Assembly (NCBI GenBank): GCA_965223855.1
Contig: CBDCXM010000009.1
Coordinates: 336,142 to 400,141 of the forward strand
DNA from: Candidatus Multivoradales bacterium
GTDB lineage: Bacteria > Acidobacteriota > Thermoanaerobaculia > Multivoradales > JAHEKO01
Reading direction: 5' to 3'
DNA length: 64,000 nucleotides
This document shows positions 1 through 64,000 of the stretch, one piece after another. The notes beneath the pieces were generated by a model. It was not told where the DNA came from, ran no database searches, and saw only the letters and a program-made list of their open reading frames with translations. A program made the position numbers and the translations under genes. Within the stretch, counting starts at the first letter, position 1. Each line of letters opens with the position of its first letter.

Positions 1-358
1 TGTCGACGGCGCGCTCGACTGGAAGCGGCCCCGACTCGGCCACCAACCTGTCGAGCGACGGCCCGTCGACCCACTCCATGGCAATGAAGGAGGTGCCGTC
101 AGGCCCCGCGCTGGCATCGTAGACGGTCACGATCCCGGGGTGGTTGACCCTGCCGGCCGCCCGAGCCTCGAGCACGAATCGGCGCCGAAGCTCTTCCTCC
201 TCCTCCGGGCGGCTGCTCCCGACCGGATCGAGAACCTTGATGGCGACCTTGCGATCGATGTTCGGATCGAGCGCCAGGTAGACCCGACCCATCGACCCGC
301 GGCCGAGTTCGCCGAGGATCTCGAAGCGGCCGATTCTCTCTGGGCCCTGATGTCTCAT
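1..358 (-). CDS. Ser/Thr protein kinase, N-terminal fragment (gene runs off window start)
   Basis: Minus-strand frame from ATG at 358 reads MRHQGPERIGRFEILGELGRGSMGRVYLALDPNIDRKVAIKVL: glycine loop GxGxxG plus the VAIK lysine of Hanks-type kinases. No stop before position 1. Not in the ORF track because it is truncated. Confidence 0.6.
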   Translation of the reverse strand, partial: MRHQGPERIGRFEILGELGRGSMGRVYLALDPNIDRKVAIKVLDPVGSSRPEEEEELRRRFVLEARAAGRVNHPGIVTVYDASAGPDGTSFIAMEWVDGPSLDRLVAESGPLPVERAVD

Positions 359-596
359 CACGAGCTGGAACCGCCGGCATTGTACTGACCACCGGCTGCT
401 CGCCCCTGAGGAACAGGCTAGCCTGCATAGTTCACGAGATCCCGTCACGAAAGGTCGAGGTGCCCGTCAGATCAGGCCACTCGCAGCGACGAGCCCCGGA
501 GGCGTACTTGCAGTACGTCGAGGAGGCGAGGAGTGAGGACGGCCCGAGATGGCGGGCAAGTCGACCTTGCAGTAGGGATCTCGTGAAGAATGCAGG

Positions 597-1889
597 CTAG
601 CGCGGCAGGGGTCGAACCACGACCTGAAGGAGCTCGCTGCCTCTTTGCACCTCGAAGGGGATCGGTCGCCCCGATTCGAGATAGGGGGTCAGCAGCCCCA
701 TCGGGTCGTCGCCGAACGCTTCGCCGGCGACTCTCAACAACAGGTCGCCGGTTCGAAGCCCGTCTTTCTCGGCCGCGCTGCCAGGCGCGACGGCCGTCAC
801 CTCGACGGATCCGTCCGGGCCCGGATCCAGCTGGACGCCGAGTGAGAACTTCGGGCGGTACTCGTCGAGGAGAAGGTCGCCGAGGGCGCGGGAGACCTCG
901 ACAAAGCGTGTGTCGCCGTCCGCCATCCTCGGCTTGTTGGCGTTGGTCAGCGTGACGACGAACGACTCTGCCATCGGCCCGCGGTAGACGAACATCTCGT
1001 AGCCGTAGGCGTCGCCGTTGCGGTTGGCGCCCGGACCGGGGCCGAAGAAGCGCTCGGCCCACTCGGGTTCGAGGATCTTCCCGTCGCGCAGGGCGGTGAG
1101 GAAGCGCCCGGTGTCGCCGGTGGTCGAGGTCTGGCCGCCGCTCCCCATCACCAGCCAGGAGGTCGGTCCCCACCACGGGGGTGCGTTCACTTCGCCGTCG
1201 CTCCGGTTGCCGTAGCCGATCGCCAGCCGCTCCTCCGGTATCGGATCGCCGTTGAAATCGGTGTCGGCCATCTCGGCGGGCCCGTAGATGTGCTCGCGGG
1301 TGTATTCCTGGAAGCTCTCGCCGCTCACGATCTCGACGATCGCCGCCAGCACCCCCCAGGCGGAGTGGGAGTGCTCGTCGCCCTCACCGGGAGGGAAGAG
1401 CAGCTCCTGAGCGAAGATGCGCCGCATCGCCTCGTCGCGATCGATCCAACTGTGATCCGGATCCCGGTCCCCCGGCAGGTCGTGAAAGTCCGGCAGGCCC
1501 GAACCGCCGGTCATCAGGTGGCGGATCGTCGTCGCCCGCTTGTCGGGAGGGACGGCATCGAAGAAGCGGGTGATCGGGTCGTCGAGCGAGAGCCGCCCTT
1601 CCTGCGCGAGCTTGAGGATCGCGACGTGGGTGAAGTCGATCGGTTGCGAGCCGACCGCGAAGATCGTCTCGGGGGTCACGGCAATCCCCTGTTCGCGATT
1701 GGCGAGGCCGTATCCGGCATCGAGGATGGTCTCGCCGTTTCTCACGACGAGCACGGCGCCGGTGAAACCGTCCTCGGCCTGCTCGTCGAGCCAGTCGGGA
1801 AGGGTCGCCCACGAGAGGGGCGTCTCGGCCGTCGCCGCAGTCGCGGCGACGCACAGGGCGATCGACAGGATCGTTCGGGTCTTCGACAT
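597..1889 (-). CDS. beta-lactamase-family serine hydrolase with C-terminal PDZ domain, secreted
   Basis: Start set at internal ATG 1889 (MSKTRTILSIALCVAATAATA signal peptide, GGGAGGAAG Shine-Dalgarno upstream) rather than the ORF-track start. Beta-lactamase/PBP-like fold (FAVGSQPIDFTHVAILKLAQEGRLSLDDP). The usual SxxK is SQPI here, so the Lys is missing. C-terminal PDZ-like GDLLLRVAGE segment. Confidence 0.65.
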   Translation of the reverse strand: MSKTRTILSIALCVAATAATAETPLSWATLPDWLDEQAEDGFTGAVLVVRNGETILDAGYGLANREQGIAVTPETIFAVGSQPIDFTHVAILKLAQEGRLSLDDPITRFFDAVPPDKRATTIRHLMTGGSGLPDFHDLPGDRDPDHSWIDRDEAMRRIFAQELLFPPGEGDEHSHSAWGVLAAIVEIVSGESFQEYTREHIYGPAEMADTDFNGDPIPEERLAIGYGNRSDGEVNAPPWWGPTSWLVMGSGGQTSTTGDTGRFLTALRDGKILEPEWAERFFGPGPGANRNGDAYGYEMFVYRGPMAESFVVTLTNANKPRMADGDTRFVEVSRALGDLLLDEYRPKFSLGVQLDPGPDGSVEVTAVAPGSAAEKDGLRTGDLLLRVAGEAFGDDPMGLLTPYLESGRPIPFEVQRGSELLQVVVRPLPR

Positions 1890-1976
1890 GGGGCTTCCTC
1901 CCGGGCGGACGGTCTGCTTGCGTCGTCTTATCGCTGAGATCAACTCACGACGGCTCGATCGGTTCCGGCGGCCTCG

Positions 1977-2927
1977 TCACTCGGCAAGACTCAGGCCGAG
2001 ACGACGGCATCGCGCCCGTGCGCCAGCGGCTTGAGCAGCCCGTAGACGGTCTCGGCCACCGGCACTGGAGACAGCCGCCCGCCGCGCCCGGCGTACCAGC
2101 TCTCCCTGGAGCGACTCGAGTTCCGTCGGCTTGCCGAGCGAGATGTCGTGGTGGAGCGACGACCGGAGGCCGGGCTCGGTGTCGAGGGCGAACTGCACGT
2201 GACCGGCGAGCCGTTCCTCCGACAGGGCGGCACCTTCGGCCCTCGCGACGGCCGCCGCTTCGTCGAGCAACGCGCGGTAGACACCGAACGCCTCCGGCTC
2301 GGCGCGAATCTCGCCCATCGTCAGGCGCGAGAGAGCGGTCACCCCGGAAGCGGCGCAGATGAAGGCGAACTTGCTCCACAGGTCGCTGCGGATGTCCTCC
2401 GAGAGGGTCGCCTCGATGCCCGCGCTCCCGAAGGCCGTCAGAAGGGCCCGGCCGCGCTCGCTCGACCCGCCGCCCATCTCGCCGAAGATCAGCGTCGCCG
2501 GGCCGGCGATGTGCCGCACGAGGCCCGGCTCGTCGATCGTCGCCAGCAGGTAGACGAGCCCTCCGAGGACGCGCCCTTCGCCGACCGCGTCCGCCAGCAG
2601 TTCCTCGTTGCCGAGCCCGTTCTGGAGCGATACGACGACGGTCTCGGCACCGATCAGCGGCACGATCGCGGGCAGCACGTCGGCGGTGTGCTGCGACTTG
2701 ACCGCTACCAGCACCGCTGCCACCGGCCCGACCTCGTCGGTCTCGGAGGTTGCCGACACCGTGAGCTCGAGGTCGCCCAGGAGACTCTCGAGCCGGAGGC
2801 CCTTCGTCCGCAGCGCTTCGAGATGAGACCCGGGGCGGCCGACGAAGTGCACTTCGTGCCCCGCGCCCTGCAACCGCGCTCCGAAGTAGCCGCCGACACC
2901 GCCCGGTCCCACGACGGCGAACTTCAT
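1977..2927 (-). CDS. panE: 2-dehydropantoate 2-reductase (ketopantoate reductase)
   Basis: Start moved to internal ATG at 2927 (MKFAVVGPGGVGGYFGARL, Rossmann GxGxxG). ApbA/PanE-like N- and C-domains follow. The upstream part of ORF 1977..3137 is a longest-ORF artefact. Confidence 0.65.
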   Translation of the reverse strand: MKFAVVGPGGVGGYFGARLQGAGHEVHFVGRPGSHLEALRTKGLRLESLLGDLELTVSATSETDEVGPVAAVLVAVKSQHTADVLPAIVPLIGAETVVVSLQNGLGNEELLADAVGEGRVLGGLVYLLATIDEPGLVRHIAGPATLIFGEMGGGSSERGRALLTAFGSAGIEATLSEDIRSDLWSKFAFICAASGVTALSRLTMGEIRAEPEAFGVYRALLDEAAAVARAEGAALSEERLAGHVQFALDTEPGLRSSLHHDISLGKPTELESLQGELVRRARRAAVSSAGGRDRLRAAQAAGARARCRRLGLSLAE

Positions 2928-3140
2928 CGGCATCTCCTCCGACAGGGCACGACTTCGTCCGATCGGTTCACGGGCGAAGCGTATCCGAGCCTCCCGGAAG
3001 CGAGCGGCTCGCGCTCGATCGGACGCCCTCAGCGAAGGATTCCGGCCGCACGAACATCTCTCAAGGGTGTGACCCAGCGCCCCGTCCGGAAGCGGCGCTT
3101 CAGCCAACACCCCCGAATGAACCCGAGAGGAGCCCACAAG

Positions 3141-4142
3141 ATGAAAGCCCGAAACCGAGCGAAGCGCCTGGCCGTGACGACGCTACTCGCCCTCTTCATC
3201 CTGCCCGCGATCGTCAGCGCCGCAACGCCCTGCAAACAGACCTCGCTCGCCATGCGCAAGAGCTGCAAGAACGAGGCGCGCGAGGAGTACTGGGTCGAGG
3301 TCGGGATCTGCCGCAACGTCGACCCTGCCGACGAACCGCAGTGCCTCGCCGACGCGCTGGCGGCGAAGGACGAGGCGCTCGAGGAGTGCACCGACGTCTA
3401 CCGCTCGCGCAACAAGCTGTGCCACGACCTCGACGAGGATCGCTACGACCCCGACTTCGACCCGGCCGACTTCACCGACGTCTTCGACAACCGCAACGAC
3501 TACCTGCCGATCGCCGTCGGCAATCGCTGGGTCTACGAGGGCGAGGACGAGACGATCACCGTCGAGGTGCTCGACCAGACGAAGCTGATCGAAGACGTCA
3601 CCTGCATCGTCGTCAACGACCTGGTGGAAGGGGAGGAAGCGATCGAGGACACCGACGACTGGTTCGCGCAGGCCACCAACGGCGACGTTCACTACTGCGG
3701 TGAGATCTCGCGCGACTTCGAGATCTTCGAGGACGACGACCCGGCGCTGCCGGAGCTGGTGGCGATCGACGGCTCCTTCAAGGCGGGCCGCGACGGCTCC
3801 AAGTCGGGCATCCTGATGTTCGACTTCCCGCAGGTGGGGACGTACTACCGCCAGGAGTGGGCGCTCGGCGAGGCGGAGGACGCCGCCGTCGTCATGTCCA
3901 ACAACTACTCCTACGGCGACGATCCCGATCTCGACGCCTTCGTGCCGCAGGACCTCGCCGACGCGATGTGCGATGACGACTGCGTCGTCACGCGCGACTA
4001 CACGCCGCACGATCCCGGCGAGTACGAGCTCAAGTACTACGCTCCCGGCGTCGGCCTCTTCCTCGAGACCAAGCCCGAGGACGGTGAGGTCGTCGAGATC
4101 GTCGAGTGCAATCTCGGCGGGCGCTGCAACGACATCCCCTAG
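3141..4142 (+). CDS. hypothetical secreted protein, very acidic and Cys-rich
   Basis: ATG 3141 preceded by GAGAGGAG Shine-Dalgarno. Signal peptide MKARNRAKRLAVTTLLALFILPAIVSAATP. Long D/E-rich sequence with about 12 Cys. The first 1 kb of ORF 2148..4142 is antisense to panE and was discarded. Confidence 0.5.
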   Translation: MKARNRAKRLAVTTLLALFILPAIVSAATPCKQTSLAMRKSCKNEAREEYWVEVGICRNVDPADEPQCLADALAAKDEALEECTDVYRSRNKLCHDLDEDRYDPDFDPADFTDVFDNRNDYLPIAVGNRWVYEGEDETITVEVLDQTKLIEDVTCIVVNDLVEGEEAIEDTDDWFAQATNGDVHYCGEISRDFEIFEDDDPALPELVAIDGSFKAGRDGSKSGILMFDFPQVGTYYRQEWALGEAEDAAVVMSNNYSYGDDPDLDAFVPQDLADAMCDDDCVVTRDYTPHDPGEYELKYYAPGVGLFLETKPEDGEVVEIVECNLGGRCNDIP

Positions 4143-4226
4143 CGGGACTGGTCCGACGGTACTCGGGCCTGCATCCCCCGAGACGGATCGGACAGCGGCG
4201 CCGGCGGTTGCCGGCGCCGCCCTTTT

Positions 4227-5795
4227 TCATTTCCGGTCGGCGGCGCCGCGAGCGAGGTCTCGCTGGCGACCGACGTCGGGGACCCTCAACTCCCGCTCGC
4301 CACGGAAGCGCGTCAGCAGGGCCTCGGACAGTCTCTCGTGGCTGACCCGGACCCTCTCGCCGGCCGCCAGCATCGCGTAGCCGTCTCCGCCGTTCGCCAG
4401 GAACTGGCTCGAGGCCACGGTGTAGAGGCGGTCGGGATCGAGCGGTTCGCCACCGACGCTTACCTCCTGCAACCGCTCTCCCGCCGGACGTCGCGAGTCG
4501 TAGGTCGTCTCGACCCCGGAGGCCTGAGCCAGTCCGTAGTGGAGGGCGTAGCCGTACTCGAGCAGCTCGTGCAACGCGCGGCCGTCGATCCGCGTTACGA
4601 CGTAGGGGCCGATGAAGGGGTAGACGTTGAGGACCTCCTCGACCGTGATCTCCCCGGGATTGAAGTCGGCCCGCAGGCTGCCCGAGTTGAAGATCGCGAC
4701 GTCGACCCCCGAAGCCTCGCGAAGGGTGTCGGCGAGCAGGTTGCCGAGGTTCGATTCCCGGTAGTAACGGCGGAACGCCAGGCGATCGATCGACGCGACG
4801 ACCTCCGTGAGTTCCGGATGCGCGTCCCGCGCCCGCCGGATCGCGTCGCGGGTCGCAGCGTCGGCCGGAAGATCCTCCGCCGCCACCGGCAGCAGCTCAC
4901 CCTCCTCCAAAGTGACCGTTCCTTCCTCGACCGCGAGCCGCATCCGGCCGAGGTACTTCCCCTGACCGAAGGTGAGGCCGACGAGGGTTCCGGTGACAGG
5001 GTGGCGCGCCGGCTCCCACAGACCGTGGTCGGAGTGGCCGCCCAGGATGACGTCGACGCCGCGCAGCGTGCCGGCCATCGCCCAGTCCTCGTCGAACCCG
5101 CGCTGCACCTCCGGGTCGGCCTCCTTGTCGGTTTGCATCGGTGCCGTGCGGTTCTGGTGGGTCAGCACGACCACCAGATCGACCTCCCCCCGGAGCGCGT
5201 CGACCCACTGCTGGACGATCGGCGTCGGATCGCGCACCTCCAGCCCCTCGACGTGGGCCGGGTTGATCGCGTTGACGAAGGCGTCGACCCCCATCGCGCC
5301 GACGACGCCGACGCGGAACCCTTCCTTTTCGAGGATGGTGTAGGCGCGGGTGAACGGGATGTCGGCCCCGGCGTAGAAGACGTTCGCGCACAGCACCGGG
5401 AAGCGCGCCCGCTGGTGGACCCGCCACAAGCTCTCCCAGCCGTACTCGAACTCGTGATTGCCGAGGTTGACGGCGTCGTAGCCCATCAGGCCGTAGAGGT
5501 CGAACGGCAGGCGGCCCTCGGTCGCCTGCGACAGCGCCCCGGTGTAGATGTCGCCCGCATCGAAGAGGAAGCTCAGCTCCTCCTCTTCCCTGGTCTTCGC
5601 GATCAACGTCGCGAGGTGCGGGATGCCCCCGATCGCCTCGACCTGCGGGTCCCAGAACGCCTCGACCGGCTCGTAGACGCTCTCGATGTCGTTCGTATAG
5701 AGCAGCGTCACGGTCCGCGGCTCCGCCACCAGAGCGCTCGAGACGAGACCGACGAGGGCGGCGGTCAGCGCCCACCGAGGAAGCGGGACGGTCAC
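4227..5795 (-). CDS. bifunctional metallophosphatase / 5'-nucleotidase (UshA family), secreted
   Basis: GTG start at 5795 overlapping the stop of the upstream gene (GTGA). Signal peptide. Calcineurin-like metallophosphoesterase motifs (GNHEFEYG, ILGGHSDH) and a C-terminal 5'-nucleotidase domain. Confidence 0.75.
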   Translation of the reverse strand: MTVPLPRWALTAALVGLVSSALVAEPRTVTLLYTNDIESVYEPVEAFWDPQVEAIGGIPHLATLIAKTREEEELSFLFDAGDIYTGALSQATEGRLPFDLYGLMGYDAVNLGNHEFEYGWESLWRVHQRARFPVLCANVFYAGADIPFTRAYTILEKEGFRVGVVGAMGVDAFVNAINPAHVEGLEVRDPTPIVQQWVDALRGEVDLVVVLTHQNRTAPMQTDKEADPEVQRGFDEDWAMAGTLRGVDVILGGHSDHGLWEPARHPVTGTLVGLTFGQGKYLGRMRLAVEEGTVTLEEGELLPVAAEDLPADAATRDAIRRARDAHPELTEVVASIDRLAFRRYYRESNLGNLLADTLREASGVDVAIFNSGSLRADFNPGEITVEEVLNVYPFIGPYVVTRIDGRALHELLEYGYALHYGLAQASGVETTYDSRRPAGERLQEVSVGGEPLDPDRLYTVASSQFLANGGDGYAMLAAGERVRVSHERLSEALLTRFRGERELRVPDVGRQRDLARGAADRK

Positions 5796-7387
5796 TCGCT
5801 CGCCCGACCTAGCCTTCCGTAGCTCGCCGCCTCGCCTTCGGCCGGCGTCGTCGCCTCGATGAACTCCCTCAGGTGCTGGTTGGAGGTCTCGAGATCCTCG
5901 CGGCGCAAGTACATCATGTGCCCGCTTTCGTACCCCTCGAAACTCAGCCGTTCGCGCAATCGACCGCTACGATCGAGATTCCACAGCACGTACTTGGCGG
6001 TGAAGTAGTCGGTGGCACCGTCGTAGTAGCCCGACTGGACCAGGACCTGGAGGAACGGGTTCTGCGCCATAGCGCGGCGCAGCTCCTCGGCGACGTCGTG
6101 CTCGCCGCGCCCCTCCCACGGCCGCACCGGGCCGAACAGGTTGTACTGGAGATCGGTCTCGAAGCCGAGCTCCTCGCGCAGGTAGTGGTTGATCGCCGGG
6201 GCGAAGGCGTGGTTCCACGAGGTGAGCTCCGGCGAGTAGTCGTAGCGCTCGCCAGCCGCCTTGCGGTCGATGCCGAGGTAGCGCGAGTCGAGCCGCCCGA
6301 TGGTGAAGCCCTCGTCGCGCAGCAGCTCCTTCCAGAACGCCGACACCGGGATCGCCAGGTTGTGGTCGAGCACGAAGCGCTCCGAGACCCCGGCGTAGCG
6401 GGCGACCTGGCGGGCGATCTCGTCGCGCTCGCCCTCTTCGAGGAAACCGCCGCGCGCCAGCGCCGGCAGGTACTGATCGAGGGTGAAGGTCTCCGCCTGC
6501 TCCATCAGCGCGTGGAGATCGAGATTCTGGAGGTCGTCGTCGAGCTGGCCGTGGTAGTGAGCCGCGGCGGCGTAGTAGGGAAGCTTCAGGACCGAGGAGC
6601 GCGGCGCCGGACCCTCGGCCTCCATGCCGAGGCCGGTCGGCGAGACGAGGATCACGCCGTTGAGATACATCCAGTGACGCTCCTGGAGCTCGGCCGCGAG
6701 GCCGGAGACCCTCGTCGTGCCGTAGCTCTCGCCGATCAGGTATTTGGGCGAGCGCCAGCGTCCCTGGCGCGAGACGAAGACGTCGATCCAGTCGGCAAGG
6801 TAGGTGATGTCCGCCTCGACGCCGAAGAACGTCTCGCGATCGACCTCCGGGTCGAGCACCCGCGAGAAGCCGGTGTTGGCCGGGTTGACGTAGACGATGT
6901 CGGCCACATCCAGCAGCGAGTACGGGTTGTCGCGCACACCGTACGGCTGGACAGGGAAGCCCTCGTCGTCGATCACCAGCACCTTGGGGCTGGTGTAGCC
7001 GAGATGCATCCACAGCGAGCCCGACCCGGGGCCGCCGTTGAACGAGACGAAGAGCGGCCTGCGGGTGTCGTCGGCGACGTCGCTGCGGCGGTAGTAGGTG
7101 TAGTGGAGCGCCGCGATGGTCGCGCCGTCCTCGCCGTAGACCGGCTGGGTCCCGGTGGTGACCTCGTAAGGCACCCGCCGGCCGAGGATCTCGACGGTCG
7201 CCGCCCTGGTCAGCGCGGTGTCGGCGGGGAGCTTGCGCTCTGGGAGGCTCTCCATCGGCGACTCGGCGCCCTTCATGCTCTCCTTGTCGTCCTCCGCAGC
7301 CGGCAGAGGGCTTCCGGTCAGGAAGGTGGCGGCGAGCAGAACGGCGCTCCACGAGCGCCGCAGCGAGAAAGCGCGTTCGTGCGACAT
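5792..7387 (-). CDS. serine carboxypeptidase, peptidase S10 family, secreted
   Basis: ATG 7387 with perfect AAGGAGG Shine-Dalgarno. Signal peptide. GESYG catalytic-serine motif and S10-like length (531 aa). 4-nt overlap with the downstream 5'-nucleotidase gene. Confidence 0.65.
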   Translation of the reverse strand: MSHERAFSLRRSWSAVLLAATFLTGSPLPAAEDDKESMKGAESPMESLPERKLPADTALTRAATVEILGRRVPYEVTTGTQPVYGEDGATIAALHYTYYRRSDVADDTRRPLFVSFNGGPGSGSLWMHLGYTSPKVLVIDDEGFPVQPYGVRDNPYSLLDVADIVYVNPANTGFSRVLDPEVDRETFFGVEADITYLADWIDVFVSRQGRWRSPKYLIGESYGTTRVSGLAAELQERHWMYLNGVILVSPTGLGMEAEGPAPRSSVLKLPYYAAAAHYHGQLDDDLQNLDLHALMEQAETFTLDQYLPALARGGFLEEGERDEIARQVARYAGVSERFVLDHNLAIPVSAFWKELLRDEGFTIGRLDSRYLGIDRKAAGERYDYSPELTSWNHAFAPAINHYLREELGFETDLQYNLFGPVRPWEGRGEHDVAEELRRAMAQNPFLQVLVQSGYYDGATDYFTAKYVLWNLDRSGRLRERLSFEGYESGHMMYLRREDLETSNQHLREFIEATTPAEGEAASYGRLGRASE

Positions 7388-7448
7388 GGGACCTCCTTTG
7401 GAAGAGTCGAGCGCAACCTAGCACGCGGCAGGAAGGGCTAGACTCCCC

Positions 7449-7490
7449 CGACTCCGACGAGCCGACTCCGACGAACCGACCCCGATGAAC
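7449..7490. repeat. three tandem imperfect 14-bp direct repeats (cgactccgacgagc / cgactccgacgaac / cgaccccgatgaac)
   Basis: Read directly in the sequence immediately upstream of, and overlapping, the ATG (7485) of the SGNH hydrolase gene. Confidence 0.5.
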
Positions 7491-8375
7491 CCTCCCCACC
7501 CGCATCGCTCCGCGCTCCCCGGCCAGGCCTCCGATCACCGAGCCTCGGGCCGAAGTCGATGGCGGCGCTACGTCGCCCTCGGCGACAGCTTCGCCGAAGG
7601 ATTGGACGATCCTGACGGCAACGGCGGCTTCCACGGCTGGGCGGACCGGCTCGCGGCGCAGCTGGCCTTCGGCGAGGACGGCGTGCGCTACGCCAACCTC
7701 GCCATCCGCGGCCGGCGTACCCGCCGCATCCTCGACGAGCAGCTCGCCCCGGCGATCGCCCTAAAGCCCGACCTCGTGACGCTGTCGTGCGGCACCAACG
7801 ACGTCGTAGCGCGGCGCTTCGACCTCGAGACGGTCGCGACCGACATCGAGCGGCTTCATGCGGAGATCGCCGCGACCGGCGCCACCCTGGTCGCCTTCAC
7901 CCTGCCGGACCTGTCACCGATCATGCTGCTCGGCCGCCTCGTCGCGCCCCGGGTTCGGGCGCTCAACGAGGCGATCCGCGAGATCTCCCGGCGCAGCGGC
8001 GCCCGGCTGCTCGACTTCGATCCCTATCCGATCGTCGGCGATCCGCGGATGTGGAGCGCCGATCGACTGCACGCCAACAGCGCCGGCCACCGGCGGATCG
8101 CGGGGGCGATCGCCCACCTCCTCGATCTTCCCGACAGCAACGAGAGCTGGGCAGAGCCGCTCCCCGAGGTTGCCGCCCCATCCGCTGCACGCCGTCTCGC
8201 CCTGGAAGCCCGCTGGGCCTCGGACTACCTCATTCCATGGTGGTGGCGCCATCTGCGAGGTCGTTCGTCGGGTGACAGCGTCGTGGCCAAGCGGGCGACC
8301 CTGGAGACGGTGAAGGGCACCCCACTCGAAGCGCTCGTCGGCGCGGAAGGCAACCGCGACGCGCAGCTGGCGTAG
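7485..8375 (+). CDS. SGNH/GDSL-family hydrolase (lipase/esterase-like), probably cytoplasmic
   Basis: GDSF block (YVALGDSFAEG) near the N-terminus and a downstream GTND block. No signal peptide. Confidence 0.6.
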   Translation: MNPPHPHRSALPGQASDHRASGRSRWRRYVALGDSFAEGLDDPDGNGGFHGWADRLAAQLAFGEDGVRYANLAIRGRRTRRILDEQLAPAIALKPDLVTLSCGTNDVVARRFDLETVATDIERLHAEIAATGATLVAFTLPDLSPIMLLGRLVAPRVRALNEAIREISRRSGARLLDFDPYPIVGDPRMWSADRLHANSAGHRRIAGAIAHLLDLPDSNESWAEPLPEVAAPSAARRLALEARWASDYLIPWWWRHLRGRSSGDSVVAKRATLETVKGTPLEALVGAEGNRDAQLA

Positions 8376-8386
8376 TTCATCTTCGA

Positions 8387-9139
8387 ATGGAGACGCTTCC
8401 GGTCCACTGGGACCACCTCCTTGTCGCCGTAGTGGCGGTCGCGCTGCCGCTCTACTCGAACCTCACCTGGCAGGCCACCCGGCGGGCGATCGAGAGTCGC
8501 GGCGAGCCGGCGCGAGTCGCCTTCTATCGCGAGGAGGCCTGCTGGCAGCTCGCCGTCTCGCTCGCGATCGCGATCCGCTGGGCCGCTGCCGGTCGCAAGT
8601 GGTCCGAGCTCGGCCTCGGCCCTCTCGCCGGCGGACCGTGGGCGCTGCTCGCGCTGGCCGTCGTCGTTGCCGTCGTCGCGTTCCTTTGGCGTCAGTACCG
8701 GGCGGTCCACGGCGGGCGGGCGGACCTGTCGCAGGTCGCGGAGCAGCTCGACCAGCTCGGCCCCCTGCTGCCCGACACGCCTATCGAGCGCTCCTGGTAC
8801 AAGGCCGTATCGGTCGGTGCCGGTGTCGCCGAGGAGCTCTTCTGGCGCGGCTTCATGCTCTGGTACCTCACCCCATGGCTCGGCCTCGGTTGGAGCGCGG
8901 TGGTCTCCGCCGTCGCGTTCACCCTGCTCCACCTCTATCAGGGGTGGAAACAACTCCCGGGGGTCGCTGTCGGCTCGACCGTCGCCACGGTGCTGAGACT
9001 CGCCACCGGCACCGTTTGGGTGCCGATGCTCCTCCACGCCGCCGGGGATTGGTTCCAGGGGCTTACCGCTGCGGAAGCGCGACGACAGCTCACCTCGACC
9101 GCAGCGGCTGAGCAGGTCGAGACTCCGGTCACCCGGTAG
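8387..9139 (+). CDS. CPBP-family intramembrane metalloprotease (CAAX protease-like)
   Basis: Multi-TM protein with EELFWRG (EExxxR), FTLLH (FxxxH) and HAAGDW motifs. Confidence 0.65.
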   Translation: METLPVHWDHLLVAVVAVALPLYSNLTWQATRRAIESRGEPARVAFYREEACWQLAVSLAIAIRWAAAGRKWSELGLGPLAGGPWALLALAVVVAVVAFLWRQYRAVHGGRADLSQVAEQLDQLGPLLPDTPIERSWYKAVSVGAGVAEELFWRGFMLWYLTPWLGLGWSAVVSAVAFTLLHLYQGWKQLPGVAVGSTVATVLRLATGTVWVPMLLHAAGDWFQGLTAAEARRQLTSTAAAEQVETPVTR

Positions 9140-9263
9140 TCACCCTTCACCCTGCTCGCGGGCCTCGAGGGGCTCGGCCTGCGTCCGAGTACACTCAGGT
9201 ATCGGACGGAAGTGCACCGAAACGACGACTGCCGTCGGCTACAGAGGCAGAAGCAACCCGGGA

Positions 9264-10565
9264 GTGGCTCGATTGGAGAAGGACGAGTCCTTCATCGGTC
9301 GCCGAGGCGCCTGGTCGGGCCGAGTTCGCAAGACGATACCGGCGCTCTTCGCTGCCCTTCTGATCGGCTCCGCAGCCGCCGCGCTACCGCCAGGTACTGC
9401 CCGGAACTGGTCCGAAGACCTCGACCAGTACGCCCGAGTCCTCGAGGAGAGGCACATCGACCTCTACCACGCGGTGCCCAAGGCTGAGTTCCTCTCGGAG
9501 GTCGAAGCTCTCAAGGCGAGACTCCACGAGTTCGACGACGTCGAGGTCGTCGTCGAACTGATGCGGCTGACCCGTCGCGTCGGAGACGGCCACACCGCCA
9601 TTCCGCTCTGGGACCGCGACTACCAGCGCTTCCCTTTCGAGGTCGTCTACCTCGACGGACAGGTCCTCGTCGTCGGAGCGTCGACGAAGCACCGGGGCCT
9701 GCTCGGCGCCCGACTCATCTCGATCGACGGCCATCCGGTTCGAGAGATCGCCGATGCACTCTCCGGAGTGGTTCCGTTCGTCGAGAACCCCTACTCGGAG
9801 AGGATTCGGGTAGGCGGGTACTTCATGCTCGCCGACCTCCTCCATGCCCTCGGGATGACGGCCGAGAAGGGCCGCGCCGAGTTCGTCTTCGATCTCGAAG
9901 ACGGGTCGACGACCCTCCGAGTCGACGCCAGGGCACCTGGCGACCTCGGCATCGACCAGGCTACGCGCCTCAGCCTCCAGAGCTTCGAGGAGCACCACGA
10001 GATCGCAAGGGGTGGACCCGGCGCCTGGGCCTCGTCCCTGGACGCGGGCAGGACGGTGTTCGTCTACCTGAAGCGGTATCCCGACGCGGACGCCTTCGAT
10101 CGCTTCGGCCAGACCGTCGTCGACTTCATCGACGAGAATCAGTCCACAAACCTGATCATCGATCTCCGCGACAGCTACGGCGGAGACTTCTTCTCCGGTC
10201 TGAACTTCGCGTCATGGCTCGTCACGGCAGACTCGATCGACTGGCGGTCCGGGGTCTACACCCTGATCGGTCACCGGACGTTCTCCGCCGCGATGAGCAA
10301 CAGCGTGCAGTTCCGTCAGATCCTCAACGCACGGCTTGTCGGCCAACCGACCGGCGCGCGACCGTGCGGGTATCAGGACGGCGGCTCCTTCCATCTCGAT
10401 CACTCGGGGCTTCTGGTCCTGTACTCGAAGCGCCGCTACTGCTTCGAGGACACCCATGCTCCTGCCGTGACGCCGAGCGTCTCGATCCCCCTCCGCCTCG
10501 AGGACTATCTGACGGGACGCGACCGGGTCATGGAGTGGGTGCTGGAGGACATCGGCAGGCGATAG
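9264..10565 (+). CDS. peptidase S41-like (tail-specific protease-like) secreted protein
   Basis: GTG start (start uncertain). IIDLRDSYGGDF and TFSAAMS resemble the S41 IIDLRxNxGG and catalytic Ser-Ala-Ala blocks. Hydrophobic N-terminal segment. Confidence 0.45.
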   Translation: MARLEKDESFIGRRGAWSGRVRKTIPALFAALLIGSAAAALPPGTARNWSEDLDQYARVLEERHIDLYHAVPKAEFLSEVEALKARLHEFDDVEVVVELMRLTRRVGDGHTAIPLWDRDYQRFPFEVVYLDGQVLVVGASTKHRGLLGARLISIDGHPVREIADALSGVVPFVENPYSERIRVGGYFMLADLLHALGMTAEKGRAEFVFDLEDGSTTLRVDARAPGDLGIDQATRLSLQSFEEHHEIARGGPGAWASSLDAGRTVFVYLKRYPDADAFDRFGQTVVDFIDENQSTNLIIDLRDSYGGDFFSGLNFASWLVTADSIDWRSGVYTLIGHRTFSAAMSNSVQFRQILNARLVGQPTGARPCGYQDGGSFHLDHSGLLVLYSKRRYCFEDTHAPAVTPSVSIPLRLEDYLTGRDRVMEWVLEDIGRR

Positions 10566-10635
10566 GAGTCCCTGCAGGACCGGCTCGTCCTCTGTCCCAC
10601 GCGGCCACGTCGAGGTCGGGGCCGTTCGCCCCGGG

Positions 10636-11838
10636 CTAGCTCGACGGGAGCGCCGATTCGATCGCGCGACGGATCTTCTCCGCCCGATCGGGCGACGCCC
10701 CCAGCTCCTTGTAGACCAGCCTCCCGGACGGATCGACGACCGCAACGCCCGGCTGCCAGGGTAGATCGAGAGCGCGTGCCAGCTCCTCTCCTCCGAGCAG
10801 CAGCGGATAGGGAGCCTCGACTTCGCGCCAGTACGCCTGCGGATCTCCGGTCTCGAAGACGTTCACGCCGAGGAAGGTGACCGGCTGGTCGGCGAGCGAA
10901 GCCGCGAGACGACGGGTGTCGGGCCCCATCGAACGGCACAGCAGGCACCACGTGTTCCAGAAGTCGAGCACGACCACCCGCCCCCGAAGCGATGCCAGAT
11001 CGATGCGCTCGCCGTCGGGGGTCGCGAGATCGAAGCCGGGGGCGCGCGCACCGAGAGCGCTGCCGACCACGGCCTCCACCGGGCCACCCCCGGAGGCGAC
11101 CGGACTCAGCCGGAAGAGATCGCGCGGCAGGTCGGCCTCCGCGTTCACTCCCGACAGAGAGAAGGTCATGGCCGGCGTGGTCGATCCCCCCGGCCAGTAC
11201 CCGCGCAGGGGGAGCAGGGAATCGCGTCCGATGGCCCACTCGACGGACGAAGGGGCTCCGCCGTCGGGCCGCATCTCTACCCGGATCACGTCGCACACCT
11301 CACCGTCCACCGTGTCGACGCCGACGACCACGCTCGTCGAGGTCGGAGCCAGCTCCTTCCAGAAGGGTTGCGCCTCGATGAACTCGGGCAGAAAGCCGTA
11401 GACGGCGGTGGCTGCGAGCCGGTTGGCGCCGTCGCCGACCGGCGCCGTCCGCACCACCCCATCGTCGCCCTCGGTCGCCCAGGCGTTCTCGCCGTCGACC
11501 GCATAGGCGAACCGTCTCTCTTCGATGCCGAACTCCGGCTGCGCGTGGACCGTGCCTTCGACGCGGTACCAGCTGTCGGCGGCGTCGGTGCGCCGCATCA
11601 TGCGGGTGGTGCCGGTGAGAAACCCGGTCGGATCCTCTGGGCCACCCCACTGGAAGTCGTAGGAGACCGCCGGCGTGGCAAGGATCGCTGCCGCGGAAGC
11701 GCGGAGGAGATGTTCCGCCGAATCCTCCATGGCCGAGGCGGCCGGCTCCCGCTGGGAGCAGCCGGTCAAAGCCAGGGCTACCGAAAGCAGGAGGGCGAAC
11801 CGCTCGATGCGACGTCGTGCGTGCCTCACGGCACTCAT
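10636..11838 (-). CDS. TlpA/ResA-like thiol-disulfide oxidoreductase lipoprotein with N-terminal domain of unknown function
   Basis: Start set at internal ATG 11838, giving a lipoprotein signal peptide (MSAVRHARRRIERFALLLSVALALTGC). C-terminal thioredoxin fold with WCLLC (CxxC). Confidence 0.6.
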   Translation of the reverse strand: MSAVRHARRRIERFALLLSVALALTGCSQREPAASAMEDSAEHLLRASAAAILATPAVSYDFQWGGPEDPTGFLTGTTRMMRRTDAADSWYRVEGTVHAQPEFGIEERRFAYAVDGENAWATEGDDGVVRTAPVGDGANRLAATAVYGFLPEFIEAQPFWKELAPTSTSVVVGVDTVDGEVCDVIRVEMRPDGGAPSSVEWAIGRDSLLPLRGYWPGGSTTPAMTFSLSGVNAEADLPRDLFRLSPVASGGGPVEAVVGSALGARAPGFDLATPDGERIDLASLRGRVVVLDFWNTWCLLCRSMGPDTRRLAASLADQPVTFLGVNVFETGDPQAYWREVEAPYPLLLGGEELARALDLPWQPGVAVVDPSGRLVYKELGASPDRAEKIRRAIESALPSS

Positions 11839-11973
11839 CCTAGAACGAGGCCGCAGAGACTTCGGTCGAAGTTCTCGGAACTTTCCCCTCCGAGGTCGCG
11901 TACTCAACTACAGAGCAGCAGTTGTGCTGACACCGCCGGCGGCTGGGAGACCGCCACGAAAAGGGTCGAGACA

Positions 11974-13218
11974 ATGAGTGACGAGACGAAGCAGACGATC
12001 GACGCAGCCACGACGACTTCCGTTCTGGAGGGCTCGAGCCTCTGGCGCCAGTGGGCCGCCTTCATGGCGCTGACGCTGGCGCTGATGGCCGGCGGGCTGA
12101 CGCTCACCGGCTGCGCCGGTGAAGCCAACGGCGACGACGAGGCCAAGGCCGAAGCGTCGGAGGACGGCGAGAAGAGCGCCGACGGCGAAGGTGAAGACGA
12201 GGAGGGCGACGAGACAGCCGCCATCCCCGTAGAGGTCGAGCCGGTCGCCACCGGCACCGTCGCCGCCTACGTGAGCGCGACCGCCAACCTGGTCGCCGAG
12301 AACGATGTCGCGGTGCTCTCCGAGGTCGAGGGCCGGGTCACCAGCCTTTCGGTCGACGAGGGGCACTACGTCCGCCAGGGGCAGGTGCTGGCGCGGCTCG
12401 ACCCGAGCGACGAGCAGATCGCGCTGACCAAGGCGGAGCTGCGGCACGAGAACGCCAAGCTCGCCTACGACCGCAGCGAGGACCTGATGGCCAAGGAGCT
12501 CGTCAGCCGCGAGGAGCACGACAAGCTGACGGTCGACTTCCAGATCGCCCAGCAGGAGCTGGCCGAGGCGAAGTGGGCGCTGGCGCAGACCGTCATCAAG
12601 TCGCCGTTCTCCGGTCGAGTCACGCTGCGCGAAATCCAGCTCGGTCAGCACGTGCGCCCCGGCGATACGCTGTTCCAGATCACCGACTTCGATCCGCTGA
12701 TCGCCCGCATCTACCTCTCCGAGAGCGACATCGTCGGCCTCACCGAGGGAACCGAGACGCGAATCCAGCTCAACGCCGATCCGAGCGTCGTGCTCGCCGG
12801 CCGGATCCGCCAGATCTCGCCGATCGTCGACACCGCCACCGGCACCGTCAAGGTGACGGTCGAAGCGAACGCGGTCTCGGGCGACGGTCCGCCGCCGGTG
12901 AGACCGGGTAGCTTCGTGTCGATCCACGTCGTCCGCGAAACCCACGAGAACGCCCTGACCGTGCCGCGCGAGGCGGTGCTGCGCGAGCTGCAGGCGACCC
13001 ACGTCTTCGTCACCGACGGAGCGACCGCCACCAAGAAGGCGATCCAGCTCGGCATCGAGGACGGCAATCGCGTGCAGGTGCTCGCCGGGCTCGAGGCTGG
13101 AGAGAACGTCATCGTCGCCGGCCAGGGCGGCCTGCGCGAGGGGACGAAGATCCGCGTCCTCGGTGACGAGAGCGACGCGACCGCCGAGACCGACGTCGAC
13201 GTCGCGTCCGCGAGCTGA
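11974..13218 (+). CDS. efflux RND transporter periplasmic adaptor subunit (membrane fusion protein)
   Basis: HlyD/AcrA-like coiled-coil plus beta-barrel regions. Lipobox LTGC. Immediately precedes the RND permeases. A later internal ATG start is also possible. Confidence 0.75.
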   Translation: MSDETKQTIDAATTTSVLEGSSLWRQWAAFMALTLALMAGGLTLTGCAGEANGDDEAKAEASEDGEKSADGEGEDEEGDETAAIPVEVEPVATGTVAAYVSATANLVAENDVAVLSEVEGRVTSLSVDEGHYVRQGQVLARLDPSDEQIALTKAELRHENAKLAYDRSEDLMAKELVSREEHDKLTVDFQIAQQELAEAKWALAQTVIKSPFSGRVTLREIQLGQHVRPGDTLFQITDFDPLIARIYLSESDIVGLTEGTETRIQLNADPSVVLAGRIRQISPIVDTATGTVKVTVEANAVSGDGPPPVRPGSFVSIHVVRETHENALTVPREAVLRELQATHVFVTDGATATKKAIQLGIEDGNRVQVLAGLEAGENVIVAGQGGLREGTKIRVLGDESDATAETDVDVASAS

Positions 13219-13229
13219 GGAGCGAAGCC

Positions 13230-16200
13230 GTGCGCCTGATCGAGTTCTCCCTCACCCGTCGGGTCACCATCGCCATGGGCGCAGTCGCCCTGGTGCTGTT
13301 CGGCCTCGTCGCCTTCCAGCGGCTGTCGATCAACCTGCTGCCCGATCTTTCGTATCCCAGCCTTACGGTCGAGACCCGCTATCCGGGCGCCGCCCCGGCC
13401 GAGATCGAGAGCCTCGTCACGAGACCGATCGAAGAGGTGATCGGCGTCGTCTCCGGCGTCCAGCGGCTGACCTCGACCTCGCGCCCCGGCCTCTCGCAGG
13501 TGACGCTCGAGTTCGACTGGAAGCGCGACATGGACTTCGCCGCGCTCGACGTGCGCGAGAAGCTCGATCTGATCCGCCTGCCCCAGCAGGCGTCGAAGCC
13601 GGTGGTGCTGCGCTTCGATCCGGCGAACGACCCGATCCTGCGGCTCTACCTGACCGGCGGCGAGAGCCTCTATCAGCTCCGCTACGTCGGTGAGGAGGTC
13701 GTCAAGAAGGACCTCGAGTCGACCGAGGGGGTCGCCGCGATCAAGGTCAACGGCGGCTACGAGGAAGAGATTCAGGTGCGGGTCGACGAGGGCAAGCTCT
13801 CGCTCGTCGGGCTCACCATCCAGGACGTCAACACCAAGCTGCTGCAGGAGAACGTCAACCAGGCGGGCGGCAGCCTCTACGAATCGGAAGCGCGCTATCT
13901 GGTGCGCGCCAACAACGAGTTCGAGGGCCTGCCGGACATCCTGCAGACGGTCCTCACCTCTCAGAACGGGCGCGTGGTGCGGGTCTCCGACGTCGCGCGG
14001 GTCGAGCGCGGCCACAAGCGGCGCGAGGTGATCACCCGTCACGGCGCCGAGGAGGCGGTCGAGCTCGCCCTCTACAAGGAGGGGGACTCGAACACCGTGC
14101 AGGTCGCGCGCTCGGTCAGCACGCGGCTCGCCGCGATCGCCGACGAGCTGCCCGAGGGAATCGAGATCTCGACCGGCGTCGACCAGTCGAAGTTCATCCA
14201 GGCGTCGATCCGCGAGGTGCTCTCGAACGCGCTGCTGGGCGGCTTCATCGCCGTGATCGTGCTGCTGCTGTTCCTCAAGGATCCGCGGTCGACCCTCATC
14301 ATCGGCCTGTCGATCCCGATCTCGATCGTGACGACCTTCTTCCTCATGTACCGCACCGGGACGACGCTCAACATCATGTCGCTCGGCGGTCTGGCGCTGG
14401 GCGTCGGCATGCTGGTCGACAACGCGATCGTCGTGCTGGAAGCGGTCTACAAGCACCGCGAGGCCGGCGAGAACCGCTTCGATTCGGCGCTCAAGGGTGC
14501 CTCCGAGGTCGGCCGCGCGGTCATCGCCTCGACGCTGACGACGGTCGCCGTCTTCCTGCCGGTGGTGTTCCTCGACGGTGTCGCGGCGCAGCTCTTCCGC
14601 GACATGGCACTCACCGTGTCGTTCTCGCTCGTCGCGTCGCTGGTGATCGCTCTGACGCTCATTCCGATGCTCGCCGCGGCGCTCGGGGCCACGCGGCTCG
14701 AGTCGGTGCCGACGCCACCGGCCGCCGGCCGGCGCATCGCGCGCTCCATCTGGCGTGTCTTCGTCTGGCTGCCGAGCCTGGTCCTCAAGGGGCTGCGGAT
14801 CGCCGGCGGCTGGGTCGGCCGTGTGCTTACGATCGCCGCGAAGCCGATCAGCAAGGCGTTCGACGGCGTCCTCGGCACCGTGTCGAACGCCTATCCGAAG
14901 CTCCTGGGTTGGGCGCTCGCGCGGCGCATGCTCGTCATCGTCGTCGCGCTGGTGGTCTTCATCGGCGCCCTCGCGCTGGTTCCGGGACTCGGCTTCGACC
15001 TCATCCCCGCCTTCTCGCAGGGTGAGTTCAGCTTCCTCGTCGAGCTGCCGGAAGGGACGCCGCTCGAGGTGGTCGATCGCTACGTCGCCGAAGTACAGGA
15101 CGTGGTGGCGGACGATCCGCGGGTCGGTTCGCTGTCGAGCATCGCCGGCGGACGCGGGCTGAGCCTCACCAACACCGGCACCGAGGGCGAGAACACCGCC
15201 CGCATCCAGGTGCTGATGGCCTCCGGTACGACGCCGCAGGACGAGCAGGCGGTGATCACGGCACTGCGCTCGCGGTTCGACGAAACGCCGGAGGTCGCCT
15301 ACAAGTTCGAGCGGCCGACCTACTTCAGCTTCCGCACCCCGATCGAGGTCGAGATCTACGGCGACCAGCTCGAGGATCTGCACTCGGTGGCCGCCGACGT
15401 GCGCGGCCGGCTGGCCGAGCTGCCCGGCCTCGTCGACGTCAAGTCGTCGGCCGAGCTCGGCAACCCCGAGCTCCAGGTGCGCTTCGACCGCGCCCAGTTC
15501 GCGCAGCTCGACCTGGCGATCGGGACGGTCGCCGACACCATCCGCAACAAGGTGCAGGGCGAGGTCGCGACCCGGCTGACCGAGGGCGACCGCGAGATCG
15601 ACATCGTCGTCCGCTCGGTCGACGTCGGCCAGGCGAAGGTGCGCGACATCGAGAACTTCATCGTCGCGCAGCGCCACGGCGTGCCGGTCTACCTCAAGTC
15701 GATCGCCGACGTGTCGATCGTCGCCGGCCCGAGCGAGATCCGCCGTATCGGCCAGAAGCGCGCCGCGGTGGTCTCCGCCAATCTCGACGGCCGCGACATG
15801 GGCGCGGCGGCGGCCGACGTCCGCCGGGCGCTGACCGAGGTCGTTCTGCCCGCCTCGACCACGGTGGCCGTGAGCGGTCAGGAAGAGGAGCGCACGAGTG
15901 CTCAGAGCTCGCTCCTGATGGCGATGGCGCTGGCGATCTTCCTCGTCTACCTGGTGATGGCCTCGCAGTTCGAGTCGTTCCTCCACCCGTTCGTCATCAT
16001 CTTCTCGCTGCCGCTCGGTGCGATCGGCGTCGTGATGGCGCTCGGCGTCACCGGCAACAGCGTCAACATCGTGGCGATGATCGGCGCCGTCATGCTGGCC
16101 GGCATCGTCGTCAACAACGCGATCGTCCTCATCGACGCCGTCAACCAGCGGCGGCGCGCCGGGATGGCGAAAGAGGAAGCGCTGCTGGCCGCCGGCTCCG

Positions 16201-16520
16201 ACCGCCTGCGGCCGATTCTCATGACGTCCGCAACGACCGTGCTCGGCCTGCTGCCGATGGCCCTCGGCCTCGGCGAGGGGGCGGAGCTTCGGGCGCCGCT
16301 CGCGATCACCGTGATCGGCGGTCTCACCGTGGCGACGCTCCTGACCCTGATCGTCATCCCGGTGGTCTACGCCACCTTCGACCGCCGCGAGTCGCTCGCC
16401 GAGGAGGATCTCGGAGAGCCCGAGGACGACGACCAGGCGAAGGCCGAAGATGACGAAGCCGCCGCAGACGAGGAACCGGACCTCGACGACGCCCTCGAAG
16501 CCGGAGCCGCCGGCGCCTGA
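13230..16520 (+). CDS. RND efflux transporter permease (AcrB/HAE1 family)
   Basis: GTG start with GAGGA Shine-Dalgarno, 11 nt after the adaptor gene stop. 1096 aa, 12-TM AcrB-like architecture with two large periplasmic loops. Confidence 0.85.
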   Translation: MRLIEFSLTRRVTIAMGAVALVLFGLVAFQRLSINLLPDLSYPSLTVETRYPGAAPAEIESLVTRPIEEVIGVVSGVQRLTSTSRPGLSQVTLEFDWKRDMDFAALDVREKLDLIRLPQQASKPVVLRFDPANDPILRLYLTGGESLYQLRYVGEEVVKKDLESTEGVAAIKVNGGYEEEIQVRVDEGKLSLVGLTIQDVNTKLLQENVNQAGGSLYESEARYLVRANNEFEGLPDILQTVLTSQNGRVVRVSDVARVERGHKRREVITRHGAEEAVELALYKEGDSNTVQVARSVSTRLAAIADELPEGIEISTGVDQSKFIQASIREVLSNALLGGFIAVIVLLLFLKDPRSTLIIGLSIPISIVTTFFLMYRTGTTLNIMSLGGLALGVGMLVDNAIVVLEAVYKHREAGENRFDSALKGASEVGRAVIASTLTTVAVFLPVVFLDGVAAQLFRDMALTVSFSLVASLVIALTLIPMLAAALGATRLESVPTPPAAGRRIARSIWRVFVWLPSLVLKGLRIAGGWVGRVLTIAAKPISKAFDGVLGTVSNAYPKLLGWALARRMLVIVVALVVFIGALALVPGLGFDLIPAFSQGEFSFLVELPEGTPLEVVDRYVAEVQDVVADDPRVGSLSSIAGGRGLSLTNTGTEGENTARIQVLMASGTTPQDEQAVITALRSRFDETPEVAYKFERPTYFSFRTPIEVEIYGDQLEDLHSVAADVRGRLAELPGLVDVKSSAELGNPELQVRFDRAQFAQLDLAIGTVADTIRNKVQGEVATRLTEGDREIDIVVRSVDVGQAKVRDIENFIVAQRHGVPVYLKSIADVSIVAGPSEIRRIGQKRAAVVSANLDGRDMGAAAADVRRALTEVVLPASTTVAVSGQEEERTSAQSSLLMAMALAIFLVYLVMASQFESFLHPFVIIFSLPLGAIGVVMALGVTGNSVNIVAMIGAVMLAGIVVNNAIVLIDAVNQRRRAGMAKEEALLAAGSDRLRPILMTSATTVLGLLPMALGLGEGAELRAPLAITVIGGLTVATLLTLIVIPVVYATFDRRESLAEEDLGEPEDDDQAKAEDDEAAADEEPDLDDALEAGAAGA

Positions 16521-16548
16521 CCGCCGGCCGATCGACAAGGAAGCCGCG

Positions 16549-19500
16549 ATGAGCCTGCTCAAACTCTCCGTCAGCCGCCCCGTCACCACCGCGATGGTGC
16601 TGGTGAGCATCCTCGTGCTCGGGGGTATCGCCGCCGCGCGCCTGCCGCTCGCCTACCTGCCGGAGATCGACGTGCCGTTCATCGGCATCCAGATCCCCTA
16701 CCCCAACTCGAATCCGCAGCAGATCGAGAAGGAGATCGTGCGGCCGGTCGAGGAGCTGCTGGCAACGCTGCCGGGAGTCAACTCGCTCAACGCCAACGCC
16801 ACCGCCGATCAGGCGGAGTTCTTCCTCGAGTTCGACTGGGGCAACTCGATCGACATCGTCCGCATGCAGGTGGGCGAGAAGATGGACCAGATCAAGCCCG
16901 AGCTGCCGGCCGGCATCGGCGAGGTCTTCATCTTCTCGTTCAACACGAGCGACATCCCGGTGGTCGAAGGGCGCATCTCAGCCCCCGGGGTCGATCTCTC
17001 CTCGAGCTACGAGCTGATCGAGGCGCGGGTGCTCAACCGCCTGCGCCGCATCCCCGGCGTCGGCCGGGTCGACCTCGACGGCGTGCTGCCGCGCGAGATC
17101 TTCATCGACCTCGTACTCGACGAGATCGCCGCCCACAACGTCGACGTCAGCGCGCTGATCGGCAAGCTCCAGGGGGCGACCTCGAACCTCGTCCTCGGTC
17201 AGGTGGCGGACGATCAGATGAGCTTCACCGCCCGCGCCGTGGGTGACTTCGAGTCGGTCGAGGAGATCCAGACCCTCGCCATCGACCAGCGCGGGCTGAC
17301 CCTCGGCGACATTGCCGAGATCTCCTACGAGCAGCCGCCGATCGGCCACGGCCGGCATCTCGACGGCTCCTACGCCGTCGCCCTGATGGTGTTCAAGGAG
17401 TCGACCGCCAACACCGTCGACGTCGCCAACGAGGTGTTGCGGGTGCTCGACGAGGACATCGGCGCCGATCCGCTCCTCCAGGGGATCAACGTCTTCATGT
17501 GGGACAACCAGGCGGACGCGATCACCAACGGCGTGCAGGGGCTCCTGATGGCGGGCATCATCGGCGGCCTGCTGGCGGTGCTGTGCCTCTACTTCTTCCT
17601 GCGGCGGCTCGATTCGACGCTGATCGTCTCGCTGTCGATCCCGTTCTCGATCATCGCCGCGTGCGGCATCCTCTACTTCCTCGGCGGATCGCTGAACATC
17701 CTGTCGATGATGGGGTTGATGCTCGCGGTCGGCATGCTGGTCGACAACGGCGTCGTGGTGCTCGAATCGATCGACCGCCACCACCGGACGGAGAAGAACC
17801 GCAAGAAGTCGGCGCTCCAGGGCGCCCGCGAGGTCGTCGTGGCGGTCGGCAGCTCGACCCTCACCACCGTGATCGTCTTCCTGCCGCTGATCCTCGGCGG
17901 CAAGACCGACCTCGCCGTCTGGCTCAAGGAGATCGGGGTCGCGATCACCATCGCCCTCGGCTGCTCGCTCTTCACCGCGATGACGCTGATCCCGCTGATG
18001 TCGGCACACTTCCTCGGCCGCAAGAGGTCGAAGCCGATCCGGGCGATGTCGAAGCTCGAGGATCGCTACGCGGCCATCCTCGGATGGACCCTCACCCGGC
18101 CGTGGAAGACGGCGGGCCTGATGATCCTCTTCGCGGTGCTGGGTGTGGTGCCGATGATGACCGGCATGGTCGACGCGGCGATGTTCTCCGGCACGCTCAA
18201 CGAGCGGATCTACTTCAGCTACGAGTTCTCGGAATTCGCCTACAAGTCGCAGGCCGAAGACGCGGTCGACGTGGTCGAGAAGGCGATCGAGCCCCACAAG
18301 GTGCGGCTCGGCATCGATTCGGTCTACAGCTACTACACCTCGAACGAGGCGGGCACGACGCTGACGCTGGCGCAGAAGAACCTCTCGGACGACGAGGTCA
18401 AGGAGCTGCGCAAGCAGGTGCGCGAGGTGCTTCCGGAGATGGCGGGCGTCAAGTTGCGCTTCGACGAGGAGTCGGACTCCGGCGGCAACTCGACCTACTT
18501 CGCCGTCAAGTTCTTCGGTCAGGACACCGACGTGCTGCTCGATCTGGCGACCGAGGCGGCGCGGCGCATCGACACCGTCGAGGGGGTCGAGGACGTCCGC
18601 ACCCCGTTCAAGGAGGCGCAGCGCGAGATCCAGGTGTCGATCGACCGCGAGAAGGCTACCCGCCAGGGGCTGACCGCCCAGGACATGGCGAACATCTTCT
18701 CCTTCACCCTCGGCTCGATGCGGCTGCCGCGCTTCGACGCCGGAGATCGCGAGGTCGACACCTGGCTGGCGCTGCGCATCGAGGACCGCGAGAACCTCGA
18801 GGATCTCAAGAAGATCCAGATCGGCGGTAGCGACGACCGGCCGGTGCGGCTGGGCGACGTCGCGAACTTCCAGTTCGTCAGCCGCCCGCGCGAGATCCAG
18901 CGCGAGAACCGCAAGGTGCGGATGGCGGTGCGCGCCACCTACGAGGGCGAGGACTGGGAGAGCACCCAGAAGGAGATCGAGGGGCTGATGAACGCCTTCG
19001 AGCTCCCCGCAGGCTATTCCTGGAGCTGGAACGACCGCATCATCGAGCAGGGGCAGCAGAACGCCCAGATGGGGGTCAACATGCTGCTGGCGCTGCTGCT
19101 GGTCTACATCGTCATGGCATCGCTCTTCGAATCGCTCGCCCAGCCGTTCGCGATCCTCTTCTCGATCCTCTTCGCCCTCCCCGGAGTCTTCTGGGCGCTG
19201 GCGCTCACCGGCACCTCGTTCAACCTGATGGCGCAGATCGGCATCCTCATCCTGATGGGGATCGTCGTGAACAACGGCATCGTGCTGCTCGACCACGTGA
19301 AGAGGCTGCGCGACAGCGGCCTCACCCAGCACGACGCCTTCCTCCGCGCCGGCCGCGAGCGGCTGCGGCCGATCCTCATGACCGCCTCGACCACCGTCAT
19401 CGGCCTGCTGCCGCTGGCGGTGCGCGGCCCCAACGCCGGCGGCGTCTTCTACTACCCGCTGGCGCGCACCGTGATGGGGGGGCTCATCTCCTCCGTCATC

Positions 19501-19641
19501 CTGACCCTCATCATCCTCCCCTTCTGGAGCGTCTTCATCGAGAAGGGCGTCGCCTGGCTGCGCAACATCTGGCGCCTGTCGGGCGCGCGCAAGAGCGACG
19601 GCGAGGCGGGGGTGCCGGTGGCGGCCGAGACGACGAGCTGA
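16549..19641 (+). CDS. RND efflux transporter permease, second tandem paralogue
   Basis: ATG 16549 (MSLLKLSVSRPVTTAMVLV), 29 nt after the first permease stop. AcrB-like throughout. Confidence 0.85.
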   Translation: MSLLKLSVSRPVTTAMVLVSILVLGGIAAARLPLAYLPEIDVPFIGIQIPYPNSNPQQIEKEIVRPVEELLATLPGVNSLNANATADQAEFFLEFDWGNSIDIVRMQVGEKMDQIKPELPAGIGEVFIFSFNTSDIPVVEGRISAPGVDLSSSYELIEARVLNRLRRIPGVGRVDLDGVLPREIFIDLVLDEIAAHNVDVSALIGKLQGATSNLVLGQVADDQMSFTARAVGDFESVEEIQTLAIDQRGLTLGDIAEISYEQPPIGHGRHLDGSYAVALMVFKESTANTVDVANEVLRVLDEDIGADPLLQGINVFMWDNQADAITNGVQGLLMAGIIGGLLAVLCLYFFLRRLDSTLIVSLSIPFSIIAACGILYFLGGSLNILSMMGLMLAVGMLVDNGVVVLESIDRHHRTEKNRKKSALQGAREVVVAVGSSTLTTVIVFLPLILGGKTDLAVWLKEIGVAITIALGCSLFTAMTLIPLMSAHFLGRKRSKPIRAMSKLEDRYAAILGWTLTRPWKTAGLMILFAVLGVVPMMTGMVDAAMFSGTLNERIYFSYEFSEFAYKSQAEDAVDVVEKAIEPHKVRLGIDSVYSYYTSNEAGTTLTLAQKNLSDDEVKELRKQVREVLPEMAGVKLRFDEESDSGGNSTYFAVKFFGQDTDVLLDLATEAARRIDTVEGVEDVRTPFKEAQREIQVSIDREKATRQGLTAQDMANIFSFTLGSMRLPRFDAGDREVDTWLALRIEDRENLEDLKKIQIGGSDDRPVRLGDVANFQFVSRPREIQRENRKVRMAVRATYEGEDWESTQKEIEGLMNAFELPAGYSWSWNDRIIEQGQQNAQMGVNMLLALLLVYIVMASLFESLAQPFAILFSILFALPGVFWALALTGTSFNLMAQIGILILMGIVVNNGIVLLDHVKRLRDSGLTQHDAFLRAGRERLRPILMTASTTVIGLLPLAVRGPNAGGVFYYPLARTVMGGLISSVILTLIILPFWSVFIEKGVAWLRNIWRLSGARKSDGEAGVPVAAETTS

Positions 19642-19825
19642 AGTCGCTAACCCGGACTTCTCACCAGGTTTCTGCTCCAGGTCCGTGACTTGTTGGAGAT
19701 ACGAGGCTCTTCGTCCTGAGCAGCGCAGGCGTAGCCGTAGCTACATCGAGGAGCGCAGGGACGGAGAAACGCAGTAGATCCAGCAAGATACGGGCCTGGA
19801 GTAGGGAGCTGGTGAGAGGTCCGGG

Positions 19826-21151
19826 CTAGGGGACGGTCACCGACCAGGCCGAGGTGTCGCCTGACTCGAAGCCGTCTTCGAAGATCGGCGGGAGTCTGAA
19901 CACCCAGGCGATGCCGTGGGGCTCGAACTGGATGTTGTTGGAGTTGCCGACGAGGAGCCGGGAACCGCTGAATGAGAGGGCCTCACCGAATGTGTCGAGG
20001 ATCTGGCCGACCGGCGCTCGGAAAGTACCTACCTCTACCCATTCACCGTCGATGTAGCGGTTGTCGTAGACGATCCCCTGCCTGATCTGAGCGCCGTTGT
20101 CGCTCTCGCCGCCTACGAGGGCGATGTTGCCCCTCAGGGCCACGGCAGTGCCGTAGTAGTTGCCGTTGTTGGCGGCGTCCGACGCCAGGAGCTGTTGTTC
20201 TTCGCTCCAAACACCTCCTGAGCGACGGAAGACGTAGGCGGCACCGGGGCCGGGACCGCTTGGCGAAGGGTGCTGTTGCGCGCCAGCGAGCAGCGCATCT
20301 GGCTCCAGGGAGACAGAGAAACCCAGCATGGTGGCAAGAGTCCCGTCAGAAGCGCCCAGCTTCTGCTGAAACTGCCAGTTGGAGCCGTCGAAGGTGTAGA
20401 CGAAGACCGCACCGGAGTTGAGACCTCCGGTGGTGTCGTTGCTGAAGTCGCCCACGACGAGGTCGTCCCCTCGCAGATCTACGGCCCAGCCGAAGCTGTG
20501 GCTACTGGACGGAGCCGAGTCGGTCAACTTCTGCCTCTCGATCCACTGATGGCCTATTCGCTCGAAGTAGTAGACAGCTCCAGGGGTGGCCGTGTCGGCC
20601 CCGGCCCGCATGGCTCCCACAGCCAGCCGGTCTCCCTCTAGTGCAAGAGCCCTCGCGAAGTGGTCCTGTTCGTCGCTGTCTGACCCTCGAATCTTGTCGA
20701 CCTCGATCCAGTTGTCACCTACGCCGCGAATGAAGTAGTAGAAACTCCCCTGGTTCAATTCGTCGTCGTCGAACGGTGCCCCGACGATGGCTACGCTCCC
20801 ATCGATGGCGACCGCAACTCCGAAACCGTCGCCCTCAGCGCCATCGGAAGCTGTAAGCATCGCGTCCTCAACCCAGGTTTCACCTTCGCGCTTGAAGATC
20901 CATGCGGCGCCCTGCTCTTCCTGTCCGCCGATGTCAGCTCCGTTGGCGCCGACGATGGCGTAGTCGCCATCGATATCGACTGCCGAACCGAACCTCCAGC
21001 CGCTCTGTTGCATGACACCTTGCAGCTGAGCCTCGGCCTCCCATTGGCCGCCGGAACCTTCGGAGGCTGCGGCCAGGCCTACAACGTTCGCGACCGGCAG
21101 GAGCAGTAGCGTGAGCGCCCGTCGCTTGGCTCTAGGGGCAAACGGTTCCAT
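19826..21151 (-). CDS. FG-GAP repeat (integrin-alpha-like beta-propeller) secreted protein
   Basis: Signal peptide. Repeated FG/GAP-like blocks (GDYAIVGA, AAWIF, GAVYYF). Lies in a region of lower GC. Confidence 0.55.
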   Translation of the reverse strand: MEPFAPRAKRRALTLLLLPVANVVGLAAASEGSGGQWEAEAQLQGVMQQSGWRFGSAVDIDGDYAIVGANGADIGGQEEQGAAWIFKREGETWVEDAMLTASDGAEGDGFGVAVAIDGSVAIVGAPFDDDELNQGSFYYFIRGVGDNWIEVDKIRGSDSDEQDHFARALALEGDRLAVGAMRAGADTATPGAVYYFERIGHQWIERQKLTDSAPSSSHSFGWAVDLRGDDLVVGDFSNDTTGGLNSGAVFVYTFDGSNWQFQQKLGASDGTLATMLGFSVSLEPDALLAGAQQHPSPSGPGPGAAYVFRRSGGVWSEEQQLLASDAANNGNYYGTAVALRGNIALVGGESDNGAQIRQGIVYDNRYIDGEWVEVGTFRAPVGQILDTFGEALSFSGSRLLVGNSNNIQFEPHGIAWVFRLPPIFEDGFESGDTSAWSVTVP

Positions 21152-22280
21152 CGTCGATGGTCAAGCGTACATCCCATCGGGTGAAGCGAGCCCGAATGTT
21201 GCCTTGGGAACTTGGCCAGTTCGTGAGCCTGAGGGTCCATGGGCCGTCCGCTACCGTGCCTACGAAGACATTGTCTAGCAGCACCAATGGCGTCAGCTCG
21301 TCCTGGTCGTAGGCAACTTGGAGCTCGTCAGCCGGCTCGAAGTCTTTCAGGAGAATCGACTGACCCTGAGGTCCTGTCAGGGCAACGGAGAATCTCGTAT
21401 CCGCCGGCACACTGAAGCCGCGAAGCAAATAGACATCAGCGTCTGAAACCGTGCCGCCGATCGGATCTGATGCGAACGTCAGTGTCGCCTCGGCCCACTC
21501 TCCGGGCTCGAGCACGCCCTCGTTCATCGAGGATGTCTCGATCTGCCTCAGATGGTCGAACTTCACGTTCTGTGTCCGCCTGAACGTAGGGAATCCTGAG
21601 TCGTCCGAGGCCACCTCGATCTGCGCCGTCCTCACGATGGGGCAGTCCTCGGTGTCGTCGAAGGTCATCGCGATATCGACCGGAGGCTCGGGCGCATCGA
21701 CCGGGGGCAGCGTGTGCGTTGAAGGCGAGGTCGCCGGGACGTTGTCGAAGAGAATCCATCCCGCACCGCCAGCCGAGAGGGTGACGTCCTGCGGCACGAT
21801 CCATCGGTTTCTCGGGTCGTAGGTGATCTGCGTTCCGGTGGGAAGGCCAAGGCCACCGTCTCCAGTCAGGTCTTTCGGTACAGAAAGTGTGAAGCCCTCT
21901 GTACCGACGAACACCCGATGGAGGATCGGTTCCCGAGTCTCGTAGGTGTAGTCAAAAAAAGCCAACGTTTCTTCGAAGACACCCGGACCCAGGCTGATGT
22001 TGTTGTTGGGCGCCACCTCGAGACTCACCTCCTGCCCCTCCCCTAGTGTGCCCGAAGTGGGCCCGCTCACCACATCGAAGAAGCTCGTGATCGGCTGGGG
22101 GTGAGACTTGACTTCCCATGGGAGCGGTGTGCCATCCGGAGTCCCGTCGAACGGCACGGCAACGTCGAAGGTCAGACCCGGGAAGTCGCTGGCGTCAGTA
22201 GGAGGGCCGTAGAACTCTGCTACGGGTCCGCTGAAGCTCTGATTCACCTGAATCCCGAGCGCAGGGATCGTTGTGTTCAT
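21132..22280 (-). CDS. hypothetical protein, possible proprotein-convertase P-domain-like C-terminus
   Basis: 382 aa with no obvious signal peptide. C-terminal GPWTLRLTNWPSSQGNIRARFTRWDVRLT resembles the P-domain consensus. 20-nt overlap with the downstream FG-GAP gene. Low GC. Confidence 0.4.
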   Translation of the reverse strand: MNTTIPALGIQVNQSFSGPVAEFYGPPTDASDFPGLTFDVAVPFDGTPDGTPLPWEVKSHPQPITSFFDVVSGPTSGTLGEGQEVSLEVAPNNNISLGPGVFEETLAFFDYTYETREPILHRVFVGTEGFTLSVPKDLTGDGGLGLPTGTQITYDPRNRWIVPQDVTLSAGGAGWILFDNVPATSPSTHTLPPVDAPEPPVDIAMTFDDTEDCPIVRTAQIEVASDDSGFPTFRRTQNVKFDHLRQIETSSMNEGVLEPGEWAEATLTFASDPIGGTVSDADVYLLRGFSVPADTRFSVALTGPQGQSILLKDFEPADELQVAYDQDELTPLVLLDNVFVGTVADGPWTLRLTNWPSSQGNIRARFTRWDVRLTIDDGTVCP

Positions 22281-22324
22281 GCTCGACCCGAGGGGTCCCC
22301 ATCCGACGCCCAGGGCACCGTCAA

Positions 22325-23659
22325 CTATGGGTCGAACGGGGCCCAGGCGTCAGCTACCTGTCGGTAGCGGTCACTGAGCCAGTCGGCGATGGCGGCCCGC
22401 TCCAGCTTGCGCTGTCCACCTGCTCGCGCGGGGGATCCGGCGTGACCGCGCACGCGCCAGCTCTCGGCAACGTCGCCGTCGTAGGCCGTCTCCGGAGCCT
22501 TCGCAACCTCGCGGTAGGCGTCACGGAACGGCTCCCCCTTCGCCACCCGCTGGTAGACGGCATCGGTTGCCGCGCTCGCAGGTTCGATCGCCGAGCGGCA
22601 GCGCTCGCGATCGACCTCGAGCCCTTCGAGCACCGGTACGAAGGTCACCAGCAGGTCGCGCGCCAGGGTCATCCCTTCGAGGAACGGCGCCTTGGTGAGC
22701 TGCAGGTCGCGGTGGTAGCCGGCGCCGACGCCGCCGTAGATATCCCCGATCTCGCCGACCAACGAGCGCAACCGCGCCGCCGCGGCGCGGGCGATCTCGA
22801 GCGGGTCGGGGTTGCGTTTCTGCGGCATGATGCTCGAGCCGGTGGTGGTCGCGGCGCCGAGGCGCAGGAAGGCGTGCTCCTCGCCCGACCAGGCGATGAG
22901 GTCGCGGGCCAGTCGGCCGAGGTCGGTGGCGATCGCCGCGGCGACTCCGAGCACCAGCGCCTCGGTGCGGCCACGGTCGCTCTGGACGGCGACGGTGTTG
23001 ACCTGCACGCGGTCGAAGCCGAGCAGCTCGGCGACCCGCTCGCGGTCGAGCGGCAGGGCAACGCCGTAGCCGGAGGCGCTGCCGAGCGGCGAGCGGTTGA
23101 GGTGGCCCCAGGCGGTCTCGATCCATGGCTGGTGGTCGAGCAACGCGTCGACCCAAGAGTCGAAGTAGTGGCCGAGCGTCGTCGGCATCGCCTGCCGGGT
23201 GTGGGTGTAGCCGGGCATGCTGGTCTCGGCGTGCTCCTGCGCCAGCCCGGCCAACGCGCCGACGGCCTCGAGGAGGGCCTTGTCGAGCTCGAGCAGCGCC
23301 TCGCGCCCCCACAGCCGCAGCGCCGCGATCACCTGATCGTTGCGGCTGCGGCCGGTGTGGATCCGCTTGCCGGCGTCGCCGAGCCTGGCCGTCAGCCGGT
23401 TCTCGATCGCGGTGTGCCCGTCCTCCTCTTCTGAGGCGATCGTGAAGTCGTCGTCCGCGGCGATCGCCGCGAGCTCCCGGCACAGCGCCTCCGCCTCTTC
23501 GGCGGAGAGCACACCGATCTCGGCGAGCATCGTTGCGTGCGCCGCGCTCGCCAGAGCGTCGTGCGGCACCAGCAGGAGGTCGAGCTCCGGGTCGCGACCG
23601 ACGGTCAGTCGGGCGACGGCGGCCGACAGCGGCTCACCCTTGTCCCACAGCCGGCTCAC
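22325..23659 (-). CDS. argH: argininosuccinate lyase
   Basis: Fumarate-lyase signature GSSIMPQKRNPD. GTG start at 23659 overlaps the argG stop (GTGA). The Arg-rich N-terminal extension of ORF 22325..24808 is an artefact. Confidence 0.85.
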   Translation of the reverse strand: MSRLWDKGEPLSAAVARLTVGRDPELDLLLVPHDALASAAHATMLAEIGVLSAEEAEALCRELAAIAADDDFTIASEEEDGHTAIENRLTARLGDAGKRIHTGRSRNDQVIAALRLWGREALLELDKALLEAVGALAGLAQEHAETSMPGYTHTRQAMPTTLGHYFDSWVDALLDHQPWIETAWGHLNRSPLGSASGYGVALPLDRERVAELLGFDRVQVNTVAVQSDRGRTEALVLGVAAAIATDLGRLARDLIAWSGEEHAFLRLGAATTTGSSIMPQKRNPDPLEIARAAAARLRSLVGEIGDIYGGVGAGYHRDLQLTKAPFLEGMTLARDLLVTFVPVLEGLEVDRERCRSAIEPASAATDAVYQRVAKGEPFRDAYREVAKAPETAYDGDVAESWRVRGHAGSPARAGGQRKLERAAIADWLSDRYRQVADAWAPFDP

Positions 23660-24885
23660 GAGCCACTGTCGCCGAACTTGGTGATCACCCGGTGCGCCCG
23701 CAGGCGCAGCGAGTTGACGCGGATGAAGCCGCGCGCATCCTCGGCGTCGTAGCCCCCCTCGACGTCCATCGACGCGAGCGCCTGGTCGTAGAGCGAGCTC
23801 GGTGACGAGCGGCCGAGGATGGTGACCGAGCCCTTGTAGAGCCGCAGCCGCACCTCGCCGTCGATCAGCTTCTCCGACTGGTCGAAGGCGGCGCGGATGA
23901 AATCCATCTCGGGGCTGAACCAGAAGCCGTTGTAGATCAGTTCGGCGAACTTGGGTGCCAGCGAATCGCGGAGCCGCTGGACCTCTCGGTCCATGGCGAT
24001 CCCCTCGAGGTCGCGCAGCGCGTGGTGGAGGATCGTGCCGCCCGGGGTCTCGTAGACGCCGCGCGACTTGATGCCGATGAAGCGGTTCTCGACGATGTCG
24101 ATCCGGCCGATGCCATGGAGCCCGCCGAGTTCGTTGAGGCGGAGGAACAGCTCGAGCGGGTCGGAGATCCGACGGTAGCCGTCGTCGAGCTCGACCGGCC
24201 GCGCGTCGGCGAAGCGCAGCACGATCTCCTCCGGGTCGTCGGGGGCGTCGAGCGGCGAGCGGGTGAGCCGGAACATCTCTTCCGACGGCTCCTGCGCCGG
24301 GTCTTCGAGCATCCCCGCCTCGTAGCTGCAGTGCATCAGGTTCTCGTCGGTGCTGTAGGGCTTCGACACCGTCGCATCGACTTCGAGCCCCTGGGCGGCA
24401 GCGTACTCGAGCAGGTCCTGGCGCCCCTCGAAGCGCTCGAGGAACGCGCGGTCCTTCCACGGCGAGACGACGTCGAGGTTGGCGGCCAGCCCCGCGTAGG
24501 CGAGTTCGAAGCGCACCTGGTCGTTGCCCTTGCCCGTGGCGCCGTGGGCGACGGCGCTCGCCCCGGTCTCGCGCGCCACCGCGATCTGCTCGCGGGCGAT
24601 CAGCGGCCGCGCCAGGGCGGTGCCCAGCAGATAGCGGTTCTCGTAGATCGCGTTGCCCGCCACCGCCGGGAAGATGAAGTCGGTAACAAGCTCTTCGCGC
24701 AGGTCGCTCACGCGGACCTCGACCGCCCCCTGCTGCCTGGCGCGCTCGGCCACCGCCTCGAAGTCCTCCCGCTGGCCGACGTCGGCGACGAAGGCGACGA
24801 CGTCCCACCCCTCCTCCTGAAGGAAGCGCAGGATGCAGGCCGTGTCGAGCCCGCCGCTGTAGGCGAGAACAATGCGTCGTTTCAT
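23656..24885 (-). CDS. argG: argininosuccinate synthase
   Basis: AYSGGLDTS-type motif (LAYSGGLDTACIL) and full-length ArgG similarity. Confidence 0.9.
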   Translation of the reverse strand: MKRRIVLAYSGGLDTACILRFLQEEGWDVVAFVADVGQREDFEAVAERARQQGAVEVRVSDLREELVTDFIFPAVAGNAIYENRYLLGTALARPLIAREQIAVARETGASAVAHGATGKGNDQVRFELAYAGLAANLDVVSPWKDRAFLERFEGRQDLLEYAAAQGLEVDATVSKPYSTDENLMHCSYEAGMLEDPAQEPSEEMFRLTRSPLDAPDDPEEIVLRFADARPVELDDGYRRISDPLELFLRLNELGGLHGIGRIDIVENRFIGIKSRGVYETPGGTILHHALRDLEGIAMDREVQRLRDSLAPKFAELIYNGFWFSPEMDFIRAAFDQSEKLIDGEVRLRLYKGSVTILGRSSPSSLYDQALASMDVEGGYDAEDARGFIRVNSLRLRAHRVITKFGDSGS

Positions 24886-25003
24886 GGCGTCTCTCCGTCC
24901 GGAGGCGAGGCTACCGCCGTCTCAACTCCCGGCGCCAGTACCGCGGGTGGGGTTGTCGTCCCCGGGACCGGGGGTGCCCGCCCGCGAGGATCTATCGACC
25001 TGC

Positions 25004-26404
25004 TCAGTCCCCCCGGGTCTCGCGCTCCTGGAAGCGCTCGGCGAGCGAGCGCAGGAAACCGCTGACCCACGGCTTGATGGCGTCGAGCTCCTCGAGCAGC
25101 TGGTCGCGGCTGACCCGCTCGACGACCGTCTCTTCGAGCGTCACGACGCTCGCGGTGCGCGGCTCCGAGGTCATGATCGCCGTCTCGCCGAAGCACTCGC
25201 CCGGCCCGATGGTGCGGAGCGACACCTTCTCCCCGTCGATCTCCTTGAACACCTCGCACGAGCCGCTGGCGATGATGTAGGCGTGCTCGCCGGGGTCCCC
25301 CTCCCGCATCAGCAGATGCCCCGCCTCGAAGGTCTCGAGCGGCAGGCTGCCGCCGCGCATGAAGCCGACGATGTCCTGACGCAGCTCGACGACCGTCTGC
25401 TGCCTGTCCTCGGGTTTGCGCGCCATCGCTTTCTCGAGGATCCGCACCAGCTCGCGCGGTGCTCCGGCATCGTCCGGCAGCGGGGTGAAGTGGCGCTGGC
25501 GGGCCCGCAGGATCACCGTCTCGCTGGTGCGCCCCTCGTAGGGCGGCCGGCGGGCGACGAGGAAGTAGAGCATCGCGCCGACGGCGAAGATGTCCGCCCG
25601 GGCGTCCATCTCTCCCCCGGCCGCCTGCTCGGGCGACATGTAGCCCGGGGTACCGATGACCCTCCGCCCCCAGATCCGGGTGAACGTGCTCGACACCGGG
25701 TCGTCGATCTTCGCCAGCTCGCCGTCGGGGTCCGCCAGCCTCGCCAGCCCCCAGTCGACCAGGTAGACCTCGCCGAACTCCCCCACCATGACGTTCTCCG
25801 GCTTGACGTCGCGATGGACGACCCCTCGCTTGTGGGCGAAGGCGAGGGCGTTGCAGACCTTGACGACCACCTCCAGGAGGTCGAAGAGGGCGCCCCGCTC
25901 GATCGGCCCGGGCGGCAGCTCACGGACGAGCTCGGCGTAGGTCCGCCCCTCGAGGAGCTTCATCGTGAAGTGGAGCCGCCCGTCCTCGGTCCTTCCCAGA
26001 TCGTGGACCGGCACGATGTTGGGATGCTGCAACTGACCGGTGATCTGAGCCTCCCTCAGGAACGACTGGACCGCCTGGCGTTCGTCCTCCATCTCCGTCC
26101 GCAAGAGCTTCCGCGCCAGCCGGCGCCTCAGGGTGCGGTCGTGCAGCAGCTCGACGATCGCCATCCCGCCGCTGCCGATCTCCTCGCCCGTCTCGAAGCG
26201 CTCCTCGTCAGGCGGCAGGACGTTGGCCACCAGATCCGCCTTCGCCCGTTCGTCGAGCCGTTCCGGGGGGTCGTCGCGGGAACCGAGGAGACGCTTGAAC
26301 CAACCCTTCCGCGCACCGGAACCCTCCACGCGCGTCCCCTCGAGCACGGTCGCCGTACCGCCGTGTGTGCCCGATCCGGAACCGCTGGAGCGACCTTTCG
26401 TCAC
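25004..26404 (-). CDS. Ser/Thr protein kinase with C-terminal cyclic-nucleotide-binding (CAP-like) domain
   Basis: Kinase subdomains (GSGGMAIV, HRDVKPEN, DWG, GTPGYMSPE), then a cNMP-binding domain (FGETAIM...RTASV). GTG start. Confidence 0.75.
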   Translation of the reverse strand: MTKGRSSGSGSGTHGGTATVLEGTRVEGSGARKGWFKRLLGSRDDPPERLDERAKADLVANVLPPDEERFETGEEIGSGGMAIVELLHDRTLRRRLARKLLRTEMEDERQAVQSFLREAQITGQLQHPNIVPVHDLGRTEDGRLHFTMKLLEGRTYAELVRELPPGPIERGALFDLLEVVVKVCNALAFAHKRGVVHRDVKPENVMVGEFGEVYLVDWGLARLADPDGELAKIDDPVSSTFTRIWGRRVIGTPGYMSPEQAAGGEMDARADIFAVGAMLYFLVARRPPYEGRTSETVILRARQRHFTPLPDDAGAPRELVRILEKAMARKPEDRQQTVVELRQDIVGFMRGGSLPLETFEAGHLLMREGDPGEHAYIIASGSCEVFKEIDGEKVSLRTIGPGECFGETAIMTSEPRTASVVTLEETVVERVSRDQLLEELDAIKPWVSGFLRSLAERFQERETRGD

Positions 26405-26507
26405 CGGCGAATCGTATCAACGGCTTCGCCCCACGACTGTGGCAAACGAGGCTTCTCTCGCGACCTGCGCCAGGTCGTCGTCTCCCCGTCTCGTAACATG
26501 GCCGACA

Positions 26508-28685
26508 GTGAAGAAACGAGCCAAGGCCGGGGCTCCGAGCGCCCTGCGCGACTGGGCGCCGGTGGGCCTTTCGCTGGTGCTCCTCGTCGCCGCTATCGTC
26601 GCGACGGTCGCCGAGCCGACCGCGATGACGACCCTGCGTCACGCGGCGTTCGACGCCTACCAGCGCCTGCAGCCCCGCGAGTACCGGCCGGCCCCGGTGC
26701 GGGTGATCGACATCGACGAGGAGAGTCTCGACCGGCACGGCCAGTGGCCGTGGCCGCGGACGACGCTCGCCACGTTGATCGAACGGCTCGACGAAGCCGG
26801 AGCGCGCTCGATCGCCCTCGACGTCATGCTCGCCGAGCCGGACCGCACCTCGCCACAGCTCGCGCTCGAGAGTTGGGCCGCGGACCCGGCCGTCCGGGAC
26901 CTGGTGGCGCGCCTGCCCGATCACGACGAGGCTCTCGAGAAGAGGCTCGCCGCCTCGCCGGTAGTCACCGGCTTCATCCTCGATCAGGAGACCCAGGGAG
27001 AGACGCCGCTCGAGAAGGGGAGGATGGTGCTCGCCGGCGATCCGGCCGCCGCCTTCCTGCCGCCGTTTCGCGGTGCCGTCACCTCTCTGCGAGCGTTCGA
27101 GGCCGCGGCGGCGGGCAACGGTGCCCTCAACATGATCCCGAGCAACGACGGCATCGTCCGTCAGCTGCCCCTGTTGCTCGGCCACGGCGGAGCGGTGCGG
27201 CCCGGTCTGGCCGCCGAGGCTCTGCGGGTCGCCGAGGGCGCCGACAACTACGTCGTCAAGGCGTCGGGGGCGAGCGGCGAGGGGCGCTTCGGCGGCCGCA
27301 CCGGCATTGTCAACGTGCGGATCGGCGACCTCGAGCCGATCGTCACCGACGCGCGCGGCGCTGTCTGGCTCCACTACTCGGACCCGGTCCCCGAGCGCAC
27401 GCTCCCGGCCTGGAAGGTGCTGGCGGGCGACGTCCCGGAAGGCGCTCTCGAAGGGGGCATCCTCTTCCTCGGCACCTCCGCCGCGGGCCTCCACGACCTG
27501 CGCCTCGACCCACTCGGCCGGATCGCCCCGGGAGCAGAGGTGCACGCCCAGGGGATCGAGCAGATCCTGCAGGGGACCTATCTGACGAGGCCCGACTGGG
27601 CGCGGGCGGCCGAGATCCTCTTCATGGTGGCGATGTGGTTCGTGCTCGTCGCGCTGATCCTGCGCTTCGGCGCGCTGCCGGCGGCGGTGATCGGCATCGC
27701 GACGATCGCCGCCGCCTACCTCGGCTCGTGGTTCGCTTTCGATCGTCTGCGGCTGCTGCTCGATCCAACCTTTCCCTCGCTGTCGGCGCTGTCGATCTAC
27801 TTTGTCTGCTCGGTGGCGCAGCACTGGCGCGCGGAGCGCGATCGCACCTGGATCCGCGACGCCTTCTCGAGCTATATCTCGCCCAATCTCGTCCGGCACC
27901 TGATCGACAACCCCGGCGATCTCGCTCTCGGCGGCGAGCGACGCGAGTGCAGCTTCGTGATGACCGACCTCGAGTCGTTCACCACACTGGTCGAGAACCT
28001 CGAACCGACGGTCGCCGTCAGCCTGCTCAACGAGTACCTCGACGGCATCGTCGACATCGCGCTGGCGCGCGACGGCACCATCGACCGCATCGTCGGCGAC
28101 GCGGTAGCGGTGATGTTCTCGGCGCCGGCGGTGCAGCCCGACCACGCCGAACGCGCCGTCGCCTGCGCCCTCGAGATCGACGCGTTCGCCCGGCGCTTCA
28201 GCGCCGCCAGGGGCGAGCAGGGGGTCGAGGTCGGGCGGACGCGGATCGGCGTCAACACGGGCGTCGTCACCGTCGGCAACGTCGGCGGCGACCGGATCGT
28301 CGACTATCGTGCCCTCGGCGATCCGGTCAACACGGCCGCACGCCTCGAGACGGTCAACCGACACCTCGGTACCAACGTCTGCGTGAGCGCGGCGACCGTC
28401 GCCGCCTGCCCCGACTTCCACGGCCGCCCGATCGGACGCCTCCTGCTCAAGGGGAAATCCGAGGCGGTCGAGGCGTTCGAGCCGCTGTCGCGGGAAGAGG
28501 CGGCGGGGGCTTCGAACACGGCCTATCTGCGGGCGTTCGCCCTGATGGAGGAGGAGGCGGCGGAGGCCCCCGCCGCCTTCGACCGACTGCGGCAGCAACA
28601 CCCCGACGACCCCCTGGTCGCCCTCCACGCCGATCGCCTCGCCGCCGGCGAGACCGGCTCGACCATCGCCTTCTCCGAGAAGTAG
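26508..28685 (+). CDS. CHASE2 sensor-domain adenylate/guanylate cyclase
   Basis: GTG 26508 (alternative ATG about 110 nt downstream). N-terminal TM, periplasmic CHASE2-like domain, three TM helices, class III cyclase domain (FVMTDLESFT, RIGVNTGVVTVGNVG). The ORF-track start at 26133 is antisense to the kinase gene. Confidence 0.75.
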   Translation: MKKRAKAGAPSALRDWAPVGLSLVLLVAAIVATVAEPTAMTTLRHAAFDAYQRLQPREYRPAPVRVIDIDEESLDRHGQWPWPRTTLATLIERLDEAGARSIALDVMLAEPDRTSPQLALESWAADPAVRDLVARLPDHDEALEKRLAASPVVTGFILDQETQGETPLEKGRMVLAGDPAAAFLPPFRGAVTSLRAFEAAAAGNGALNMIPSNDGIVRQLPLLLGHGGAVRPGLAAEALRVAEGADNYVVKASGASGEGRFGGRTGIVNVRIGDLEPIVTDARGAVWLHYSDPVPERTLPAWKVLAGDVPEGALEGGILFLGTSAAGLHDLRLDPLGRIAPGAEVHAQGIEQILQGTYLTRPDWARAAEILFMVAMWFVLVALILRFGALPAAVIGIATIAAAYLGSWFAFDRLRLLLDPTFPSLSALSIYFVCSVAQHWRAERDRTWIRDAFSSYISPNLVRHLIDNPGDLALGGERRECSFVMTDLESFTTLVENLEPTVAVSLLNEYLDGIVDIALARDGTIDRIVGDAVAVMFSAPAVQPDHAERAVACALEIDAFARRFSAARGEQGVEVGRTRIGVNTGVVTVGNVGGDRIVDYRALGDPVNTAARLETVNRHLGTNVCVSAATVAACPDFHGRPIGRLLLKGKSEAVEAFEPLSREEAAGASNTAYLRAFALMEEEAAEAPAAFDRLRQQHPDDPLVALHADRLAAGETGSTIAFSEK

Positions 28686-28686
28686 C

Positions 28687-29403
28687 TCAGCGCTCGGAGG
28701 CGGCTTCGATCCGCCGGGCCTGCTCGAGCTGCGCCTCGATGTTGGCGAGCCAGGCACGGCCGTCGGCGGTGCGCGCCAGGAGTTGCATCGCCGGCTCGCA
28801 GTAGCGCTGGACGATCTTCGAGAAGAAGTGCGGGAAGTCCGCTTCGAGGTCCCGCGGGCTACCGTAGCCGAGGCGTTCATTGACGCCCGTTTCCTCGAAC
28901 TCGTAGTAGAGCGCCGGGTAGCGGCGGCGGGCGTGCGGCTCCGCCACCTGCCCGAGCAGATCGGCGGCGCGCGCGAGCCCCGGGAGGTCTTCGACCTCCT
29001 GGTAGGCGTCCTTTTCGGGCACCGGGAAACGGGTCCGATCGATGCAGGCGGTCATCCGCTCGACGTCGAGCAGCGGATGGCTCGCGAATCGCTCGCAGAC
29101 GAACTGGATGGCGCGATCGACGTGGTAAGGGCCGAGAGCGGCGTCGGTCGCCTCGAGGGGAAGCTCGACCACCGCGTCGCCGATCCCGGTCGCTCGGCGA
29201 CCCGGGTCGTCACCGCGGCACAGATCCGGCACGTAACCGATGTCGTGGCACAGGAGCGATGCGAGGACGTCCAGGCGATCGCAGGCCGGCACGGTTCCGC
29301 TCCGGTCGAGCCCTTCGAGGACCGCTTTGCCGACGAGGGTGACGAGCACCGTGTGGTGAGCGTTGTGGTAGAGCGCGTTGCACGAGGCCAGCCGCCCCAG
29401 CAC
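28687..29403 (-). CDS. HD-domain metal-dependent phosphohydrolase
   Basis: H...HD signature (YHNAHHT, LLCHDIGY). GTG 29403 as in the ORF track. The frame stays open upstream, so an alternative GTG at 29583 would add about 60 aa and overlap the OmpA-like gene end. Confidence 0.5.
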   Translation of the reverse strand: MLGRLASCNALYHNAHHTVLVTLVGKAVLEGLDRSGTVPACDRLDVLASLLCHDIGYVPDLCRGDDPGRRATGIGDAVVELPLEATDAALGPYHVDRAIQFVCERFASHPLLDVERMTACIDRTRFPVPEKDAYQEVEDLPGLARAADLLGQVAEPHARRRYPALYYEFEETGVNERLGYGSPRDLEADFPHFFSKIVQRYCEPAMQLLARTADGRAWLANIEAQLEQARRIEAASER

Positions 29404-29540
29404 CTCGACCGCGATCTCCCGCAGCGCGGCCGCATGCTCCCCCGCTTCGGGATCGGCCGCGAGAAAGCCCGCCTCCAGCCGCTCGGCGACGAGTTCGACG
29501 AGGGCGGCGGAAGGCTCGAACGATGGCGCCCCGCCGCCGA

Positions 29541-30215
29541 TCAGCGCACCCTGACGACGACCCTGCGATTCCGCGGTTCGCGCACCCCGTCTCCCGTCGG
29601 CACCGCCGGTTGCGATTCACCGAACGCCTCGATGGCGATCGCCGCTGCAGGGACACCGGCCTCGATCAGCCTGTCGCGCACCGCTTCGGCCCGTCGCCGC
29701 GACAGGCCGTCGTTGAGCGTCTCGGTCCCCGAAGTGTCGGTGTGACCGGCCACCCGGATCGCCGCAGTCGCACGCTGTCGGAGGTCTTCGAGCAGCTCGT
29801 CCATCGCCCCGTCCGCCCCGCCCGCCAGCCGGGTCGTGCCGAGCTCGAAGAGGACGGTCCAGTCCGTCGGAGCGGGAGGCTCGTGCTCGATCGCCGGAGA
29901 AAAGCCGAGCTCGAGCCCGTCGACCTCCACCGTGCGGATGTCACTCAGATCGTCGAAGGAGACCGCCTCGTAGGCGGAGTCGAGCAGCGCGCTCTCGCCG
30001 TCGCGCGTCACTTCGATCGCGCCGACAGTGCCGTCCTCGTCGGGCAGCAGGACGACGTACTGGCGCCATTCGGGCTCCTCCTCGACCGGCTCTTCGCCAC
30101 CAAGGAGCGGCAGCACCACCGAGTCAGGCGGCCACCAGTGGACCGGCACCCGCTGCGCGGCACAACCTGGAAGCAGGAGAGCTCCGATCAGCACGACCGC
30201 CCGCGCTCGGTTCAT
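29541..30215 (-). CDS. OmpA-family peptidoglycan-binding lipoprotein
   Basis: Lipobox LLLPGC. C-terminal OmpA_C-like domain (RVAGHTDTSGTETLNDGLSRRRAEAV, NRRVVVRV). Confidence 0.65.
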   Translation of the reverse strand: MNRARAVVLIGALLLPGCAAQRVPVHWWPPDSVVLPLLGGEEPVEEEPEWRQYVVLLPDEDGTVGAIEVTRDGESALLDSAYEAVSFDDLSDIRTVEVDGLELGFSPAIEHEPPAPTDWTVLFELGTTRLAGGADGAMDELLEDLRQRATAAIRVAGHTDTSGTETLNDGLSRRRAEAVRDRLIEAGVPAAAIAIEAFGESQPAVPTGDGVREPRNRRVVVRVR

Positions 30216-30658
30216 TCGGCTGCGCTCTCCAACCTCACGAGAAATCGCGTGCCTCGGATCCCGATCGTGCCGACCGGGGTCTCCACGTTCGCCGATTCGG
30301 GCGACAGCTTGGCGATCAGGCCGGAGACGTAGAGCAGCGTGCCGCGGGCGAGGCGGGAGAGGAACGCCCCCTCGCTCGCACCCGCCTCGTAGACGTACTC
30401 GTCGATCGTGAGACTGGTGTCGGGGCCGATCGACAGTCGGGAGTCGTCGATGAACAGCACCCCCAGGGCGCCGTCGGATCCGGTCTCCAGGGTGTCGTCC
30501 TGGAACACCGCGGCGCCCAGCTCGGCAGCGCTGCGCTCCCCGCCCGACACGATGAAGGCACTTCCACTCAACTCCTTGACGTGGCCGACGGGCTCGGACG
30601 CCGCGACGGCACCGGCCGAGAGGACCACGAGAACCAACCAGAGACGGCGATGCATCAC
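30212..30658 (-). CDS. FecR-domain secreted protein
   Basis: Signal peptide. FecR-like beta-sandwich sequence (SGSAFIVSGGERSAAELGAAVFQDDTLETGSDGALGVLFID). ATGA overlap with the OmpA-like gene. Confidence 0.55.
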   Translation of the reverse strand: MMHRRLWLVLVVLSAGAVAASEPVGHVKELSGSAFIVSGGERSAAELGAAVFQDDTLETGSDGALGVLFIDDSRLSIGPDTSLTIDEYVYEAGASEGAFLSRLARGTLLYVSGLIAKLSPESANVETPVGTIGIRGTRFLVRLESAAE

Positions 30659-30784
30659 CTCTCCCTTCCCTTCAGATGGCTGTTACACGACCCTCACAGA
30701 ATAGCACCGCCACCTCGCCGGGCAGCTGCCGACAGCGCCACACAGGTCGAAAAATCGCTATGACAGACTACCGACACCCTACCC

Positions 30785-32596
30785 ATGGCAGATATGGCAG
30801 GTCACACCACAGGCCGCGTCCTCCTCGCCATCGCGCTCGTCGCGGTGATGGCGCCCGCTGCCTGGTCCCAGGAGGAGACGGCGCCGGTCCGCACCGCCGA
30901 CGAGGAGCACGCGGCGCTCTTCCTCGAAGACCGCTTCCCGGCCGCCACGACCTGCGCCACCTGTCACCCCGACCACTACCGCGAGTGGTCGGTGTCGCCG
31001 CACGCCTACGCGCAGATGAGCCCCGTTTTCAACGCCATGCACGGGACGATTCTCAAGCTGACCAACGGCACGAACGGCGACTTCTGCATCCGCTGCCACA
31101 CGCCGGTGGGGATGAACCTCGGCGAGCCCGAGTTCATGAGCAACATGGACCGCCACCCGACCTCGCGGGAAGGGGTCACCTGCATCGTCTGCCACCGGGT
31201 CAATCGCGCCTACGGCAAGCTCAGCGGACGGCTGGCGATCGTCGAGGGCGACGTCTTCGACACCGTCTACGGACCGACCGGAGGCGAGGAGCTCGAGCGG
31301 GTGATCGACAGCTCCGAGTTTCGCGTCAACACCGAGCGGGGGCAGGCCGGGCGGGCGATCCACGCCGAGGCGGAGCCGTTCTTCCAACTCCGAGAGGCGG
31401 GCATCTGCGGAACCTGCCACGACGTCAACCTGGTGAACGGCTTCCGTCTCGAGGAGGCGTTCAGCGAGTTCAAGACGTCACCGGCCGCGCGCCGGGGGGT
31501 GACGTGCCAGGACTGCCACATGGGGACGGAGCCGGGAATCGCCTCCGGGTTCCGCCAGGGGCCGGCGGCAATGATCGGCACCCGGCCGACCGCCGAGCGC
31601 CGGCTCACGAATCACATGTTCATCGGGCCGGATTACTCGATCGTCCACCCGGGGATCTTCCCGCACAACACCCGGGCCTCCGAACTGGCGACGATCCGCG
31701 ACTGGCTCCAGTTCGACTGGGAAGCGGGCTGGGGCACCGACGCCTTCGAGCTCGAAGCGCCGGAGGACTACGAGTTCCCCGAGGTGTGGGCCTCCGCCGA
31801 CGACCGCTACGACGCCCGCGACATCCTCGACGCCAACCTCACGCTGCTCGACGAGGCCAACCAGGCGCGCCTCCAGCTGCTGCGCGCCGGTTACGTTCTC
31901 GGGGACACGAAGGTCGAGAAGAAGGGTCGCGGGCTCGCCTTCTCGATCGAAGTCCGCAACGCCACCGACGGTCACGGCGTGCCGACCGGCTTCGACGCCG
32001 AGAGGCTCGTCTGGCTCGAAGTGACGGTCGCGGACGCGGACGGCGAGGTCGTCTTCCGCTCCGGCGATCTCGACCCGAACGGCGACGTGCGCGACCTGCA
32101 CTCCCTCTACGTCCACAACGGCGAGCTGCCTCTCGACCGCTACCTCTTCAGCCTCCAGTCGAAGTTCCTGACCCGGATGGTGCGGGGCGGCGAGCGCGAG
32201 CAGGTGCTGGCGATCAACTACTCGCCCGACCCTCTGCCGTTCCTGCGACCCTCGGTCACCTCGACGATCCTCACCGGGAGACCTCGCGGCGCCCGCAAGC
32301 ACAAGCAGAACCTCGCTCCGCTCGGTCACCGCGTGGCGCGCTACGAGGTGCCGGCGGCCAAGCTCACCGGGCGCCCGCCGTACCGGGCCACGTTCCGGCT
32401 CAAGGCGGCGATGGTGCCGGTGAATCTGGTCCACGAAATCAAGGACGTCGGGTTCGACTACTTCATGAGCGCTCGCGACGTCGCCGAGCGAGTGGTGGCA
32501 GGCCATCTCGTCCTCTGGGAACGACAGCTCGCCCTCGAAGACGGTGCCGAACCGCCCCAAGCCGAAGAAGCCGTGGATGCCGCCGCGTCGCCCTAG
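30785..32596 (+). CDS. multihaem c-type cytochrome, 5 CxxCH sites, periplasmic
   Basis: Signal peptide. CATCH, CIRCH, CIVCH, CGTCH and CQDCH were counted directly in the translation. Confidence 0.75.
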   Translation: MADMAGHTTGRVLLAIALVAVMAPAAWSQEETAPVRTADEEHAALFLEDRFPAATTCATCHPDHYREWSVSPHAYAQMSPVFNAMHGTILKLTNGTNGDFCIRCHTPVGMNLGEPEFMSNMDRHPTSREGVTCIVCHRVNRAYGKLSGRLAIVEGDVFDTVYGPTGGEELERVIDSSEFRVNTERGQAGRAIHAEAEPFFQLREAGICGTCHDVNLVNGFRLEEAFSEFKTSPAARRGVTCQDCHMGTEPGIASGFRQGPAAMIGTRPTAERRLTNHMFIGPDYSIVHPGIFPHNTRASELATIRDWLQFDWEAGWGTDAFELEAPEDYEFPEVWASADDRYDARDILDANLTLLDEANQARLQLLRAGYVLGDTKVEKKGRGLAFSIEVRNATDGHGVPTGFDAERLVWLEVTVADADGEVVFRSGDLDPNGDVRDLHSLYVHNGELPLDRYLFSLQSKFLTRMVRGGEREQVLAINYSPDPLPFLRPSVTSTILTGRPRGARKHKQNLAPLGHRVARYEVPAAKLTGRPPYRATFRLKAAMVPVNLVHEIKDVGFDYFMSARDVAERVVAGHLVLWERQLALEDGAEPPQAEEAVDAAASP

Positions 32597-34022
32597 GGGC
32601 TTGCTGAGGAACCCTCGTGGGTCGCGCGCCGGCCTCATCTTCGCCGCCGCGACGCTGATGGCGACGGCGATCGGCGCCGCCGAGCCTCCCACCGAGGGAG
32701 ACGGCGAGAGCGCGAGCCGCCTCACCGACGAGGCGATCCCACTGCAGGTCGATGCGGTACCCGAGCGGCCGAAGCCGCCCCTCGAGCTCGGCGAACCGTT
32801 CCTCGGCACCGGCACCCTGCGCCCCGGCTTCCGACTGCCGACCGGCGCCGTGTGGCAGCCGGCGCTCGTCGCTTTCGGCTCCCTGAGGACCGCGGCCCAG
32901 AGCTTCGACTCCGGCGCCGGCAGGGTGAGCGAGCTCGTCGCCCGGTTGGACCTCTTCGCCAACCTTCAGCTCTCGGGAACGGAGCGCGTGGTCGTCGGCT
33001 TCCGGCCGCTCGACCGCGACGGTCGCTTCACCTCGTACGTCTTCTCGAGCGACGTCCCGGGGATCGAGGACGGGTCCCGCGACGAGTGGAACGGCGAGGT
33101 GACGAGCGTCTACTTCGAGGGAGACTTCGGCGAGATCTTCCCCAATCTCTCGAAGGACGACTTCAGCCGCACCGACGTAGGTTTCTCGGCCGGCCGTCAG
33201 CCGCTGATCTTCCAGGAAGGGATGCTGATCAACGACTCGATCGACGGCATCGGGTTGACCCGCAACACGCTTCAGCCGGGCAATCTGTCGAACTTCCGCG
33301 CCACGCTCTTCCTCGGCTTCGACGAGGTCGGCCGGCCCGACCGCATCGACGACGACGCGCGGCTCGTCGCGCTCCTGACCTCGACCGATACCAGGAGGTC
33401 GACCTGGGACGTCGATCTCGCGTGGGTGGAATCGCAGGTCGAGGGAGACCTCCTGGCCGGCGGGATCAGCGCGATTCAGAGACTCGGGCACTACAACACC
33501 GCGTTTCGACTGCTCGGCTCTTCAGCCCTCGACCGGGAAAGCGACCTCGTCTCCGACGGCTGGCTGCTGCTCAACGAGGTGTCGTGGACGCCGCACCACA
33601 GCCACGACCTCGTCTACGTCAACACCTTCGTCGCCGCCGACCGCTTCTCGTCCGCGGCGCGCGGGCCGAGCACCGGAGGCCCGCTCGGGCGCGCGGGCAT
33701 CAACTTCGCTGCCGTCGGGCTGGGCAACTACGGCGCGGCGCTGAGCTCGGAGGCCGAGGACGTCGCCGGCGCGGCGGTCGGCTACCAGCGCTTCTTCGAT
33801 CACACCCGCAAGCAGCTCCTCGTCGAGGCTGGCGCGCGTCTCGGCACCCGTTCCGGGAGCGCCGACTCCGCCGCCGTCACCGTGCGGTTTCAGACCGCGC
33901 TCAAGCGCCACTACGTGCTGGTGCTCGATGCCTTCGGCGGCTACCGCGACCCGGGACCCGCAGCACCCGGCGGCCGGCAGGAGCTACTCGGTGCGCGGGT
34001 CGAACTGGTGACGAAGTTCTGA
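32577..34022 (+). CDS. outer-membrane beta-barrel (porin-like) protein
   Basis: ATG 32577 (alternative GTG 32544). N-terminal signal peptide. Alternating amphipathic strands. C-terminal residue is Phe (TKF), as in bacterial OMPs. Overlaps the upstream cytochrome by 20 nt and the downstream one by ATGA. Confidence 0.55.
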   Translation: MPPRRPRGLLRNPRGSRAGLIFAAATLMATAIGAAEPPTEGDGESASRLTDEAIPLQVDAVPERPKPPLELGEPFLGTGTLRPGFRLPTGAVWQPALVAFGSLRTAAQSFDSGAGRVSELVARLDLFANLQLSGTERVVVGFRPLDRDGRFTSYVFSSDVPGIEDGSRDEWNGEVTSVYFEGDFGEIFPNLSKDDFSRTDVGFSAGRQPLIFQEGMLINDSIDGIGLTRNTLQPGNLSNFRATLFLGFDEVGRPDRIDDDARLVALLTSTDTRRSTWDVDLAWVESQVEGDLLAGGISAIQRLGHYNTAFRLLGSSALDRESDLVSDGWLLLNEVSWTPHHSHDLVYVNTFVAADRFSSAARGPSTGGPLGRAGINFAAVGLGNYGAALSSEAEDVAGAAVGYQRFFDHTRKQLLVEAGARLGTRSGSADSAAVTVRFQTALKRHYVLVLDAFGGYRDPGPAAPGGRQELLGARVELVTKF

Positions 34023-36061
34023 TGGCGGCCGCCCGCCTCCTCGGCCCGGCGGTGGCCGGTCTGCTCGCGATCGGCCCGGTGGCGGCGGCCGAGACCCCGG
34101 CGGCGCGCGACCCGGCGAAGATCGTCACCGCCGAGGCGTGCGGCGAGTGCCATCTCGAGGAGTTCGAGGTGTGGAAGACGACGCCTCACGCACTCGGCTT
34201 CAAGTCGCTCCACCGCAGCGCCGACGCTGAAGAGATCGCGCGCAAGATGGGTCATCGGCTCATCAAGCGCGACAGCCCCTGCCTCGAATGTCACTACACG
34301 ACGGCACTCGACGGCGAGCGCGAACGCGCGGTGTCGGGAGTGTCGTGCGAGTCGTGCCACGGCGCCGGCCGCGACTGGATCGAGGTACACAACGACTACG
34401 GCCCCGACGCCACCTTCGCCACCGAGACCGACGCCCACCGCGAGCAGCGAATCGCCGCCAGCCGAGCGGCCGGGATGCTGCGGCCGACCGACCTCTACGA
34501 GGTGGCCGCCAACTGCTTCGGCTGCCACACGGTGCCCAACGAGGAGCTCGTCAACGTCGGCGGCCACACGACGGGCAGCATCGGCTTCGAGCTGGTCGAG
34601 TGGTCGCAGGGCGAGATCCGGCATAACTTCGTCGCGGCGCAGCGGGGCGGGAGCAAGGAGAACGTCGAGCGCTCCGACGAGCGCAAGCGGCTGATGTACG
34701 TCGTCGGCCGATCGCTCGAGCTCGAGTACGCGCTGCGCGGACTCGCCAAAGCGACCGAGGACGGGGCCTACGCGAAGTCGATGATCCGCAAGGTTCGCAA
34801 CGCGGTTGCCGAGGTCGGCGACATCGCGGCGGTCACGACCCTCGCGCCGGTCAACACCATGACCGCCGCGGTGCGCGAAGCCCGGGTCAGCCAGGGGAAC
34901 GCAGCCGAGCTGCTGGCCGCCGCCGATCGGGTGAGCGCGGCGACCAGAGCGCTGCTCCGGGAGCCGGCCGGCGCGCAGGTGGCGGCCCTCGATCCTCTGA
35001 GACTCGGCCAGCCGCTCCCGGGGACGGATCAACTCGCCGAGGACGAGCGCGAGGGCCTCGAGGACCCCGTCGAGGGCGCGGCCGAGACCGTCCCGGCGGC
35101 CGTCGCCGCGGCGGCCGCACCCGGAGAGCCCGGCGCCACCACCGCCGGCGCCGGCAGCGGTCGGAGCGTGCCCGACTACGCTCGCAAGACCCGGCTGCGA
35201 CCGACCTCGCCGCACCGCACGATCGACGCCGGCGCGTGCAGCGGCTGCCACGAGGAGCAGAACGCCTGGTGGTTCGACGACCCTCACTACGCCGCCGCCG
35301 AGCCGTTTCACGAGGGCGATCCGAAGAACGCCCAGATCGCCCGGCTCTACGGGCTCGCGGCCGGCGAGGCGACCAGGGGAAACCAGCTGTGCATGGACTG
35401 TCACGGCACGGTCGTCACCGGCAAGGAGCGCCGCGAAGTGTGGGACGGGGTGAGCTGCCAGAGCTGCCACGGTGGCGCCGCCGACTACCTCGAGCCGCAC
35501 AAGGAAGGGGACGAGACGGCCGGAGATCAGCGCAGCGGCTACCTCGCCGCACTCGGTCTCGGCATGAAGGAGCTGCGTCGTCCCGAGGTGCGGGCGCGCA
35601 ACTGCGCGAGCTGCCACTACATCACCGACCCGCGTCTGATCTCCGCCGGGCACCCGACCGGCAGGGACTTCCGGATCGTCGAGCGGATGCCGCGGATTCG
35701 CCACTGGGAGCGGGCCGATCTCGACGCCTCCGCCCTCGAGAGCGCCTTCCGCGACGAGGTGGCACGGCGAGGAGCGATTCCCGAGGTTGTCCTCGCCTCG
35801 CTGCCGGCGGGAGAGTCGCCGCTCGCCGCCGCTGCGACGGCGACGCGGACCCGCCGCGCGGGAGGGGGCTCCCGCCCCGTCAGAGCCCTGCCGCCGCGAC
35901 AGCGACCGGTCGATCCGATCGCCATCCCGGACCCTGCGAGCGTCGGCCCGCTCGACCTCCCCCCCTTCGACCCTCCGGCGGACGACGCGCCGCTCGAGGA
36001 GGTCCTGGCGCTGATTCAGCAGCGACTCGCCCTCATCTACGAAAACGTTCAGGAGCCGTGA
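34022..36061 (+). CDS. multihaem c-type cytochrome, 8 CxxCH sites
   Basis: Signal peptide. CGECH, CLECH, CESCH, CFGCH, CSGCH, CMDCH, CQSCH and CASCH were counted directly. Confidence 0.75.
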   Translation: MAAARLLGPAVAGLLAIGPVAAAETPAARDPAKIVTAEACGECHLEEFEVWKTTPHALGFKSLHRSADAEEIARKMGHRLIKRDSPCLECHYTTALDGERERAVSGVSCESCHGAGRDWIEVHNDYGPDATFATETDAHREQRIAASRAAGMLRPTDLYEVAANCFGCHTVPNEELVNVGGHTTGSIGFELVEWSQGEIRHNFVAAQRGGSKENVERSDERKRLMYVVGRSLELEYALRGLAKATEDGAYAKSMIRKVRNAVAEVGDIAAVTTLAPVNTMTAAVREARVSQGNAAELLAAADRVSAATRALLREPAGAQVAALDPLRLGQPLPGTDQLAEDEREGLEDPVEGAAETVPAAVAAAAAPGEPGATTAGAGSGRSVPDYARKTRLRPTSPHRTIDAGACSGCHEEQNAWWFDDPHYAAAEPFHEGDPKNAQIARLYGLAAGEATRGNQLCMDCHGTVVTGKERREVWDGVSCQSCHGGAADYLEPHKEGDETAGDQRSGYLAALGLGMKELRRPEVRARNCASCHYITDPRLISAGHPTGRDFRIVERMPRIRHWERADLDASALESAFRDEVARRGAIPEVVLASLPAGESPLAAAATATRTRRAGGGSRPVRALPPRQRPVDPIAIPDPASVGPLDLPPFDPPADDAPLEEVLALIQQRLALIYENVQEP

Positions 36062-36062
36062 C

Positions 36063-37697
36063 GTGAGCGAGCCGTTCGAACCGGGCAAGACCGTGCTCAA
36101 GCAGATCGAGCAGTACGGCGACCGCTGGAGCGCCTACGGCGCGAGCGAGAGCATCGTCTCGATCTCCGACAGGCTCACCCTCGAGGAGATGAGGGAGATC
36201 GACGTCTTCTCCGACTACGACGACTCGTTCCTCGAGAAGATCCGCTCCGACGTCTCGGTGGCGGTGTGGAAGCCGGACTCGGTGCTGTTCGAGGAAGGGA
36301 GCTACATCGACCTCGCCTTCGTCGTCCTCGAGGGAGAGGTCGAGACCTTCGTCGCCGGGATCGGCAAGGGTGAAGCGACGCCGCAGCCGATCTTCGACGC
36401 CACACGCACCGTGCTGGGCGACGCCGAGACCACCCTGGCGGCCGAGCGCACCACACTGATGCCGACGCTCTCGCCGCCGAGGCGGGCGCCGAAGGAGATC
36501 ACGCTCCTCGCTTCGATGGACTTCGACATGCCGCGCGAAGGCACCGTGAGACTCGGCCCCGGCGAGGTGTTCGGCGAGATCGGCGCCCTGAGCGGCTGGC
36601 CTCAGTCGGTGACGGCACGGACCGTGACCGAGTGCCGTCTGGTGCAGATCCGGATCAACGCGCTCAGGCTGATGAAGCGCAAGTCCGCGGCACTCAAGGA
36701 GCGCCTCGACGAGCGCTACCGCGAGCGCTCGCTGAGCGCGCAGCTGCGGACGACGCCGCTCCTGAGGCGCTCGAGCCCGCTGGTGATCGAGGCGCTCAAG
36801 GACGAGGTCGAGCTCGTCTCCTGCGAGCCGGGAGAGACGGTGCTCACCCACGGCGACGAGCCCGACGCGCTCTATCTGGTGCGCTCCGGCTTCCTCAAGC
36901 TGCTGCAGCCGCTGGCCGACGGTCAGATCGCCGTCTCGTACCTGTCGAAGGGGATGACCCTCGGCGAGGCGGAGCTGCTGCTGCCCGAGATCGACGGCTG
37001 GCAGGTCAGCGCCGAATCGGTCGAGTACAGCGAGCTGGTGCGGATCCCGGCACCGGTCTTCGACAATCTCCTGCGCAACGAGCCGCTGATCGAAGCCGAT
37101 CTTTGGGCGTCGGCTCAGGAGCGCATCCGCGAGTCCGGCTTCGCGCGGCGGCACATCGGTCACGCGGAGTTCCTCCAGGAGGCGCTCGACACCGGGCTCG
37201 TTCAGGGCAACAGCATCCTGGTGATCGACCTCGAATCCTGCACCCGATGCGACGACTGCGTGCGCGCCTGTGCCGACACGCACGAGGGGCGCCCCCGCTT
37301 CGTGCGCGAGGGAGACAAGTACGCCAACCTCCTGATCGCCAAGTCCTGCTACCACTGCCGGGATCCGGTCTGTCTCGTCGGCTGCCCGACCGGCGCGATC
37401 CATCGCGCCGGGCTGAGCGATGTCGTCGAGATCGAAGACGAAATCTGTATCGGCTGCGCGAGCTGTTTCCGCAACTGCCCGTACGACGCGATCGTCATGC
37501 ACGAGACCGGCGACCTGTGGCCGGACGACATGATCCCGGTCGGGCTGCGAGGGCGCGATCGCCAGGTCGCCAGCAAGTGCGACCTTTGTGCCGACACCGG
37601 TCACGGGCCGGCGTGTGTCAGCAACTGCCCTCAGGGTTGCGCCTACCGGGTCGGATCGCTGGAGGAGTTCCAACGGCTGATGAGCGGGGAGAGCTAG
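36063..37697 (+). CDS. tandem cyclic-nucleotide-binding domains fused to a 2x[4Fe-4S] ferredoxin-type domain
   Basis: GTG start 1 nt after the cytochrome stop. Two CAP-like cNMP-binding segments (GEVFGEIGAL; LGEAELL). Cys clusters CTRCDDCVRAC, CYHCRDPVCLVGCP, CIGCASCFRNCP and CDLCAD. Confidence 0.7.
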   Translation: MSEPFEPGKTVLKQIEQYGDRWSAYGASESIVSISDRLTLEEMREIDVFSDYDDSFLEKIRSDVSVAVWKPDSVLFEEGSYIDLAFVVLEGEVETFVAGIGKGEATPQPIFDATRTVLGDAETTLAAERTTLMPTLSPPRRAPKEITLLASMDFDMPREGTVRLGPGEVFGEIGALSGWPQSVTARTVTECRLVQIRINALRLMKRKSAALKERLDERYRERSLSAQLRTTPLLRRSSPLVIEALKDEVELVSCEPGETVLTHGDEPDALYLVRSGFLKLLQPLADGQIAVSYLSKGMTLGEAELLLPEIDGWQVSAESVEYSELVRIPAPVFDNLLRNEPLIEADLWASAQERIRESGFARRHIGHAEFLQEALDTGLVQGNSILVIDLESCTRCDDCVRACADTHEGRPRFVREGDKYANLLIAKSCYHCRDPVCLVGCPTGAIHRAGLSDVVEIEDEICIGCASCFRNCPYDAIVMHETGDLWPDDMIPVGLRGRDRQVASKCDLCADTGHGPACVSNCPQGCAYRVGSLEEFQRLMSGES

Positions 37698-37700
37698 GCC

Positions 37701-38531
37701 TTGACTCACCGCCACCGCAGCGCGCGCCGGTCGAGGGCGGCCGTGATCGCGGCCTCCGTCGCCGCGCTCGCAGTGGTCGTCTACGTCGGCGGCGCGACCC
37801 TGTGGGAGGTGGCTCCGGGAACTCCGTTGAGCATCGGCTTCGGTGTCGCGGCGGCGATCCTCCTTCTCGGGGCAGCCCTCTACGGCGCGCGGCGGCGACT
37901 CGTACGCCTCGCCTCGCGACGCAGCCTCGGGACAGCCTCGAGCTGGCTCGCCTTTCATCTCTACGGCAGCCTCCTCTTCCTGCTGCTCGTGCACCTCCAC
38001 TCCGGCTTCGCCGTTCCGAGCGAAGGGGTGACCTGGTGGCTGTGGGCACTCTCCTGGTGGACGGTCGTCACGGGGGTCGCCGGTCGGCTGCTGCAACTGT
38101 GGATCCCCAGAGCGCTCGGCTCGGGCCTGTCGGTGGAGGTGCTCTACGAGCGCATCCCCGAGCTGATCGAGGAGCTGCGCGAACGGTCGGAGACTCTCGC
38201 CGCCACTTGCGACGAGTCGGTGCAGAATCTCTACTCCAACCAGGTGGCGAAGCAGCTCACGGGGCCGAGGCGCCGCTGGATCTACTTCGTCGATCCGGCC
38301 GGCGGAGCGCGGTCGCAACTGCGTGAGTTCGACTACCTGCGCACGATGCTGCCGCCGGAGGAGCAGGACAAACTCGATCGACTGGCGGGGTACCTGCGCA
38401 CGAAGCTCGAATTCGACGCTCACTACACCCTGCAGGGAGTGCTGCGCTCGTGGCTGTGGATCCACGTCCCGCCGTCGCTGGCGGTGCTCGCCCTGGTCAT
38501 CGTCCACGTCTTCGCGGTCACCTACTACTGA
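37701..38531 (+). CDS. integral membrane protein, putative dihaem b-type cytochrome (quinol-interacting subunit)
   Basis: TTG start 3 nt after the preceding stop. About 5 TM helices. Two helices each carry a His-x13-His pair (H86/H100 and H255/H269), the bis-His spacing seen in cytochrome b and NarI-type dihaem proteins. Confidence 0.45.
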   Translation: MTHRHRSARRSRAAVIAASVAALAVVVYVGGATLWEVAPGTPLSIGFGVAAAILLLGAALYGARRRLVRLASRRSLGTASSWLAFHLYGSLLFLLLVHLHSGFAVPSEGVTWWLWALSWWTVVTGVAGRLLQLWIPRALGSGLSVEVLYERIPELIEELRERSETLAATCDESVQNLYSNQVAKQLTGPRRRWIYFVDPAGGARSQLREFDYLRTMLPPEEQDKLDRLAGYLRTKLEFDAHYTLQGVLRSWLWIHVPPSLAVLALVIVHVFAVTYY

Positions 38532-38546
38532 TGGCGGACTCACACG

Positions 38547-40127
38547 ATGGCGGCTAAGCGTCGGCAGGGGAAGGGCTCCTACGGCCGCTGGCAACTGCCG
38601 GTGGCGAGGCGCTATCTCGTCCCGGGGTCGAGGGGGCGTCGGATGGTCCTGGCGGCCGCGCTCTTCGCGCTCATCCTGGCCGCGGTGGCGGCAGACTTCC
38701 GGCTGCGGCGCGGCAAGGCGCTCTCCAAGGGCGCGCTGTCGTCGCACCACGCCCTCCAGGAGCAGGACTGCGCCTCCTGCCACGTCGAGTTCGATGCGGT
38801 GAGCGACGACCGCTGCTCCTCGTGCCACGAGAAGTTCGGCGATCAGCTCGGCGTCTACACCTTCGCCGCTCACTACCTGTACCGGTCGACCGACTTCCAG
38901 CGCGTCGTCGCCTCGGAACACGAGCTGCCGTGCTCCTCCTGCCATCTCGAGCACGCGGGGCGCGAAGCTCAGATCACCCGCGTACCGGATTCGCGCTGTC
39001 TCGACTGTCACGAATACGGCGCCTTCGGCGACGACCACCCGGAGTTCGCCTTCGCGCGGGAGGAGGCCGCCGAGGCGGGCGGCCTGCACTTCCCTCACAT
39101 CGAGCACATTCGCGAAGTGATGGCGCAGCAGAACCTGCACGACGTCGAGCGGTCGTGCCTCTACTGTCATCGGCCGGAGGCGGACGGGCGCTCGTTCCAG
39201 CCGATCGAGTTCGATCTCCATTGCGACTCCTGCCACCTCACGACGACTACGGCGACGCCGCGGCTGCCGATCGCAGGAGAGGCGGGCGAGGAGGATGGTC
39301 CCGGAGTCGAGACGCTGGAAGCAATCCGCGCTCGCGGCGGCCCGGGCACGGAGTGGGCCTACTACACGAACCCCAACGAGTTCCGCCGCACCGGGCCGCG
39401 GATCCTCAAGTCGCCGCTGCATCACGAGGATCCATGGATTCTCGACAACCTGCGCCGGCTGCGGCGCGAGCTCTATCCCGACGCCGGGCTCGCCGACCTC
39501 CTGACCGCCTCCCCCGATGCCCCGGTGCATCGATTGAGCGAGGTCTACGGCGAGGCGATCGCCACCCTGCAGTCACAGGTCGACGGCCTGCGTGCCCGCC
39601 CCGAGCCGGAGATCCAACGTGACCTCGCGAAGCTCTCCGCGCTCCTGACCGAGGCGGAGCGGAGCCTCCTCGATCCCTATACCCCCCTCGACGAGACCGA
39701 GTTCCAGCTCGCCCTCGAGCGACCCGATCCGAATCTGTCGGCGGAGCAAGTCGACTCGATCGACCGCCTCGCCGACGAGCTGACGACGCCGTGCCGCCAG
39801 TGCCACATCGTCGAGAACGCCACCCTCGCCCGGGTCCAGACCGATCAGCGGACTCTCCTGAGCGCCGAGTTCGACCACCGCGCCCACATCCTCCAGCGGC
39901 GCTGTCTCGACTGCCATCGCGAGATCCCCGTACTCGAGCACCTGAACTCCCCCGAGCCGGTCGATCCCGCGATCGACAACGCCGGCATTCACAACCTGCC
40001 GCGCATCGAAGCGTGCCGGGAGTGCCACCAGCCGCGCCAGGTCTCGGACCGCTGCGTCACCTGCCACGTCTTTCATCCGGACAAGAACCGGCGATCGGAA
40101 CTGCTGCTCTACCTGGAGACCGGCTGA
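38547..40127 (+). CDS. membrane-anchored multihaem c-type cytochrome, 10 CxxCH sites
   Basis: N-terminal TM anchor (MVLAAALFALILAAVAADF). Ten CxxCH motifs were counted (CASCH, CSSCH x2, CLDCH x2, CLYCH, CDSCH, CRQCH, CRECH, CVTCH). Confidence 0.75.
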   Translation: MAAKRRQGKGSYGRWQLPVARRYLVPGSRGRRMVLAAALFALILAAVAADFRLRRGKALSKGALSSHHALQEQDCASCHVEFDAVSDDRCSSCHEKFGDQLGVYTFAAHYLYRSTDFQRVVASEHELPCSSCHLEHAGREAQITRVPDSRCLDCHEYGAFGDDHPEFAFAREEAAEAGGLHFPHIEHIREVMAQQNLHDVERSCLYCHRPEADGRSFQPIEFDLHCDSCHLTTTTATPRLPIAGEAGEEDGPGVETLEAIRARGGPGTEWAYYTNPNEFRRTGPRILKSPLHHEDPWILDNLRRLRRELYPDAGLADLLTASPDAPVHRLSEVYGEAIATLQSQVDGLRARPEPEIQRDLAKLSALLTEAERSLLDPYTPLDETEFQLALERPDPNLSAEQVDSIDRLADELTTPCRQCHIVENATLARVQTDQRTLLSAEFDHRAHILQRRCLDCHREIPVLEHLNSPEPVDPAIDNAGIHNLPRIEACRECHQPRQVSDRCVTCHVFHPDKNRRSELLLYLETG

Positions 40128-40465
40128 TGGGAGCGCGGCTGCTGTGCAAGACCGGCAAGCTGGAGGGGCTCGAGTTCTCGCTCGGCGAAGAGACGACCGT
40201 GGGTCGCCGCCGCTCGAGCGACGCGGTGGTCGACGCCCCCGGGGTTTCGGGCACGCACGCGACGATCCGCTGGTCGGAGGAGGGCGGCCGCTACGAGCTC
40301 GAGGACCTCGGCAGTACCAACGGCACCCTGCTCGACGGCGTCCCCGCCCAGGGCATCGAGCCTCTCGGGACCCTGCACGTCATCACCTTCGGGCGGCACC
40401 ACAGCTTCATCTTCGTGTGGGACGGCGCGACCCCGACCGGCACGACGAGCGCCGAGGAGGAGTAG
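40127..40465 (+). CDS. small FHA-domain protein
   Basis: ATGA overlap with the decahaem gene. FHA signature (TVGRRRSSDAVVDAPGVSGTHATI...DLGSTNGTLLDG). 112 aa. Confidence 0.6.
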   Translation: MGARLLCKTGKLEGLEFSLGEETTVGRRRSSDAVVDAPGVSGTHATIRWSEEGGRYELEDLGSTNGTLLDGVPAQGIEPLGTLHVITFGRHHSFIFVWDGATPTGTTSAEEE

Positions 40466-40519
40466 GCCGCTCTCCCCCCCTCGGCCTCGGCCCCTCGGAG
40501 AACTCCGAGCCCGGGCTCG

Positions 40520-41017
40520 TCAGGACTCTCGCGAATCGGGCGGCGAATCGGGCTTGGCCTTCTTGAGGAAGCGCAGCGTCAAGAAGTTGGCGAGCGTGAG
40601 CGCAACGGCGATCTCGAAACGCCCGACCGCGACCGCCACGCCGACCGCGGCGGTACTCCAGATGCTCGCCGCGGTCGCCGTGCCGTGTACGGTCACTCCG
40701 CGCTTGACGATCGCCCCACCACCGAGGAAACCGACCCCGGTCAGCAGCCCCTGGATGATCCTGCCGAGTTCCGGGCTGGCGTTGCCGAGCACCGAGCGCG
40801 CCAGCAGCACATAGGCGGTGCTCGCCATCGCCACCAGCGGGAAGGTGCGCAACCCGAGACTGCGCTCCTCCTGTTCGCGGTCCCACGCGATCGGCAACGC
40901 AAGCAGAAACGAAGCGCCGAGCAGCAGGAGGTGCTCCAGGACGCTCGCCGGATCGACCAGTTCGCTCAAACCGTCTCCTCCCCCGCTCCCTCGCCGCTCA
41001 TCATGTCGGCGATCCAC
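40520..41017 (-). CDS. MgtC/SapB-family membrane protein
   Basis: MgtC-like TM core (GLLTGVGFLGGGAIVKRG, IWSTAAVGVAVAVG). The start may lie downstream of 41017, because that start overlaps the MarR gene end by 52 nt. Confidence 0.55.
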   Translation of the reverse strand: MDRRHDERRGSGGGDGLSELVDPASVLEHLLLLGASFLLALPIAWDREQEERSLGLRTFPLVAMASTAYVLLARSVLGNASPELGRIIQGLLTGVGFLGGGAIVKRGVTVHGTATAASIWSTAAVGVAVAVGRFEIAVALTLANFLTLRFLKKAKPDSPPDSRES

Positions 41018-41466
41018 TCGACCGCACCGATCAGGTCCTGCCGCTGCCGGTCGTCGAGCGAGTCGAAGCGCCGCTGAAACTCATCGCCCAGTGGCAGCGG
41101 CAGCCGGGCGGCGACCGCTCTGCCCGCCTCCGTCGCGACGATATGCACGTTGCGGCGATCCACCGGGTCGCGAACCCGGTCGATCCAACCCTTCGCTTCG
41201 AGGCGATCGATCACACCGACGAGGGTGCTCGGGCTGACGAAGAGTTGAGCCGCGATCGCGCGGGAGGTCACCGCCTCGCCCGTCACGACAGCGAGCAGGC
41301 ACAGGAGCTGAGGCATCGTGACCCCTTCGCGGTTCGACAGTCCCCGCGAATGGACGTCGAGCGCATGGCCCATGCGGCGAACGGCCGCTACCAGAGCGAG
41401 CGACTGCTCGAGGGAGCGCTCAGTCCTGTCCGGGGGCAAGGCTTCGCTTGACAAGGCCGACACCAA
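40966..41466 (-). CDS. MarR-family transcriptional regulator
   Basis: Winged-helix MarR pattern (TMPQLLCLLAVVTGEAVTSRAIAAQLFVSPSTLVGVIDRLEAKGWIDRVRDPVDRRNVHIV). TTG or GTG start. Confidence 0.65.
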   Translation of the reverse strand: MVSALSSEALPPDRTERSLEQSLALVAAVRRMGHALDVHSRGLSNREGVTMPQLLCLLAVVTGEAVTSRAIAAQLFVSPSTLVGVIDRLEAKGWIDRVRDPVDRRNVHIVATEAGRAVAARLPLPLGDEFQRRFDSLDDRQRQDLIGAVEWIADMMSGEGAGEETV

Positions 41467-41530
41467 TCATTAGTGTAAGAACCGTTACAGCAGTACCGCT
41501 TGCTTCAAGAACAGTCTAAAGGAGCCCCCC

Positions 41531-42469
41531 GTGGACATCAACCAGGCACTCGAGCCCGCGAAAGACCGTCTCCAGGAGTGGGGCGACACCTTGATCGCAC
41601 TGGCGCCGAATCTCGTCGCCGGAATCCTGATTCTCGTCTGTGCCTGGCTCCTCTCGAAGCTCGGCCGCCGAGCGGTCGAGAAGATCGCACTCCGAGCCGC
41701 CGCCCGCAGCGCCATCGCGAGACTGCTCGGCACGGCCACGGCCGTCGGCATCATGGTCGCCGGTCTGTTCGTCGCCCTCGGGGTGCTGCAACTCGACAAG
41801 ACGGTGACCTCCCTCCTCGCCGGTGCCGGTGTGATCGGAATCGCCCTCGGTTTCGCTGCGCAGAGCATGGCGGCGAACATCCTCTCCGGCACCGTCATCT
41901 CGCTGCGCAAGCCGTACAAGGAGGGAGACGTCATCGAGTCGGCGGAGCACTTCGGCACCGTCGAGGTGATCGACCTTCGCGTGACCGAGATCCTCACGCC
42001 CGAGGGCCAGACTGTCCTGCTACCGAACAAAGAGGTTCTCGAGCAGCCGCTCGTCAACTACAGCAGACTCGGACTGCGCAGGATCGATCTCAGCGTCGGC
42101 GTCTCCTACTCCGACGATCTCGACTCGGCGGCCGCTATCGCGAGAGAGGCGGTCTCCGGCATCTCGAGTCGCCTCGAGGAACGCGAGGTCGAACTCTTCT
42201 ACACCGAGTTCGGGTCGAGCTCGATCGACTTCACGGTGCGCTTCTGGATTCCGTTCGAGCGCCAGAGCGACTACCTGTCGGCCCGATCGGAAGCGATCGT
42301 CCGCATCAAGAAGGCGTTCGACGCCCACGACATCACCATCCCGTTCCCGATCCGGACTCTCGACTTCGGCATCGAGGGGGCTCAGACGCCCGATGCCGTG
42401 ATCACCGCCCTCCCCGCCCTCGGGAGCCCGACACCTCATCATCACACTACGGAAAGGAAGGCCTCATGA
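41531..42469 (+). CDS. mechanosensitive ion channel, MscS family
   Basis: GTG start with AAAGGAG Shine-Dalgarno. Three N-terminal TM helices plus the MscS beta-domain (GDVIESAEHFGTVEVIDLRVTEILTPEGQTVLLPN). Confidence 0.75.
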   Translation: MDINQALEPAKDRLQEWGDTLIALAPNLVAGILILVCAWLLSKLGRRAVEKIALRAAARSAIARLLGTATAVGIMVAGLFVALGVLQLDKTVTSLLAGAGVIGIALGFAAQSMAANILSGTVISLRKPYKEGDVIESAEHFGTVEVIDLRVTEILTPEGQTVLLPNKEVLEQPLVNYSRLGLRRIDLSVGVSYSDDLDSAAAIAREAVSGISSRLEEREVELFYTEFGSSSIDFTVRFWIPFERQSDYLSARSEAIVRIKKAFDAHDITIPFPIRTLDFGIEGAQTPDAVITALPALGSPTPHHHTTERKAS

Positions 42470-42783
42470 ACCGTCATCGCAGAAGACAGGTCCAGCAGCG
42501 ACTGAACTCCGAGCATCACCGGCTGGAGGCTCGTCTCCACCTCGTCAAGGCGCGCATCGCCCGGCTGCGAGCCGAGCTCGCCGGCACCTCCCGTTCGGCG
42601 CTCGACCGGGTCGAGGAGCGCAAGCAGAAGTTCGAGCGCGCGCTCGACCGCCTGGAGCAGGCCGGGGCGGACACCTGGGAGGCGGCCGGGCGTCACGCCT
42701 CGAGCGCCTGGAGTCACCTCGAGAGCGCCTACCGCGATCTCACCCGCGGCCTCGACCGCAACTTGTCGACCGACGCCGGCTAA
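42466..42783 (+). CDS. hypothetical small coiled-coil protein
   Basis: ATGA overlap with the MscS gene and a GGAAAGGAAGG Shine-Dalgarno. Highly charged helical sequence. No recognised domain. Confidence 0.4.
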   Translation: MNRHRRRQVQQRLNSEHHRLEARLHLVKARIARLRAELAGTSRSALDRVEERKQKFERALDRLEQAGADTWEAAGRHASSAWSHLESAYRDLTRGLDRNLSTDAG

Positions 42784-42820
42784 ACAACCGGACGTCCGGG
42801 CTACTGCTCCGGCGCCGGCC

Positions 42821-44440
42821 TCAGTCGAGGATCGGATCCTTGTAGCCCGTGAGCTGCCAGCGGATCAGCGATACCGGAATGACTCCGGCGGCGTCGACTT
42901 CCTCGAAGAAGCCCGAGAGGGTGAAGTCGTCGCCGAGCTGCTCCGAGCGCTCCCGCAGCAGCTCCTCGATCAGCACCTTGCCCGTGATGTAGCTCGTGCC
43001 GTAGCCCGGCTGGCGCAGGTAGAGAAGCTGTTCGAACCCGAGCAGGTCGAGGTCCTCGCGCATCCAGCCCCGCGGCGTCCATTCGACGTGAAAGTCGCGC
43101 GCCTCGGCCATCGTCTTGTCGTTGGAGTGAACCCACAGCGACCCGAGGCCGCGCGCGGCGCGCTGCGCGAGCATGATCCAGACGATCTCGCGCACCCGCG
43201 GATTGTCGTCATAGAGGCCGGCGTGCATCATCATCTCCTCGACCCCGGTCGCCATCCCCTCGGCGCGCGAGTCGAAGATGTTGTAGAGGAGCGGCCCGCG
43301 GCGGATCGGGCTGGGGTGCGGGTCGCTCTCCATCCGTGCGAGATCCCACCAGTGGTAGAAGTGGGTCCACAGCGTCATCGGCTCGAAATGGATCGCCGTG
43401 CGGAAGAAGTTGCGCTCCTGCTCGGGAACAAAACTGCCGATCCGGGCCCGTAGCGCCGGGTCCATGTAGTCCTTCATCTCGAGGACGTCGTTGTCCTCGA
43501 GGAAGCGCAGGTAGTCCGTCACCGCAGCGTTGGCCCGCTCGTCGTACTCCTCGGGCGAGGCGATCGCCACGAGAGGCGGCAGATCACGGTTGCGGTGCTC
43601 CTCGAGCCGCAGGGAGGCGTGCGCGCGGTCGAGCTCACGCTCGAGCAGGCGCACCTCGTCCTCCCAGGTCAGCGGCACCAGGTGGACGTTGTGCAGATAC
43701 CAGGTGTAGTGCTCGCGGCCGATGCCGGAGGAACCGGTCTTGGACGCCGTCTGCTGCTCGAGCCAGCCGATGAAGTCGACCGTCGCCCGGTGGGCCGCGG
43801 CGCGCGCCTCGGCAAGTGCGTCGCCGGCGCCCTCGATCCGATCGGCGAGCCCGGCCAGAACTTCGGCCTGGTCGCGCAGGTCGCCGATCCCCGCTTCCCA
43901 CAGCTCTCGCGCGTTGCCGGTCAGGTTGCCGCGAGCCTGGGCCAGAAGCGGCGCGATGGTCGAGAGTTCCGAACGCAGCTTCTCCGCAGCAGCCTCGGTG
44001 AGCGGGAACTCGTAGGTCCACAACTCGACCACGCCGTGATGAGTCGGCCCCTCGTGAGCCGGTGTGTCACTCTGATAGGTCCACACCGACTTGTAGAAGG
44101 CGGGATCGCGCTGCCACGGCCGGAGCACCCGCAGGTTGAAGTCGAGCCCGTTCATCTCGGCGCGCACGATGTGGTAATCCACCTGCCGTTCGACCGGCCA
44201 ACCTTCCGGGTCGATCGCCGCCAGCCGCTGCTGTAGCGCTTCGAGACCGGTCCGCTGTTCGGCCAGGGCAGCCTCGGTGTAGTCGGGCGCACCGTCGAGA
44301 AGTCGCGGTCGCTCCAGCTGGCGCCAGTCGGCGAAGAGATCGAGCAGCTCTTCGTAGCCGTCGGCTGCCGCGGGTGAAACGGTCGCGGCGATCGAAACAA
44401 CGGCAAGCAGGGTCGCGATCGTGAGTCGTGGGCTCTTCAT
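42821..44440 (-). CDS. secreted protein, DUF885-like (uncharacterised; putative hydrolase)
   Basis: Signal peptide. 539 aa. General resemblance to the DUF885 family (weak recollection). Confidence 0.4.
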   Translation of the reverse strand: MKSPRLTIATLLAVVSIAATVSPAAADGYEELLDLFADWRQLERPRLLDGAPDYTEAALAEQRTGLEALQQRLAAIDPEGWPVERQVDYHIVRAEMNGLDFNLRVLRPWQRDPAFYKSVWTYQSDTPAHEGPTHHGVVELWTYEFPLTEAAAEKLRSELSTIAPLLAQARGNLTGNARELWEAGIGDLRDQAEVLAGLADRIEGAGDALAEARAAAHRATVDFIGWLEQQTASKTGSSGIGREHYTWYLHNVHLVPLTWEDEVRLLERELDRAHASLRLEEHRNRDLPPLVAIASPEEYDERANAAVTDYLRFLEDNDVLEMKDYMDPALRARIGSFVPEQERNFFRTAIHFEPMTLWTHFYHWWDLARMESDPHPSPIRRGPLLYNIFDSRAEGMATGVEEMMMHAGLYDDNPRVREIVWIMLAQRAARGLGSLWVHSNDKTMAEARDFHVEWTPRGWMREDLDLLGFEQLLYLRQPGYGTSYITGKVLIEELLRERSEQLGDDFTLSGFFEEVDAAGVIPVSLIRWQLTGYKDPILD

Positions 44441-44556
44441 GGCATCCTCCCGGGTAGTCGAACCCCGAGTGTGCCAGAGCCGGCGCTTCTCCAGAGCCGA
44501 GGCCTGGCCGGAGCCGTACCTTCTTCTGCAAGCGGAGACACGGACAAGGAGATGCC

Positions 44557-45018
44557 ATGCACGAGATGAGCGCCCTCACCACCTGGTTCCTGCCCTTCCT
44601 GCCCAAGCTCTTCGCCGCCTTCGCCGCCGGCGCCATCGTCGGCCTCGAACGCCAGCGTGCCAGCGGCTCGATCGGCATCCGGCACTGCGTTCTGGTATGC
44701 GCCGGCGCGACGACCTACATGGCGACCGGCCACCTGATCCTCGAACACACCCAACTCGTGGGCGATCCGACCCGCATAGCGAGTCAGATCATCACCGGCA
44801 TCGGCTTCCTCGGCGCCGGCGCGATCCTGCGCGGGGACGGCGGCGTGAGCGGCCTCGCTTCCGCCGCCACCGTATGGTTCCTGGGCGCTCTCGGAATCCT
44901 GATCGGCTGCGACTTCCCCCTGATCGGAGTCCTCCTGGCAGCGGTGGTCGCCCTTCTGCTGATGGCGCTCAGCAGCTTCGAGACAAGCCTGAGGAAGCGG
45001 CGAGCCAGTTCAGGCTAG
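44557..45018 (+). CDS. MgtC/SapB-family membrane protein (second paralogue)
   Basis: IITGIGFLGAGAILRGDGGVSGLASAATVWFLGALGILIG matches the MgtC core. Confidence 0.6.
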   Translation: MHEMSALTTWFLPFLPKLFAAFAAGAIVGLERQRASGSIGIRHCVLVCAGATTYMATGHLILEHTQLVGDPTRIASQIITGIGFLGAGAILRGDGGVSGLASAATVWFLGALGILIGCDFPLIGVLLAAVVALLLMALSSFETSLRKRRASSG

Positions 45019-45482
45019 CCGTCTCCGCGGCGCACCAGCGGCCGGCGACGATCGAGCACTCTGCGTGGGCGCTCCCGCTCGCGCAACGCCTGCAGGCCTC
45101 GTTCGACCGCCGCCTGTTGCACCGCGCGTTCGAACGCCTCGCTCTCGTCGATCTGCGCCTGCCTCTTCGCCAGGTAGGCGTCCCTCGCCTCCGCCTGCCG
45201 GGCGAGCCAGTTGCGCACGGAGGCCCGCGTCGCGCGCTGCCGCCGCCTCAGCTCGCCGACGGTAGCGGAGCCGCCGTCGGCGCCGACGAGAACCCGCTCG
45301 TCGGGCAGCGCCCGGATCTGAGCGGGCCTCATGGTCTCGAGCTGCCTTGCGGTGATGCGCTCCGTCGTCGCGACGGGCGCCTCCCGCGCTTGAACTCTGC
45401 GCTGGGCATCGCCCTGCGTTGCCAGCGCCCAGACCGCCATAGTCATCGCACCAGCCACCAGCAATCTCGCTCTCGTCCTCAT
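45015..45482 (-). CDS. hypothetical secreted protein
   Basis: Start at internal ATG 45482, giving signal peptide MRTRARLLVAGAMTMAVWALA. Charged helical C-terminal part. 8 nt downstream of the preceding gene. Confidence 0.4.
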   Translation of the reverse strand: MRTRARLLVAGAMTMAVWALATQGDAQRRVQAREAPVATTERITARQLETMRPAQIRALPDERVLVGADGGSATVGELRRRQRATRASVRNWLARQAEARDAYLAKRQAQIDESEAFERAVQQAAVERGLQALRERERPRRVLDRRRPLVRRGDG

Positions 45483-45490
45483 CGCCGCTC

Positions 45491-46597
45491 CTACTTGTGA
45501 GAGGTGCACACCGGACCGCGAATGAAGACGTCCAGCGTGTACAGGATCTTGTCGTTCGGGGTGACGACCCAGTCGATCGAGGGCCGCCACGACGTTGCAC
45601 CCGGGACGAATCCCGAAGGAAGTGTTCCCGACGCAGGGGTCGTCCTCCCCTCGTCCGGGTCGGTCTCGTCTTCGAGGTGACTGCTGAACTCGGCGTGATC
45701 GAGCACCCAGCCGTTGCTCAGAGAGATCTGGTACCGGTCGGTGCCCGAGTCGTCACCGATCGTCCCCCAGCAGTTCTCGTGAGAGGCGCGGATGGTCGGC
45801 GGCGGCGATCCCACGACGACACCTTCCTGGATGCCGAGGATGTCGGCGACCCCCCACTGACAGGAGCCCTCGAAGCTCGCGCCGGTGCAGCCACCGGCGT
45901 TGGCGTCCCGACCGCACTCGAGGTTGACGACGTCCTCGGTCGGGAACTGACGGACTTCGGTCGGTACCGGCACGGGAAAGACCGGCGACAGCTTTCCGTC
46001 GGCCGTCTCGATCTGAATGCCGAAGACGCAGTTGTCGTGAACGCCGGCCGGCACGAGGCCGCCGATCGCGTCATCGAACCAGTTCTCCACCTCGAGTTGG
46101 TGGCTCGTCGTCGGCGAGGCGATGAACCACACCTTGCCCGCCTGATCGCCGAAGCCGCTGCCACCGACCAGCAGACCGAGCCCCGGCGTGATCCCGAAGC
46201 CGAAGATCCGCTCGATGCGGGGACCCGGTATGTACTCGAACCCGCGCTCGAACTCCCGGCGTTCGAGCCGGATCCGCACGGAGATCTGGATCTCGTCCTG
46301 GCCGACGATGTTGCAGTCGCCCGACGTCACCCGCGCCGGGAAGCTGCCCGGGCTGTCGTAGACGTGGTCGAGGTCGGCCAGCGGCAAGGCGGCGTTGTTG
46401 AAGGCGTCCGAGTCGCCGTCGCCGTAGTCGAGCGTGACATCGCAGATGCCCTGCCCCTCGACCCGGAAGGTGACCGTGTCGCCGACGAAGACCGAAGCCG
46501 GGTTCGCGGAAATCCCCGAAACAAAGTCCTGCGCCAGCGCCGGCGAGCTGACGATCCAGAGCGTCGCCGCGACGCACCCCAACAGGCGGTTCCTCAT
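45491..46597 (-). CDS. hypothetical secreted Cys-containing protein with PKD/Ig-like N-terminal segment
   Basis: Start at internal ATG 46597 with AAAGGGGGG Shine-Dalgarno and signal peptide (MRNRLLGCVAATLWIVSSPALA). VFVGDTVTFRVEGQG...DYGDGD resembles a PKD domain. The upstream part of ORF 45491..47725 is antisense to the deaminase gene. Confidence 0.45.
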   Translation of the reverse strand: MRNRLLGCVAATLWIVSSPALAQDFVSGISANPASVFVGDTVTFRVEGQGICDVTLDYGDGDSDAFNNAALPLADLDHVYDSPGSFPARVTSGDCNIVGQDEIQISVRIRLERREFERGFEYIPGPRIERIFGFGITPGLGLLVGGSGFGDQAGKVWFIASPTTSHQLEVENWFDDAIGGLVPAGVHDNCVFGIQIETADGKLSPVFPVPVPTEVRQFPTEDVVNLECGRDANAGGCTGASFEGSCQWGVADILGIQEGVVVGSPPPTIRASHENCWGTIGDDSGTDRYQISLSNGWVLDHAEFSSHLEDETDPDEGRTTPASGTLPSGFVPGATSWRPSIDWVVTPNDKILYTLDVFIRGPVCTSHK

Positions 46598-46686
46598 AGT
46601 CCCCCCTTTTGAACTGAGAGCCCTCATTGTCTCAGATGGGGGCGAGACTCCTGTGGTCTGCGTTACAGGACGCGTGTCGACCCGCC

Positions 46687-47169
46687 TCAGGCGATCTCGG
46701 TCACCCGCTCGTCCTGCGGTCCCTCGACCGCCTCGACGGCCACCCCGTGCGCGCGCAGATAGTCGACCCCGTTGGCGCCCGCGTAGCCTCCGCCGACGAC
46801 GACCACCTTGGTGATGCCCGCGTGGTGAATCAGTTTCGCGCACAGCACGCATGGCTCGCCGGTGACGAGCAGCCAGGCTCCCTGGGTGGCGACGCCGGAA
46901 GCCGCACAGTTGCAGATGACGTTCATCTCCGCATGGTGGCAGCCGATCTCCATCCGCGTTCCCGACTGCACCCCGAGCTCGTCGCGCGAGCAGACATCTC
47001 CGCCGCACAGATCCCCGCCGCCGCGCGGACCCCCGTTGTAGCCGTCCATCAGGGTCACGTTGCGGCTCGGGTCGAGCAACAGAGCCCCGAACTTTCGCCG
47101 CGGGCAGTTCGACGCCTTGGCGAGCGCCAGACACTGCTCGATCCGGATGCGGATGTGTTTTTCTTTCAA
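46687..47169 (-). CDS. dCMP / cytidine-deoxycytidylate deaminase family protein
   Basis: Zinc-binding CDA signature (CHAEMNVI...PCVLCAKLI). Confidence 0.7.
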   Translation of the reverse strand: MKEKHIRIRIEQCLALAKASNCPRRKFGALLLDPSRNVTLMDGYNGGPRGGGDLCGGDVCSRDELGVQSGTRMEIGCHHAEMNVICNCAASGVATQGAWLLVTGEPCVLCAKLIHHAGITKVVVVGGGYAGANGVDYLRAHGVAVEAVEGPQDERVTEIA

Positions 47170-47377
47170 CTCGAAATCTCCTCCGCGCCGATCTGTTGCG
47201 GCACCCGATGCTGTGTCGCCTCAACGAACAGAGCCTCGCCGAACTCTTGGGTGGCTCGCTCTCGAGGAGAGAACGGCCCTCGTGCGACGAGGGAACGATA
47301 GCAGCGACGCCTCTCACTGAACTCCGGCTCCGTGGCGTTGTAGTCTTCTCAGCAAATCTGTCGAATTGGAGAAGTTG

Positions 47378-48382
47378 ATGGACGTCGAGCGATACCAGCG
47401 CGCCGCAGCCAGTCCGGCGTTGTACCTCTGCCTGCTGGGCCTGGCACTCGGGGTCGCAGGGTGCCCTCCGACCACGGTCCCGCCGTCGGCCCCGCCGCTC
47501 CCTCCGGAGCTCGATTTCCCCGCCGCCTACAGGGTCCAGGCCGCCGGACAGGTCCAGGTGGACACGATCGAGCTGCCGGGGACCGCGACGATGGACTATC
47601 TCGTCTACCCGAGCGGTCGGGTGGTCGTCACGCATCTCGACGTCCGGGTCCCGGACCTCGACATCGTCGTCTACTTTCTCTGGTGGGAGACCGACCGAGA
47701 GCGGCTGCGATGCAATCGGATGCACCTGACCGAGCCGGTCGTCGCCAGCCTGGTCGGCGATCGGATCGATTTCGCTGTCGGATCGGCCGCGATGCGGGGG
47801 GTGTCGTTCTTTGAGCGCTCGCCCTCGGGTGATTGCTCAGGGCGCCACCGGCGACTCGAGGTTTCCAACGACGGCGTGTTCTCCGTCCTGCACGACCCCG
47901 ACATGCCGAAGTGGGAGATGCGTGCCGCCTTCACGGCAACCTTCGACGGCAACAGCGTGCCGCTCGACTTCCGACTCGACGGCCGGTTTCTGAACCGGCC
48001 GCCGATGGCGTCGATGGGCGTCGCCGAGGCGGGCACGACGAGCTGGGAGCTCATCGGCGAGGGATGTCCGGTCGCCCAGGAGGAGTCCAAGATCCCGCCG
48101 AACCGTCCGGAGGGGCTGGTGCTCGATCTGCGTTCCTTCTCCTACGACAACGACAGCCGCGAAAGCGAGACCCGCTTTCAGGTGAAGTTCCCGCGTGGAG
48201 ACATCAGCACCGAGCAGTGGGCCAAGTCGAGCGGCGGCAAGTACGAGTACCTGGGCGAGGGCCGTCTCCTCGGACCGGTTCTCTTCGAGGCGGGCAAGGC
48301 CCATTCGCTGATGCTGACCGTCACCGATCGCACCGGGGCCAAGGCCCGACAGATCTGCCAGTTCGAGGTTTCGCCGTCATGA
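47378..48382 (+). CDS. hypothetical lipoprotein
   Basis: ATG 47378 with GGAGA Shine-Dalgarno. Lipobox LALGVAGC. No recognised domain. Confidence 0.5.
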   Translation: MDVERYQRAAASPALYLCLLGLALGVAGCPPTTVPPSAPPLPPELDFPAAYRVQAAGQVQVDTIELPGTATMDYLVYPSGRVVVTHLDVRVPDLDIVVYFLWWETDRERLRCNRMHLTEPVVASLVGDRIDFAVGSAAMRGVSFFERSPSGDCSGRHRRLEVSNDGVFSVLHDPDMPKWEMRAAFTATFDGNSVPLDFRLDGRFLNRPPMASMGVAEAGTTSWELIGEGCPVAQEESKIPPNRPEGLVLDLRSFSYDNDSRESETRFQVKFPRGDISTEQWAKSSGGKYEYLGEGRLLGPVLFEAGKAHSLMLTVTDRTGAKARQICQFEVSPS

Positions 48383-49707
48383 GCTCACTCCTCTCCCGGA
48401 TCCACCCTCGCTCCTTCGCGCTGCCGCTCCTTCTCCTCGTCGGCGCAGTCACGCCCGGCTGCGGCTTCTTCATCGACGAGTTCATCCCGCGCGGCCCGTC
48501 GCTCGAGTGCACGGCTCAGGTCCGCAGCGCAGACGGCCATGTCGAGACGATCTCCAGCCTCACCCACCCCGACTTCGTGGAGATCGTCACCAGTGGCGGT
48601 ACCACCGAGACGGCACAGCTGCGCGAGTACTTCCTGTGTGAAGCCGGCAGTTGTCCCGCTCCCGATGCCTGCCCCCGCTTCTCCTCGATCGCCAACGCGG
48701 AGGCGGACTGGGAGTCCTGGCTCGGCCTGCGGGTTCGTGGCCAGACCGCCGAGCCGACCTCCGTGTTCGGCCAGTTCGAAGGCCCGTGGTGCCTCGTCCC
48801 GGACACGATCGTCTGCACGGAAGCGGCCTTCCAGGAAGGCTACGGCGATTGCGGGCTGCTCCCGTCCGTCGATCGGTTGCCGATCTGCCCGGACGCTCCG
48901 CCGCCACCGCCCGGCGATCCGTGCCTCGAGATCGCCTGCAGTGGTGGCGTACCCTGCACCTCGGTCGACTTCGGTGACCTGCCGCTCGGCGGCACGGCGA
49001 CCGAAACGGTGACCGTGAGCAACTGCGGCGCCACCGCCAGCCCCGATATCGCACTGGTGCTCGACGGCGAGATCCTGCCGGACCTCGCATTCGGACAGCG
49101 CGACTTCGCGGTCACCCGTAACGACTGCCTCCCCGACACCCCGGAAGAGATGCTGGCGGGCGAGGAGATCCTCACCAACCCGTTGGTCGACGCCGTCAAC
49201 TCGCGCTGCGAGTTCGACGTCACCTTCGCACCCGAGAACCCGCGCGAGCACGGTGCCGAGATCGCCTTCCGCAGCGACCTCGACCCGCGCCACCAGATTG
49301 TCCTCAGGGGCAACGGCCTCGGCGGAAGCCTCATCTTCGAAGTGCCCGATCTGCCCGACCCGCGGGCGATTCCGCCGGCGATCTGCGTCGATGCGGTCGT
49401 CGGGAGCTGCACGCGCAGCCGCATCGTCCGGATCACCAACACCGGCCCGGGTGCGGTCACGATCACCGACGTCCGTCTCGACCGCGGGGCTCCGAACTGG
49501 CAGGTCGTCATGCCGACGGGCGCGGCCCTGCCGGTGACCCTCGGGCCGGCCGATCCCCCCTTCGACGTCACGGTGCGCTGGTGCACGAGCGCCCCGCCGG
49601 AAGAGCTGGACGGTCAGCTGGTCATCGACACGAACTCTCCCGACACCCCGACCTTCCTGCTCGGGCTCAACCGACAGGGCAGCGGTACCTGCCCGCCCGG
49701 AACCTGA
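48379..49707 (+). CDS. hypothetical Cys-rich lipoprotein
   Basis: ATGA overlap with the preceding lipoprotein gene. Lipobox GAVTPGC. Many Cys, and a PPPPPGDPC stretch. Confidence 0.5.
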   Translation: MSSLLSRIHPRSFALPLLLLVGAVTPGCGFFIDEFIPRGPSLECTAQVRSADGHVETISSLTHPDFVEIVTSGGTTETAQLREYFLCEAGSCPAPDACPRFSSIANAEADWESWLGLRVRGQTAEPTSVFGQFEGPWCLVPDTIVCTEAAFQEGYGDCGLLPSVDRLPICPDAPPPPPGDPCLEIACSGGVPCTSVDFGDLPLGGTATETVTVSNCGATASPDIALVLDGEILPDLAFGQRDFAVTRNDCLPDTPEEMLAGEEILTNPLVDAVNSRCEFDVTFAPENPREHGAEIAFRSDLDPRHQIVLRGNGLGGSLIFEVPDLPDPRAIPPAICVDAVVGSCTRSRIVRITNTGPGAVTITDVRLDRGAPNWQVVMPTGAALPVTLGPADPPFDVTVRWCTSAPPEELDGQLVIDTNSPDTPTFLLGLNRQGSGTCPPGT

Positions 49708-49765
49708 CGCCAGGAACCTGGTGCTCGACACCTGACGCTCGGAGCCTGGCGTCGGTATCCGGGGC

Positions 49766-50176
49766 TCAGCCCAACGCTTCGAGCTGCCGGCGCAGGTCGT
49801 CCGGCAGCGGCTTCTTTTCGCCCGTCCGGTAGTCGATCAGCACGACGACTCCCTTACCCCGGGCGACCGGCTTGTCGGGGGTCGAGGCTCGCGCCGCCCG
49901 GTAGTCCATGCCGAAGCTGGTAGTGCCGAGTCTCGAGATCCGCGTGCCGACGACGATCTCCTCCGGATAATGAACCGCCTCGAGGAAATCGCAGCTCGTG
50001 TGGGCGAGGATCGGGCCCGTCTCCGGGGTGCCGTCGGTCGCGAGGCCGAGCTGCCGGAAGCACTCGATCCTGGCGGTCTCGAACCAGGTGAAGTAGCGCG
50101 CGTTGTTCACGTGACCGAGCGCGTCGAGCTCGGACCAGTGCAGGCGGAAGGTGACGGTGACCGGAAAGCCGTCCAT
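49766..50176 (-). CDS. acyl-CoA thioesterase, 4HBT/YbgC hotdog family
   Basis: HWSELDALGHVNNARYFTWFE is the typical 4HBT N-terminal motif. 136 aa. Confidence 0.65.
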   Translation of the reverse strand: MDGFPVTVTFRLHWSELDALGHVNNARYFTWFETARIECFRQLGLATDGTPETGPILAHTSCDFLEAVHYPEEIVVGTRISRLGTTSFGMDYRAARASTPDKPVARGKGVVVLIDYRTGEKKPLPDDLRRQLEALG

Positions 50177-50246
50177 CCCGGCATCCTAGCCCGTTCTTCT
50201 CAGACGGCAGCGGCCTGATTTCGCCGGTGACGGGCGGCCAACCGGG

Positions 50247-50681
50247 CTACTGCGGCTCGAGAGGAACGGACTGCCGGTTCCGGCGGCCGCCGCTCTCCCA
50301 CAGATAGCTGACCATCGCCGGCCTGCCCTGCCATTCGAGCACTGCGACGCGCAGGTCGCAGCGCCTGACCCTGCGGTCCCGGGTCAGCACCCTCACGGCC
50401 AGGGTCGCTTCCGGATCGGGATCGCAGACCAGTCCCGCCAGCCGCCGGGCGAGGACCTGCCGGCGGTCGTCCGGGTGCACCAGCTCGCCGAAGCTCATCC
50501 GCGCCAGCTCGCGCGGTCGGTAGCCCAGATGCTTCGAGACCGCCGGATTGGAGTACCTCAGAAGGCCGTCCTGCGCCACCAGGATCATCTCGCCGGCATG
50601 GTCGGCCACCTGGCGGAACGCGTCGCCCCCTGTGAGCCGGGCTCGGTCGGGGGTCGCTGTGGCGGCGATCGGAATCGTCAT
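50247..50681 (-). CDS. stand-alone PAS-domain protein
   Basis: Start at internal ATG 50681 with a strong GAGGAGGAAG Shine-Dalgarno. PAS-like core (ILVAQDGLLRYSNPAVSKHLGYRPRELARMSFGELVHPDD). The upstream part of the track ORF is antisense to the MscS gene. Confidence 0.5.
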   Translation of the reverse strand: MTIPIAATATPDRARLTGGDAFRQVADHAGEMILVAQDGLLRYSNPAVSKHLGYRPRELARMSFGELVHPDDRRQVLARRLAGLVCDPDPEATLAVRVLTRDRRVRRCDLRVAVLEWQGRPAMVSYLWESGGRRNRQSVPLEPQ

Positions 50682-50913
50682 CTCCCTCTTCCTCCTCGAC
50701 ACTGCTTCTCGCAAGGTCCATACCGACTCAGGCCGGGCTCGCAACTCCCTGACGGGGAGGCACTTACAGCATCCCGCAACCGTGGCGGCGATCCTCGAGC
50801 CTCCCGGCGACCGGGGAGTTCTTCCCCGGTCGAACGGCGCCGGCGCGACCTCGACACCTGCGACCACAGTGAGCCCCAGCCGGTAAGATCGCCCGGCAGC
50901 CCCCTGAGATCCC

Positions 50914-51807
50914 ATGGAACCCGACGCAGCGATCGAAAAGGTCAAGAGCGCACTCGACGTGCCGCTGTTCTCGATCGCCGGCACCGAGATCACGGCGGCG
51001 ACCCTGACGGCGTTCTTCCTCATCGTCGTCGCTTCCTTCGTCATCTCGAAGTTGCTGCGCAAGGGCGTCGAGCGCTTCCTGACGGCGCGCGAGGTCGAAG
51101 ACCATGGAACCCGTGCGGTCATCTCGCGGCTGCTGCACTACGTGATCGTCTTCGTCGGCGTCGGCACGGCCCTTCACACGATCGGCATCAACCTGAGCGC
51201 TCTCTTCGCCGCCGGGGCACTCTTTGCCGTGGCGATCGGTTTCGCGATGCAGAACGTCACCGCGAACTTCGTCTCCGGCGTCATCCTGCTCGTCGAGCGG
51301 TCGATCAAGCCGGGAGACGTGATCGAGGTCAACGGCGCCATGGTGCGGGTGCGCGACATGGGCATCCGCGCCACGATCGTGCGCACGCTCGACGACGAGG
51401 ACGTGGTGATCCCCAATTCGGTGCTGGTCCAGGGTGAGGTCAAGAACTTCACCTTTCGCGACGACCTCTACCGGTTGCGGGTCGAGGTCGGCGTCGCCTA
51501 CGAATCGGATCTGCACCGGGTGCGGGACGTGCTCGAGGCGTGCACACGCAGCCTCGATTGGCGCAGCGATCAGAGGGACCCGGTCGTCCTGCTGACCCTC
51601 TTCGGCAGCTCCTCCGTCGACTACGAGATCTCGGTGTGGACCGAGAACCCCTGGAAGAGCCGCTCCGACCGCTCGCGCCTGCGAGAAGCGATCTGGTGGG
51701 CGTTCCAGGAAGCGGGCATCACGATCGCCTTCCCGCAGCTCGACGTTCACTTCGACGACCGGGAGGGGAAGAGGCCGGACTTGAGAAAGGTGCAGGCCTC
51801 GGAGTGA
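50914..51807 (+). CDS. mechanosensitive ion channel, MscS family (second paralogue)
   Basis: TM helices plus MscS beta-domain (GDVIEVNGAMVRVRDMGIRATIVRTLDDEDVVIPNS). Confidence 0.75.
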   Translation: MEPDAAIEKVKSALDVPLFSIAGTEITAATLTAFFLIVVASFVISKLLRKGVERFLTAREVEDHGTRAVISRLLHYVIVFVGVGTALHTIGINLSALFAAGALFAVAIGFAMQNVTANFVSGVILLVERSIKPGDVIEVNGAMVRVRDMGIRATIVRTLDDEDVVIPNSVLVQGEVKNFTFRDDLYRLRVEVGVAYESDLHRVRDVLEACTRSLDWRSDQRDPVVLLTLFGSSSVDYEISVWTENPWKSRSDRSRLREAIWWAFQEAGITIAFPQLDVHFDDREGKRPDLRKVQASE

Positions 51808-51890
51808 ACCGCCGGCGCCGCAGGCGAAAGTCCGCCCCGGGCTCCCAGCCAGGGCACATCGCACTCGAGCCGGACGCAGGCGAGGTTTCG

Positions 51891-52871
51891 ATGAGCCTCA
51901 TCGGTTACCGCGGCGAGCGAATCGCCGAAGTCGAGACCGTGGATCTCGCCGATGTCCGCGACTACCTCGACCGCTTCGACGTCACCTGGGTCAACGTCGA
52001 TGGCCTCGGCGACGGCCGGCTCCTGCACGAGCTGGCGGAGCTCTTCGGCATGCACGCCCTGGCGCTCGAAGACGTCGTGCACGTAGGCCAGCGGCCAAAG
52101 GTCGAGATCTACGAAGAGGATCTCTTCATCGTCGCCCAGATGGTCTCGCTCGATGATCGTTCCACCGCCTCCGAGCAGATCAGTCTCTACCTCACCGACC
52201 GCTGCGTCATCACCTTCCAGGAGCGGCCCGGGGACTGTCTCGAGCCCGTACGGCAGCGATTGCGAGCCGGCCATCGACGGCGGCTGCGGGAGCGGGGCCC
52301 CGACTACCTCGCCTACGCCATTCTCGACGCGGTCATCGACCACTACTTCCCGACCCTCGAGGAGTTCCAGGACCGGCTGGAAGCGTTCGAGGAGCGCCTG
52401 CGCGAAGGGGTCGAGGATCCGCACGACGAGATCCGAGGCACCCGACGCGACCTGCAGACGCTGCGCCAGGCGATCCAGCCGACCCGCGACGCGACCCGCC
52501 TGCTGGCGGCGACCGAGCTGCCGCGAATCACCGCCGAGACTCAGACCTTCCTGCGCGATTGCCACGACCACGTGCTCGAGGCGGTCGAGCAGCTCGAATC
52601 GTGCCGCGAGATCGCCTCCGGGCTGATGGACCTCCACCTCGCCGCAGAGAGCCATCGGGCCAACGAGACCATGAAGGTGCTCACGCTGGTGGCGACGATC
52701 TTCATGCCGTTGTCGTTTCTTGCCGGCGTCTACGGCATGAACTTCGACTCGTCGCTGCCGGGCAACATGCCCGAGCTGTCGATCCCTTACGGCTACGTCG
52801 GCCTGCTCGGCATCATGCTGGTGCTCGCAGTCCTGATGCTGATCTTCTTTCGCAGGAACCGCTGGCTGTGA
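51891..52871 (+). CDS. corA: CorA-family magnesium/cobalt transporter
   Basis: Start at internal ATG 51891. C-terminal two TM helices carrying the YGMNF (GMN) signature. Confidence 0.75.
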   Translation: MSLIGYRGERIAEVETVDLADVRDYLDRFDVTWVNVDGLGDGRLLHELAELFGMHALALEDVVHVGQRPKVEIYEEDLFIVAQMVSLDDRSTASEQISLYLTDRCVITFQERPGDCLEPVRQRLRAGHRRRLRERGPDYLAYAILDAVIDHYFPTLEEFQDRLEAFEERLREGVEDPHDEIRGTRRDLQTLRQAIQPTRDATRLLAATELPRITAETQTFLRDCHDHVLEAVEQLESCREIASGLMDLHLAAESHRANETMKVLTLVATIFMPLSFLAGVYGMNFDSSLPGNMPELSIPYGYVGLLGIMLVLAVLMLIFFRRNRWL

Positions 52872-52995
52872 CCGCTCCCCGCGGGAACCAGCCGAGCCTG
52901 TGCGGAGTCGAAGCCGACGCAGTTGTGCCGAGCGACCTGAGACCGCTTCCAACGACACCGAACCCGAATCCCGAGCCAACCCTGGAGACCGACCG

Positions 52996-54336
52996 ATGAT
53001 CCGCAACCTCTCCCGCACGCTCCTCAGCCTCGCAGTTTTCGCCCTCACGGCCGTCCATGCAGGAGCCGACGACTGGCCGCAGTGGCGCGGCGCCGACCGC
53101 GACGGCAAGTCGGCCGAGACCGGGCTTCTCCAGAGCTGGCCGGAGGGCGGCCCGCCGCTCGCCTGGACGGCGGAAGGGCTCGGAAGCGGCTTCTCGAGCC
53201 TCTCGGTCGCCGACGGTCGCATCTATACGCTGGGCGACCTCGAGGACTCGCAGTACGCGATCGCCCTGAGCGAAGAGACGGGCGAGATTCTCTGGAAGAC
53301 CGCCATCGGCCCGTCGTGGGAGGACCGATTCCTCGGGCCCCGCTCGACGCCGACCATCGACGGCGACCACGTCTACATCATGAGCACCGAGGGCGACGTG
53401 ATCTGCCTCGAGGCCGCGACCGGCACCGAGAAATGGCGCCGCAGCCTGCCGAACGACTTCGAGAGCAACATGATGCAGGCGATGGGGTCGACCGACTGGA
53501 AATACTCGGAGTCGCCGCTGGTCGACGGCGACCGGGTGATCGTCACCCCGGGGGTCACGCCGGCAGCGCTGGTCGCGCTCGACAAGGCCACCGGAGAGAC
53601 GATCTGGCAGGCGCCGATCGGCCGCATCGGCTCGGCGGGCGCGCACGGCGCCGGCTACTCGTCGGTGGTGGTCTCGCACGGCGCCGGCGTCAAGCAGTAC
53701 GTGCAGCTCATCGGCCGCGGAGTGATCGGCATCGAAGCCGAGAGCGGGCGCCATCTGTGGGGATACAACAGGGTGGCCAACGACATCGCGAACATCCCGA
53801 CTCCGATCGTCGACGGCGACCATGTGTTCGCGACCACCGGCTACGGCACCGGCGCGGCGCTGATCCGAATCGTCCCGGCCGAGGAAGGGAGCGAGGACGC
53901 CGAGGAGGGAAAGCTCGCCGCCGAGGAGGTCTACTTCCTCGAAGCCGACACCTTCCAGAACCATCACGGCGGCGTCATTCTCCACGATGGCTATCTGTAC
54001 GCGGGCACCGGCCACAATCGGGGGTTCCCGGTGGCGGTCAAGCTGGACGACGGATCGGTGGCCTGGGGGCCGGAGCGCAACGACGGCAGCGGCTCGGCTG
54101 CGGTGGCCTACGCGGACGGGCGGCTCTATTTCCGCTACCAGAACGGGGTGGTGGTGCTGATCGAGGCGACGCCGGACGAGTATCGGGAGCACGGCTCGTT
54201 CGAGATTCCCGAGGTCGAGCACCCGAGCTGGCCGCATCCGGTGATCTCGGACGGCAAGCTCTATCTGCGCGAGCAGGACAAGTTGTATGTCTACGACGTG
54301 CGGGCGCCGGTGACGGAGGCGGCGGGAGCCTTCTGA
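52996..54336 (+). CDS. PQQ-like beta-propeller repeat secreted protein (BamB/YxaL-like), paralogue 1
   Basis: Start at ATG 52996 gives a signal peptide followed by the WPQWRG motif. Repeated propeller blades. Confidence 0.6.
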   Translation: MIRNLSRTLLSLAVFALTAVHAGADDWPQWRGADRDGKSAETGLLQSWPEGGPPLAWTAEGLGSGFSSLSVADGRIYTLGDLEDSQYAIALSEETGEILWKTAIGPSWEDRFLGPRSTPTIDGDHVYIMSTEGDVICLEAATGTEKWRRSLPNDFESNMMQAMGSTDWKYSESPLVDGDRVIVTPGVTPAALVALDKATGETIWQAPIGRIGSAGAHGAGYSSVVVSHGAGVKQYVQLIGRGVIGIEAESGRHLWGYNRVANDIANIPTPIVDGDHVFATTGYGTGAALIRIVPAEEGSEDAEEGKLAAEEVYFLEADTFQNHHGGVILHDGYLYAGTGHNRGFPVAVKLDDGSVAWGPERNDGSGSAAVAYADGRLYFRYQNGVVVLIEATPDEYREHGSFEIPEVEHPSWPHPVISDGKLYLREQDKLYVYDVRAPVTEAAGAF

Positions 54337-54632
54337 GGCTAGTCACCTGGGGCCGGGCGGGCCTTCGATGAGGAGAGGAACTCGGGTATTTCGAGCGGGG
54401 CCTTGCGCCGCTAGAGCCGGTCTCTGAGGAGCGTGGAAGCCGCGCCCGAGGGGGACGGCGCGCGTCAGGGGTGGGAGAACCCTCGACGCGCGCTCGCTCG
54501 CCTGCGCCGGGTACCCGCTCGATAGAAGGACGGCTTTCGGGGCTTGGCGAGAGCCCCCTCGGGCCCGGCTTCCACGCTCCTCAGAGACCTACCGCCCTTG
54601 TTCTTGCGGACCTCCCTTCGGCCCTAGGCCTG

Positions 54633-55949
54633 TCAGGGGGCGGCTTCGGCAACCGTATCCGCCTCCTCAGCAAGACAATAGAGAGAAGAGGATCCTCGGA
54701 GGTAGAGCTCGCTTCCCGCGAGGGCGGGCGAAGCGGCGAAGTCCTCGTCAAGCTGGTTCTCGGCCAGTACTTCGAACTCGGGGCCGGTGCCGAGGACGAC
54801 GGTCGTGCCGCCGCGGCCGACGATGTAGATGCGGCCGTCGGCGGCCACGAGGGAGGAGTAGACGCCGTCGATCCCCGGCAGGCGGACGGGGCCGAAGCGC
54901 TTCTCGCCGGTCTTCGCGTCGAGGCTCGTGAGGATGCCGGTGTTGACCTTGAGGAAGTAGAGCTGGTCGCCGTAGAGGACGGGTGACGGGACATAGGGAG
55001 TGTCTTCGTCGTACGACCAGGCGAACTCGTCTTCGGTGCCGGCGGCCTCGGGCCGGATCGCCTTGAAGGCGGCGCCGCGGAAGCCGCTGGTGGCGTAGAC
55101 GAGGCCGTTTGCGTAGATCGGCGACGGCACGACGTTGACGGTCTGGCCGCCGACCGCCCAGCGCTCTTCGCCGGTCGCGAGGTCGTAGCCGCGCACGGCG
55201 CCGGTGGCGCTGACGACCACCTCGGTCACGCCGTCGCGCTCGATGACGATCGGGGTCGACCACGAGGTGACCTCTTCGCGTTCGTGGCGCCAGCGCTCCT
55301 CGCCGCTGGTCTTGTCGAAGACGACGAGGAAGGAGTCGCCCTCGTGATCCCAGTTGAGGACGAGCGCGTCGCCCGCGAGCACCGGCGACGAGCCTTCGCC
55401 GAAGCCGCGGCGGGTGGCCATGTCACCCAGGTCCTTCGACCACAGAAGGTCGCCCTCGAGGTCGTAGACGTAGGTGCCCAGCGAGCCGAAGTGGGCGACG
55501 AGGACCTCGCCGTCGGTGACCGGCGAAGCCGACGCCCAGGAGGCGTCGGTGTGGGTCCCCTCGTGCGGTTCTTTCTCGATCGGGACGTGCTCCCACGTCT
55601 TCTCGCCGGTCGCCCGGTCATAGGCGAGGACGGTCATCCGCAGCGGGCCGTCGGGAGCGACGCCGCGCTGGCCTTCCTGCGGCCCGCTCGGAGCCCGGGT
55701 CGGCACCGCGGTGACGACGTAGACGCGCTCGCCCCAGACGATCGGCGAGCCGTGGCCGTAGCCGGGGATATCGGCCTTCCATCGCACGTTCCTCTCCTCC
55801 GACCACTCGAGCGGCGGCTCGGCGTCGGGAGCGGCGCCGCTGGCGAGCGGGCCGCGCCACTGCGGCCAGGCGGCCTCTCCGGCTGCGGCGAACGTCGCCG
55901 GCGTGAGCGCCAACGCGAGAAGAGCTGCAGTGACTCTGTTCGGTGCCAT
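54633..55949 (-). CDS. PQQ-like beta-propeller repeat secreted protein, paralogue 2
   Basis: ATG 55949 with GGAGG Shine-Dalgarno. Signal peptide then AAWPQWRGP. Same blade pattern as the neighbouring paralogues. Confidence 0.6.
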   Translation of the reverse strand: MAPNRVTAALLALALTPATFAAAGEAAWPQWRGPLASGAAPDAEPPLEWSEERNVRWKADIPGYGHGSPIVWGERVYVVTAVPTRAPSGPQEGQRGVAPDGPLRMTVLAYDRATGEKTWEHVPIEKEPHEGTHTDASWASASPVTDGEVLVAHFGSLGTYVYDLEGDLLWSKDLGDMATRRGFGEGSSPVLAGDALVLNWDHEGDSFLVVFDKTSGEERWRHEREEVTSWSTPIVIERDGVTEVVVSATGAVRGYDLATGEERWAVGGQTVNVVPSPIYANGLVYATSGFRGAAFKAIRPEAAGTEDEFAWSYDEDTPYVPSPVLYGDQLYFLKVNTGILTSLDAKTGEKRFGPVRLPGIDGVYSSLVAADGRIYIVGRGGTTVVLGTGPEFEVLAENQLDEDFAASPALAGSELYLRGSSSLYCLAEEADTVAEAAP

Positions 55950-56094
55950 CGGGAAGACCTCCACATGGTGAGTGAATCGGACGGCGATCGTACCGTGCCG
56001 ATTCGTCGTGGCTGCGGCACGGGTACACTGCACCTCCCATTCCGGGCGCGGTCTGCGGAACCGACTGCGCTCCTGCGGGAGAGGAGACGAATCG

Positions 56095-56646
56095 ATGGCA
56101 ACTGCTCAGAGTTCCGGCCTCGCGTGGCTGGTCTTCGTGTTCATGACCGTGGCGTCTTGGGGCGTCTACGGGATCTTCCTTCACAACGGCCAGACGGCGA
56201 TGGGCGACCCGGTCAACGGGCGCTACAAGGCGTTCCTCTTCGTCGGCGTCGCCTACTTCCTGACCGCGGTGCTGGCGCCGCTCGTGCTACTGAAGCTCCG
56301 CGGCGCCGAGTGGGCGATGCCCGCCTCAGGCATCACCTGGTCTCTGGTGGCGGGGATCGTCGGCGCCGCCGGGGCGTTCGGCGTGCTGCTCGCCTTCGGC
56401 GCCGGCGGCACCCCTGCTTCGGTGATGTCGCTCGTCTTCGCCGGAGCGCCGGTCGTCAACGCGATCGTCGCTCTGACCTGGCATCCGCCGGCCGGAGGCA
56501 TCGGCTCGATCCGCTGGCCGTTCTTTGCAGGCATCGTGCTCGCCGCGCTCGGGGGCTACCTCGTGACGGTGTTCAAACCGGCACCGGGACCGGCTCCCGG
56601 CTCCCCACCGAAAGCGCCGACCGAGGTCGCCTCGCAGCAGAAATAG
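56095..56646 (+). CDS. hypothetical integral membrane protein (about 5 TM)
   Basis: ATG 56095 with GGGAGAGGAG Shine-Dalgarno. Hydrophobic throughout. Sits between the propeller genes. Confidence 0.4.
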   Translation: MATAQSSGLAWLVFVFMTVASWGVYGIFLHNGQTAMGDPVNGRYKAFLFVGVAYFLTAVLAPLVLLKLRGAEWAMPASGITWSLVAGIVGAAGAFGVLLAFGAGGTPASVMSLVFAGAPVVNAIVALTWHPPAGGIGSIRWPFFAGIVLAALGGYLVTVFKPAPGPAPGSPPKAPTEVASQQK

Positions 56647-56769
56647 CCGGCGGTCGATGCCGGTCCGCATGCGGCGAGCCGCCTGCTAGAATCGGGCAGG
56701 TCGCTTTCCCCGGAAGACGCATCCGCGCCCTCCGAATCCACACCTCCAAGAGCCCACAAGGAGTCGCAC

Positions 56770-58980
56770 GTGCCAGCACGAATCAGGACGCTCTTTCTCT
56801 TCGCTACGGCGCTCGCGGTCGCCTCGACCACCGTCGCCGGTGACTGGACCCACTGGCGGGGACCGACCCGCAACGGCGTCTCCCCGGAGACCGGCTTGCT
56901 GGAAGCCTGGTCGGCCGAGGGGGAGAACCTGCTGTGGAGGGTCGAGGACTTCATCGGCCGCTCGACGCCGGTGGTGTTCGGCAACCGGGTGTGCGCCAAC
57001 GGGCGCGCCGGCGAGGGCGCCGAGCGGCAGGAGATGGTCGCCTGCTTCGATGCCGAGACCGGCGAGCGGCTTTGGGAGCGACGGTTCAACGTCTTCCACA
57101 CCTCGGTGCCGTGGACCCGTGTCGGCTGGGCCAACATCACGGCGGATGCGGAGACCGGCTATCTCTACGTCCAGGGGGTGGGCGGCCTCTTCCACTGCCT
57201 CGACAGTGCCGACGGCAGCATCGTCTGGTCGCGCAACCTGATCGAGGACTTCGGCTTCATGGAGGGCTACGGCGGGCGCACCCAGACGCCGGTCGTCGAC
57301 GAAGACAGGGTCATCGTGACCTTCGCCAACACCAGCTGGGGCGACGAAGGCAGGCCGCTCCACCGCCTGCGCGCCTTCGACAAGCGGACCGGGGAGCAGC
57401 TCTGGGTCGCTTCGCCCGCCAACTCGATGGCCGACAAGAACAGTCAGTCGACGCCGGCGATCGCCGTCATCGGCGGGCGGAGGCTGGTGATCCAGGGCAA
57501 CGGCGGCGGCTGGATCTACGCCGTAGAGGCTCGGACCGGCCGCGAGGTGTGGGGTTTCCACCTCAGCCAGCGCGGCATCAACACCTCGGTGCTGGTGGAA
57601 GGCACGACGGTCTATGCCATGCACAGCGAGGAGAACGTCGACGAGGGGACGATGGGCCGAGTGGTGGCGATCGACGCCACCGGTTCGGGCGACGTCACAG
57701 CGACCCACGAGCTGTGGCGCTCCGACATCGGCGCCGGCTTCACATCGCCCGCTCTCGCTGACGGCAAGCTGTTCGTCGTCGACAATTCCGCCAACCTCTA
57801 CGCCCTCGACCCGGAGACGGGAGAGGAGCTGTGGGAGCTCAACGTCGGTCGTGTCGGCAAAGGCTCGCCCGTGTGGGCGGACGGCAAGATCTACCTCACC
57901 GAGGTCAACGGCCGCTTCGCCATCGTCGATGCGAGCGGCGAGGAAGGGACTCTTCTCGACCTCGAGCAGCTGCGCGTCGGGCGCCGCCGGCCGGAGATCT
58001 ACGGCTCACCGGCGATCGCCAACGGGCGGATCTACTTCACCACCGACGCCGGGCTCTACGCACTCGGACAGGGCGACCCGAGCCCGGCGGCGACGGTAGA
58101 GCTCGACCTCGAGGAGCCGTCGATCCCCTCCGACACCGCCGCCGCCACGATTCGCGTCGTCCCGGGCGACCTCCAACTCGCCTTCGGCGAGACGGCCAGC
58201 TTCCGGGTGGATGCCTTCGACGAGCTCGGCCGTCGGCTCGGCTCGCGCCAGGCGGAACTCGCGGTGGAGGGCATCGAAGGCTCGATCGACGGTGACACGC
58301 TCACGGCAGGTTCACTGCCGGGCACCGGATCTGTCGTCGCCACCTTCGACGACATGACGGCGAAGGCCCGGATCCGCGTGGTCCCCTCGATCCCGTTCTC
58401 GGAGGACTTCGAGGGTACCGAGACCGGCTCCCGCCCCGGTTACATGCTCGGCTACCTCGCCCGCTTCGCCGTCGCCGAGCACGACGGCAGCAAGGTGCTC
58501 GCCAAGGGGCCGTCGCCGGTCAAGATCCACCGCCACATCACCTTCCTCGGCGCGCCGTGGCATGACAACTACACCGTCGAGGCGGACCTCAAGGCCGACG
58601 CCGAGAACCCCGAGAATCCCGATCTCGGGCTCATCAACGGCGGCTACACCATGGAGCTCCTCTCGATCGGCGCCCGTCCGGGTGCCCCTCCGGGGCCGAA
58701 GCTCCAGGTGCGCTCGTGGCAGGCGGGGCTGCGCATCGCCACCGATATCGAGTTCGACTGGACACCCGGTACCTGGTACCGGATGAAACTCCGTGTCGAT
58801 CAGCAGGAAGACTCGGCGCTCATCCGCGGCAAGGTGTGGCCGCGTGGCGAGGACGAGCCGGCCGACTGGTCGATCGAGGTCACCGACGCACTGCCGATTC
58901 TCTCCGGCGCCGCCGGGATCTCCGCCTACTCCCCCTCTTTCGTCTACTTCGACAACTTTCAGGTGAGTGAGAACGAATGA
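56770..58980 (+). CDS. PQQ-like beta-propeller secreted protein with C-terminal Ig-like and DUF1080/LamG-like domains, paralogue 3
   Basis: GTG start with AAGGAG Shine-Dalgarno. Signal peptide then GDWTHWRGP. The C-terminal 220 aa end in VYFDNFQV, typical of DUF1080 concanavalin-like domains. Confidence 0.6.
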   Translation: MPARIRTLFLFATALAVASTTVAGDWTHWRGPTRNGVSPETGLLEAWSAEGENLLWRVEDFIGRSTPVVFGNRVCANGRAGEGAERQEMVACFDAETGERLWERRFNVFHTSVPWTRVGWANITADAETGYLYVQGVGGLFHCLDSADGSIVWSRNLIEDFGFMEGYGGRTQTPVVDEDRVIVTFANTSWGDEGRPLHRLRAFDKRTGEQLWVASPANSMADKNSQSTPAIAVIGGRRLVIQGNGGGWIYAVEARTGREVWGFHLSQRGINTSVLVEGTTVYAMHSEENVDEGTMGRVVAIDATGSGDVTATHELWRSDIGAGFTSPALADGKLFVVDNSANLYALDPETGEELWELNVGRVGKGSPVWADGKIYLTEVNGRFAIVDASGEEGTLLDLEQLRVGRRRPEIYGSPAIANGRIYFTTDAGLYALGQGDPSPAATVELDLEEPSIPSDTAAATIRVVPGDLQLAFGETASFRVDAFDELGRRLGSRQAELAVEGIEGSIDGDTLTAGSLPGTGSVVATFDDMTAKARIRVVPSIPFSEDFEGTETGSRPGYMLGYLARFAVAEHDGSKVLAKGPSPVKIHRHITFLGAPWHDNYTVEADLKADAENPENPDLGLINGGYTMELLSIGARPGAPPGPKLQVRSWQAGLRIATDIEFDWTPGTWYRMKLRVDQQEDSALIRGKVWPRGEDEPADWSIEVTDALPILSGAAGISAYSPSFVYFDNFQVSENE

Positions 58981-60452
58981 ACCGCAACAGCCTCTTCGTC
59001 GTCGCCGCTCTCGCGGCTCTGATCGCTCTTCCCGCCATCGCCCAGGACGCGGCGATGTTCGGCAACGGCCCGCAGCGCAACATGACTTCGGATGCCACCG
59101 ACCTTCCCACCGAGTGGGACCTGGGGAGCGGCAAGAACGTGCTGTGGAAGCAGCAGCTCGGTTCGCAGTCCTACGGCGGTCCGGTGCTCTTCGACGACCG
59201 CATCTACGTCGGCACCAACAACGAAGCCGAGCGCAACCCGGCGATCACCGGCGACCGCGGGAACGTGATGGCGTTCAACGCCACCACCGGTGAGTTCCTG
59301 TGGCAGGCGGCTCACGCCAAGCTGACCTCGGGCCGGGTGCATGACTGGCCGCTCCAGGGGGTCTGCGCGGCGCCCTACGTCGAGGGCGACCGCCTCTGGT
59401 ACGTGTCGAACCGTGCGGAGATCATCGCCGCCGACGTCGACGGCTTCCGCGACGGTGAGAACGACGGACCGTACACCTCGGAGGAGCACAGCTCCGAGAT
59501 CGACGAGGATGTGATCTGGAAGGTCGACATGATCGGCGATCTCGACGTCTTCCCGCACAACCTGGCCGTCGGCAGCCCGCTGGCTGTCGGCGACAAGCTG
59601 TTCATCGTCACCGGCAACGGCGTCGACGAGGGACACATCAACATCCCTTCGCCCGACGCGCCGAGCTTCCTCGCCGTCGACAAGAACACCGGCGAAGTGC
59701 TGTGGACCTCGGACGCACCGGGGCCGAGCATCCTCCACGGCCAGTGGTCGAACCCGGCCTACGGAGTGATCGGCGGTACGCCTCAGGTGGTCTTCCCCGG
59801 CGGTGACGGCTGGCTCTATTCGTTCCACCCCGACTCCGGCGAGCTGCTGTGGAAGTTCGACTGCAACCCCAAGGACTCGATCTGGGAGCTCGGCGGCATG
59901 GGGACGCGCAACGCGATCATCTCGACGCCGGTGATCCACAACGACCGCGTCTACCTCGGCGTCGGCCAGGATCCCGAGCACGGCGAAGGGGTCGGCAACT
60001 TCTGGGTGATCGACGCGACGAAGCGCGGTGAGCTCGGTGCGGACGCGGTCGTGTGGCATCGCGGCGGGGAAGAGTTCGGCCGCACGATCTCGACGGCGGC
60101 GATCCACGACGGCATCGTCTACATCGCCGACCTCTCCGGCTTCCTCTACGCCCTCGATGCCGACACCGGCGAGCACTACTGGACCTACGACGCCTTCGCG
60201 GCGGTGTGGGGCTCGGCGTTCGTCGCCGACGGCAAGGTCTACCTCGGTGACGAGGACGGCGACATCGTGGTGCTCGAGGCCGGCAAGGAGATGAACCTGA
60301 TCGCCGAGACCAACCTCGGATCGGCGGTCTACACGACGCCGGTGGCGCGCGACGGCACGCTCTACATCGCCAGCCGCAACATGCTCTTCGCCTTCCAGGA
60401 GGGGGCGATGCTCGAGGCCGCCGAGGGCGGCGAAACAGCAGCGGCGCCGTGA
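58977..60452 (+). CDS. PQQ-like beta-propeller repeat secreted protein, paralogue 4
   Basis: ATGA overlap with paralogue 3. Signal peptide. Propeller blades (GDRLWYVS, DKLFIVTGNG, DGIVYIADLSGFLYALD). Confidence 0.6.
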   Translation: MNRNSLFVVAALAALIALPAIAQDAAMFGNGPQRNMTSDATDLPTEWDLGSGKNVLWKQQLGSQSYGGPVLFDDRIYVGTNNEAERNPAITGDRGNVMAFNATTGEFLWQAAHAKLTSGRVHDWPLQGVCAAPYVEGDRLWYVSNRAEIIAADVDGFRDGENDGPYTSEEHSSEIDEDVIWKVDMIGDLDVFPHNLAVGSPLAVGDKLFIVTGNGVDEGHINIPSPDAPSFLAVDKNTGEVLWTSDAPGPSILHGQWSNPAYGVIGGTPQVVFPGGDGWLYSFHPDSGELLWKFDCNPKDSIWELGGMGTRNAIISTPVIHNDRVYLGVGQDPEHGEGVGNFWVIDATKRGELGADAVVWHRGGEEFGRTISTAAIHDGIVYIADLSGFLYALDADTGEHYWTYDAFAAVWGSAFVADGKVYLGDEDGDIVVLEAGKEMNLIAETNLGSAVYTTPVARDGTLYIASRNMLFAFQEGAMLEAAEGGETAAAP

Positions 60453-61525
60453 GCGATCTCGCCTCCAGGGTCGAGGCTGCTCGGGAGCAGCTCGACGCTC
60501 ACGTGCGCGACACGGTCGCCTGGCACTTCGACCCGGAGACCGGCTGCCCGTTCTGGCTCGACTTCGCCTCGAAGCTCGACTTCGATCCGCGCGAACGGAT
60601 CCACGGCTACAAGGATCTCGCGGTCCTGGGACACTTCGAGGACGAGTGGCTCCGCGGCGGCCCGATCCGCCGCTGGGTGCCGAAGGGGCTGGCCGACAAG
60701 CCGCTCTACGTCTTCGAAACCGGCGGCTCCACCGGGCTGCCGAAGTCGCGCGTCAACATCGAGGACTTCCAGACCGACTACGAGCTCTTCAGCGACACCC
60801 TTTCCGACGAGACCTTCCCGAAGGGCGCCGACTGGTTGATGCTCGGCCCCACCGGGCCGCGTCGGCTGCGCCTCGCGATCGAGCACCTCGCTCAGCACCG
60901 CGGCGGCGTCGCCTTTCACGTCGACCTCGACCCGCGCTGGGTCAACAAGCTGATCAAGGCGGGCAAGCACCAGGAGATGCAGCTCTACAAGGAGCACGTC
61001 ATCGACCAGGGCTTGAAGATCCTGCGCGCCCACGACTCGGTCGAGTGCCTCTTCACGACGCCGAAGCTCCTCGAGGCGCTGTGCGAGAAGATCTCGCTCA
61101 CCAAGGCGGGCATCAAGGGGATCTTCTGCGGCGGCACCGAGATGAACGCCCAGTTCCACCGCTTCGCCCGCGAGGAGCTGGTGCCGGGGATCGACTTCCA
61201 GCCGACCTACGGCAACACGTTGATGGGCCTCGCCTGCAACAAGCCGTTCGAGCTCACCGAGAACTACGAGATCACCTACTACGCCCCGGCGCCACGTGCG
61301 ATCTTCGACATCGTCAACCCCGACGACCCGACCGAGACCGTCGGTTACGGCGAGACGGGGCGCGTCATGCTGACGACGCTCACGAAGGAGTTCTTCATGC
61401 CGCGCTTCCTCGAGCGCGACGAGGGCGAGCGGGCGGAGCCGACCGACCGGTTCCCGTGGGACGGGGTGACGAACCTGAGGCTCTTCCAGCGGTTGGAGAG
61501 TTCGGTGGTGGTGGGGGTGTACTAG
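60449..61525 (+). CDS. ANL-superfamily adenylate-forming enzyme (PaaK / F390-synthetase-like)
   Basis: GTGA overlap with propeller paralogue 4. P-loop-like ETGGSTGLPKS near the N-terminus. 358 aa, shorter than canonical PaaK. Confidence 0.45.
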   Translation: MSDLASRVEAAREQLDAHVRDTVAWHFDPETGCPFWLDFASKLDFDPRERIHGYKDLAVLGHFEDEWLRGGPIRRWVPKGLADKPLYVFETGGSTGLPKSRVNIEDFQTDYELFSDTLSDETFPKGADWLMLGPTGPRRLRLAIEHLAQHRGGVAFHVDLDPRWVNKLIKAGKHQEMQLYKEHVIDQGLKILRAHDSVECLFTTPKLLEALCEKISLTKAGIKGIFCGGTEMNAQFHRFAREELVPGIDFQPTYGNTLMGLACNKPFELTENYEITYYAPAPRAIFDIVNPDDPTETVGYGETGRVMLTTLTKEFFMPRFLERDEGERAEPTDRFPWDGVTNLRLFQRLESSVVVGVY

Positions 61526-61550
61526 GAGTTGAAAGTCCCCAGGGCGCCGG

Positions 61551-61614
61551 AAACTACTAGAAATCTGTAGTTTTCCGTCAAGCCGGCATAACGTAACTAC
61601 AGTTTTACTGTAGT
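61551..61614. promoter_or_regulatory. two inverted repeats sharing ACTAC/GTAGT half-sites upstream of abiEi (putative operator)
   Basis: IR1 is AAACTAC-n9-GTAGTTT (61551-61573). IR2 is ACTACAGT-ttt-ACTGTAGT (about 61596-61614). Both sit in an AT-rich stretch directly before GTG 61623. Confidence 0.45.
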
Positions 61615-61622
61615 ATGGCGTA

Positions 61623-62210
61623 GTGGCACAACAGCGGATCGACCGGCGGAGGACCCTCGCCAACCTCGCTGGTCAACAGAAGGGCTACTTCCTGGCATCC
61701 CAGGCCGTCGATGCCGGCTACAGCTATCAGGCCCAGAAGTACCACACGGATCGAGGCAACTGGATTCGAATTGATCGAGGCCTATACCGGCTTCGAGACT
61801 GGCCTGTCGGCCCATACGACGATCTGGTCCGCTGGTCACTGTGGAGCCGAGGCCGCGCTGTCATCTCGCACGAGACGGCACTCGACGTCCACGATCTCGG
61901 TGACGTCAACCCCAGTCGCATCCACCTGACCGTCCCCTCGACCTTCCACGCCAGGTCGGCTCAGGTGCACCTCCATCGCGCAGACCTCGACCCGTCCGAC
62001 ATCAGCGAACACGACGGATATCGAGTCACCACGCCCCTCAGGACCCTGCTCGATGCGGCTGTCAGCGATCTCGACCAGGACTACCTCACAGGCGCCGTCG
62101 ACGATGCCCGTTCCCGCGACCCGACCATCGCTCCCAGGCTTCTCCGGATCGCAGATGCGTTCGGGCCTCGCGCTGCCCTCCGTATCGAGAGAGCCCTCGC
62201 CGAACTGTGA
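61623..62210 (+). CDS. abiEi: type IV toxin-antitoxin AbiEi-family antitoxin / transcriptional regulator
   Basis: N-terminal winged HTH plus the characteristic C-terminal domain (sequence resemblance to AbiEi_4-type proteins). GTGA-coupled to the downstream nucleotidyltransferase. Confidence 0.65.
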   Translation: MAQQRIDRRRTLANLAGQQKGYFLASQAVDAGYSYQAQKYHTDRGNWIRIDRGLYRLRDWPVGPYDDLVRWSLWSRGRAVISHETALDVHDLGDVNPSRIHLTVPSTFHARSAQVHLHRADLDPSDISEHDGYRVTTPLRTLLDAAVSDLDQDYLTGAVDDARSRDPTIAPRLLRIADAFGPRAALRIERALAEL

Positions 62211-63073
62211 CCGCCTACGCCACTGCCGCCGCTCTCCGCCAGGCGATCGAAGAGCGTCTTCGCCATCGGTCCGAGACCACGGGAGAGAGTCTCGATCGTC
62301 TGCGACGCAGGCTCGTCTTTGAACGCCTGCTGGTTCGACTCCAGGAGTCTCAGCCTGGGAGCTGGATCCTGAAAGGAGGGATGGCGCTCGAACTTCGGCT
62401 TGGAGATCGAGCCCGAGCCACCAAGGATCTCGACCTGGCGCTACGAGAGAGCGAACCGACGGAAGAACTCGTGCTCACGAAGCTGGCGCAAGCAATCCAG
62501 ATCGAAGTCGATCAAGACCGATTCGAGTTCGAGATTCGCGGCATCCGGAGCATGGCGCCCCATGTCTCTCCCGACACTGTCTGGCGAGTCAACCTTCTCG
62601 CGAAGCTGGCAGGGCGGGAGTTCGGCTCGATCCGCGCCGACATCGTTACGCGAACCGACGAGATCGCGTCAACCGAGACTTTTCTGCCTACGCCCACCCT
62701 GGACATCCCCGAGTTGCAGACTCGCGAAGTGGAGATCGTCGATCCGAAACAGCACTTTGCAGAGAAGCTCCACGCGGTCACTCGTTCCTTCGCCAACCGA
62801 CCCAACACGCGCTCTCGAGACCTGGTCGATCTGGTTCTGTTGATCGAGAACGGCCTACGCGCCGATCAACGGCTCGCCAAGACACTCGCGCACGTCTTCG
62901 ACCACCGCGGCACTCACTCTCTGGAGGGCCCTTTGCCCGAACTCCCGGAGAGCTGGCGCCCGGAGTTCGACAGAGCCGTTCGAGACTTGCAACTCGGACC
63001 CAAGAGCCTCGATGAGGCCGTCGAACTCGTCGAGACCTTCCTGAGTCGGACTTTCTCCAACCCCGAAGGGTGA
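62207..63073 (+). CDS. abiEii: type IV toxin-antitoxin AbiEii-family nucleotidyltransferase toxin (DUF1814)
   Basis: DUF1814-like sequence (ILKGGMALELRLGDRARATKDLDLAL carrying the NTase Gx10DxD-type motif). Paired with AbiEi. Confidence 0.65.
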   Translation: MTAYATAAALRQAIEERLRHRSETTGESLDRLRRRLVFERLLVRLQESQPGSWILKGGMALELRLGDRARATKDLDLALRESEPTEELVLTKLAQAIQIEVDQDRFEFEIRGIRSMAPHVSPDTVWRVNLLAKLAGREFGSIRADIVTRTDEIASTETFLPTPTLDIPELQTREVEIVDPKQHFAEKLHAVTRSFANRPNTRSRDLVDLVLLIENGLRADQRLAKTLAHVFDHRGTHSLEGPLPELPESWRPEFDRAVRDLQLGPKSLDEAVELVETFLSRTFSNPEG

Positions 63074-63103
63074 GTCCGGCCGGCAAGGCTCGACTCGCCC
63101 GAG

Positions 63104-64000
63104 CTACACCGGATAGACCTTCAGTACCTCGTCCCCGTAGTGGTTGATCACCTTGACGGCGATCTTCCCTGACTCGGGCTTGTCGAACGGGCGACTCTCG
63201 GTCCGGTAGAGGGTCGACCAGGCGTCCTCGTCGATCTCCGCCTTGAGCGCCTTCTTGAGCTTCTCGTAGGGCTTGTCGGCGCCGGTGAAGTAGGCATGAC
63301 GGACGAAGAAGCTCTCGCCGTTGTAGTCGGTATCGAGGAACCAACAGGCGATCTCGTCGGTGGTGCTGGAGCGGATCTCGCCAGTGGTCGGGTCGTAGAC
63401 GTCGAGACCGTGGATCTCGACCTGCATGCGGCCGCCCTCGACTTCGCGCAGCTCGATGTCCGGCTCGCCGAACACCATGAAGAGATTGCCGGCGCCGGTC
63501 TTCTTGAGGAGTTCCTCGCCCATCGAGAGATCGGGGTTCATCCGCACCAGCAGCACCGGCAGCTTGCCGTACTGCTTCGAGGCTTCGGCGATGAAACCTC
63601 GTTCCGCAGTCGCTCCTTCGGGTGAGATCGCCTTCGCCTTCTCGCTCGCGTGGGCATCGAAGGCGAAGCCGAGTACCAGCAGCAGGTCGAAGCCGACCCC
63701 CGCCACCGCCTCCTTGGCCGCCCCTTCGATCTGATCCTTGCCGACCGTACCGTGCTCGGGGCCGATCGCGATCGCCACGCGCTTTCTCTTGCCGTCGGCG
63801 TCCTCGTACTCGCCCGCCGCCTGCACCCAGGCGCCGGCGAACGGCTCGACGAAGTCGAACTCGAGCCGCTCCTCGCGGCGGGTGTTCTGGACCCCGGCCT
63901 TCCGCAGATTGTCGAGGATCATCGACTCGAACCCCTCGCCGCCGCGCTCGGCGGCCGCCGCCCGGCGTTCCTCGCCCTCCCCCGCCGGGCGTTCGGCCGA
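63104..64000 (-). CDS. hypothetical protein, C-terminal part (frame stays open to the window end)
   Basis: Minus-strand ORF ends at 63104. The same frame has no stop up to position 64000, so the N-terminus lies outside the window. No confident domain call. Confidence 0.4.
   Translation of the reverse strand, partial: SAERPAGEGEERRAAAAERGGEGFESMILDNLRKAGVQNTRREERLEFDFVEPFAGAWVQAAGEYEDADGKRKRVAIAIGPEHGTVGKDQIEGAAKEAVAGVGFDLLLVLGFAFDAHASEKAKAISPEGATAERGFIAEASKQYGKLPVLLVRMNPDLSMGEELLKKTGAGNLFMVFGEPDIELREVEGGRMQVEIHGLDVYDPTTGEIRSSTTDEIACWFLDTDYNGESFFVRHAYFTGADKPYEKLKKALKAEIDEDAWSTLYRTESRPFDKPESGKIAVKVINHYGDEVLKVYPV

Follow-up and report, generated by a model that had tools for sequence, protein, structure and literature searches.

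The low-GC patch downstream of argH in the window (the whole 64-kb stretch of DNA that was analysed) is probably a lineage-specific insertion derived from a conserved operon of a protease gene and an FG-GAP propeller gene, in which the protease gene is truncated at its 5' end. As the first-pass annotation had noted, the patch holds two overlapping genes downstream of argGH. They are minus-strand ORFs that share 20 nt, and argH and argG lie directly upstream of them on the same strand. The features concerned are the following.

16450..19641, plus strand: RND (AcrB-type) transporter gene, the second of a tandem pair, which converges on the cassette and forms its other border (Pfam ACR_tran, E 1.7e-178)
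19647..19829, no strand assigned: copy of a long-hairpin repeat, MITE-like, 183 nt (inverted repeat and homologous copies)
19826..21151, minus strand: FG-GAP_2 beta-propeller gene, intact, 441 aa (ORF and Pfam)
21132..22280, minus strand: 3' remnant of an S1 protease gene, 382 aa (ORF, Pfam and homology)
22281..22328, minus strand: 16 non-initiated codons, IVDGALGVGWGPLGSS, in the frame of the remnant at the argH junction (tblastn)
22325..23656, minus strand: argH (argininosuccinate lyase), one border of the insertion (Pfam Lyase_1; nearest homolog 69%)

Base composition and codon usage

The segment 19642-22324 has a GC content of 0.6195 against a mean of 0.680 for the whole 64 kb, and is the lowest-GC stretch of 2,683 nt in the window (minimum at 19624), with a z-score of -4.1 relative to 23 non-overlapping stretches. 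It had been described as a fall to the high 50s exactly over the two genes and their flanks. The dip is real and its edges coincide with the borders of both genes, but its depth was overstated, since the segment has 62.0% GC overall and its 400-nt windows lie mostly at about 60-63.5%, with only one at 59.0%. The 184-nt intergenic stretch of the segment has 59.8% GC.

Both genes are outliers in codon usage as well. Their GC3 values are 0.73 (382-aa gene) and 0.75 (441-aa gene) compared to 0.894 +/- 0.032 for 24 reference genes, which corresponds to z-scores of -4.4 and -5.1 for the two, and the synonymous-codon log-likelihood gave z-scores of -4.8 and -3.6, so that the range over both measures is -3.6 to -5.1. 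The same codon-usage deviation was found for the AbiEi/AbiEii pair at 61.6-63.1 kb. Cassette genes of other genomes (L001, L002, L006 and L007) also show a GC3 below that of their flanks, although the deficit is milder than in the window: 0.83-0.87 versus 0.94-0.96 in L007, 0.81 versus 0.98 in L006 and 0.78 versus 0.83-0.92 in L002. Part of the GC dip is a trait of the cassette gene family, and because of the deficits in these other genomes composition alone is weak evidence for a recent transfer.

Genomic neighbourhood of the cassette

The gene order downstream of argH was compared with that of related loci, and the closest relatives found (L012 and L015/L016) carry the same flanks and no cassette at the argH/RND junction. 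The RND gene of the window is 81-84% identical to the argH-adjacent RND genes of L012, L015 and L016, and in L012 the identities to the window are 69% for argH, 84% for argG and 82-84% for the RND genes. The order in L012 is argG-argH, a 65-aa ORF and convergent RND-RND-MFP genes; argH and RND are some 360 nt apart. L015/L016 are arranged in the same way with a PMT gene in addition. No trace of the 65-aa ORF was found in the window. Distant Acidobacteriota MAGs with an argH of 62-64% identity were also considered and were not usable as an empty site, as they have another gene 3' of argH (PNP_UDP_1 in L003). The window contains no tRNA gene, no direct repeats flank the segment, and no integrase or other mobility gene is present among the neighbours checked. 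Outside the argG/RND block, no gene of the window is shared with the cassette-bearing contigs.

The outlier composition, together with the absence of the cassette in relatives, fits a lineage-specific insertion that is possibly of horizontal origin, and a foreign source of the cassette is what we infer. Of the earlier proposal of horizontal acquisition, the compositional and codon-usage argument is retained and is joined by the absence of the cassette from the junction in relatives, while the argument from domain types is dropped and the hallmarks of mobility are missing.

Transfer would not be needed if the cassette were old and had been lost in the branch of L012 and L015, its low GC3 reflecting the weak bias of a poorly expressed family. 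We regard this as rather unlikely, but several observations agree with it. L012 and L015 share 78% identity in argH and are closer to each other than to the window, which is their outgroup, and therefore an ancestral loss is equally parsimonious on synteny alone. The GC3 deficit of cassettes elsewhere and the missing mobility genes and att-like repeats agree with it as well. Among the homologs of the FG-GAP protein, found at 62, 57 and 50% identity, the third is a same-genome paralog, and the closest (62%) has diverged about as much as the nearest argH homolog (69%). Against this explanation, the GC3 deficit of the cassette (-0.15) is the largest observed and as great as in the AbiE toxin-antitoxin genes, which form a mobile accessory module of a typical kind; the site was rearranged in the lineage of the window, as seen from the truncation and from the changed 3' end of argH; and the 65-aa ORF conserved in the relatives is missing. 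A lineage-specific insertion is preferred.

The 382-aa ORF and its break at argH

The 382-aa ORF contains only two PapD/ASH-like Ig domains and a furin-type P-domain (P_proprotein at residues 297-372, 24.7 bits with a Pfam cutoff of 21), without a catalytic domain. It opens with MNTTIPALGIQVNQ and has no hydrophobic leader. The P-domain tail and the lack of a signal peptide had both been recognised in the first-pass annotation. The protein is not a stand-alone P-domain protein, however, but the product of a cut protease gene.

Full-length proteases align to this ORF solely by their C-terminal ~380 residues. The distance from the argH stop to the start of the ORF is 44 nt, and the in-frame homology to the full-length proteins extends a further 16 codons 5' of the start codon, as far as the argH stop. 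In tblastn searches with P0128 and P0141 the alignment reached 22328 ungapped, with an unchanged spacing to the PxxGLQV motif. When eight full-length members were searched against the 64 kb, matches were obtained at 22328-21138 only, and their N-terminal halves had no match anywhere in the 64 kb. A Trypsin_2 domain with the His/Asp/Ser triad is present neither in the ORF nor elsewhere in the 64-kb window. At the junction itself, the TAG stop of argH (22327-22325) falls within the ATA-GTT codons of the remnant frame, and the C-terminus of ArgH is short by 3-6 residues when compared with its relatives (ten homologs). At the level of sequence homology, these comparisons show that the ORF is what is left of a 5'-truncated gene for a trypsin-like protease and encodes the C-terminal half of that protein. 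It has no signal peptide because the gene was cut at the argH stop codon and, having neither this peptide nor the His/Asp/Ser domain, its product cannot be a protease.

The remnant is free of frameshifts and stops. It deviates from the family in 5 of 55 conserved columns, compared to 0-12% for typical members of the same alignment, and an AF2 model built on a 64-sequence alignment reached a pLDDT of 94. Since it has not decayed, the remnant may be recent or still under selection. This could indicate a functional stand-alone, non-catalytic module that is under selection, for instance in a partner or chaperone role towards the propeller, and database members of about 366-406 aa (P0127, P0129, P0138, P0142) do start near the same boundary. 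Such a role is nevertheless considered doubtful. The aligned full-length members have a signal peptide and this protein has none, the homologous codons continue 5' of the ATG and into the argH stop, a pattern that a break would produce and a designed start would not, and by inspection no clear Shine-Dalgarno sequence precedes the ATG. Furthermore, the one short member that was checked, P0002 (L001), is cut off by a contig edge, and P0131 represents just one part of a split gene. An assembly chimera or a sequencing error as the origin of the junction between argH and the half protease gene is very improbable. Such an error has no direct support, although the source is a single 3.2-Mb contig and an in-frame stop in the protease gene of the related locus L018 could be an error. 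argH ends in frame at a usable stop, the FG-GAP side is continuous, and the argG-argH and RND-RND-MFP synteny matches relatives on both sides, which means that any misjoin would have occurred within a conserved gene order.

The protease family and its pairing with FG-GAP genes

The family to which the truncated gene is assigned comprises 84 representative proteins from public genomes and metagenomes. Its full-length members have about 670-723 aa and consist of a signal peptide, an S1 trypsin-like domain, two PapD/ASH-like Ig domains and a P-domain. Pfam assigns Trypsin_2/Trypsin domains and not Peptidase_S8 to them, the catalytic motifs TAGHC, D[WY]A and GxSGS are present, and their N-terminal sequences are signal-peptide-like. 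The family of P0125, P0126 and P0128 aligns over the whole window ORF (residues 1-382) with 30-40% identity, and the profile search of the protease family gave E-values down to 1e-104 for relatives. A sequence search of the PDB with a full-length protease returned nothing.

Protease and FG-GAP genes adjoin in seven other loci. An FG-GAP_2 gene lies directly 3' of the protease gene in L001, L007/L008, L010, L011, L017 and L018, while in L006 a cut gene begins 8 nt after the protease gene. The overlap of the two genes is 19 nt in L018, compared to 20 nt in the window, and a metagenome search with a 6-sequence alignment yielded three loci. The gene pair, as predicted from these loci, constitutes a conserved bacterial operon and not a chance neighbourhood. 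No description of such a protease and FG-GAP operon was found by literature search, whereas a Tryp-(FG-GAP) fusion protein has been recorded for Streptomyces avermitilis (PMC2605481). The suggestion that eukaryote-like adhesion domains point to transfer was not borne out. More than 1,385 homologs of the FG-GAP_2 propeller were found among public genome and metagenome proteins, those named by organism all being bacterial, and the P-domain family is itself represented by the 84 proteins above. Conservation of the pair in seven other loci argues for a bacterial operon and not for "eukaryote-like" DNA.

The FG-GAP propeller gene

The 441-aa protein carries seven FG-GAP_2 repeats (PF14312; E 1.2e-66, 221 bits with a cutoff of 23), a number that suffices for a seven-bladed propeller. 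Its N-terminus, MEPFAPRAKRRALTLLLLPVANVVGLAAAS, is signal-peptide-like by inspection only, and to this extent the earlier description of an FG-GAP repeat protein with a signal peptide holds. The L001 homolog has a signal-peptide-like N-terminus too if its start is the GTG at 1148. At the C-terminal end, FEDGFESGDTSAWSVTVP forms a subfamily-specific tail of the pattern [DN]GFE[STDGNA]G (typically DGFESGDTSAWSxTVP), which occurs in the last 30 residues of 35 of the 120 best homologs. Dozens of homologs have a similar size of 400-470 aa, and no homolog of solved structure was found by PDB sequence search. The product is most likely an extracytoplasmic propeller with a function in ligand binding or adhesion.

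In a neighbour-joining tree, in which the closest homologs are metagenome proteins without taxon labels, the window protein groups with its same-genome paralog and an unpaired gene of L002, outside the protease-linked clade. A 215-aa ORF located upstream of the L002 gene is unrelated to the remnant and has no Pfam match.

The flanking hairpin repeat

The hairpin repeat occupies the space from the RND stop to the FG-GAP stop, so that the low-GC flank on this side is a repeat element separate from the cassette. It consists of an inverted repeat with 56-nt arms (RNA minimum free energy -98 kcal/mol, z -8), and its right-hand CTAG includes the TAG stop codon of the FG-GAP gene. Five copies of this ~185-nt repeat were found in four genomes, two of them in the window (the second at 417-600) and one each in L002, L003 and L004; with the covariance model they scored 55-226 bits. 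The termini read CTAGCC[T/C]G...C[A/G]GGCTAG, CTAG being present in 8 of 10 termini. Compensatory changes occur in 35 of 67 arm pairs, a number that indicates selection on the hairpin itself. No Rfam match was obtained in the region 19000-23000. MITEs of the IS630/Tc1-mariner type use a CTAG target with TA duplication, and the CTAG ends of the repeat would fit a duplication of this kind.

Proposed history and function

In the source operon, the first gene would encode a Sec-exported S1 protease of about 700 aa with an Ig-Ig-P-domain extension, and the second, located immediately 3' and often with an overlap of a few bases, a Sec-exported seven-bladed FG-GAP_2 propeller ending in the almost invariant tail. 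A 2.7-kb piece derived from it would then have been inserted between argH and the convergent RND efflux operon of this genome, which is probably that of an Acidobacteriota of the Thermoanaerobaculia type. The break in the protease gene corresponds to about residue 280-320 of a full-length member and lies on the argH stop codon. The signal peptide and the entire catalytic domain have been lost, as have the last few codons of argH, which now terminates at a TAG that the remnant provides. The remnant, intact in sequence and with a predicted fold, probably has no protease-related function and may at most act as a translated leader that maintains expression of the overlapping FG-GAP gene. Transcription of the latter would most likely occur by read-through from argGH; no sigma-70-like promoter and no minus-strand terminator were detected in the gap between argH and the remnant. 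The distal border consists of a separate hairpin repeat, which would have been inserted at the CTAG around the stop codon of the FG-GAP gene.

Protease and propeller may interact. They may form a dedicated, hitherto undescribed extracytoplasmic processing system in which the S1 protease recognises or cleaves the propeller tail, guided to DGFESGDTSAWSxTVP by its Ig and P-domain extension, and the window may then represent a natural protease-less variant that has kept the non-catalytic recognition module. In addition, the CTAG-ended hairpin may belong to a new family of structured elements of Acidobacteriota that targets TAG stop codons. Taken jointly, a processing system with the window as its protease-less variant and a TAG-targeting hairpin family are improbable.

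The 382-aa "hypothetical protein" should be annotated as the product of a protease gene truncated at the 5' end, and the islet as an accessory insertion in the variable junction of argH and RND. Beyond this locus, an uncharacterised operon was identified that recurs and encodes a secreted S1 protease, extended by an Ig-Ig-P-domain tail, together with an FG-GAP propeller that ends in an invariant tail; a protease-substrate or protease-partner relation of the two is a testable idea. A hairpin repeat family outside Rfam, in which CTAG ends and TAG stop codons coincide, was identified as well. Current understanding is not overturned by the islet, the operon or the hairpin.

Comparison with known systems

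The insertion is an ordinary accessory-gene islet. It resembles small genomic islets and insertion hot spots in its atypical composition and in the content of the junction, which varies among relatives (a 65-aa ORF, a 65-aa ORF with PMT, or the cassette), but differs in having no integrase, tRNA gene or att-like repeats and in that one of its cargo genes is truncated. The hairpin shares with bacterial MITEs of the IS630/Tc1-mariner type its length of about 185 nt, terminal inverted repeats, CTAG ends and occurrence in several copies, whereas its many compensatory changes set it apart from them and no transposase partner was identified.

The P-domain is common to the window ORF and the kexin/furin proprotein convertases. 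In the latter it is preceded by an S8 subtilisin domain, while the window family has an S1 trypsin fold, of which the window copy has lost the catalytic domain. In a 2008 survey of prokaryotic serine proteases, P_proprotein was listed with subtilisins only (PMC2605481). With the S1 protease family (P0125, P0126, P0128) the window ORF shares the C-terminal extension and the position upstream of an FG-GAP gene, but it has neither their signal peptide nor their His/Asp/Ser domain. FG-GAP repeats of Vibrio cholerae Bap1 and RbmC have been linked to matrix and surface attachment (PMC7841849). These matrix adhesins with FG-GAP/VCBS propellers are putative functional analogues of the window protein, which is devoid of VCBS and lectin domains and carries the invariant C-terminal tail of its subfamily.

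Gene content and base composition of the segment

The two overlapping genes of the first-pass annotation were confirmed as ORFs, and Pfam bore out both of its domain calls. The two ORFs overlap by 20 nt and together occupy the segment 19642-22324; argH and argG lie upstream on the same strand, while an MFP gene followed by an RND transporter pair converges from the opposite side.

19826-21151, minus strand: 441-aa ORF with seven FG-GAP_2 repeats (E 1.2e-66)
21132-22280, minus strand: 382-aa ORF with P_proprotein at residues 297-372 (24.7 bits, cutoff 21)

The MFP (HlyD-type) gene and the two tandem AcrB-type RND genes span 11368-19641. The RND ORFs (13230-16520 and 16450-19641) overlap, and the MFP-RND-RND order is kept in L012, L015 and L016, contigs of the nearest relatives found with this arrangement. 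At 25004-28685, a gene for a Ser/Thr kinase with a fused cNMP-binding domain adjoins an opposite-strand CHASE2-adenylate/guanylate cyclase gene, and these neighbours may form a cyclic-nucleotide signalling pair.

With 61.95% GC against 68.0% for the whole window, the segment is the lowest-GC 2,683-nt stretch of the 64 kb (minimum at 19624), 4.1 standard deviations under 23 non-overlapping stretches. In 400-nt sliding windows, GC is 0.59-0.645 between about 19600 and 22400, 0.66-0.69 before and 0.69-0.73 after; the earlier value in the high 50s thus overstated the dip, which is nonetheless real, as are its borders. GC3 is 0.73 in the 382-aa ORF and 0.75 in the 441-aa ORF compared to 0.894 +/- 0.032 in 24 reference genes (z -5.1 and -4.4), with ordinary GC1 and GC2 in both. 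The leave-one-out synonymous-codon likelihood gave z-scores of -4.8 and -3.6, respectively, identical to the AbiE pair. The segment is therefore an outlier by both sliding-window GC and codon usage, and the first observation was essentially right. The sole comparable low-GC stretch in the window lies at 60.9-63.6 kb (GC 0.626, or about 0.63). It contains, at 61623-63073, an overlapping AbiEi antitoxin and AbiEii nucleotidyltransferase toxin pair (Pfam E 2.4e-7 and 3.7e-31).

Relationship of the 382-aa ORF to trypsin-like proteases

A word-indexed search of 5.8 billion proteins returned one relative of the 382-aa protein (37% identity), and a full HMMER profile search of 1.84 billion representatives returned 84. 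Complete relatives measure 670-723 aa and align to the query only with their final ~380 residues. Trypsin_2/Trypsin occupies their first ~300 residues, and those aligned have signal peptides as well as the His, Asp and Ser motifs of S1 catalysis (TAGHC, D[WY]A and GxSGS, respectively). The window ORF starts just past the position of this trypsin domain. In tblastn, eight full-length members each gave a single match to the window, all at 22328/22265-21138, and their N-terminal halves had no match in the 64 kb. Sixteen codons 5' of the ATG, in the same frame (IVDGALGVGWGPLGSS), align without gaps to the homologous proteins P0141 (IFDGPLGSGRAQPASVF) and P0128, and they lie at the same distance from the conserved PxxGLQV motif. 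Because homology extends upstream of the ATG and the N-terminal half is missing, the 382-aa ORF is the 3' portion of a gene for a trypsin-like protease. The description as a P-domain-like protein without signal peptide was correct for the tail but missed the truncation, and with it the main point, namely that one gene of the pair is half of a protease gene, cut short, and that it belongs to a conserved bacterial operon.

The break in the protease gene is at the very end of argH. Protease homology ends at 22328, and the argH stop TAG (22327-22325) falls within ATA-GTT codons of the remnant's frame. The argH product ends ...AWAPFDP, 3-6 residues shorter than ten homologs ending ...W.WF.AGQ or similar.

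AlphaFold2 modelling of the remnant with a 64-sequence alignment (pLDDT 94.2), in agreement with Foldseek, predicts two Ig-like domains and a P-domain for the protease extension. Together with an S1 domain this architecture is unusual rather than exotic, since a 2008 survey of prokaryotic serine proteases recorded P_proprotein only after subtilisins (PMC2605481). The remnant ORF has no stops or frameshifts and deviates from family-conserved residues at 5 of 55 columns (0-12% in typical members of that alignment); it is free of decay.

The protease and FG-GAP_2 operon in other genomes

Wherever downstream DNA is visible in other genomes, an FG-GAP_2 gene lies within a few bases 3' of the family protease gene; the two genes form a conserved operon.

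L001: protease gene cut by the contig edge, then FG-GAP (signal peptide if the start is GTG 1148)
L006: cut gene 8 nt 3' of the protease gene
L007/L008, L010, L011, L017: protease gene, then FG-GAP
L018: protease gene, then FG-GAP, overlapping by 19 nt (20 nt in the window)

The L018 protease gene (732-2537) is split by a stop within the conserved GHPA|RxPxKAE motif into 125-aa and 473-aa ORFs, while the FG-GAP gene that follows is intact; the split reflects either an assembly error or another instance of protease decay. L007 and L017 are two separate cassettes of one assembly (GCA_973787205.1), therefore the operon can be multi-copy. The protease gene is absent only at L002, the locus of the second-closest FG-GAP homolog (57%). 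In Streptomyces avermitilis, both modules are linked independently by a trypsin-(FG-GAP) fusion protein (PMC2605481).

A near-invariant C-terminal tail, LF.DGFESGDTSAWSxTVP (19826-19885 in the window), marks a subfamily of 400-470-aa FG-GAP_2 proteins. Of the 120 best homologs, 35 have it, as does every checked propeller adjoining a protease gene; the tail contains no transmembrane segment and may serve as a signal for sorting or recognition. Neighbour-joining analysis clustered the window propeller with its homologs P0004 (62%), the L002 gene (57%) and P0006 and with the same-genome paralog P0007 (50%), outside the protease-linked propeller clade (44-47%).

Origin of the cassette at the argH/RND junction

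The best argH match was 69% identical, and the data searched contained no close relative of the host; named matches belonged to Thermoanaerobaculia, Acidobacteriota and 'Deltaproteobacteria' MAGs. Identities of 79-84% for RND and 84% for argG place L012 and L015/L016 in the same neighbourhood as the window. L012 carries argG-argH, a 65-aa hydrophobic ORF and convergent RND-RND-MFP genes, with ~360 nt from argH to the RND stop; L015/L016 add a PMT glycosyltransferase gene. The 65-aa ORF is conserved, with a hydrophobic N-terminus (MIELQDWVWLIVAVVWLAVKVLPRLF...) and no Pfam match, and is located directly 3' of argH:

L012: 7691-7888
L015: 8065-8262
L016: 7908-8105

The window has no trace of it, the cassette standing in its place, and L013/L014 and L003 have other genes 3' of argH. 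These differing contents make the junction a variable spot. As L012 and L015/L016 share the flanks without the cassette, it is specific to the window's lineage among the relatives sampled.

This arrangement is exactly what one deletion would yield if it began in the final argH codons, took out the 65-aa ORF and ended inside the protease gene; the alternative is one-step illegitimate insertion of a partial cassette. Loss of the cassette in a common ancestor of L012 and L015 is formally as parsimonious as its gain in the window's lineage, since their argH genes (78% identity) are mutually closer than either is to the window. No integrase, tRNA gene or flanking repeat marks the segment, and GC3 of cassette genes is also under that of their flanks in other genomes, a caveat on reading composition as acquisition. 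Overall, horizontal or at least secondary acquisition is fairly probable. The acquired-insertion reading was reasonable, but its 'eukaryote-like' argument was wrong, the pair being a conserved bacterial operon.

The hairpin repeat

Low GC had been noted over the genes and their flanks. The flank is indeed low, but owing to a genome-wide hairpin repeat separate from the cassette. A single long, imperfect hairpin takes up the 184 nt between the convergent stop codons (arms 19647-19702 and 19774-19829; RNA MFE -98 kcal/mol, z -8) and has no match in Rfam. Copies of ~185 nt were located at:

window: 19647-19829 and 417-600
L002: 8398-8598 (MFE -127, z -14)
L003: 3424-3621
L004: 4325-4520

Between the L002 and window hairpins, 16 of 71 pairs are altered on both sides and none is broken. 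A covariance model matched L004 (94 bits), L003 (85 bits) and window 411-607 (55 bits), and found no copy in L012-L016. Alignment of all five copies shows a conserved apical part and compensatory changes at 35 of 67 stem pairs. CTAG stands at 8 of 10 termini (consensus CTAGCC[T/C]G...C[A/G]GGCTAG), and in both window copies the right-hand CTAG holds a minus-strand TAG stop, that of the propeller gene (19826-19828) and that of ORF 597..1943 (597-599). Insertion at CTAG with TA duplication is the pattern of IS630/Tc1 elements. By this analogy the hairpin would fit a MITE-like element inserting in that way; the family could be such an element, possibly with IS630-type CTAG/TA targeting, or a structured RNA.

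Expression and possible function

A simple consensus scan detected no sigma-70-like promoter in the region, and no minus-strand terminator was found between argH and the remnant; read-through from argGH would therefore be the simplest source of cassette transcripts. The 20-nt overlap suggests that translation of the propeller gene is coupled to that of the remnant ORF; such coupling could help to keep the remnant open. Where the cassette is intact, the propeller may be processed by the protease or serve as its docking partner; in the window, such protease activity would have been lost.

The cassette is an accessory islet with an FG-GAP_2 propeller and an S1 protease family member, all of known kinds. 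Its interest, modest overall, lies in the hairpin repeat family and in the pairing of protease and propeller in an uncharacterised operon. The propeller has a signal-peptide-like leader and most likely acts in extracytoplasmic binding or adhesion, a role for which the FG-GAP propellers of the Vibrio matrix proteins Bap1 and RbmC provide an analogy (PMC7841849).

Follow-up and report, generated by a model that had tools for sequence, protein, structure and literature searches.

A candidate five-gene cyclic-nucleotide signalling module with an Arg/Arg CHASE2 cyclase and a cNMP-binding Ser/Thr kinase in Candidatus Multivoradales

Ser/Thr kinases controlled by cyclic nucleotides are a hallmark of signalling in eukaryotes, and bacterial cAMP is understood mainly via transcription factors of the Crp type. 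The CHASE2 cyclases of Sinorhizobium meliloti respond to a plant protein signal that is sensed via the outer-membrane protein NsrA (PMC13001267), and one of their genes, cyaD1, adjoins SMc02177, the gene of a FecR-domain envelope protein (PMC5498481). Clusters of a CHASE2 cyclase, a phosphodiesterase (PDE), a FecR and a TPR protein are found in Campylobacterota (PMC9239204), and bacterial fusions of a kinase to a cNMP-binding (CNB) domain were noted bioinformatically already in 2007 (PMC2246266).

The window, which is the whole stretch of 64,000 nucleotides of Candidatus Multivoradales DNA that was analysed, contains five genes at 25004–30658 (Table 1) that we read, with a probability of about 0.6, as a cyclic-nucleotide signalling module linking the cell envelope to protein phosphorylation. 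The module is built from known parts, and its odd feature is that the purine-specifying residues of the cyclase fit neither the cAMP nor the cGMP pattern. A preliminary description of the locus, as a divergent pair of a CHASE2 cyclase and a kinase with a CNB domain, was right in domains and arrangement according to Pfam and the G+C content of third codon positions (GC3), but the pair is not self-contained, as was then proposed, since the conserved unit also takes in the genes of a FecR-domain protein, an OmpA lipoprotein and a PDE-like HD protein at 28687–30658. Domain content, intact active-site and ligand-site residues, conserved synteny and statistical association make a sensor-writer-eraser-reader module plausible, and it is from these that we infer every one of its functional couplings, between proteins as well as between protein and ligand.

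Table 1. Positions in the window of the genes, domains and residues of the locus.
Feature	Position	Strand	Evidence
Ser/Thr kinase gene, C-terminal CNB domain, 466 aa	25004..26404	-	Pfam, GC3, homologues, conserved start
CNB domain, aa 357-440	25085..25336	-	Pfam cNMP_binding E 1.3e-23
Hanks-type kinase domain, aa 70-335	25400..26197	-	Pfam Pkinase E 6e-38
Divergent spacer, 103 bp	26405..26507	.	sequence
Element of ~15 nt, ATCGTATCAACGGC, immediately upstream of the kinase start, conserved among relatives	26410-26425		alignment with L081, L084
CHASE2 class III nucleotidyl cyclase gene, 725 aa	26508..28685	+	Pfam, hydropathy, homologues
CHASE2 periplasmic sensor domain, aa 28-379	26589..27644	+	Pfam PF05226, E 1.1e-52
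Cyclase catalytic domain, aa 480-652	27945..28463	+	Guanylate_cyc E 3e-16; HMMER alignments to 2W01, 3R5G
Metal-binding Asp D487, D531	27966-27968, 28098-28100	+	codon positions checked
Purine-specifying R527, R601	28086-28088, 28308-28310	+	codon positions checked
Probable Npun_R2479-family HD metalloprotein, predicted cytoplasmic, candidate cNMP phosphodiesterase	28687..29523	-	class I PDE-like fold
OmpA-family peptidoglycan-binding lipoprotein, 224 aa	29541..30215	-	Pfam OmpA E 5e-18; signal peptide, LLPGC lipobox
Small FecR-domain protein, 148 aa, predicted periplasmic	30212..30658	-	Pfam FecR E 9e-10; N-terminal signal peptide

In the proposed mechanism, the secreted FecR-domain protein and the OmpA-like lipoprotein anchored to peptidoglycan would act on the CHASE2 domain that the cyclase extends from the inner membrane into the periplasm, a step suggested by the gene association and by the Sinorhizobium NsrA/CyaK precedent. 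The cyclase dimer, with its catalytic machinery complete, should then form a 3',5'-cyclic nucleotide, at best guess cAMP, which may bind the canonical CNB domain at the C-terminus of the PknB-like kinase and switch its activity, leading to phosphorylation of substrates. The cytoplasmic HD protein, which has the fold and the metal ligands of class I PDEs, might hydrolyse the nucleotide and thus reset the system.

The kinase gene and the cyclase gene have a GC3 of 0.92 and 0.89 respectively, indicating that both are real genes; two ORFs that overlap them, 24872-28804(+) and 26208-28880(-), are without a Pfam match and were dismissed as artefacts of the high G+C content. The kinase has K99, E118, H197-R-D199, K201, N204, D217-W-G and S-P-E259, providing the catalytic Lys, the alphaC Glu, the HxD-x4-N loop, the DFG-type Mg loop and the APE motif of a Hanks-type kinase, and these catalytic residues are invariant in 120 homologues, save that R198 is Cys in 92 of them. 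Bacterial PknB is the closest solved kinase both by sequence (E 1.5e-45) and by fold, and in the fold search no solved structure aligns beyond the kinase domain. The CNB domain, which is followed by C-terminal helices reaching residue 466, has the phosphate-binding cassette F405-G-E-T-A ... P-R416-T-A-S, in agreement with the canonical pattern G-E-x-A ... R-[ST]-A. The predicted cNMP-contacting residues are thus in place, with G406, R416 and A418 invariant in the 120 homologues, E407 kept in 119 and T417 in 117, and all of these best homologues share the architecture Pkinase plus cNMP_binding. The PDB matches of the CNB domain are headed by PKG and PKA-R domains, the best being CNB domains of apicomplexan PKG.

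The cyclase has one transmembrane (TM) helix at about residues 12–43, the CHASE2 domain in the periplasm, a TM cluster at about residues 364–411 and a cytoplasmic catalytic domain, as judged from Pfam and hydropathy, and CHASE2 is thereby enclosed by TM segments as expected for a sensor of this type. Homologues of about 715 residues with at least 50% identity are found in several phyla. D487 and D531 align in HMMER with the metal-binding Asp of Synechocystis Cya2 (2W01) and Pseudomonas aeruginosa CyaB (3R5G), and together with the transition-state residues N608 and R612 they are invariant in 120 homologues of about 54% identity. Loss of the Asp pair or of the nucleotide contacts in the kinase had been named beforehand as what would speak against the pair; with both sets of residues present, neither defect is found.

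The spacer runs from the kinase GTG at 26404 to the cyclase GTG at 26508, exactly as first described, its length following from the kinase GTG, which is conserved in the relatives L081 and L084. In the public annotation of an identical protein (P0001), translation begins 19 codons later, at GTG 26347 (447 aa), and the spacer would then measure 160 bp. The mechanical cyclase ORF is 26133-28685(+), but the true start of the 725-residue protein is almost certainly GTG 26508, where the pattern xTG AAG A(A/G)A is conserved in two relatives and directly followed by the N-terminal TM helix. The spacer contains no σ70-like promoter and no Rfam match, and that neither a promoter nor an operator is identified in it counts against the module.

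On the other side of the cyclase the HD gene is convergent, with 1 bp between the stop codons. The FecR gene, the first of a FecR-OmpA-HD operon, has a GGAGAGG ribosome-binding site ahead of its ATG at 30655 and overlaps the OmpA gene by 4 bp. The best NCBIfam matches of the OmpA protein are lipoproteins of the YiaD, PA1041 and YfiB types, all below their cut-offs. The HD protein matches NF045583 (Npun_R2479) with E 2.5e-74 and 250 bits, below the equivalog cut-off of 400 bits, and a precomputed PF28239 match is found on the identical database protein and on homologues. Its fold is that of PDE catalytic domains and includes the H...HD...D metal site, and the Pfam model PDEase_I gives no match at E ≤ 0.001 for 28687-29403, which is the extent of the gene in the public annotation (238 aa). 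The low NF045583 score and the missing PDEase_I match speak against a role in the module, and further points against it are that the gene lacks the ATG used by its homologues and that three distant members of the family have neither a cyclase nor a CNB neighbour. The literature yielded no characterised member of the Npun_R2479 family.

The five-gene arrangement is kept in the related loci L081, L082 and L086 and in L084 and L085, at 60–66% kinase identity, and in L083 the kinase and cyclase genes are kept apart by an insertion of three genes. Adjacency of kinase and cyclase is confined to this one clade, and the other genes adjoining the kinase differ between relatives and suggest no substrate, which does not favour the module. 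The wider association was counted in 79 metagenomic loci of the cyclase family, 31 of them covered for 2.5 kb or more on either side, using a distance of 3 kb. A FecR match is found near the cyclase in 48 of the 79 loci (23 of the 31 well-covered ones) and an OmpA match in 44 (22 of 31), about 70% of the well-covered loci in either case, as compared with 0 FecR and 3 OmpA matches in 1.02 Mb of unrelated loci. The density of ORFs with a CNB domain is 0.66 per 10 kb up to a distance of 3 kb from the cyclase, against 0.135 farther out and 0.02 in unrelated loci, an enrichment of about 5-fold over the farther flanks and about 30-fold over unrelated loci, although just 18 of the 79 loci have such a neighbour. 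Their output domains are PilZ, HisKA/HATPase, MBL, patatin, SulP, Na/H exchanger and GGDEF, with a kinase seen in the clade of the window only; such variation would be expected of neighbours that read the product of the cyclase. Comparison of loci favours the proposed link between producer and reader, through the divergent pair kept in relatives and the enrichment of CNB genes near orthologous cyclases; the pairing to a kinase is restricted to a single clade. The module had also been placed about 2 kb from a cluster of cNMP-binding ferredoxin and cytochromes; this distance holds for the first multihaem cytochrome (30785), 2.1 kb past the cyclase stop, but the ferredoxin (36063-37697) is 7.4 kb away and the link is not conserved in relatives.

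Two explanations do without the module. Kinase and cyclase might be neighbours with no dedicated partnership, the kinase reading a cell-wide cNMP pool fed by several cyclases and the adjacency being a lineage-specific accident of gene order. A small diffusible messenger needs no co-located genes, no cyclase lies within 8 kb of the kinase homologues P0009, P0010 and P0068 (62, 56 and 49% identity), and the nearby cyclases in Ca. Multivoradales and Sandaracinus are of quite different architecture, of AAA_16 or GAF types. We nevertheless hold an accident to be rather unlikely, as the divergent pair persists at 60–66% protein identity while the surrounding genes change, many kinds of CNB genes are enriched beside orthologous cyclases, and even those distant kinase homologues with a cyclase nearby fit a general link between the two. 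Pycsar effectors carry CNB domains, and the cluster could in principle be a Pycsar-like anti-phage system of cyclase and CNB-carrying effector; PycC models match the cyclase domain weakly (54 bits), and models of the defence kinase PD-T4-6 match the kinase domain. This is highly improbable, since these matches are generic domain homology, with Pfam Guanylate_cyc giving 60 bits on the same region, and the cyclase is no patchy island gene but an orthologue widely conserved across phyla, with a periplasmic CHASE2 sensor, conserved envelope-protein partners and housekeeping and respiratory genes (argG/argH and cytochromes) on its flanks. Membership in Pycsar proper, with a soluble PycC-type cyclase and a CNB effector that kills through a TM or TIR domain, fails on the membrane-bound cyclase and on the CNB partner being a kinase.

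Two further explanations keep the genes together and concern the nucleotide. ATP or GTP specificity was expected to be readable from the substrate-defining residues, which did not prove to be so: the adenylate pattern (Lys with Asp, Thr or Ser), seen as K/T in CyaB and K/S in S. meliloti CyaK, and the guanylate pattern (Glu with Cys, Gly or Ser), seen in Cya2 as E488 and Gly, are both replaced by R527/R601, which align with the Lys and Thr of CyaB, and this non-canonical pair, which counts against the module, therefore leaves the choice unsettled. Of the 120 closest homologues about three quarters have Arg/Arg, which is also the majority state of the cyclase family and occurs in Acidobacteriota, Alphaproteobacteria and other phyla, and the two positions covary (R/R 90, K/T 26 and K/R 4 of 121 sequences). 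Our best guess from the basic residue at position 527, like the Lys of adenylate cyclases, is that the product would be cAMP. The same module might instead make cGMP or another 3',5'-cNMP, so that the kinase would be a bacterial functional analogue of PKG and not of PKA. The alignment of R527 with E488 of a CHASE2-linked guanylate cyclase, the covariation, the difference from the characterised CyaK, and the R-T-A and PKG matches of the CNB domain favour this, as does the finding that the equivalent position in Cya2 alone switches specificity; the same work argues for cAMP, since E488K turns Cya2 into an adenylate cyclase (PMC5995499). The K/R intermediates moreover suggest that position 527 accepts either basic residue, R-T-A is also found in CNB domains of bacterial channels and is hence not diagnostic (PMC2246266, Table 1), and the literature search gave no biochemistry of any R/R enzyme. 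We consider a product other than cAMP rather unlikely. We are equally doubtful that the Arg/Arg CHASE2 cyclases as a whole form a large specificity class within class III that makes cGMP or a non-purine 3',5'-cNMP and not cAMP; if they do, the cyclase-PKG-PDE axis of eukaryotes would have in the window a complete bacterial counterpart that evolved independently and is set off at the cell envelope via FecR and OmpA proteins. That one protein is instead degenerate, the cyclase being dead through its non-canonical substrate residues or the CNB domain binding a ligand that is no nucleotide, as happens with haem and other molecules in some bacterial domains of this fold, is very unlikely, with the catalytic residues invariant in homologues sharing so little identity and the cassette canonical, unlike those of non-nucleotide binders (PMC2246266).

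Under the reading as a signalling module, four roles (envelope sensor, writer, eraser and kinase reader) lie within 5.7 kb, each testable with purified proteins. The recurring trio of FecR protein, OmpA lipoprotein and CHASE2 cyclase suggests a general route for envelope signals into cyclases and extends the rhizobial NsrA/CyaK precedent, and the Arg/Arg CHASE2 cyclases and the Npun_R2479 HD proteins, the latter with a class I PDE fold, are two uncharacterised families of general interest.

The S. meliloti system of CyaD1/CyaD2/CyaK, NsrA and Clr likewise has an inner-membrane CHASE2 class III cyclase beside a FecR-domain envelope protein, with cyaK immediately following the gene of a FecR-domain protein. 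Perceiving the signal requires a component of the outer membrane (PMC13001267), and a CNB-domain protein reads the product, but this reader is the Crp-type transcription factor Clr, whereas in the window it is a kinase. The FecR-domain protein beside cyaK has about 1,200 residues by record coordinates, that of the window is small, periplasmic and paired with an OmpA lipoprotein, and CyaK, with about 30% identity over the catalytic region, is canonical (K/S) at the positions that are R/R here. The Campylobacterota cluster (PMC9239204), with its FecR-domain envelope protein and cAMP phosphodiesterase, follows the same sensor-writer-eraser logic, with a TPR protein where the window has the OmpA lipoprotein, and without a kinase reader. 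Compared with class I PDEs (PDE1-11, RhoPDE, LmjPDEB1) the HD protein is only 9–17% identical and shorter, about 280 residues against catalytic domains of about 320. Among solved catalytic domains that of Synechocystis Cya2 (2W01, 6FHT) is closest (E 6e-27). Cya2 has identical metal and transition-state residues and the same CHASE2-TM-cyclase architecture, but its specificity positions are Glu/Gly and its product is cGMP.

Pseudomonas and E. coli possess the YfiBNR (TpbB) system, in which an OmpA-like lipoprotein of the outer membrane and a small protein of the periplasm are joined with a nucleotide cyclase that sits in the inner membrane and has its sensor in the periplasm. This three-tier logic resembles that of the window, as an analogy only, and YfiB is among the best NCBIfam matches of the OmpA protein (62 bits against a cut-off of 128), but YfiN is a di-guanylate cyclase of the GGDEF type whose periplasmic domain is PAS-like, and YfiR is not a FecR-domain protein. 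In PKA and PKG a canonical CNB domain is likewise coupled to a Ser/Thr kinase domain. These are AGC kinases with an N-terminal regulatory region or subunit holding tandem CNB domains and an inhibitory segment, whereas the window kinase has a PknB-like domain in reversed order, with the kinase first, a single CNB domain last and no tandem pair. The single CNB domain C-terminal to a PknB-like domain rules out membership in the PKA/PKG family, and the window kinase looks like a fusion that arose independently of it.

The divergent kinase and cyclase genes form a putative module with the HD, OmpA and FecR genes, all three of which are encoded on the minus strand, convergent with the cyclase; what the analysis shows of it is its domain content, its intact active and ligand sites, its conserved synteny and the statistical association of its genes. 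In the proposed mechanism the CHASE2 domain of the cyclase would be modulated by the OmpA lipoprotein and by the FecR-domain protein in the periplasm, the cyclase would make a cNMP, binding of this messenger by the C-terminal CNB (cNMP-binding) domain of the kinase would change the kinase activity, and the HD protein, as a PDE-like enzyme, would degrade the messenger.

Features of the module and of its surroundings in the window
Feature	Position	Strand	Remarks
Two tandem AcrB-type RND transporter genes	13230–19641		
Two minus-strand genes	19826–22280	-	one with six FG-GAP repeats, one with proprotein-convertase P-domain
argH-like lyase	22325–23650	-	downstream of kinase, same strand
argG	23656–24885	-	directly downstream of kinase, 118 bp past kinase stop
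Kinase gene	25004–26404	-	466 aa; GC3 0.92; Pkinase aa 70–335, E 6e-38, then cNMP_binding aa 357–440, E 1e-23
Cyclase gene	ORF stop 28685	+	CHASE2 E 1e-52; Guanylate_cyc E 3e-16
HD (Npun_R2479) gene	28687–29403 or 28687–29523	-	predicted cytoplasmic; no match in the Pfam version searched
OmpA-family lipoprotein	29541–30215	-	LLPGC lipobox; best NCBIfam matches YiaD/PA1041/YfiB-type, all below cut-off
FecR-domain protein	30212–30658	-	148 aa, signal peptide
Respiratory-looking cluster	30785–40127		three multihaem cytochrome c genes: 30785–32596, ~34022–36061, 38547–40127
Respiratory-looking cluster, two genes without Pfam match	32544–34022, 37701–38531		
4Fe-4S dicluster ferredoxin with two fused CNB domains	36063–37697		

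The G+C content of the window is about 68% and long spurious ORFs are therefore frequent, so the real genes were chosen by the G+C of the third codon position (GC3) and by Pfam; overlapping ORFs of 1310 and 890 aa, without Pfam matches, were discarded as artefacts. The cyclase gene is likely to start at GTG 26508, where 'xTG AAG A(A/G)A' is kept in two relatives and directly after which the first TM helix is predicted. The kinase start, GTG 26404, is kept in relatives too, and in the public annotation of an identical protein (P0001) the start is 19 codons further in, giving 447 aa. Both starts being placed by conservation, the spacer between the divergent genes is 26405–26507, 103 bp, in agreement with the preliminary description. 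A sigma-70 promoter scan of this spacer found none, Rfam gave no match over 24500–31000, and the short repeats seen between the two genes are probably chance occurrences. An element of about 15 nt at 26410–26425 (ATCGTATCAACGGC; in relatives GCATATCAACG[GC]C), located about 10 nt 5' of the start codon of the kinase, has kept its DNA sequence, unlike the remaining spacer, which has diverged between the window and the two syntenic loci L081 and L084. It has no second intergenic copy in the window, other matches being intragenic, and may serve either to bind a regulator or in translation initiation.

Near the key motifs, the catalytic domain of the cyclase gives gap-free alignments with the solved domains of Synechocystis Cya2 (2W01) and of CyaB from P. 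aeruginosa (3R5G). The metal-binding Asp pair, D487 and D531, on which the claim of a messenger producer depended, is present and invariant in 120 homologues, as are the transition-state residues N608 and R612, and K648 is usually conserved. The purine-specifying positions are occupied by R527, aligned with E488 of Cya2 and a Lys of CyaB, and by R601, aligned with a Gly of Cya2 and a Thr of CyaB. This pair covaries: together with the 120 homologues nearest to it, the query makes up a set of 90 R/R, 26 K/T, 4 K/R and 1 N/R sequences, the K/T sequences forming one or two coherent sub-clusters within a mostly R/R family (mean identity 54% between R/R sequences and 51% between R/R and K/T). The K/T members that group together are Defluviicoccus/Rhodospirillales-like. 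By motif matching the metagenomic loci L135 and L147 appear to be A/A and L114 S/R. The experimentally studied CyaK of S. meliloti has K/S. The counterpart of R527 in Cya2 sets the base on its own, as the E488K exchange gives an adenylate instead of a guanylate cyclase (PMC5995499), and a basic residue at 527 thus leans towards ATP as the substrate; cAMP is ranked first as candidate product, as a guess from these residues. Our literature search found neither an Arg at the specificity positions nor an assayed R/R enzyme, which, with its incomplete coverage, is absence of evidence only.

In the kinase domain K99, E118, H197, D199, K201, N204, D217-W-G and E259 are invariant among 120 homologues. 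The D-W-G that replaces D-F-G is invariant across the CNB-kinase family (P0001–P0120). The catalytic loop is H-C-D (non-RD) in 92 of the 120, while H-R-D is found in 12 including the window protein, whose activity may therefore depend differently on phosphorylation of the activation loop. Bacterial PknB, and not an AGC kinase, is the nearest match of the domain in sequence (E 1.5e-45) as well as in fold; an AF2 model of the whole protein has pLDDT 87.5 and pTM 0.76, and Foldseek with this model was informative for the kinase domain alone, which again was PknB-like. The cNMP-contacting residues expected of a messenger reader are also in place, in a canonical cassette, F405-G-E-T-A ... P-R416-T-A-S, of which G406, R416 and A418 are invariant, E407 is found in 119 of 120 and T417 in 117 of 120 homologues. 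Kinase and CNB domains are combined in all of the best 120 database matches, and since such bacterial fusions already appear in a survey from 2007 (PMC2246266) the architecture is known and not new; no characterised bacterial CNB-kinase was found in our literature search, again absence of evidence only with incomplete coverage.

In the PDB the CNB domain is best matched by those of PKG from apicomplexan parasites, with 'EPRTASV' identical in one aligned segment. A different messenger from cAMP, read by a PKG-like bacterial kinase, would be compatible with these matches and with an R/R pair, but R-T-A is likewise carried by CNB domains of bacterial channels (PMC2246266, Table 1) and is therefore not diagnostic of the ligand, and residue 527 leans to ATP; we regard this combination as unlikely. 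By comparison with the PKA/PKG family, the window kinase has the reversed domain order, a single CNB domain and a PknB-like catalytic domain, and is not a member, though it may function in a similar way.

The HD protein matches the NCBIfam family NF045583 ('Npun_R2479 family HD domain-containing metalloprotein') with E 2.5e-74 and 250 bits, against a cut-off of 400, and Pfam gives no PDEase_I sequence match. The family conserves Y-H53-N-x-x-H57, H93-D94, H134 and D188, and an AF2 model from 30 homologues has pLDDT 95.5; together the match, the residues and the predicted structure make the protein a strong candidate eraser. No cyclase or CNB neighbours were seen for three distant Npun_R2479 members (Alkalinema, Entotheonella, Ca. 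Venteria). The start of the gene is uncertain, since the homologues' ATG-TTC-GAG-CC (MFEPT...) reads TCG-TTC-GAG-CC (SFEPS...) in the window. Public annotation uses GTG 29403, by which about 40 conserved residues are lost, and a full-length protein is possible from the in-frame CTG 29544, overlapping the ompA stop, or from ATC 29541. Use of a rare start codon, an error in the sequence or a real truncation of the N-terminus could each account for the altered start.

Relatives at 60–66% identity have FecR, OmpA, Npun_R2479 (PF28239), a converging CHASE2 cyclase and a divergent kinase-CNB gene. This five-gene order is seen in L081/L082/L086 and L084/L085, and in L083 three metabolic genes are interposed between cyclase and kinase. 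The argG and argH-like genes are not conserved in relatives. A scan of genome contigs with the single kinase sequence was dominated by the generic DVKPENVM motif and gave full-length matches only in L001 and L002. No cyclase was found within 8 kb of the kinase homologues P0009 (62%), P0010 (56%) and P0068 (49%), and a Pkinase-AAA_16-GAF-cyclase giant is 4 kb distant from a Sandaracinus homologue; a kinase-type reader beside the cyclase is found only in the clade of the window. In L001 (Ca. Multivoradales, CBDCYF010000005.1, 7902–13584) a 54%-identical kinase-CNB homologue lies beside a CNB-GGDEF gene and an AAA_16-type cyclase with Q/L at the specificity positions, so that this kinase family also has another kind of cNMP neighbourhood, which hints at cNMP to c-di-GMP cross-talk.

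A metagenome scan with the cyclase-family alignment as query gave 80 loci, in which ORFs were called and searched with HMMs derived by iteration from the proteins of the window; the 79 loci with a CHASE2 cyclase ORF were counted. FecR lies no farther than 3 kb from the cyclase in 48/79, OmpA in 44/79 and both in 38/79 loci; where at least 2.5 kb is available on each side (n=31) the numbers are 23, 22 and 21. In a background of 1.02 Mb of unrelated loci there were 0 FecR and 3 OmpA matches. Among five K/T metagenomic loci none has an OmpA and two have a FecR neighbour. The density of CNB-domain ORFs per 10 kb is 0.66 up to 3 kb from the cyclase, 0.135 at greater distance and 0.02 in unrelated loci. 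The CNB neighbours, present in 18 of the 79 loci, are by Pfam fusions to PilZ, HisKA/HATPase, a metallo-beta-lactamase fold, patatin, a SulP transporter, a Na/H exchanger or GGDEF. That the cyclase family is conserved while the CNB effectors adjoining it are exchanged is the pattern expected if the neighbour reads the product, and argues for a 3',5'-cNMP as the product of the family.

A defence-system reading (Pycsar-type) was rejected, as the PADLOC matches are generic domain homology. The preliminary description placed a cytochrome and CNB-ferredoxin cluster about 2 kb away, which holds for the first cytochrome gene, 2.1 kb past the cyclase, and not for the CNB-ferredoxin gene at 7.4 kb. A link of the module to this cluster was dropped, as neither of the syntenic relatives L081 and L084 has the cluster in its 8-kb flanks; the CNB-ferredoxin protein gives the window a second candidate for a cNMP reader. 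The region of the FG-GAP and P-domain genes has a G+C of 0.62, against about 0.68–0.70 around it, and may encode horizontally acquired surface or secreted proteins.

All parts of the module come from recognised domain families, and the association of FecR with CHASE2 is already published. To our knowledge it has not been described that most members of a widespread CHASE2 cyclase family have Arg/Arg at the specificity positions, that Npun_R2479 proteins have a predicted class I PDE fold and are placed beside a cyclase, or that a small FecR protein and an OmpA lipoprotein recur as a pair. On plasmid NZ_CP070354.1 of Ensifer sp. PDNC004 (L167, 756389–768179) a K/S-type CHASE2 cyclase, 40% identical to that of the window, has FecR and TPR genes, a SulP transporter and an NHLP-bacteriocin export system as neighbours, and an MBL-fold hydrolase gene overlaps its 3' end; the locus presents the sensor-writer-eraser layout in another form, with the MBL-type protein as candidate eraser. 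Precedents for the envelope steps are found in S. meliloti, where cyaK adjoins a FecR-domain gene and where the outer-membrane protein NsrA is needed for signal perception by CHASE2 cyclases, and in the CHASE2 cyclase-PDE-FecR-TPR clusters of Campylobacterota. The YfiB-YfiR-YfiN system is an analogy for the proposed modulation of the cyclase from the envelope.

Follow-up and report, generated by a model that had tools for sequence, protein, structure and literature searches.

Gene content and identity of the locus

The window, as we call the whole 64-kb stretch of DNA that was analysed, carries on its forward strand a cytochrome operon whose genes are named here after ptdABCDEFG, an operon named but uncharacterised in a 2023–24 preprint (bioRxiv 10.1101/2023.11.21.568154). 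Its genes are as follows:

30785..32596, + strand: PtdA-like pentahaem cytochrome c (603 aa, 5 CXXCH motifs, signal peptide; frame assigned from GC3)
32544..34022, + strand: PtdB-like putative outer-membrane porin (at most 492 aa, start uncertain, ending in ...VTKF; frame assigned from GC3)
34022..36061, + strand: periplasmic octahaem cytochrome c in the PtdD position (679 aa, 8 CXXCH motifs, signal peptide)
36063..37697, + strand: PtdE-like gene (544 aa, tandem cyclic-nucleotide-binding (CNB) domains and a predicted four-cluster Fe-S domain)
37701..38531, + strand: PtdF-like inner-membrane protein (276 aa, five predicted transmembrane helices; AlphaFold2 (AF2) pLDDT 93.6)
38547..40127, + strand: PtdG-like decahaem cytochrome c (526 aa, 10 CXXCH motifs, N-terminal membrane anchor)
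40127..40465, + strand: small FHA-domain protein (112 aa; Pfam FHA E 1.5e-15)

The gene order is A-B-D-E-F-G-FHA, with gaps or overlaps of no more than 15 nt from B onward, whilst the A–B spacing depends on the uncertain start of B. The PtdA-like protein matches the Pfam families Cytochrome_C554 and NapC/NirT and has syntenic counterparts of 62–77% identity in 15 genome loci. The PtdB-like gene, whose product gave no Pfam match, is kept between A and D in 16 loci, and its designation as a putative porin is based on the preprint (10.1101/2023.11.21.568154) and on the C-terminal Phe. The start and frame of the octahaem gene were set by a switch in GC3 near position 34,030, its ATG overlapping the B stop codon by 1 nt, and its product matches Cytochrome_C554 and Cytochrome_C7/c3. 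The PtdF-like protein is annotated elsewhere as 262 aa from a GTG start at 37743, and the start of the FHA gene overlaps the stop of G (TGATG). The longest ORFs at 24872–28804, 30676–32607 and 32852–36061 were rejected as genes by GC3 analysis, being in wrong frames or over-extended because of the 68% GC content of the window.

The PtdE-like gene begins with GTG, with a Shine-Dalgarno sequence (‘caggag’) 8 nt 5' of it, and starts 1 nt past the stop of the octahaem cytochrome gene. Its GC3 of 0.91 is usual for real genes of this GC-rich window, and an identical 544-aa protein is present in public databases (P0001). It is a real gene, encoding an iron-sulfur ‘wire’ protein with two sensor-like domains, and its product has no signal peptide and is therefore taken to be cytoplasmic. 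An earlier note, made from the letters of this DNA, had placed the ORF inside a cytochrome operon, and the genes with eight and ten CXXCH motifs on its 5' and 3' sides, respectively, bear this out.

Set against the preprint descriptions, ORF 36063–37697 matches PtdE by domain set and gene order. It shares with PtdE the combination of CNB domain(s) and 4Fe-4S clusters (Pfam cNMP_binding and Fer4 families) and a position between a periplasmic multihaem D and a membrane F, followed by a decahaem G, with a pentahaem A and a porin-like B upstream in the window. The order A, B, D, E, F, G, x, C given for the Acidobacteriota accessions is also that of the related loci. In the same source ptd is listed in the Acidobacteriota Sulfidibacter corallicola and LB_AC_1 and in Tistlia consotensis, QTD51415 and SMF72598 are among the PtdE accessions, PtdF is described as a membrane ‘ferric reductase-like’ protein and PtdB as a porin, PtdE is counted with two 4Fe-4S clusters, and a possible nitrogen-cycle role is raised for PtdA (10.1101/2023.11.21.568154). 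The window differs in its D-position gene, which is octahaem where the PtdD of the preprint is tetrahaem, and in having no PtdC. In a tblastn search with PtdC of locus L019 a homologue was found nowhere in the 64-kb window, and the same search located PtdC in at least 17 related loci, downstream of G, as a flavoprotein with Pyr_redox_2, FHA and C-terminal 2Fe-2S (Fer2) domains. A 312-aa gene at 41531–42469 was considered as PtdC and rejected as an MscS-type channel.

The gene order is kept in about 20 of 31 genome loci (Acidobacteriota, Ignavibacteria and others), a homologue of the FHA gene occurring in 20 of the 31 and directly 3' of G in 16, and in a second group of loci E lies beside a tetrahaem gene with no adjacent F or G. 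A locus with the same synteny (L007) has an E that is 60–61% identical and comes from a MAG of the Acanthopleuribacteraceae, also the family of S. corallicola. The closest relatives of the source genome are Acidobacteriota/Thermoanaerobaculia MAGs. The PtdE-like family extends to more than 2,000 matches at E ≤ 0.001, of which the best 120 are all full-length at 59–66% identity, and to 677 clusters at 50% identity with E ≤ 1e-30, from marine, sediment and soil lineages. The preprint was the only publication found in literature searches on the CNB plus Fer4 architecture or the operon; the system is widespread, named and uncharacterised, and no member of the family has been studied biochemically.

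Domains of the PtdE-like protein

The features within the PtdE-like gene are as follows:

36180..36707, + strand: CNB domain 1 (CNB-1), about aa 40–215, split by an insert; from Pfam stretches
36372..36527, + strand: disordered S/T/P-rich insert in CNB-1, aa 104–155, pLDDT 30–45
36573..36620, + strand: CNB-1 cassette equivalent, aa 171–186, GEIGALSGWPQSVTAR; Glu kept, Gln181 replaces Arg
36756..37082, + strand: CNB domain 2 (CNB-2), about aa 232–340; best Pfam stretch 252–339, pLDDT >90
36963..37022, + strand: CNB-2 cassette equivalent, aa 301–320, GEAELLLPEIDGWQVSAESV; G-E-x-E, invariant E304, no Arg
37209..37652, + strand: predicted four-cluster ferredoxin-like domain, aa 383–530, 16 invariant Cys in four groups, invariant C526

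The earlier note had described two CAP-type cNMP-binding domains ahead of a C-terminal Fe-S domain, and this architecture was confirmed by Pfam, AF2, Foldseek and the conserved Cys residues. The Pfam cNMP_binding family matches at E 1.2e-26 in three stretches, domain 1 being interrupted by an insert of about 50 aa. Both domains were predicted by AF2 as confident eight-stranded beta-barrel CNB folds (pLDDT >90; the strands and helices of CNB-1 exceed 85 outside the insert), and the top PDB matches in Foldseek were the tandem CNB-A/B domains of PKA/PKG regulatory subunits (E 1e-16). A reading of the protein as a transcription factor of the CRP/FNR kind was rejected, since its C-terminus is an Fe-S domain and not a DNA-binding domain; no helix-turn-helix family was among its Pfam matches.

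The CNB-1 insert is 50–76 aa long across the family (measured over reference positions 96–150), is bordered by the conserved motifs RPIFDxSRT and EITFLATMDFDLP, and contains 19.5% Ser+Thr and 11.9% Pro compared with 12.4% and 4.5% for the whole protein. A PKA-like phosphorylation site in this loop was considered and dropped, as only 23 of 104 loops contain R[RK]x[ST], which is no commoner there than elsewhere in the protein (30 of 104 proteins), and no specific phosphorylation motif was found there.

The Glu of a canonical phosphate-binding cassette binds the ribose 2'-OH, and the Arg pairs with the cyclic phosphate. Of these two residues, to which the earlier note had drawn attention, the Glu is kept in both CNB domains, as part of the canonical Gly-Glu, and the Arg is missing from both. 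In CNB-1 the cassette G171-E172-I-G-A-L-S-G-W-P-Q181-S-V-T-A aligns to G-E-L-A-L-I-Y-G-T-P-R-A-A-T-V of PKA RIalpha, with Gln181 at the Arg position in 103 of 104 family members and G171 and E172 invariant. Across the 104 homologues the cassette is near-invariant (G-E-I-G-A-x-S-G-W-P-Q-S-V-T-A-R) and so points to a constrained pocket. The CNB-2 cassette follows the pattern G301-E302-x-E304...W-[EQ]-[VST]-[TS]-A, with no Arg at the aligned position; G301 and E304 are invariant and E302 is found in 99 of the 104, whilst the five commonest residues at position 315 (V, S, T, L and A), none of them Arg, account for 95 of the 104 sequences. No conserved Arg lies elsewhere in the CNB-2 cassette. CNB-2 shares this signature of G-E-x-E with a non-Arg residue with the regulatory subunits of trypanosome PKA, which bind nucleosides instead of cAMP (PMC10959531).

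With both cassettes lacking the key Arg, direct gating of the PtdE-like protein by cAMP or cGMP, as the earlier note had proposed, appears unlikely. The same residues lend some support to its other suggestion, that a CAP-like fold here may serve another ligand, and regulatory control acting on the electron-transfer subunit itself is plausible. The cassette Arg is present, in a canonical cassette, in 112 of 131 distant representatives, and gating by cNMPs may therefore hold for the superfamily at large.

Several Pfam Fer4 models, among them Fer4_11, Fer4_7 and Fer4_9, scored above cut-off in the C-terminal domain. Its four Cys groups are C393-x2-C-x2-C-x3-C403, C429-x2-C-x4-C-x3-C441-P, C462-x2-C-x2-C-x3-C472-P and C506-x2-C-x8-C-x3-C522-P. 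None of the 16 Cys varies among the 104 homologues, and in the 131 distant representatives 14 of the 16 are invariant and the other 2 are present in at least 90%. The closest solved relatives are HycB3 (7qv7_A, E 5e-16) and NrfC (2vpw_B), and AF2 confidence for the domain is low (pLDDT 40–65). The four Cys groups of the earlier note stand, and its class of ‘dicluster’ 2x[4Fe-4S] ferredoxin does not, the 16-Cys pattern being that of four-cluster proteins. As in HycB, NrfC and DmsB, 16 invariant Cys in four groups imply that the domain would carry four [4Fe-4S] clusters, in contrast to the two counted for PtdE in the preprint.

Proposed electron path and its control

The partner of PtdE at the membrane would be PtdF, which has two His pairs on two parallel transmembrane helices: His86/His100 in TM3 and His255/His269 in TM5, each with a spacing of 14. 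All four His are kept across 117 homologues, as well as in distantly related fused domains with just 25% identity, which makes PtdF a putative di-haem b protein, with an N-in topology by the positive-inside rule. E and F are naturally joined in one chain in members of several independent clusters (P0109, P0110, P0241 and P0248, and the distant P0327 and P0333). Other distant homologues carry Fer2, FAD_binding_6 and NAD_binding_1 domains fused N-terminal to the CNB-FeS unit, or NuoG-like 2Fe-2S/4Fe-4S modules in the same place.

From the observed domain content, conserved Cys, His and cassette residues, synteny and fusions we infer the cofactor occupancy, direction of electron flow, donor, acceptor and every regulatory step of the following model. 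We hold with moderate confidence that the ORF product is the cytoplasmic Fe-S subunit (PtdE type) of a porin–multihaem-cytochrome system. Its C-terminal four-[4Fe-4S] domain would act as an electron wire docked on the cytoplasmic face of PtdF, the haems of which would be stacked across the membrane, with H86/H255 as the inner-side pair and H100/H269 as the outer-side pair. A cytoplasmic donor would feed PtdE: in most related loci this may be the NAD(P)H flavoprotein PtdC, whilst the donor for the window system would be encoded elsewhere or be a soluble ferredoxin. Electrons would pass from the Fe-S wire to the b haems, the membrane-anchored decahaem PtdG, the cytochromes with eight and five haems and the porin of the outer membrane. 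In effect, the system would export reducing power to an acceptor in the periplasm or outside the cell, independently of quinones and in the manner of NOX.

If this path is right, cytoplasmic reducing power would cross the inner membrane to multihaem cytochromes and bypass the quinone pool. Such an electrogenic route would be wasteful unless tightly controlled, which would explain the co-travelling sensor-type module, FHA proteins and kinases. The CNB tandem would not be a canonical cAMP/cGMP sensor and would most likely be an allosteric or docking module for an input protein, possibly responsive to an uncharged ribose-containing ligand. A further layer of control by phosphorylation may come from the conserved FHA proteins and the Ser/Thr kinases nearby, with the S/T/P-rich loop of CNB-1 as a possible target.

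A bolder version, which we put forward as speculation and think unlikely, is that proteins combining CNB domains and four clusters with PtdF-like di-haem domains make up a large and so far unstudied class of transmembrane electron conduits gated by ligands. Branches with canonical cassettes would be switched by cAMP or cGMP and the sensor of the Ptd branch, as in trypanosome PKA, would have shifted its specificity to an uncharged ribose-containing metabolite, the ligand gating a quinone-independent route from NAD(P)H to the outside.

The CNB tandem might instead have no small-molecule ligand and serve as a scaffold, in dimerisation or in the docking of PtdC or a ferredoxin, any regulation coming only through FHA proteins and Ser/Thr kinases. 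This is a minority view for us, but one with several points in its favour: there are many CNB-homology domains that do not bind nucleotides, the operon retains FHA genes, PtdC has an FHA domain of its own, Ser/Thr kinase genes lie near the operon in at least 12 loci (weak matches of 27–31% identity, not clearly orthologous), and the disordered CNB-1 loop has conserved flanking motifs. Near-invariance of the whole CNB-1 cassette, as expected of a ligand pocket, speaks against it, as does the want of a specific phosphorylation motif in the loop.

It is less probable still that the module works inward or for a periplasmic enzyme, either feeding a catalytic pentahaem PtdA that acts on a nitrogen or sulfur compound or importing electrons from outside. 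Against this, the operon, with its porin gene and three proteins that have 23 c-type haem motifs between them, looks like a porin–cytochrome conduit, and from general bioenergetics inward flow to low-potential Fe-S clusters would run against the redox gradient as well as the membrane potential.

A PtdE-like protein that is a directly cAMP/cGMP-gated redox subunit, with Gln181, Ser182 and Glu172 holding a nucleotide signalled by an upstream cyclase, is the least probable reading: although the CNB fold, the Gly-Glu and a Ser/Thr after the Arg position are retained in a nearly invariant cassette, a CHASE2-class III cyclase gene (about 26451–28685) lies just 5' of the operon, 7 kb from the PtdE-like gene, and canonical cassettes in distant relatives suggest that cNMP binding may be ancestral, the phosphate-neutralising Arg is missing from both CNB domains across the whole Ptd-type branch, the CNB-2 Glu occupies the position at which the cyclic phosphate is kept out in the regulatory subunits of trypanosome PKA (PMC10959531), the 8-kb flanks of the 31 related loci yielded neither the cyclase nor the upstream FecR and OmpA genes, and a neighbouring kinase with its own canonical cNMP domain would be a more obvious receiver. 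Local cNMP wiring was rejected, the cyclase, FecR, OmpA and kinase genes having no conserved link to the operon.

Comparison with known systems

Relative to the preprint, what is new here is the prediction of four clusters, the loss of the cyclic-phosphate-binding Arg specifically in the Ptd branch, and the FHA and 2Fe-2S domains of PtdC.

Two consecutive CNB domains are shared with the PKA/PKG regulatory subunits, the best structural match. The PtdE-like protein differs from these in having neither a kinase partner nor an inhibitor sequence, in a sequence identity of only 14–17%, and in its output domain, which would be an Fe-S wire. The likeness to the trypanosome PKA regulatory subunit lies in the replacement of the cassette Arg by a polar or small residue and in the CNB-2 Glu at the RIalpha A202 position; CNB-1 of the PtdE-like protein differs in having Gly and not Glu at the A202 position and in its long insert.

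The Fe-S domain resembles HycB, HydN, NrfC and DmsB in its four Cys groups with the same spacing (CxxCxxCxxxC(P)-type), and by sequence it is closest to HycB3, NrfC and formate hydrogenlyase subunit 2. NCBIfam models for DmsB, AegA and DsrO also match, all scoring far under their equivalog cut-offs (the best, TIGR02951 DmsB, with 64 vs 214 bits). The fold class is common to HycB, NrfC and DmsB, but the PtdE-like protein is none of the named enzymes. Unlike HycB, HydN, NrfC and DmsB it lacks a Tat signal, no molybdo- or Ni-Fe catalytic subunit is encoded beside it, its Fe-S domain is fused to CNB domains, and its partner is a small membrane protein with two His pairs rather than NrfD or DmsC.

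At the level of the whole pathway the system resembles MtrCAB and other porin–cytochrome conduits in logic only, through its porin and multihaem cytochromes past the inner membrane. The resemblance to NOX, STEAP and MsrQ-Fre is likewise one of logic only, with a cytoplasmic NAD(P)H flavoprotein passing electrons through two stacked b haems to an outside acceptor; PtdF gave no Pfam Ferric_reduct match and no significant fold match to the ferric reductase superfamily (NOX, STEAP, MsrQ). It shares with that superfamily the arrangement of two transmembrane helices that each bear a pair of His, spaced by 13–14 residues. PtdF has five helices, compared with six in the NOX/STEAP/MsrQ type, and in Ptd an Fe-S wire with CNB domains would be placed between the flavoprotein and the haems.

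Gene E and its operon

The protein E, with tandem cyclic-nucleotide-binding (CNB) domains and a C-terminal Fe-S domain, is encoded by the ORF 36063-37697 (+; 544 aa by translation) among the following window genes, whose frames were assigned by GC3 frame analysis:

30785-32596 (+): A, pentahaem, five CXXCH motifs
32544-34022 (+): B, no Pfam family, C-terminal Phe, start uncertain
34022-36061 (+): D position, octahaem, eight CXXCH motifs, signal peptide
36063-37697 (+): E, PtdE-type, the protein studied here
37701-38531 (+): F, membrane protein, 276 aa
38547-40127 (+): G, decahaem, ten CXXCH motifs, N-terminal anchor
40127-40465 (+): small FHA protein

From B through the FHA gene neighbours overlap by 1 nt or are spaced by at most 15 nt; the A-B spacing hinges on the uncertain start of B. 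The GTG start of E has 'caggag' ahead of it and lies 1 base past the stop of the upstream gene, and its third-position GC of 0.91 is the same as that of the other real genes of the window (window GC 68%), and, with the Pfam, AlphaFold2 and Foldseek results below, the ORF is confirmed as real. Long ORFs at 24872-28804 (+), 36033-39530 (-), 32852-36061 (+) and 30676-32607 (+) were rejected as non-coding frames using GC3. Such false ORFs, a product of the high GC content, reach 1,310 aa with translations rich in Arg, Pro and Gly, still give 40-56% 'identity' in off-frame tblastn of related loci, and can easily mislead an ORF-based reading.

The earlier note had placed two CNB domains ahead of four Cys groups, and this arrangement was borne out. 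Pfam cNMP_binding matched E in three stretches (E 1.2e-26), and an AlphaFold2 model built on an alignment of 104 homologues contained two confident CNB barrels (pLDDT >90), a disordered insert at residues 104-155 (pLDDT 30-45) and an Fe-S domain modelled at low confidence. Foldseek placed the CNB-A/B tandems of PKA and PKG regulatory subunits at the top of its PDB matches (E about 1e-16). A set of 4Fe-4S families was also matched, several of them, including Fer4_11, above cut-offs (Pfam). All 16 Cys of the four groups are invariant in the 104 homologues and, in a distant set of 131 representatives (about 30-57% identity), 14 are invariant and two kept in at least 90%. This arrangement is typical of four-cluster subunits, unlike the 2x[4Fe-4S] ferredoxin named in the earlier note, a type with eight Cys, and the predicted cluster number is corrected from two to four. 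A seventeenth Cys, Cys526 (CPQGC526), lies directly past the fourth cluster motif and is invariant in 104/104 close homologues; in distant homologues this position is mostly Ala. The best solved relatives of the Fe-S domain are HycB3 (7qv7_A; E 5e-16), HycB4, NrfC (2vpw_B) and formate hydrogenlyase subunit 2. Every NCBIfam equivalog scored far under its cut-off against E, so the domain is of the same fold class without being any of these named enzymes. No signal or Tat motif was found in the translation of E.

A scan of one genome per species identified 31 loci encoding a relative of E (53-72% identical), in Acidobacteriota (Thermoanaerobaculia, Vicinamibacteria, Acanthopleuribacteraceae), Ignavibacteria, KSB1 and others. 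The order A-B-D-E-F-G-FHA is kept in about 20 of the 31, as far as contigs extend. Full-text search located a single paper, on a 'ptdABCDEFG' operon in which PtdA is pentahaem, PtdB a porin, PtdC an FAD/NAD(P)-binding oxidoreductase, PtdD a periplasmic tetrahaem and PtdG a decahaem protein, and whose function the authors call 'completely unknown' (bioRxiv 10.1101/2023.11.21.568154). Carriers in Table S7 of that preprint are Alpha- and Gammaproteobacteria, Nitrospirales, Planctomycetota, Verrucomicrobiales, Gemmatimonadales and Acidobacteriota, and accessions of the two Acidobacteriota run A, B, D, E, F, G, x, C, exactly the gene order of the loci related to the window. By gene order and domain set, E is a PtdE-type gene in a ptd-type operon.

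Past G, the related loci carry the small FHA gene and then a PtdC of about 750 aa, found in at least 17 loci (L019 12530-14770, L008 13079-15376 and at least 15 others). In Acidobacteriota-type ptd loci it has three parts, a Pyr_redox_2 flavoprotein, an FHA domain, which is unusual within a redox enzyme, and a C-terminal 2Fe-2S ferredoxin. Next after PtdC in L019 is a Ser/Thr kinase with a TonB_C domain (14822-16825, -). No PtdC was found in the whole 64-kb window, where MgtC, MarR and MscS genes lie downstream of the FHA gene and the stretch 40520-45018 fills its place:

40520-41017 (-): MgtC-family gene 1
40966-41466 (-): MarR regulator
41531-42469 (+): MscS-type channel
42821-44440 (-): DUF885 protein
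44557-45018 (+): MgtC-family gene 2

A second locus type (L009 3160-13426; also L012, L015, L016, L017, L020 and L028), its loci labelled as 'Cytophagia', as KSB1 or as unclassified, carries a PtdE-like gene whose CNB-1 insert is short. The neighbours of that gene are a small cytochrome of about 376 aa, with three CXXCH motifs and possibly four haems, and a multihaem protein of 1,226 aa; a 340-aa protein and a Ser/Thr kinase come next, the C-terminal domain of the kinase being apparently of the sulfatase-modifying-factor type, judged by eye from the translation. In these loci neither PtdF nor PtdG adjoins the PtdE-like gene; the L017 contig has a PtdF homologue (P0226) at another site.

Phosphate-binding cassettes and the ligand question

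The earlier note had suggested gating of E by cAMP or cGMP, or use of a CAP-like fold for another ligand, a question on which the Glu and Arg of the phosphate-binding cassette (PBC) bear. The CNB-1 cassette, F-G171-E172-I-G-A-L-S-G-W-P-Q181-S-V-T-A, aligns with F-G-E-L-A-L-I-Y-G-T-P-R-A-A-T-V of PKA RIalpha; among 104 homologues G171, E172, I173, G174, G178, W179, P180 and S182 never vary, and Gln takes the place of the Arg in 103. The CNB-2 cassette (G301-E302-x-E304-L-L...W-[EQ]-[V/S/T]-[T/S]-A317) exceeds the usual length by four residues, has no Arg at the position aligned with RIalpha and carries an invariant E304 across the same homologues. The Glu is thus conserved and the Arg is not.

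For the wider CNB-FeS superfamily, a library clustered at 50% identity, searched exhaustively and without a profile, yielded 7,010 hits at E<=1e-3 and 677 at E<=1e-30. Of the best representatives 131 were compared: most have a canonical CNB-1 cassette (F-G-E-[MI]-[SA]-[CA]-L-x-R-x-P-R-[ST]-A-T-V), Arg being present in 112, and many share a canonical R-T-A in CNB-2. Since Arg is missing only in the Ptd-type branch ('GWPQ') and a sister branch ('RYP[A/H/V]SATV'), its loss was specific and then held fixed. Trypanosome PKA regulatory subunits, which were among the structural matches of E (Foldseek), have a polar residue in place of the cassette Arg and Glu in place of RIalpha Ala202, bind inosine, guanosine and adenosine with nanomolar affinity but do not bind cAMP, and regain cyclic-nucleotide binding when A, R and A are put back at three cassette positions (PMC10959531). 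CNB-2 of the Ptd type matches both their G-E-x-E and their non-Arg signature, whereas CNB-1 matches only the non-Arg part. From these cassettes, canonical cAMP or cGMP binding by E is unlikely, and the suggestion in the earlier note is partly supported. Its other part still stands: the CAP-like fold may accept a ligand of another kind, probably uncharged, or may serve purely in docking.

The membrane partner, proposed electron path and possible regulation

PtdF homologues are all annotated as hypothetical, and no Pfam family matched PtdF even at E<=10. Its confident AlphaFold2 model (pLDDT 93.6) has five long membrane helices and, between the fourth and the fifth, a helical domain of about 100 aa. 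Lys and Arg number five in the N-terminus, six in the 2-3 loop and zero in the 1-2 loop, 3-4 loop and C-terminal tail, placing the N-terminus and helical domain in the cytoplasm. H86, H100 and H255 do not vary among 117 homologues, at least 90% of which retain H269; fused F-like domains, about 25% identical, keep these four but not H98 or H241. Helix 3 carries H86 and H100 at a spacing of 14 residues, and helix 5 carries H255 and H269 at the same spacing; both helices run from inside to outside, which in the model is the geometry of two putative bis-His b haems stacked across the membrane. A Foldseek search with the model gave nothing significant, so 'ferric reductase-like' says how PtdF may work and is not a demonstrated membership.

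Single E-F polypeptides (771-828 aa) in several independent clusters (P0109, P0110, P0241, P0248) are good evidence that E and F are physically coupled; in the distant P0327 and P0333, whose cassettes are canonical, an F-like domain likewise forms the C-terminal end. Every fusion joins the E C-terminus to the F N-terminus, in keeping with E in the cytoplasm and an F whose N-terminus is inside. We infer NAD(P)H or ferredoxin-type input to E from two independent lines, namely the PtdC linked to the operon in related loci, in which a pyridine-nucleotide flavoprotein is joined to a 2Fe-2S domain, and distant homologues with input modules fused N-terminal to the CNB-FeS unit (Fer2, FAD_binding_6 and NAD_binding_1 in P0268; a NuoG-like 2Fe-2S/4Fe-4S module in P0255, P0260 and P0283). 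In these the CNB domain(s) lie between input module and four-cluster wire, where a gate or docking element would be expected. The CNB plus four-cluster unit recurs in other architectures (these four, P0327 and P0333), many with the canonical PBC Arg.

The most economical model would be a path from NAD(P)H through E and F to the cytochromes and porin. Electrons would pass from NAD(P)H via FAD and 2Fe-2S (PtdC or an equivalent) to the four [4Fe-4S] clusters of E, the two haems b of F and decahaem G, then via the octahaem and pentahaem cytochromes and the porin to an external or periplasmic acceptor. By general bioenergetics, low Fe-S cluster potential and the membrane potential would favour outward flow. 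Such a path would skip quinones and conserve no energy by itself, so tight control would make sense.

An FHA homologue is present in 20 of the 31 loci (directly downstream of G in 16), and at least 12 have Ser/Thr kinase genes close by. The disordered CNB-1 loop is 50-76 aa long, Ser/Thr/Pro-rich and flanked by the conserved motifs RPIFDxSRT and EITFLATMDFDLP. Given the loop, the conserved FHA genes, the FHA domain of PtdC and the nearby kinases, we speculate that the input module may assemble on E in a phospho-Thr/FHA-dependent manner. An R[RK]x[ST] site was tested in the CNB-1 loop and failed, and no specific phosphorylation site motif was found there. Just upstream of the window operon lies a cNMP-signalling cluster (25004-30658):

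25004-26404 (-): Ser/Thr kinase with canonical CNB domain, PBC FGETAIMTSEPRTASV, Arg present
about 26451-28685 (+): CHASE2 and class III adenylate/guanylate cyclase
28687-29403 (-): Pfam-less 238-aa gene, 'HDIGY' motif
29541-30215 (-): OmpA-family lipoprotein
30212-30658 (-): FecR-domain protein

With this kinase and cyclase just upstream, any cNMP influence in the window could be indirect, through the kinase with its own canonical CNB domain. The kinase and cyclase neighbourhood occurs in this window alone, and a search of the 8-kb flanks of all 31 loci yielded none of the cyclase, FecR and OmpA genes. Elsewhere in the window, 19826-22280 has a local GC of 0.62 (about 0.68 elsewhere), encodes an FG-GAP-repeat protein (19826-21151, -) and a proprotein-convertase P-domain protein (21132-22280, -), and may have been horizontally acquired.

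Comparison with the described ptd operon

The ptd system is unusual and directly testable, and not a new discovery: the PtdE kind is already named. What goes beyond the preprint is, for E, the count of four clusters, a loss of the cassette Arg that is specific to its branch and set against a canonical superfamily, and the trypanosome-like G-E-x-E of CNB-2; for F, its fusions to E and its four conserved His; and for PtdC, the presence of FHA and 2Fe-2S domains. The size of the CNB-FeS superfamily is likewise new. The window operon itself differs from the described ptd operon in being without a linked PtdC and in having an octahaem protein at the D position instead of the tetrahaem PtdD.
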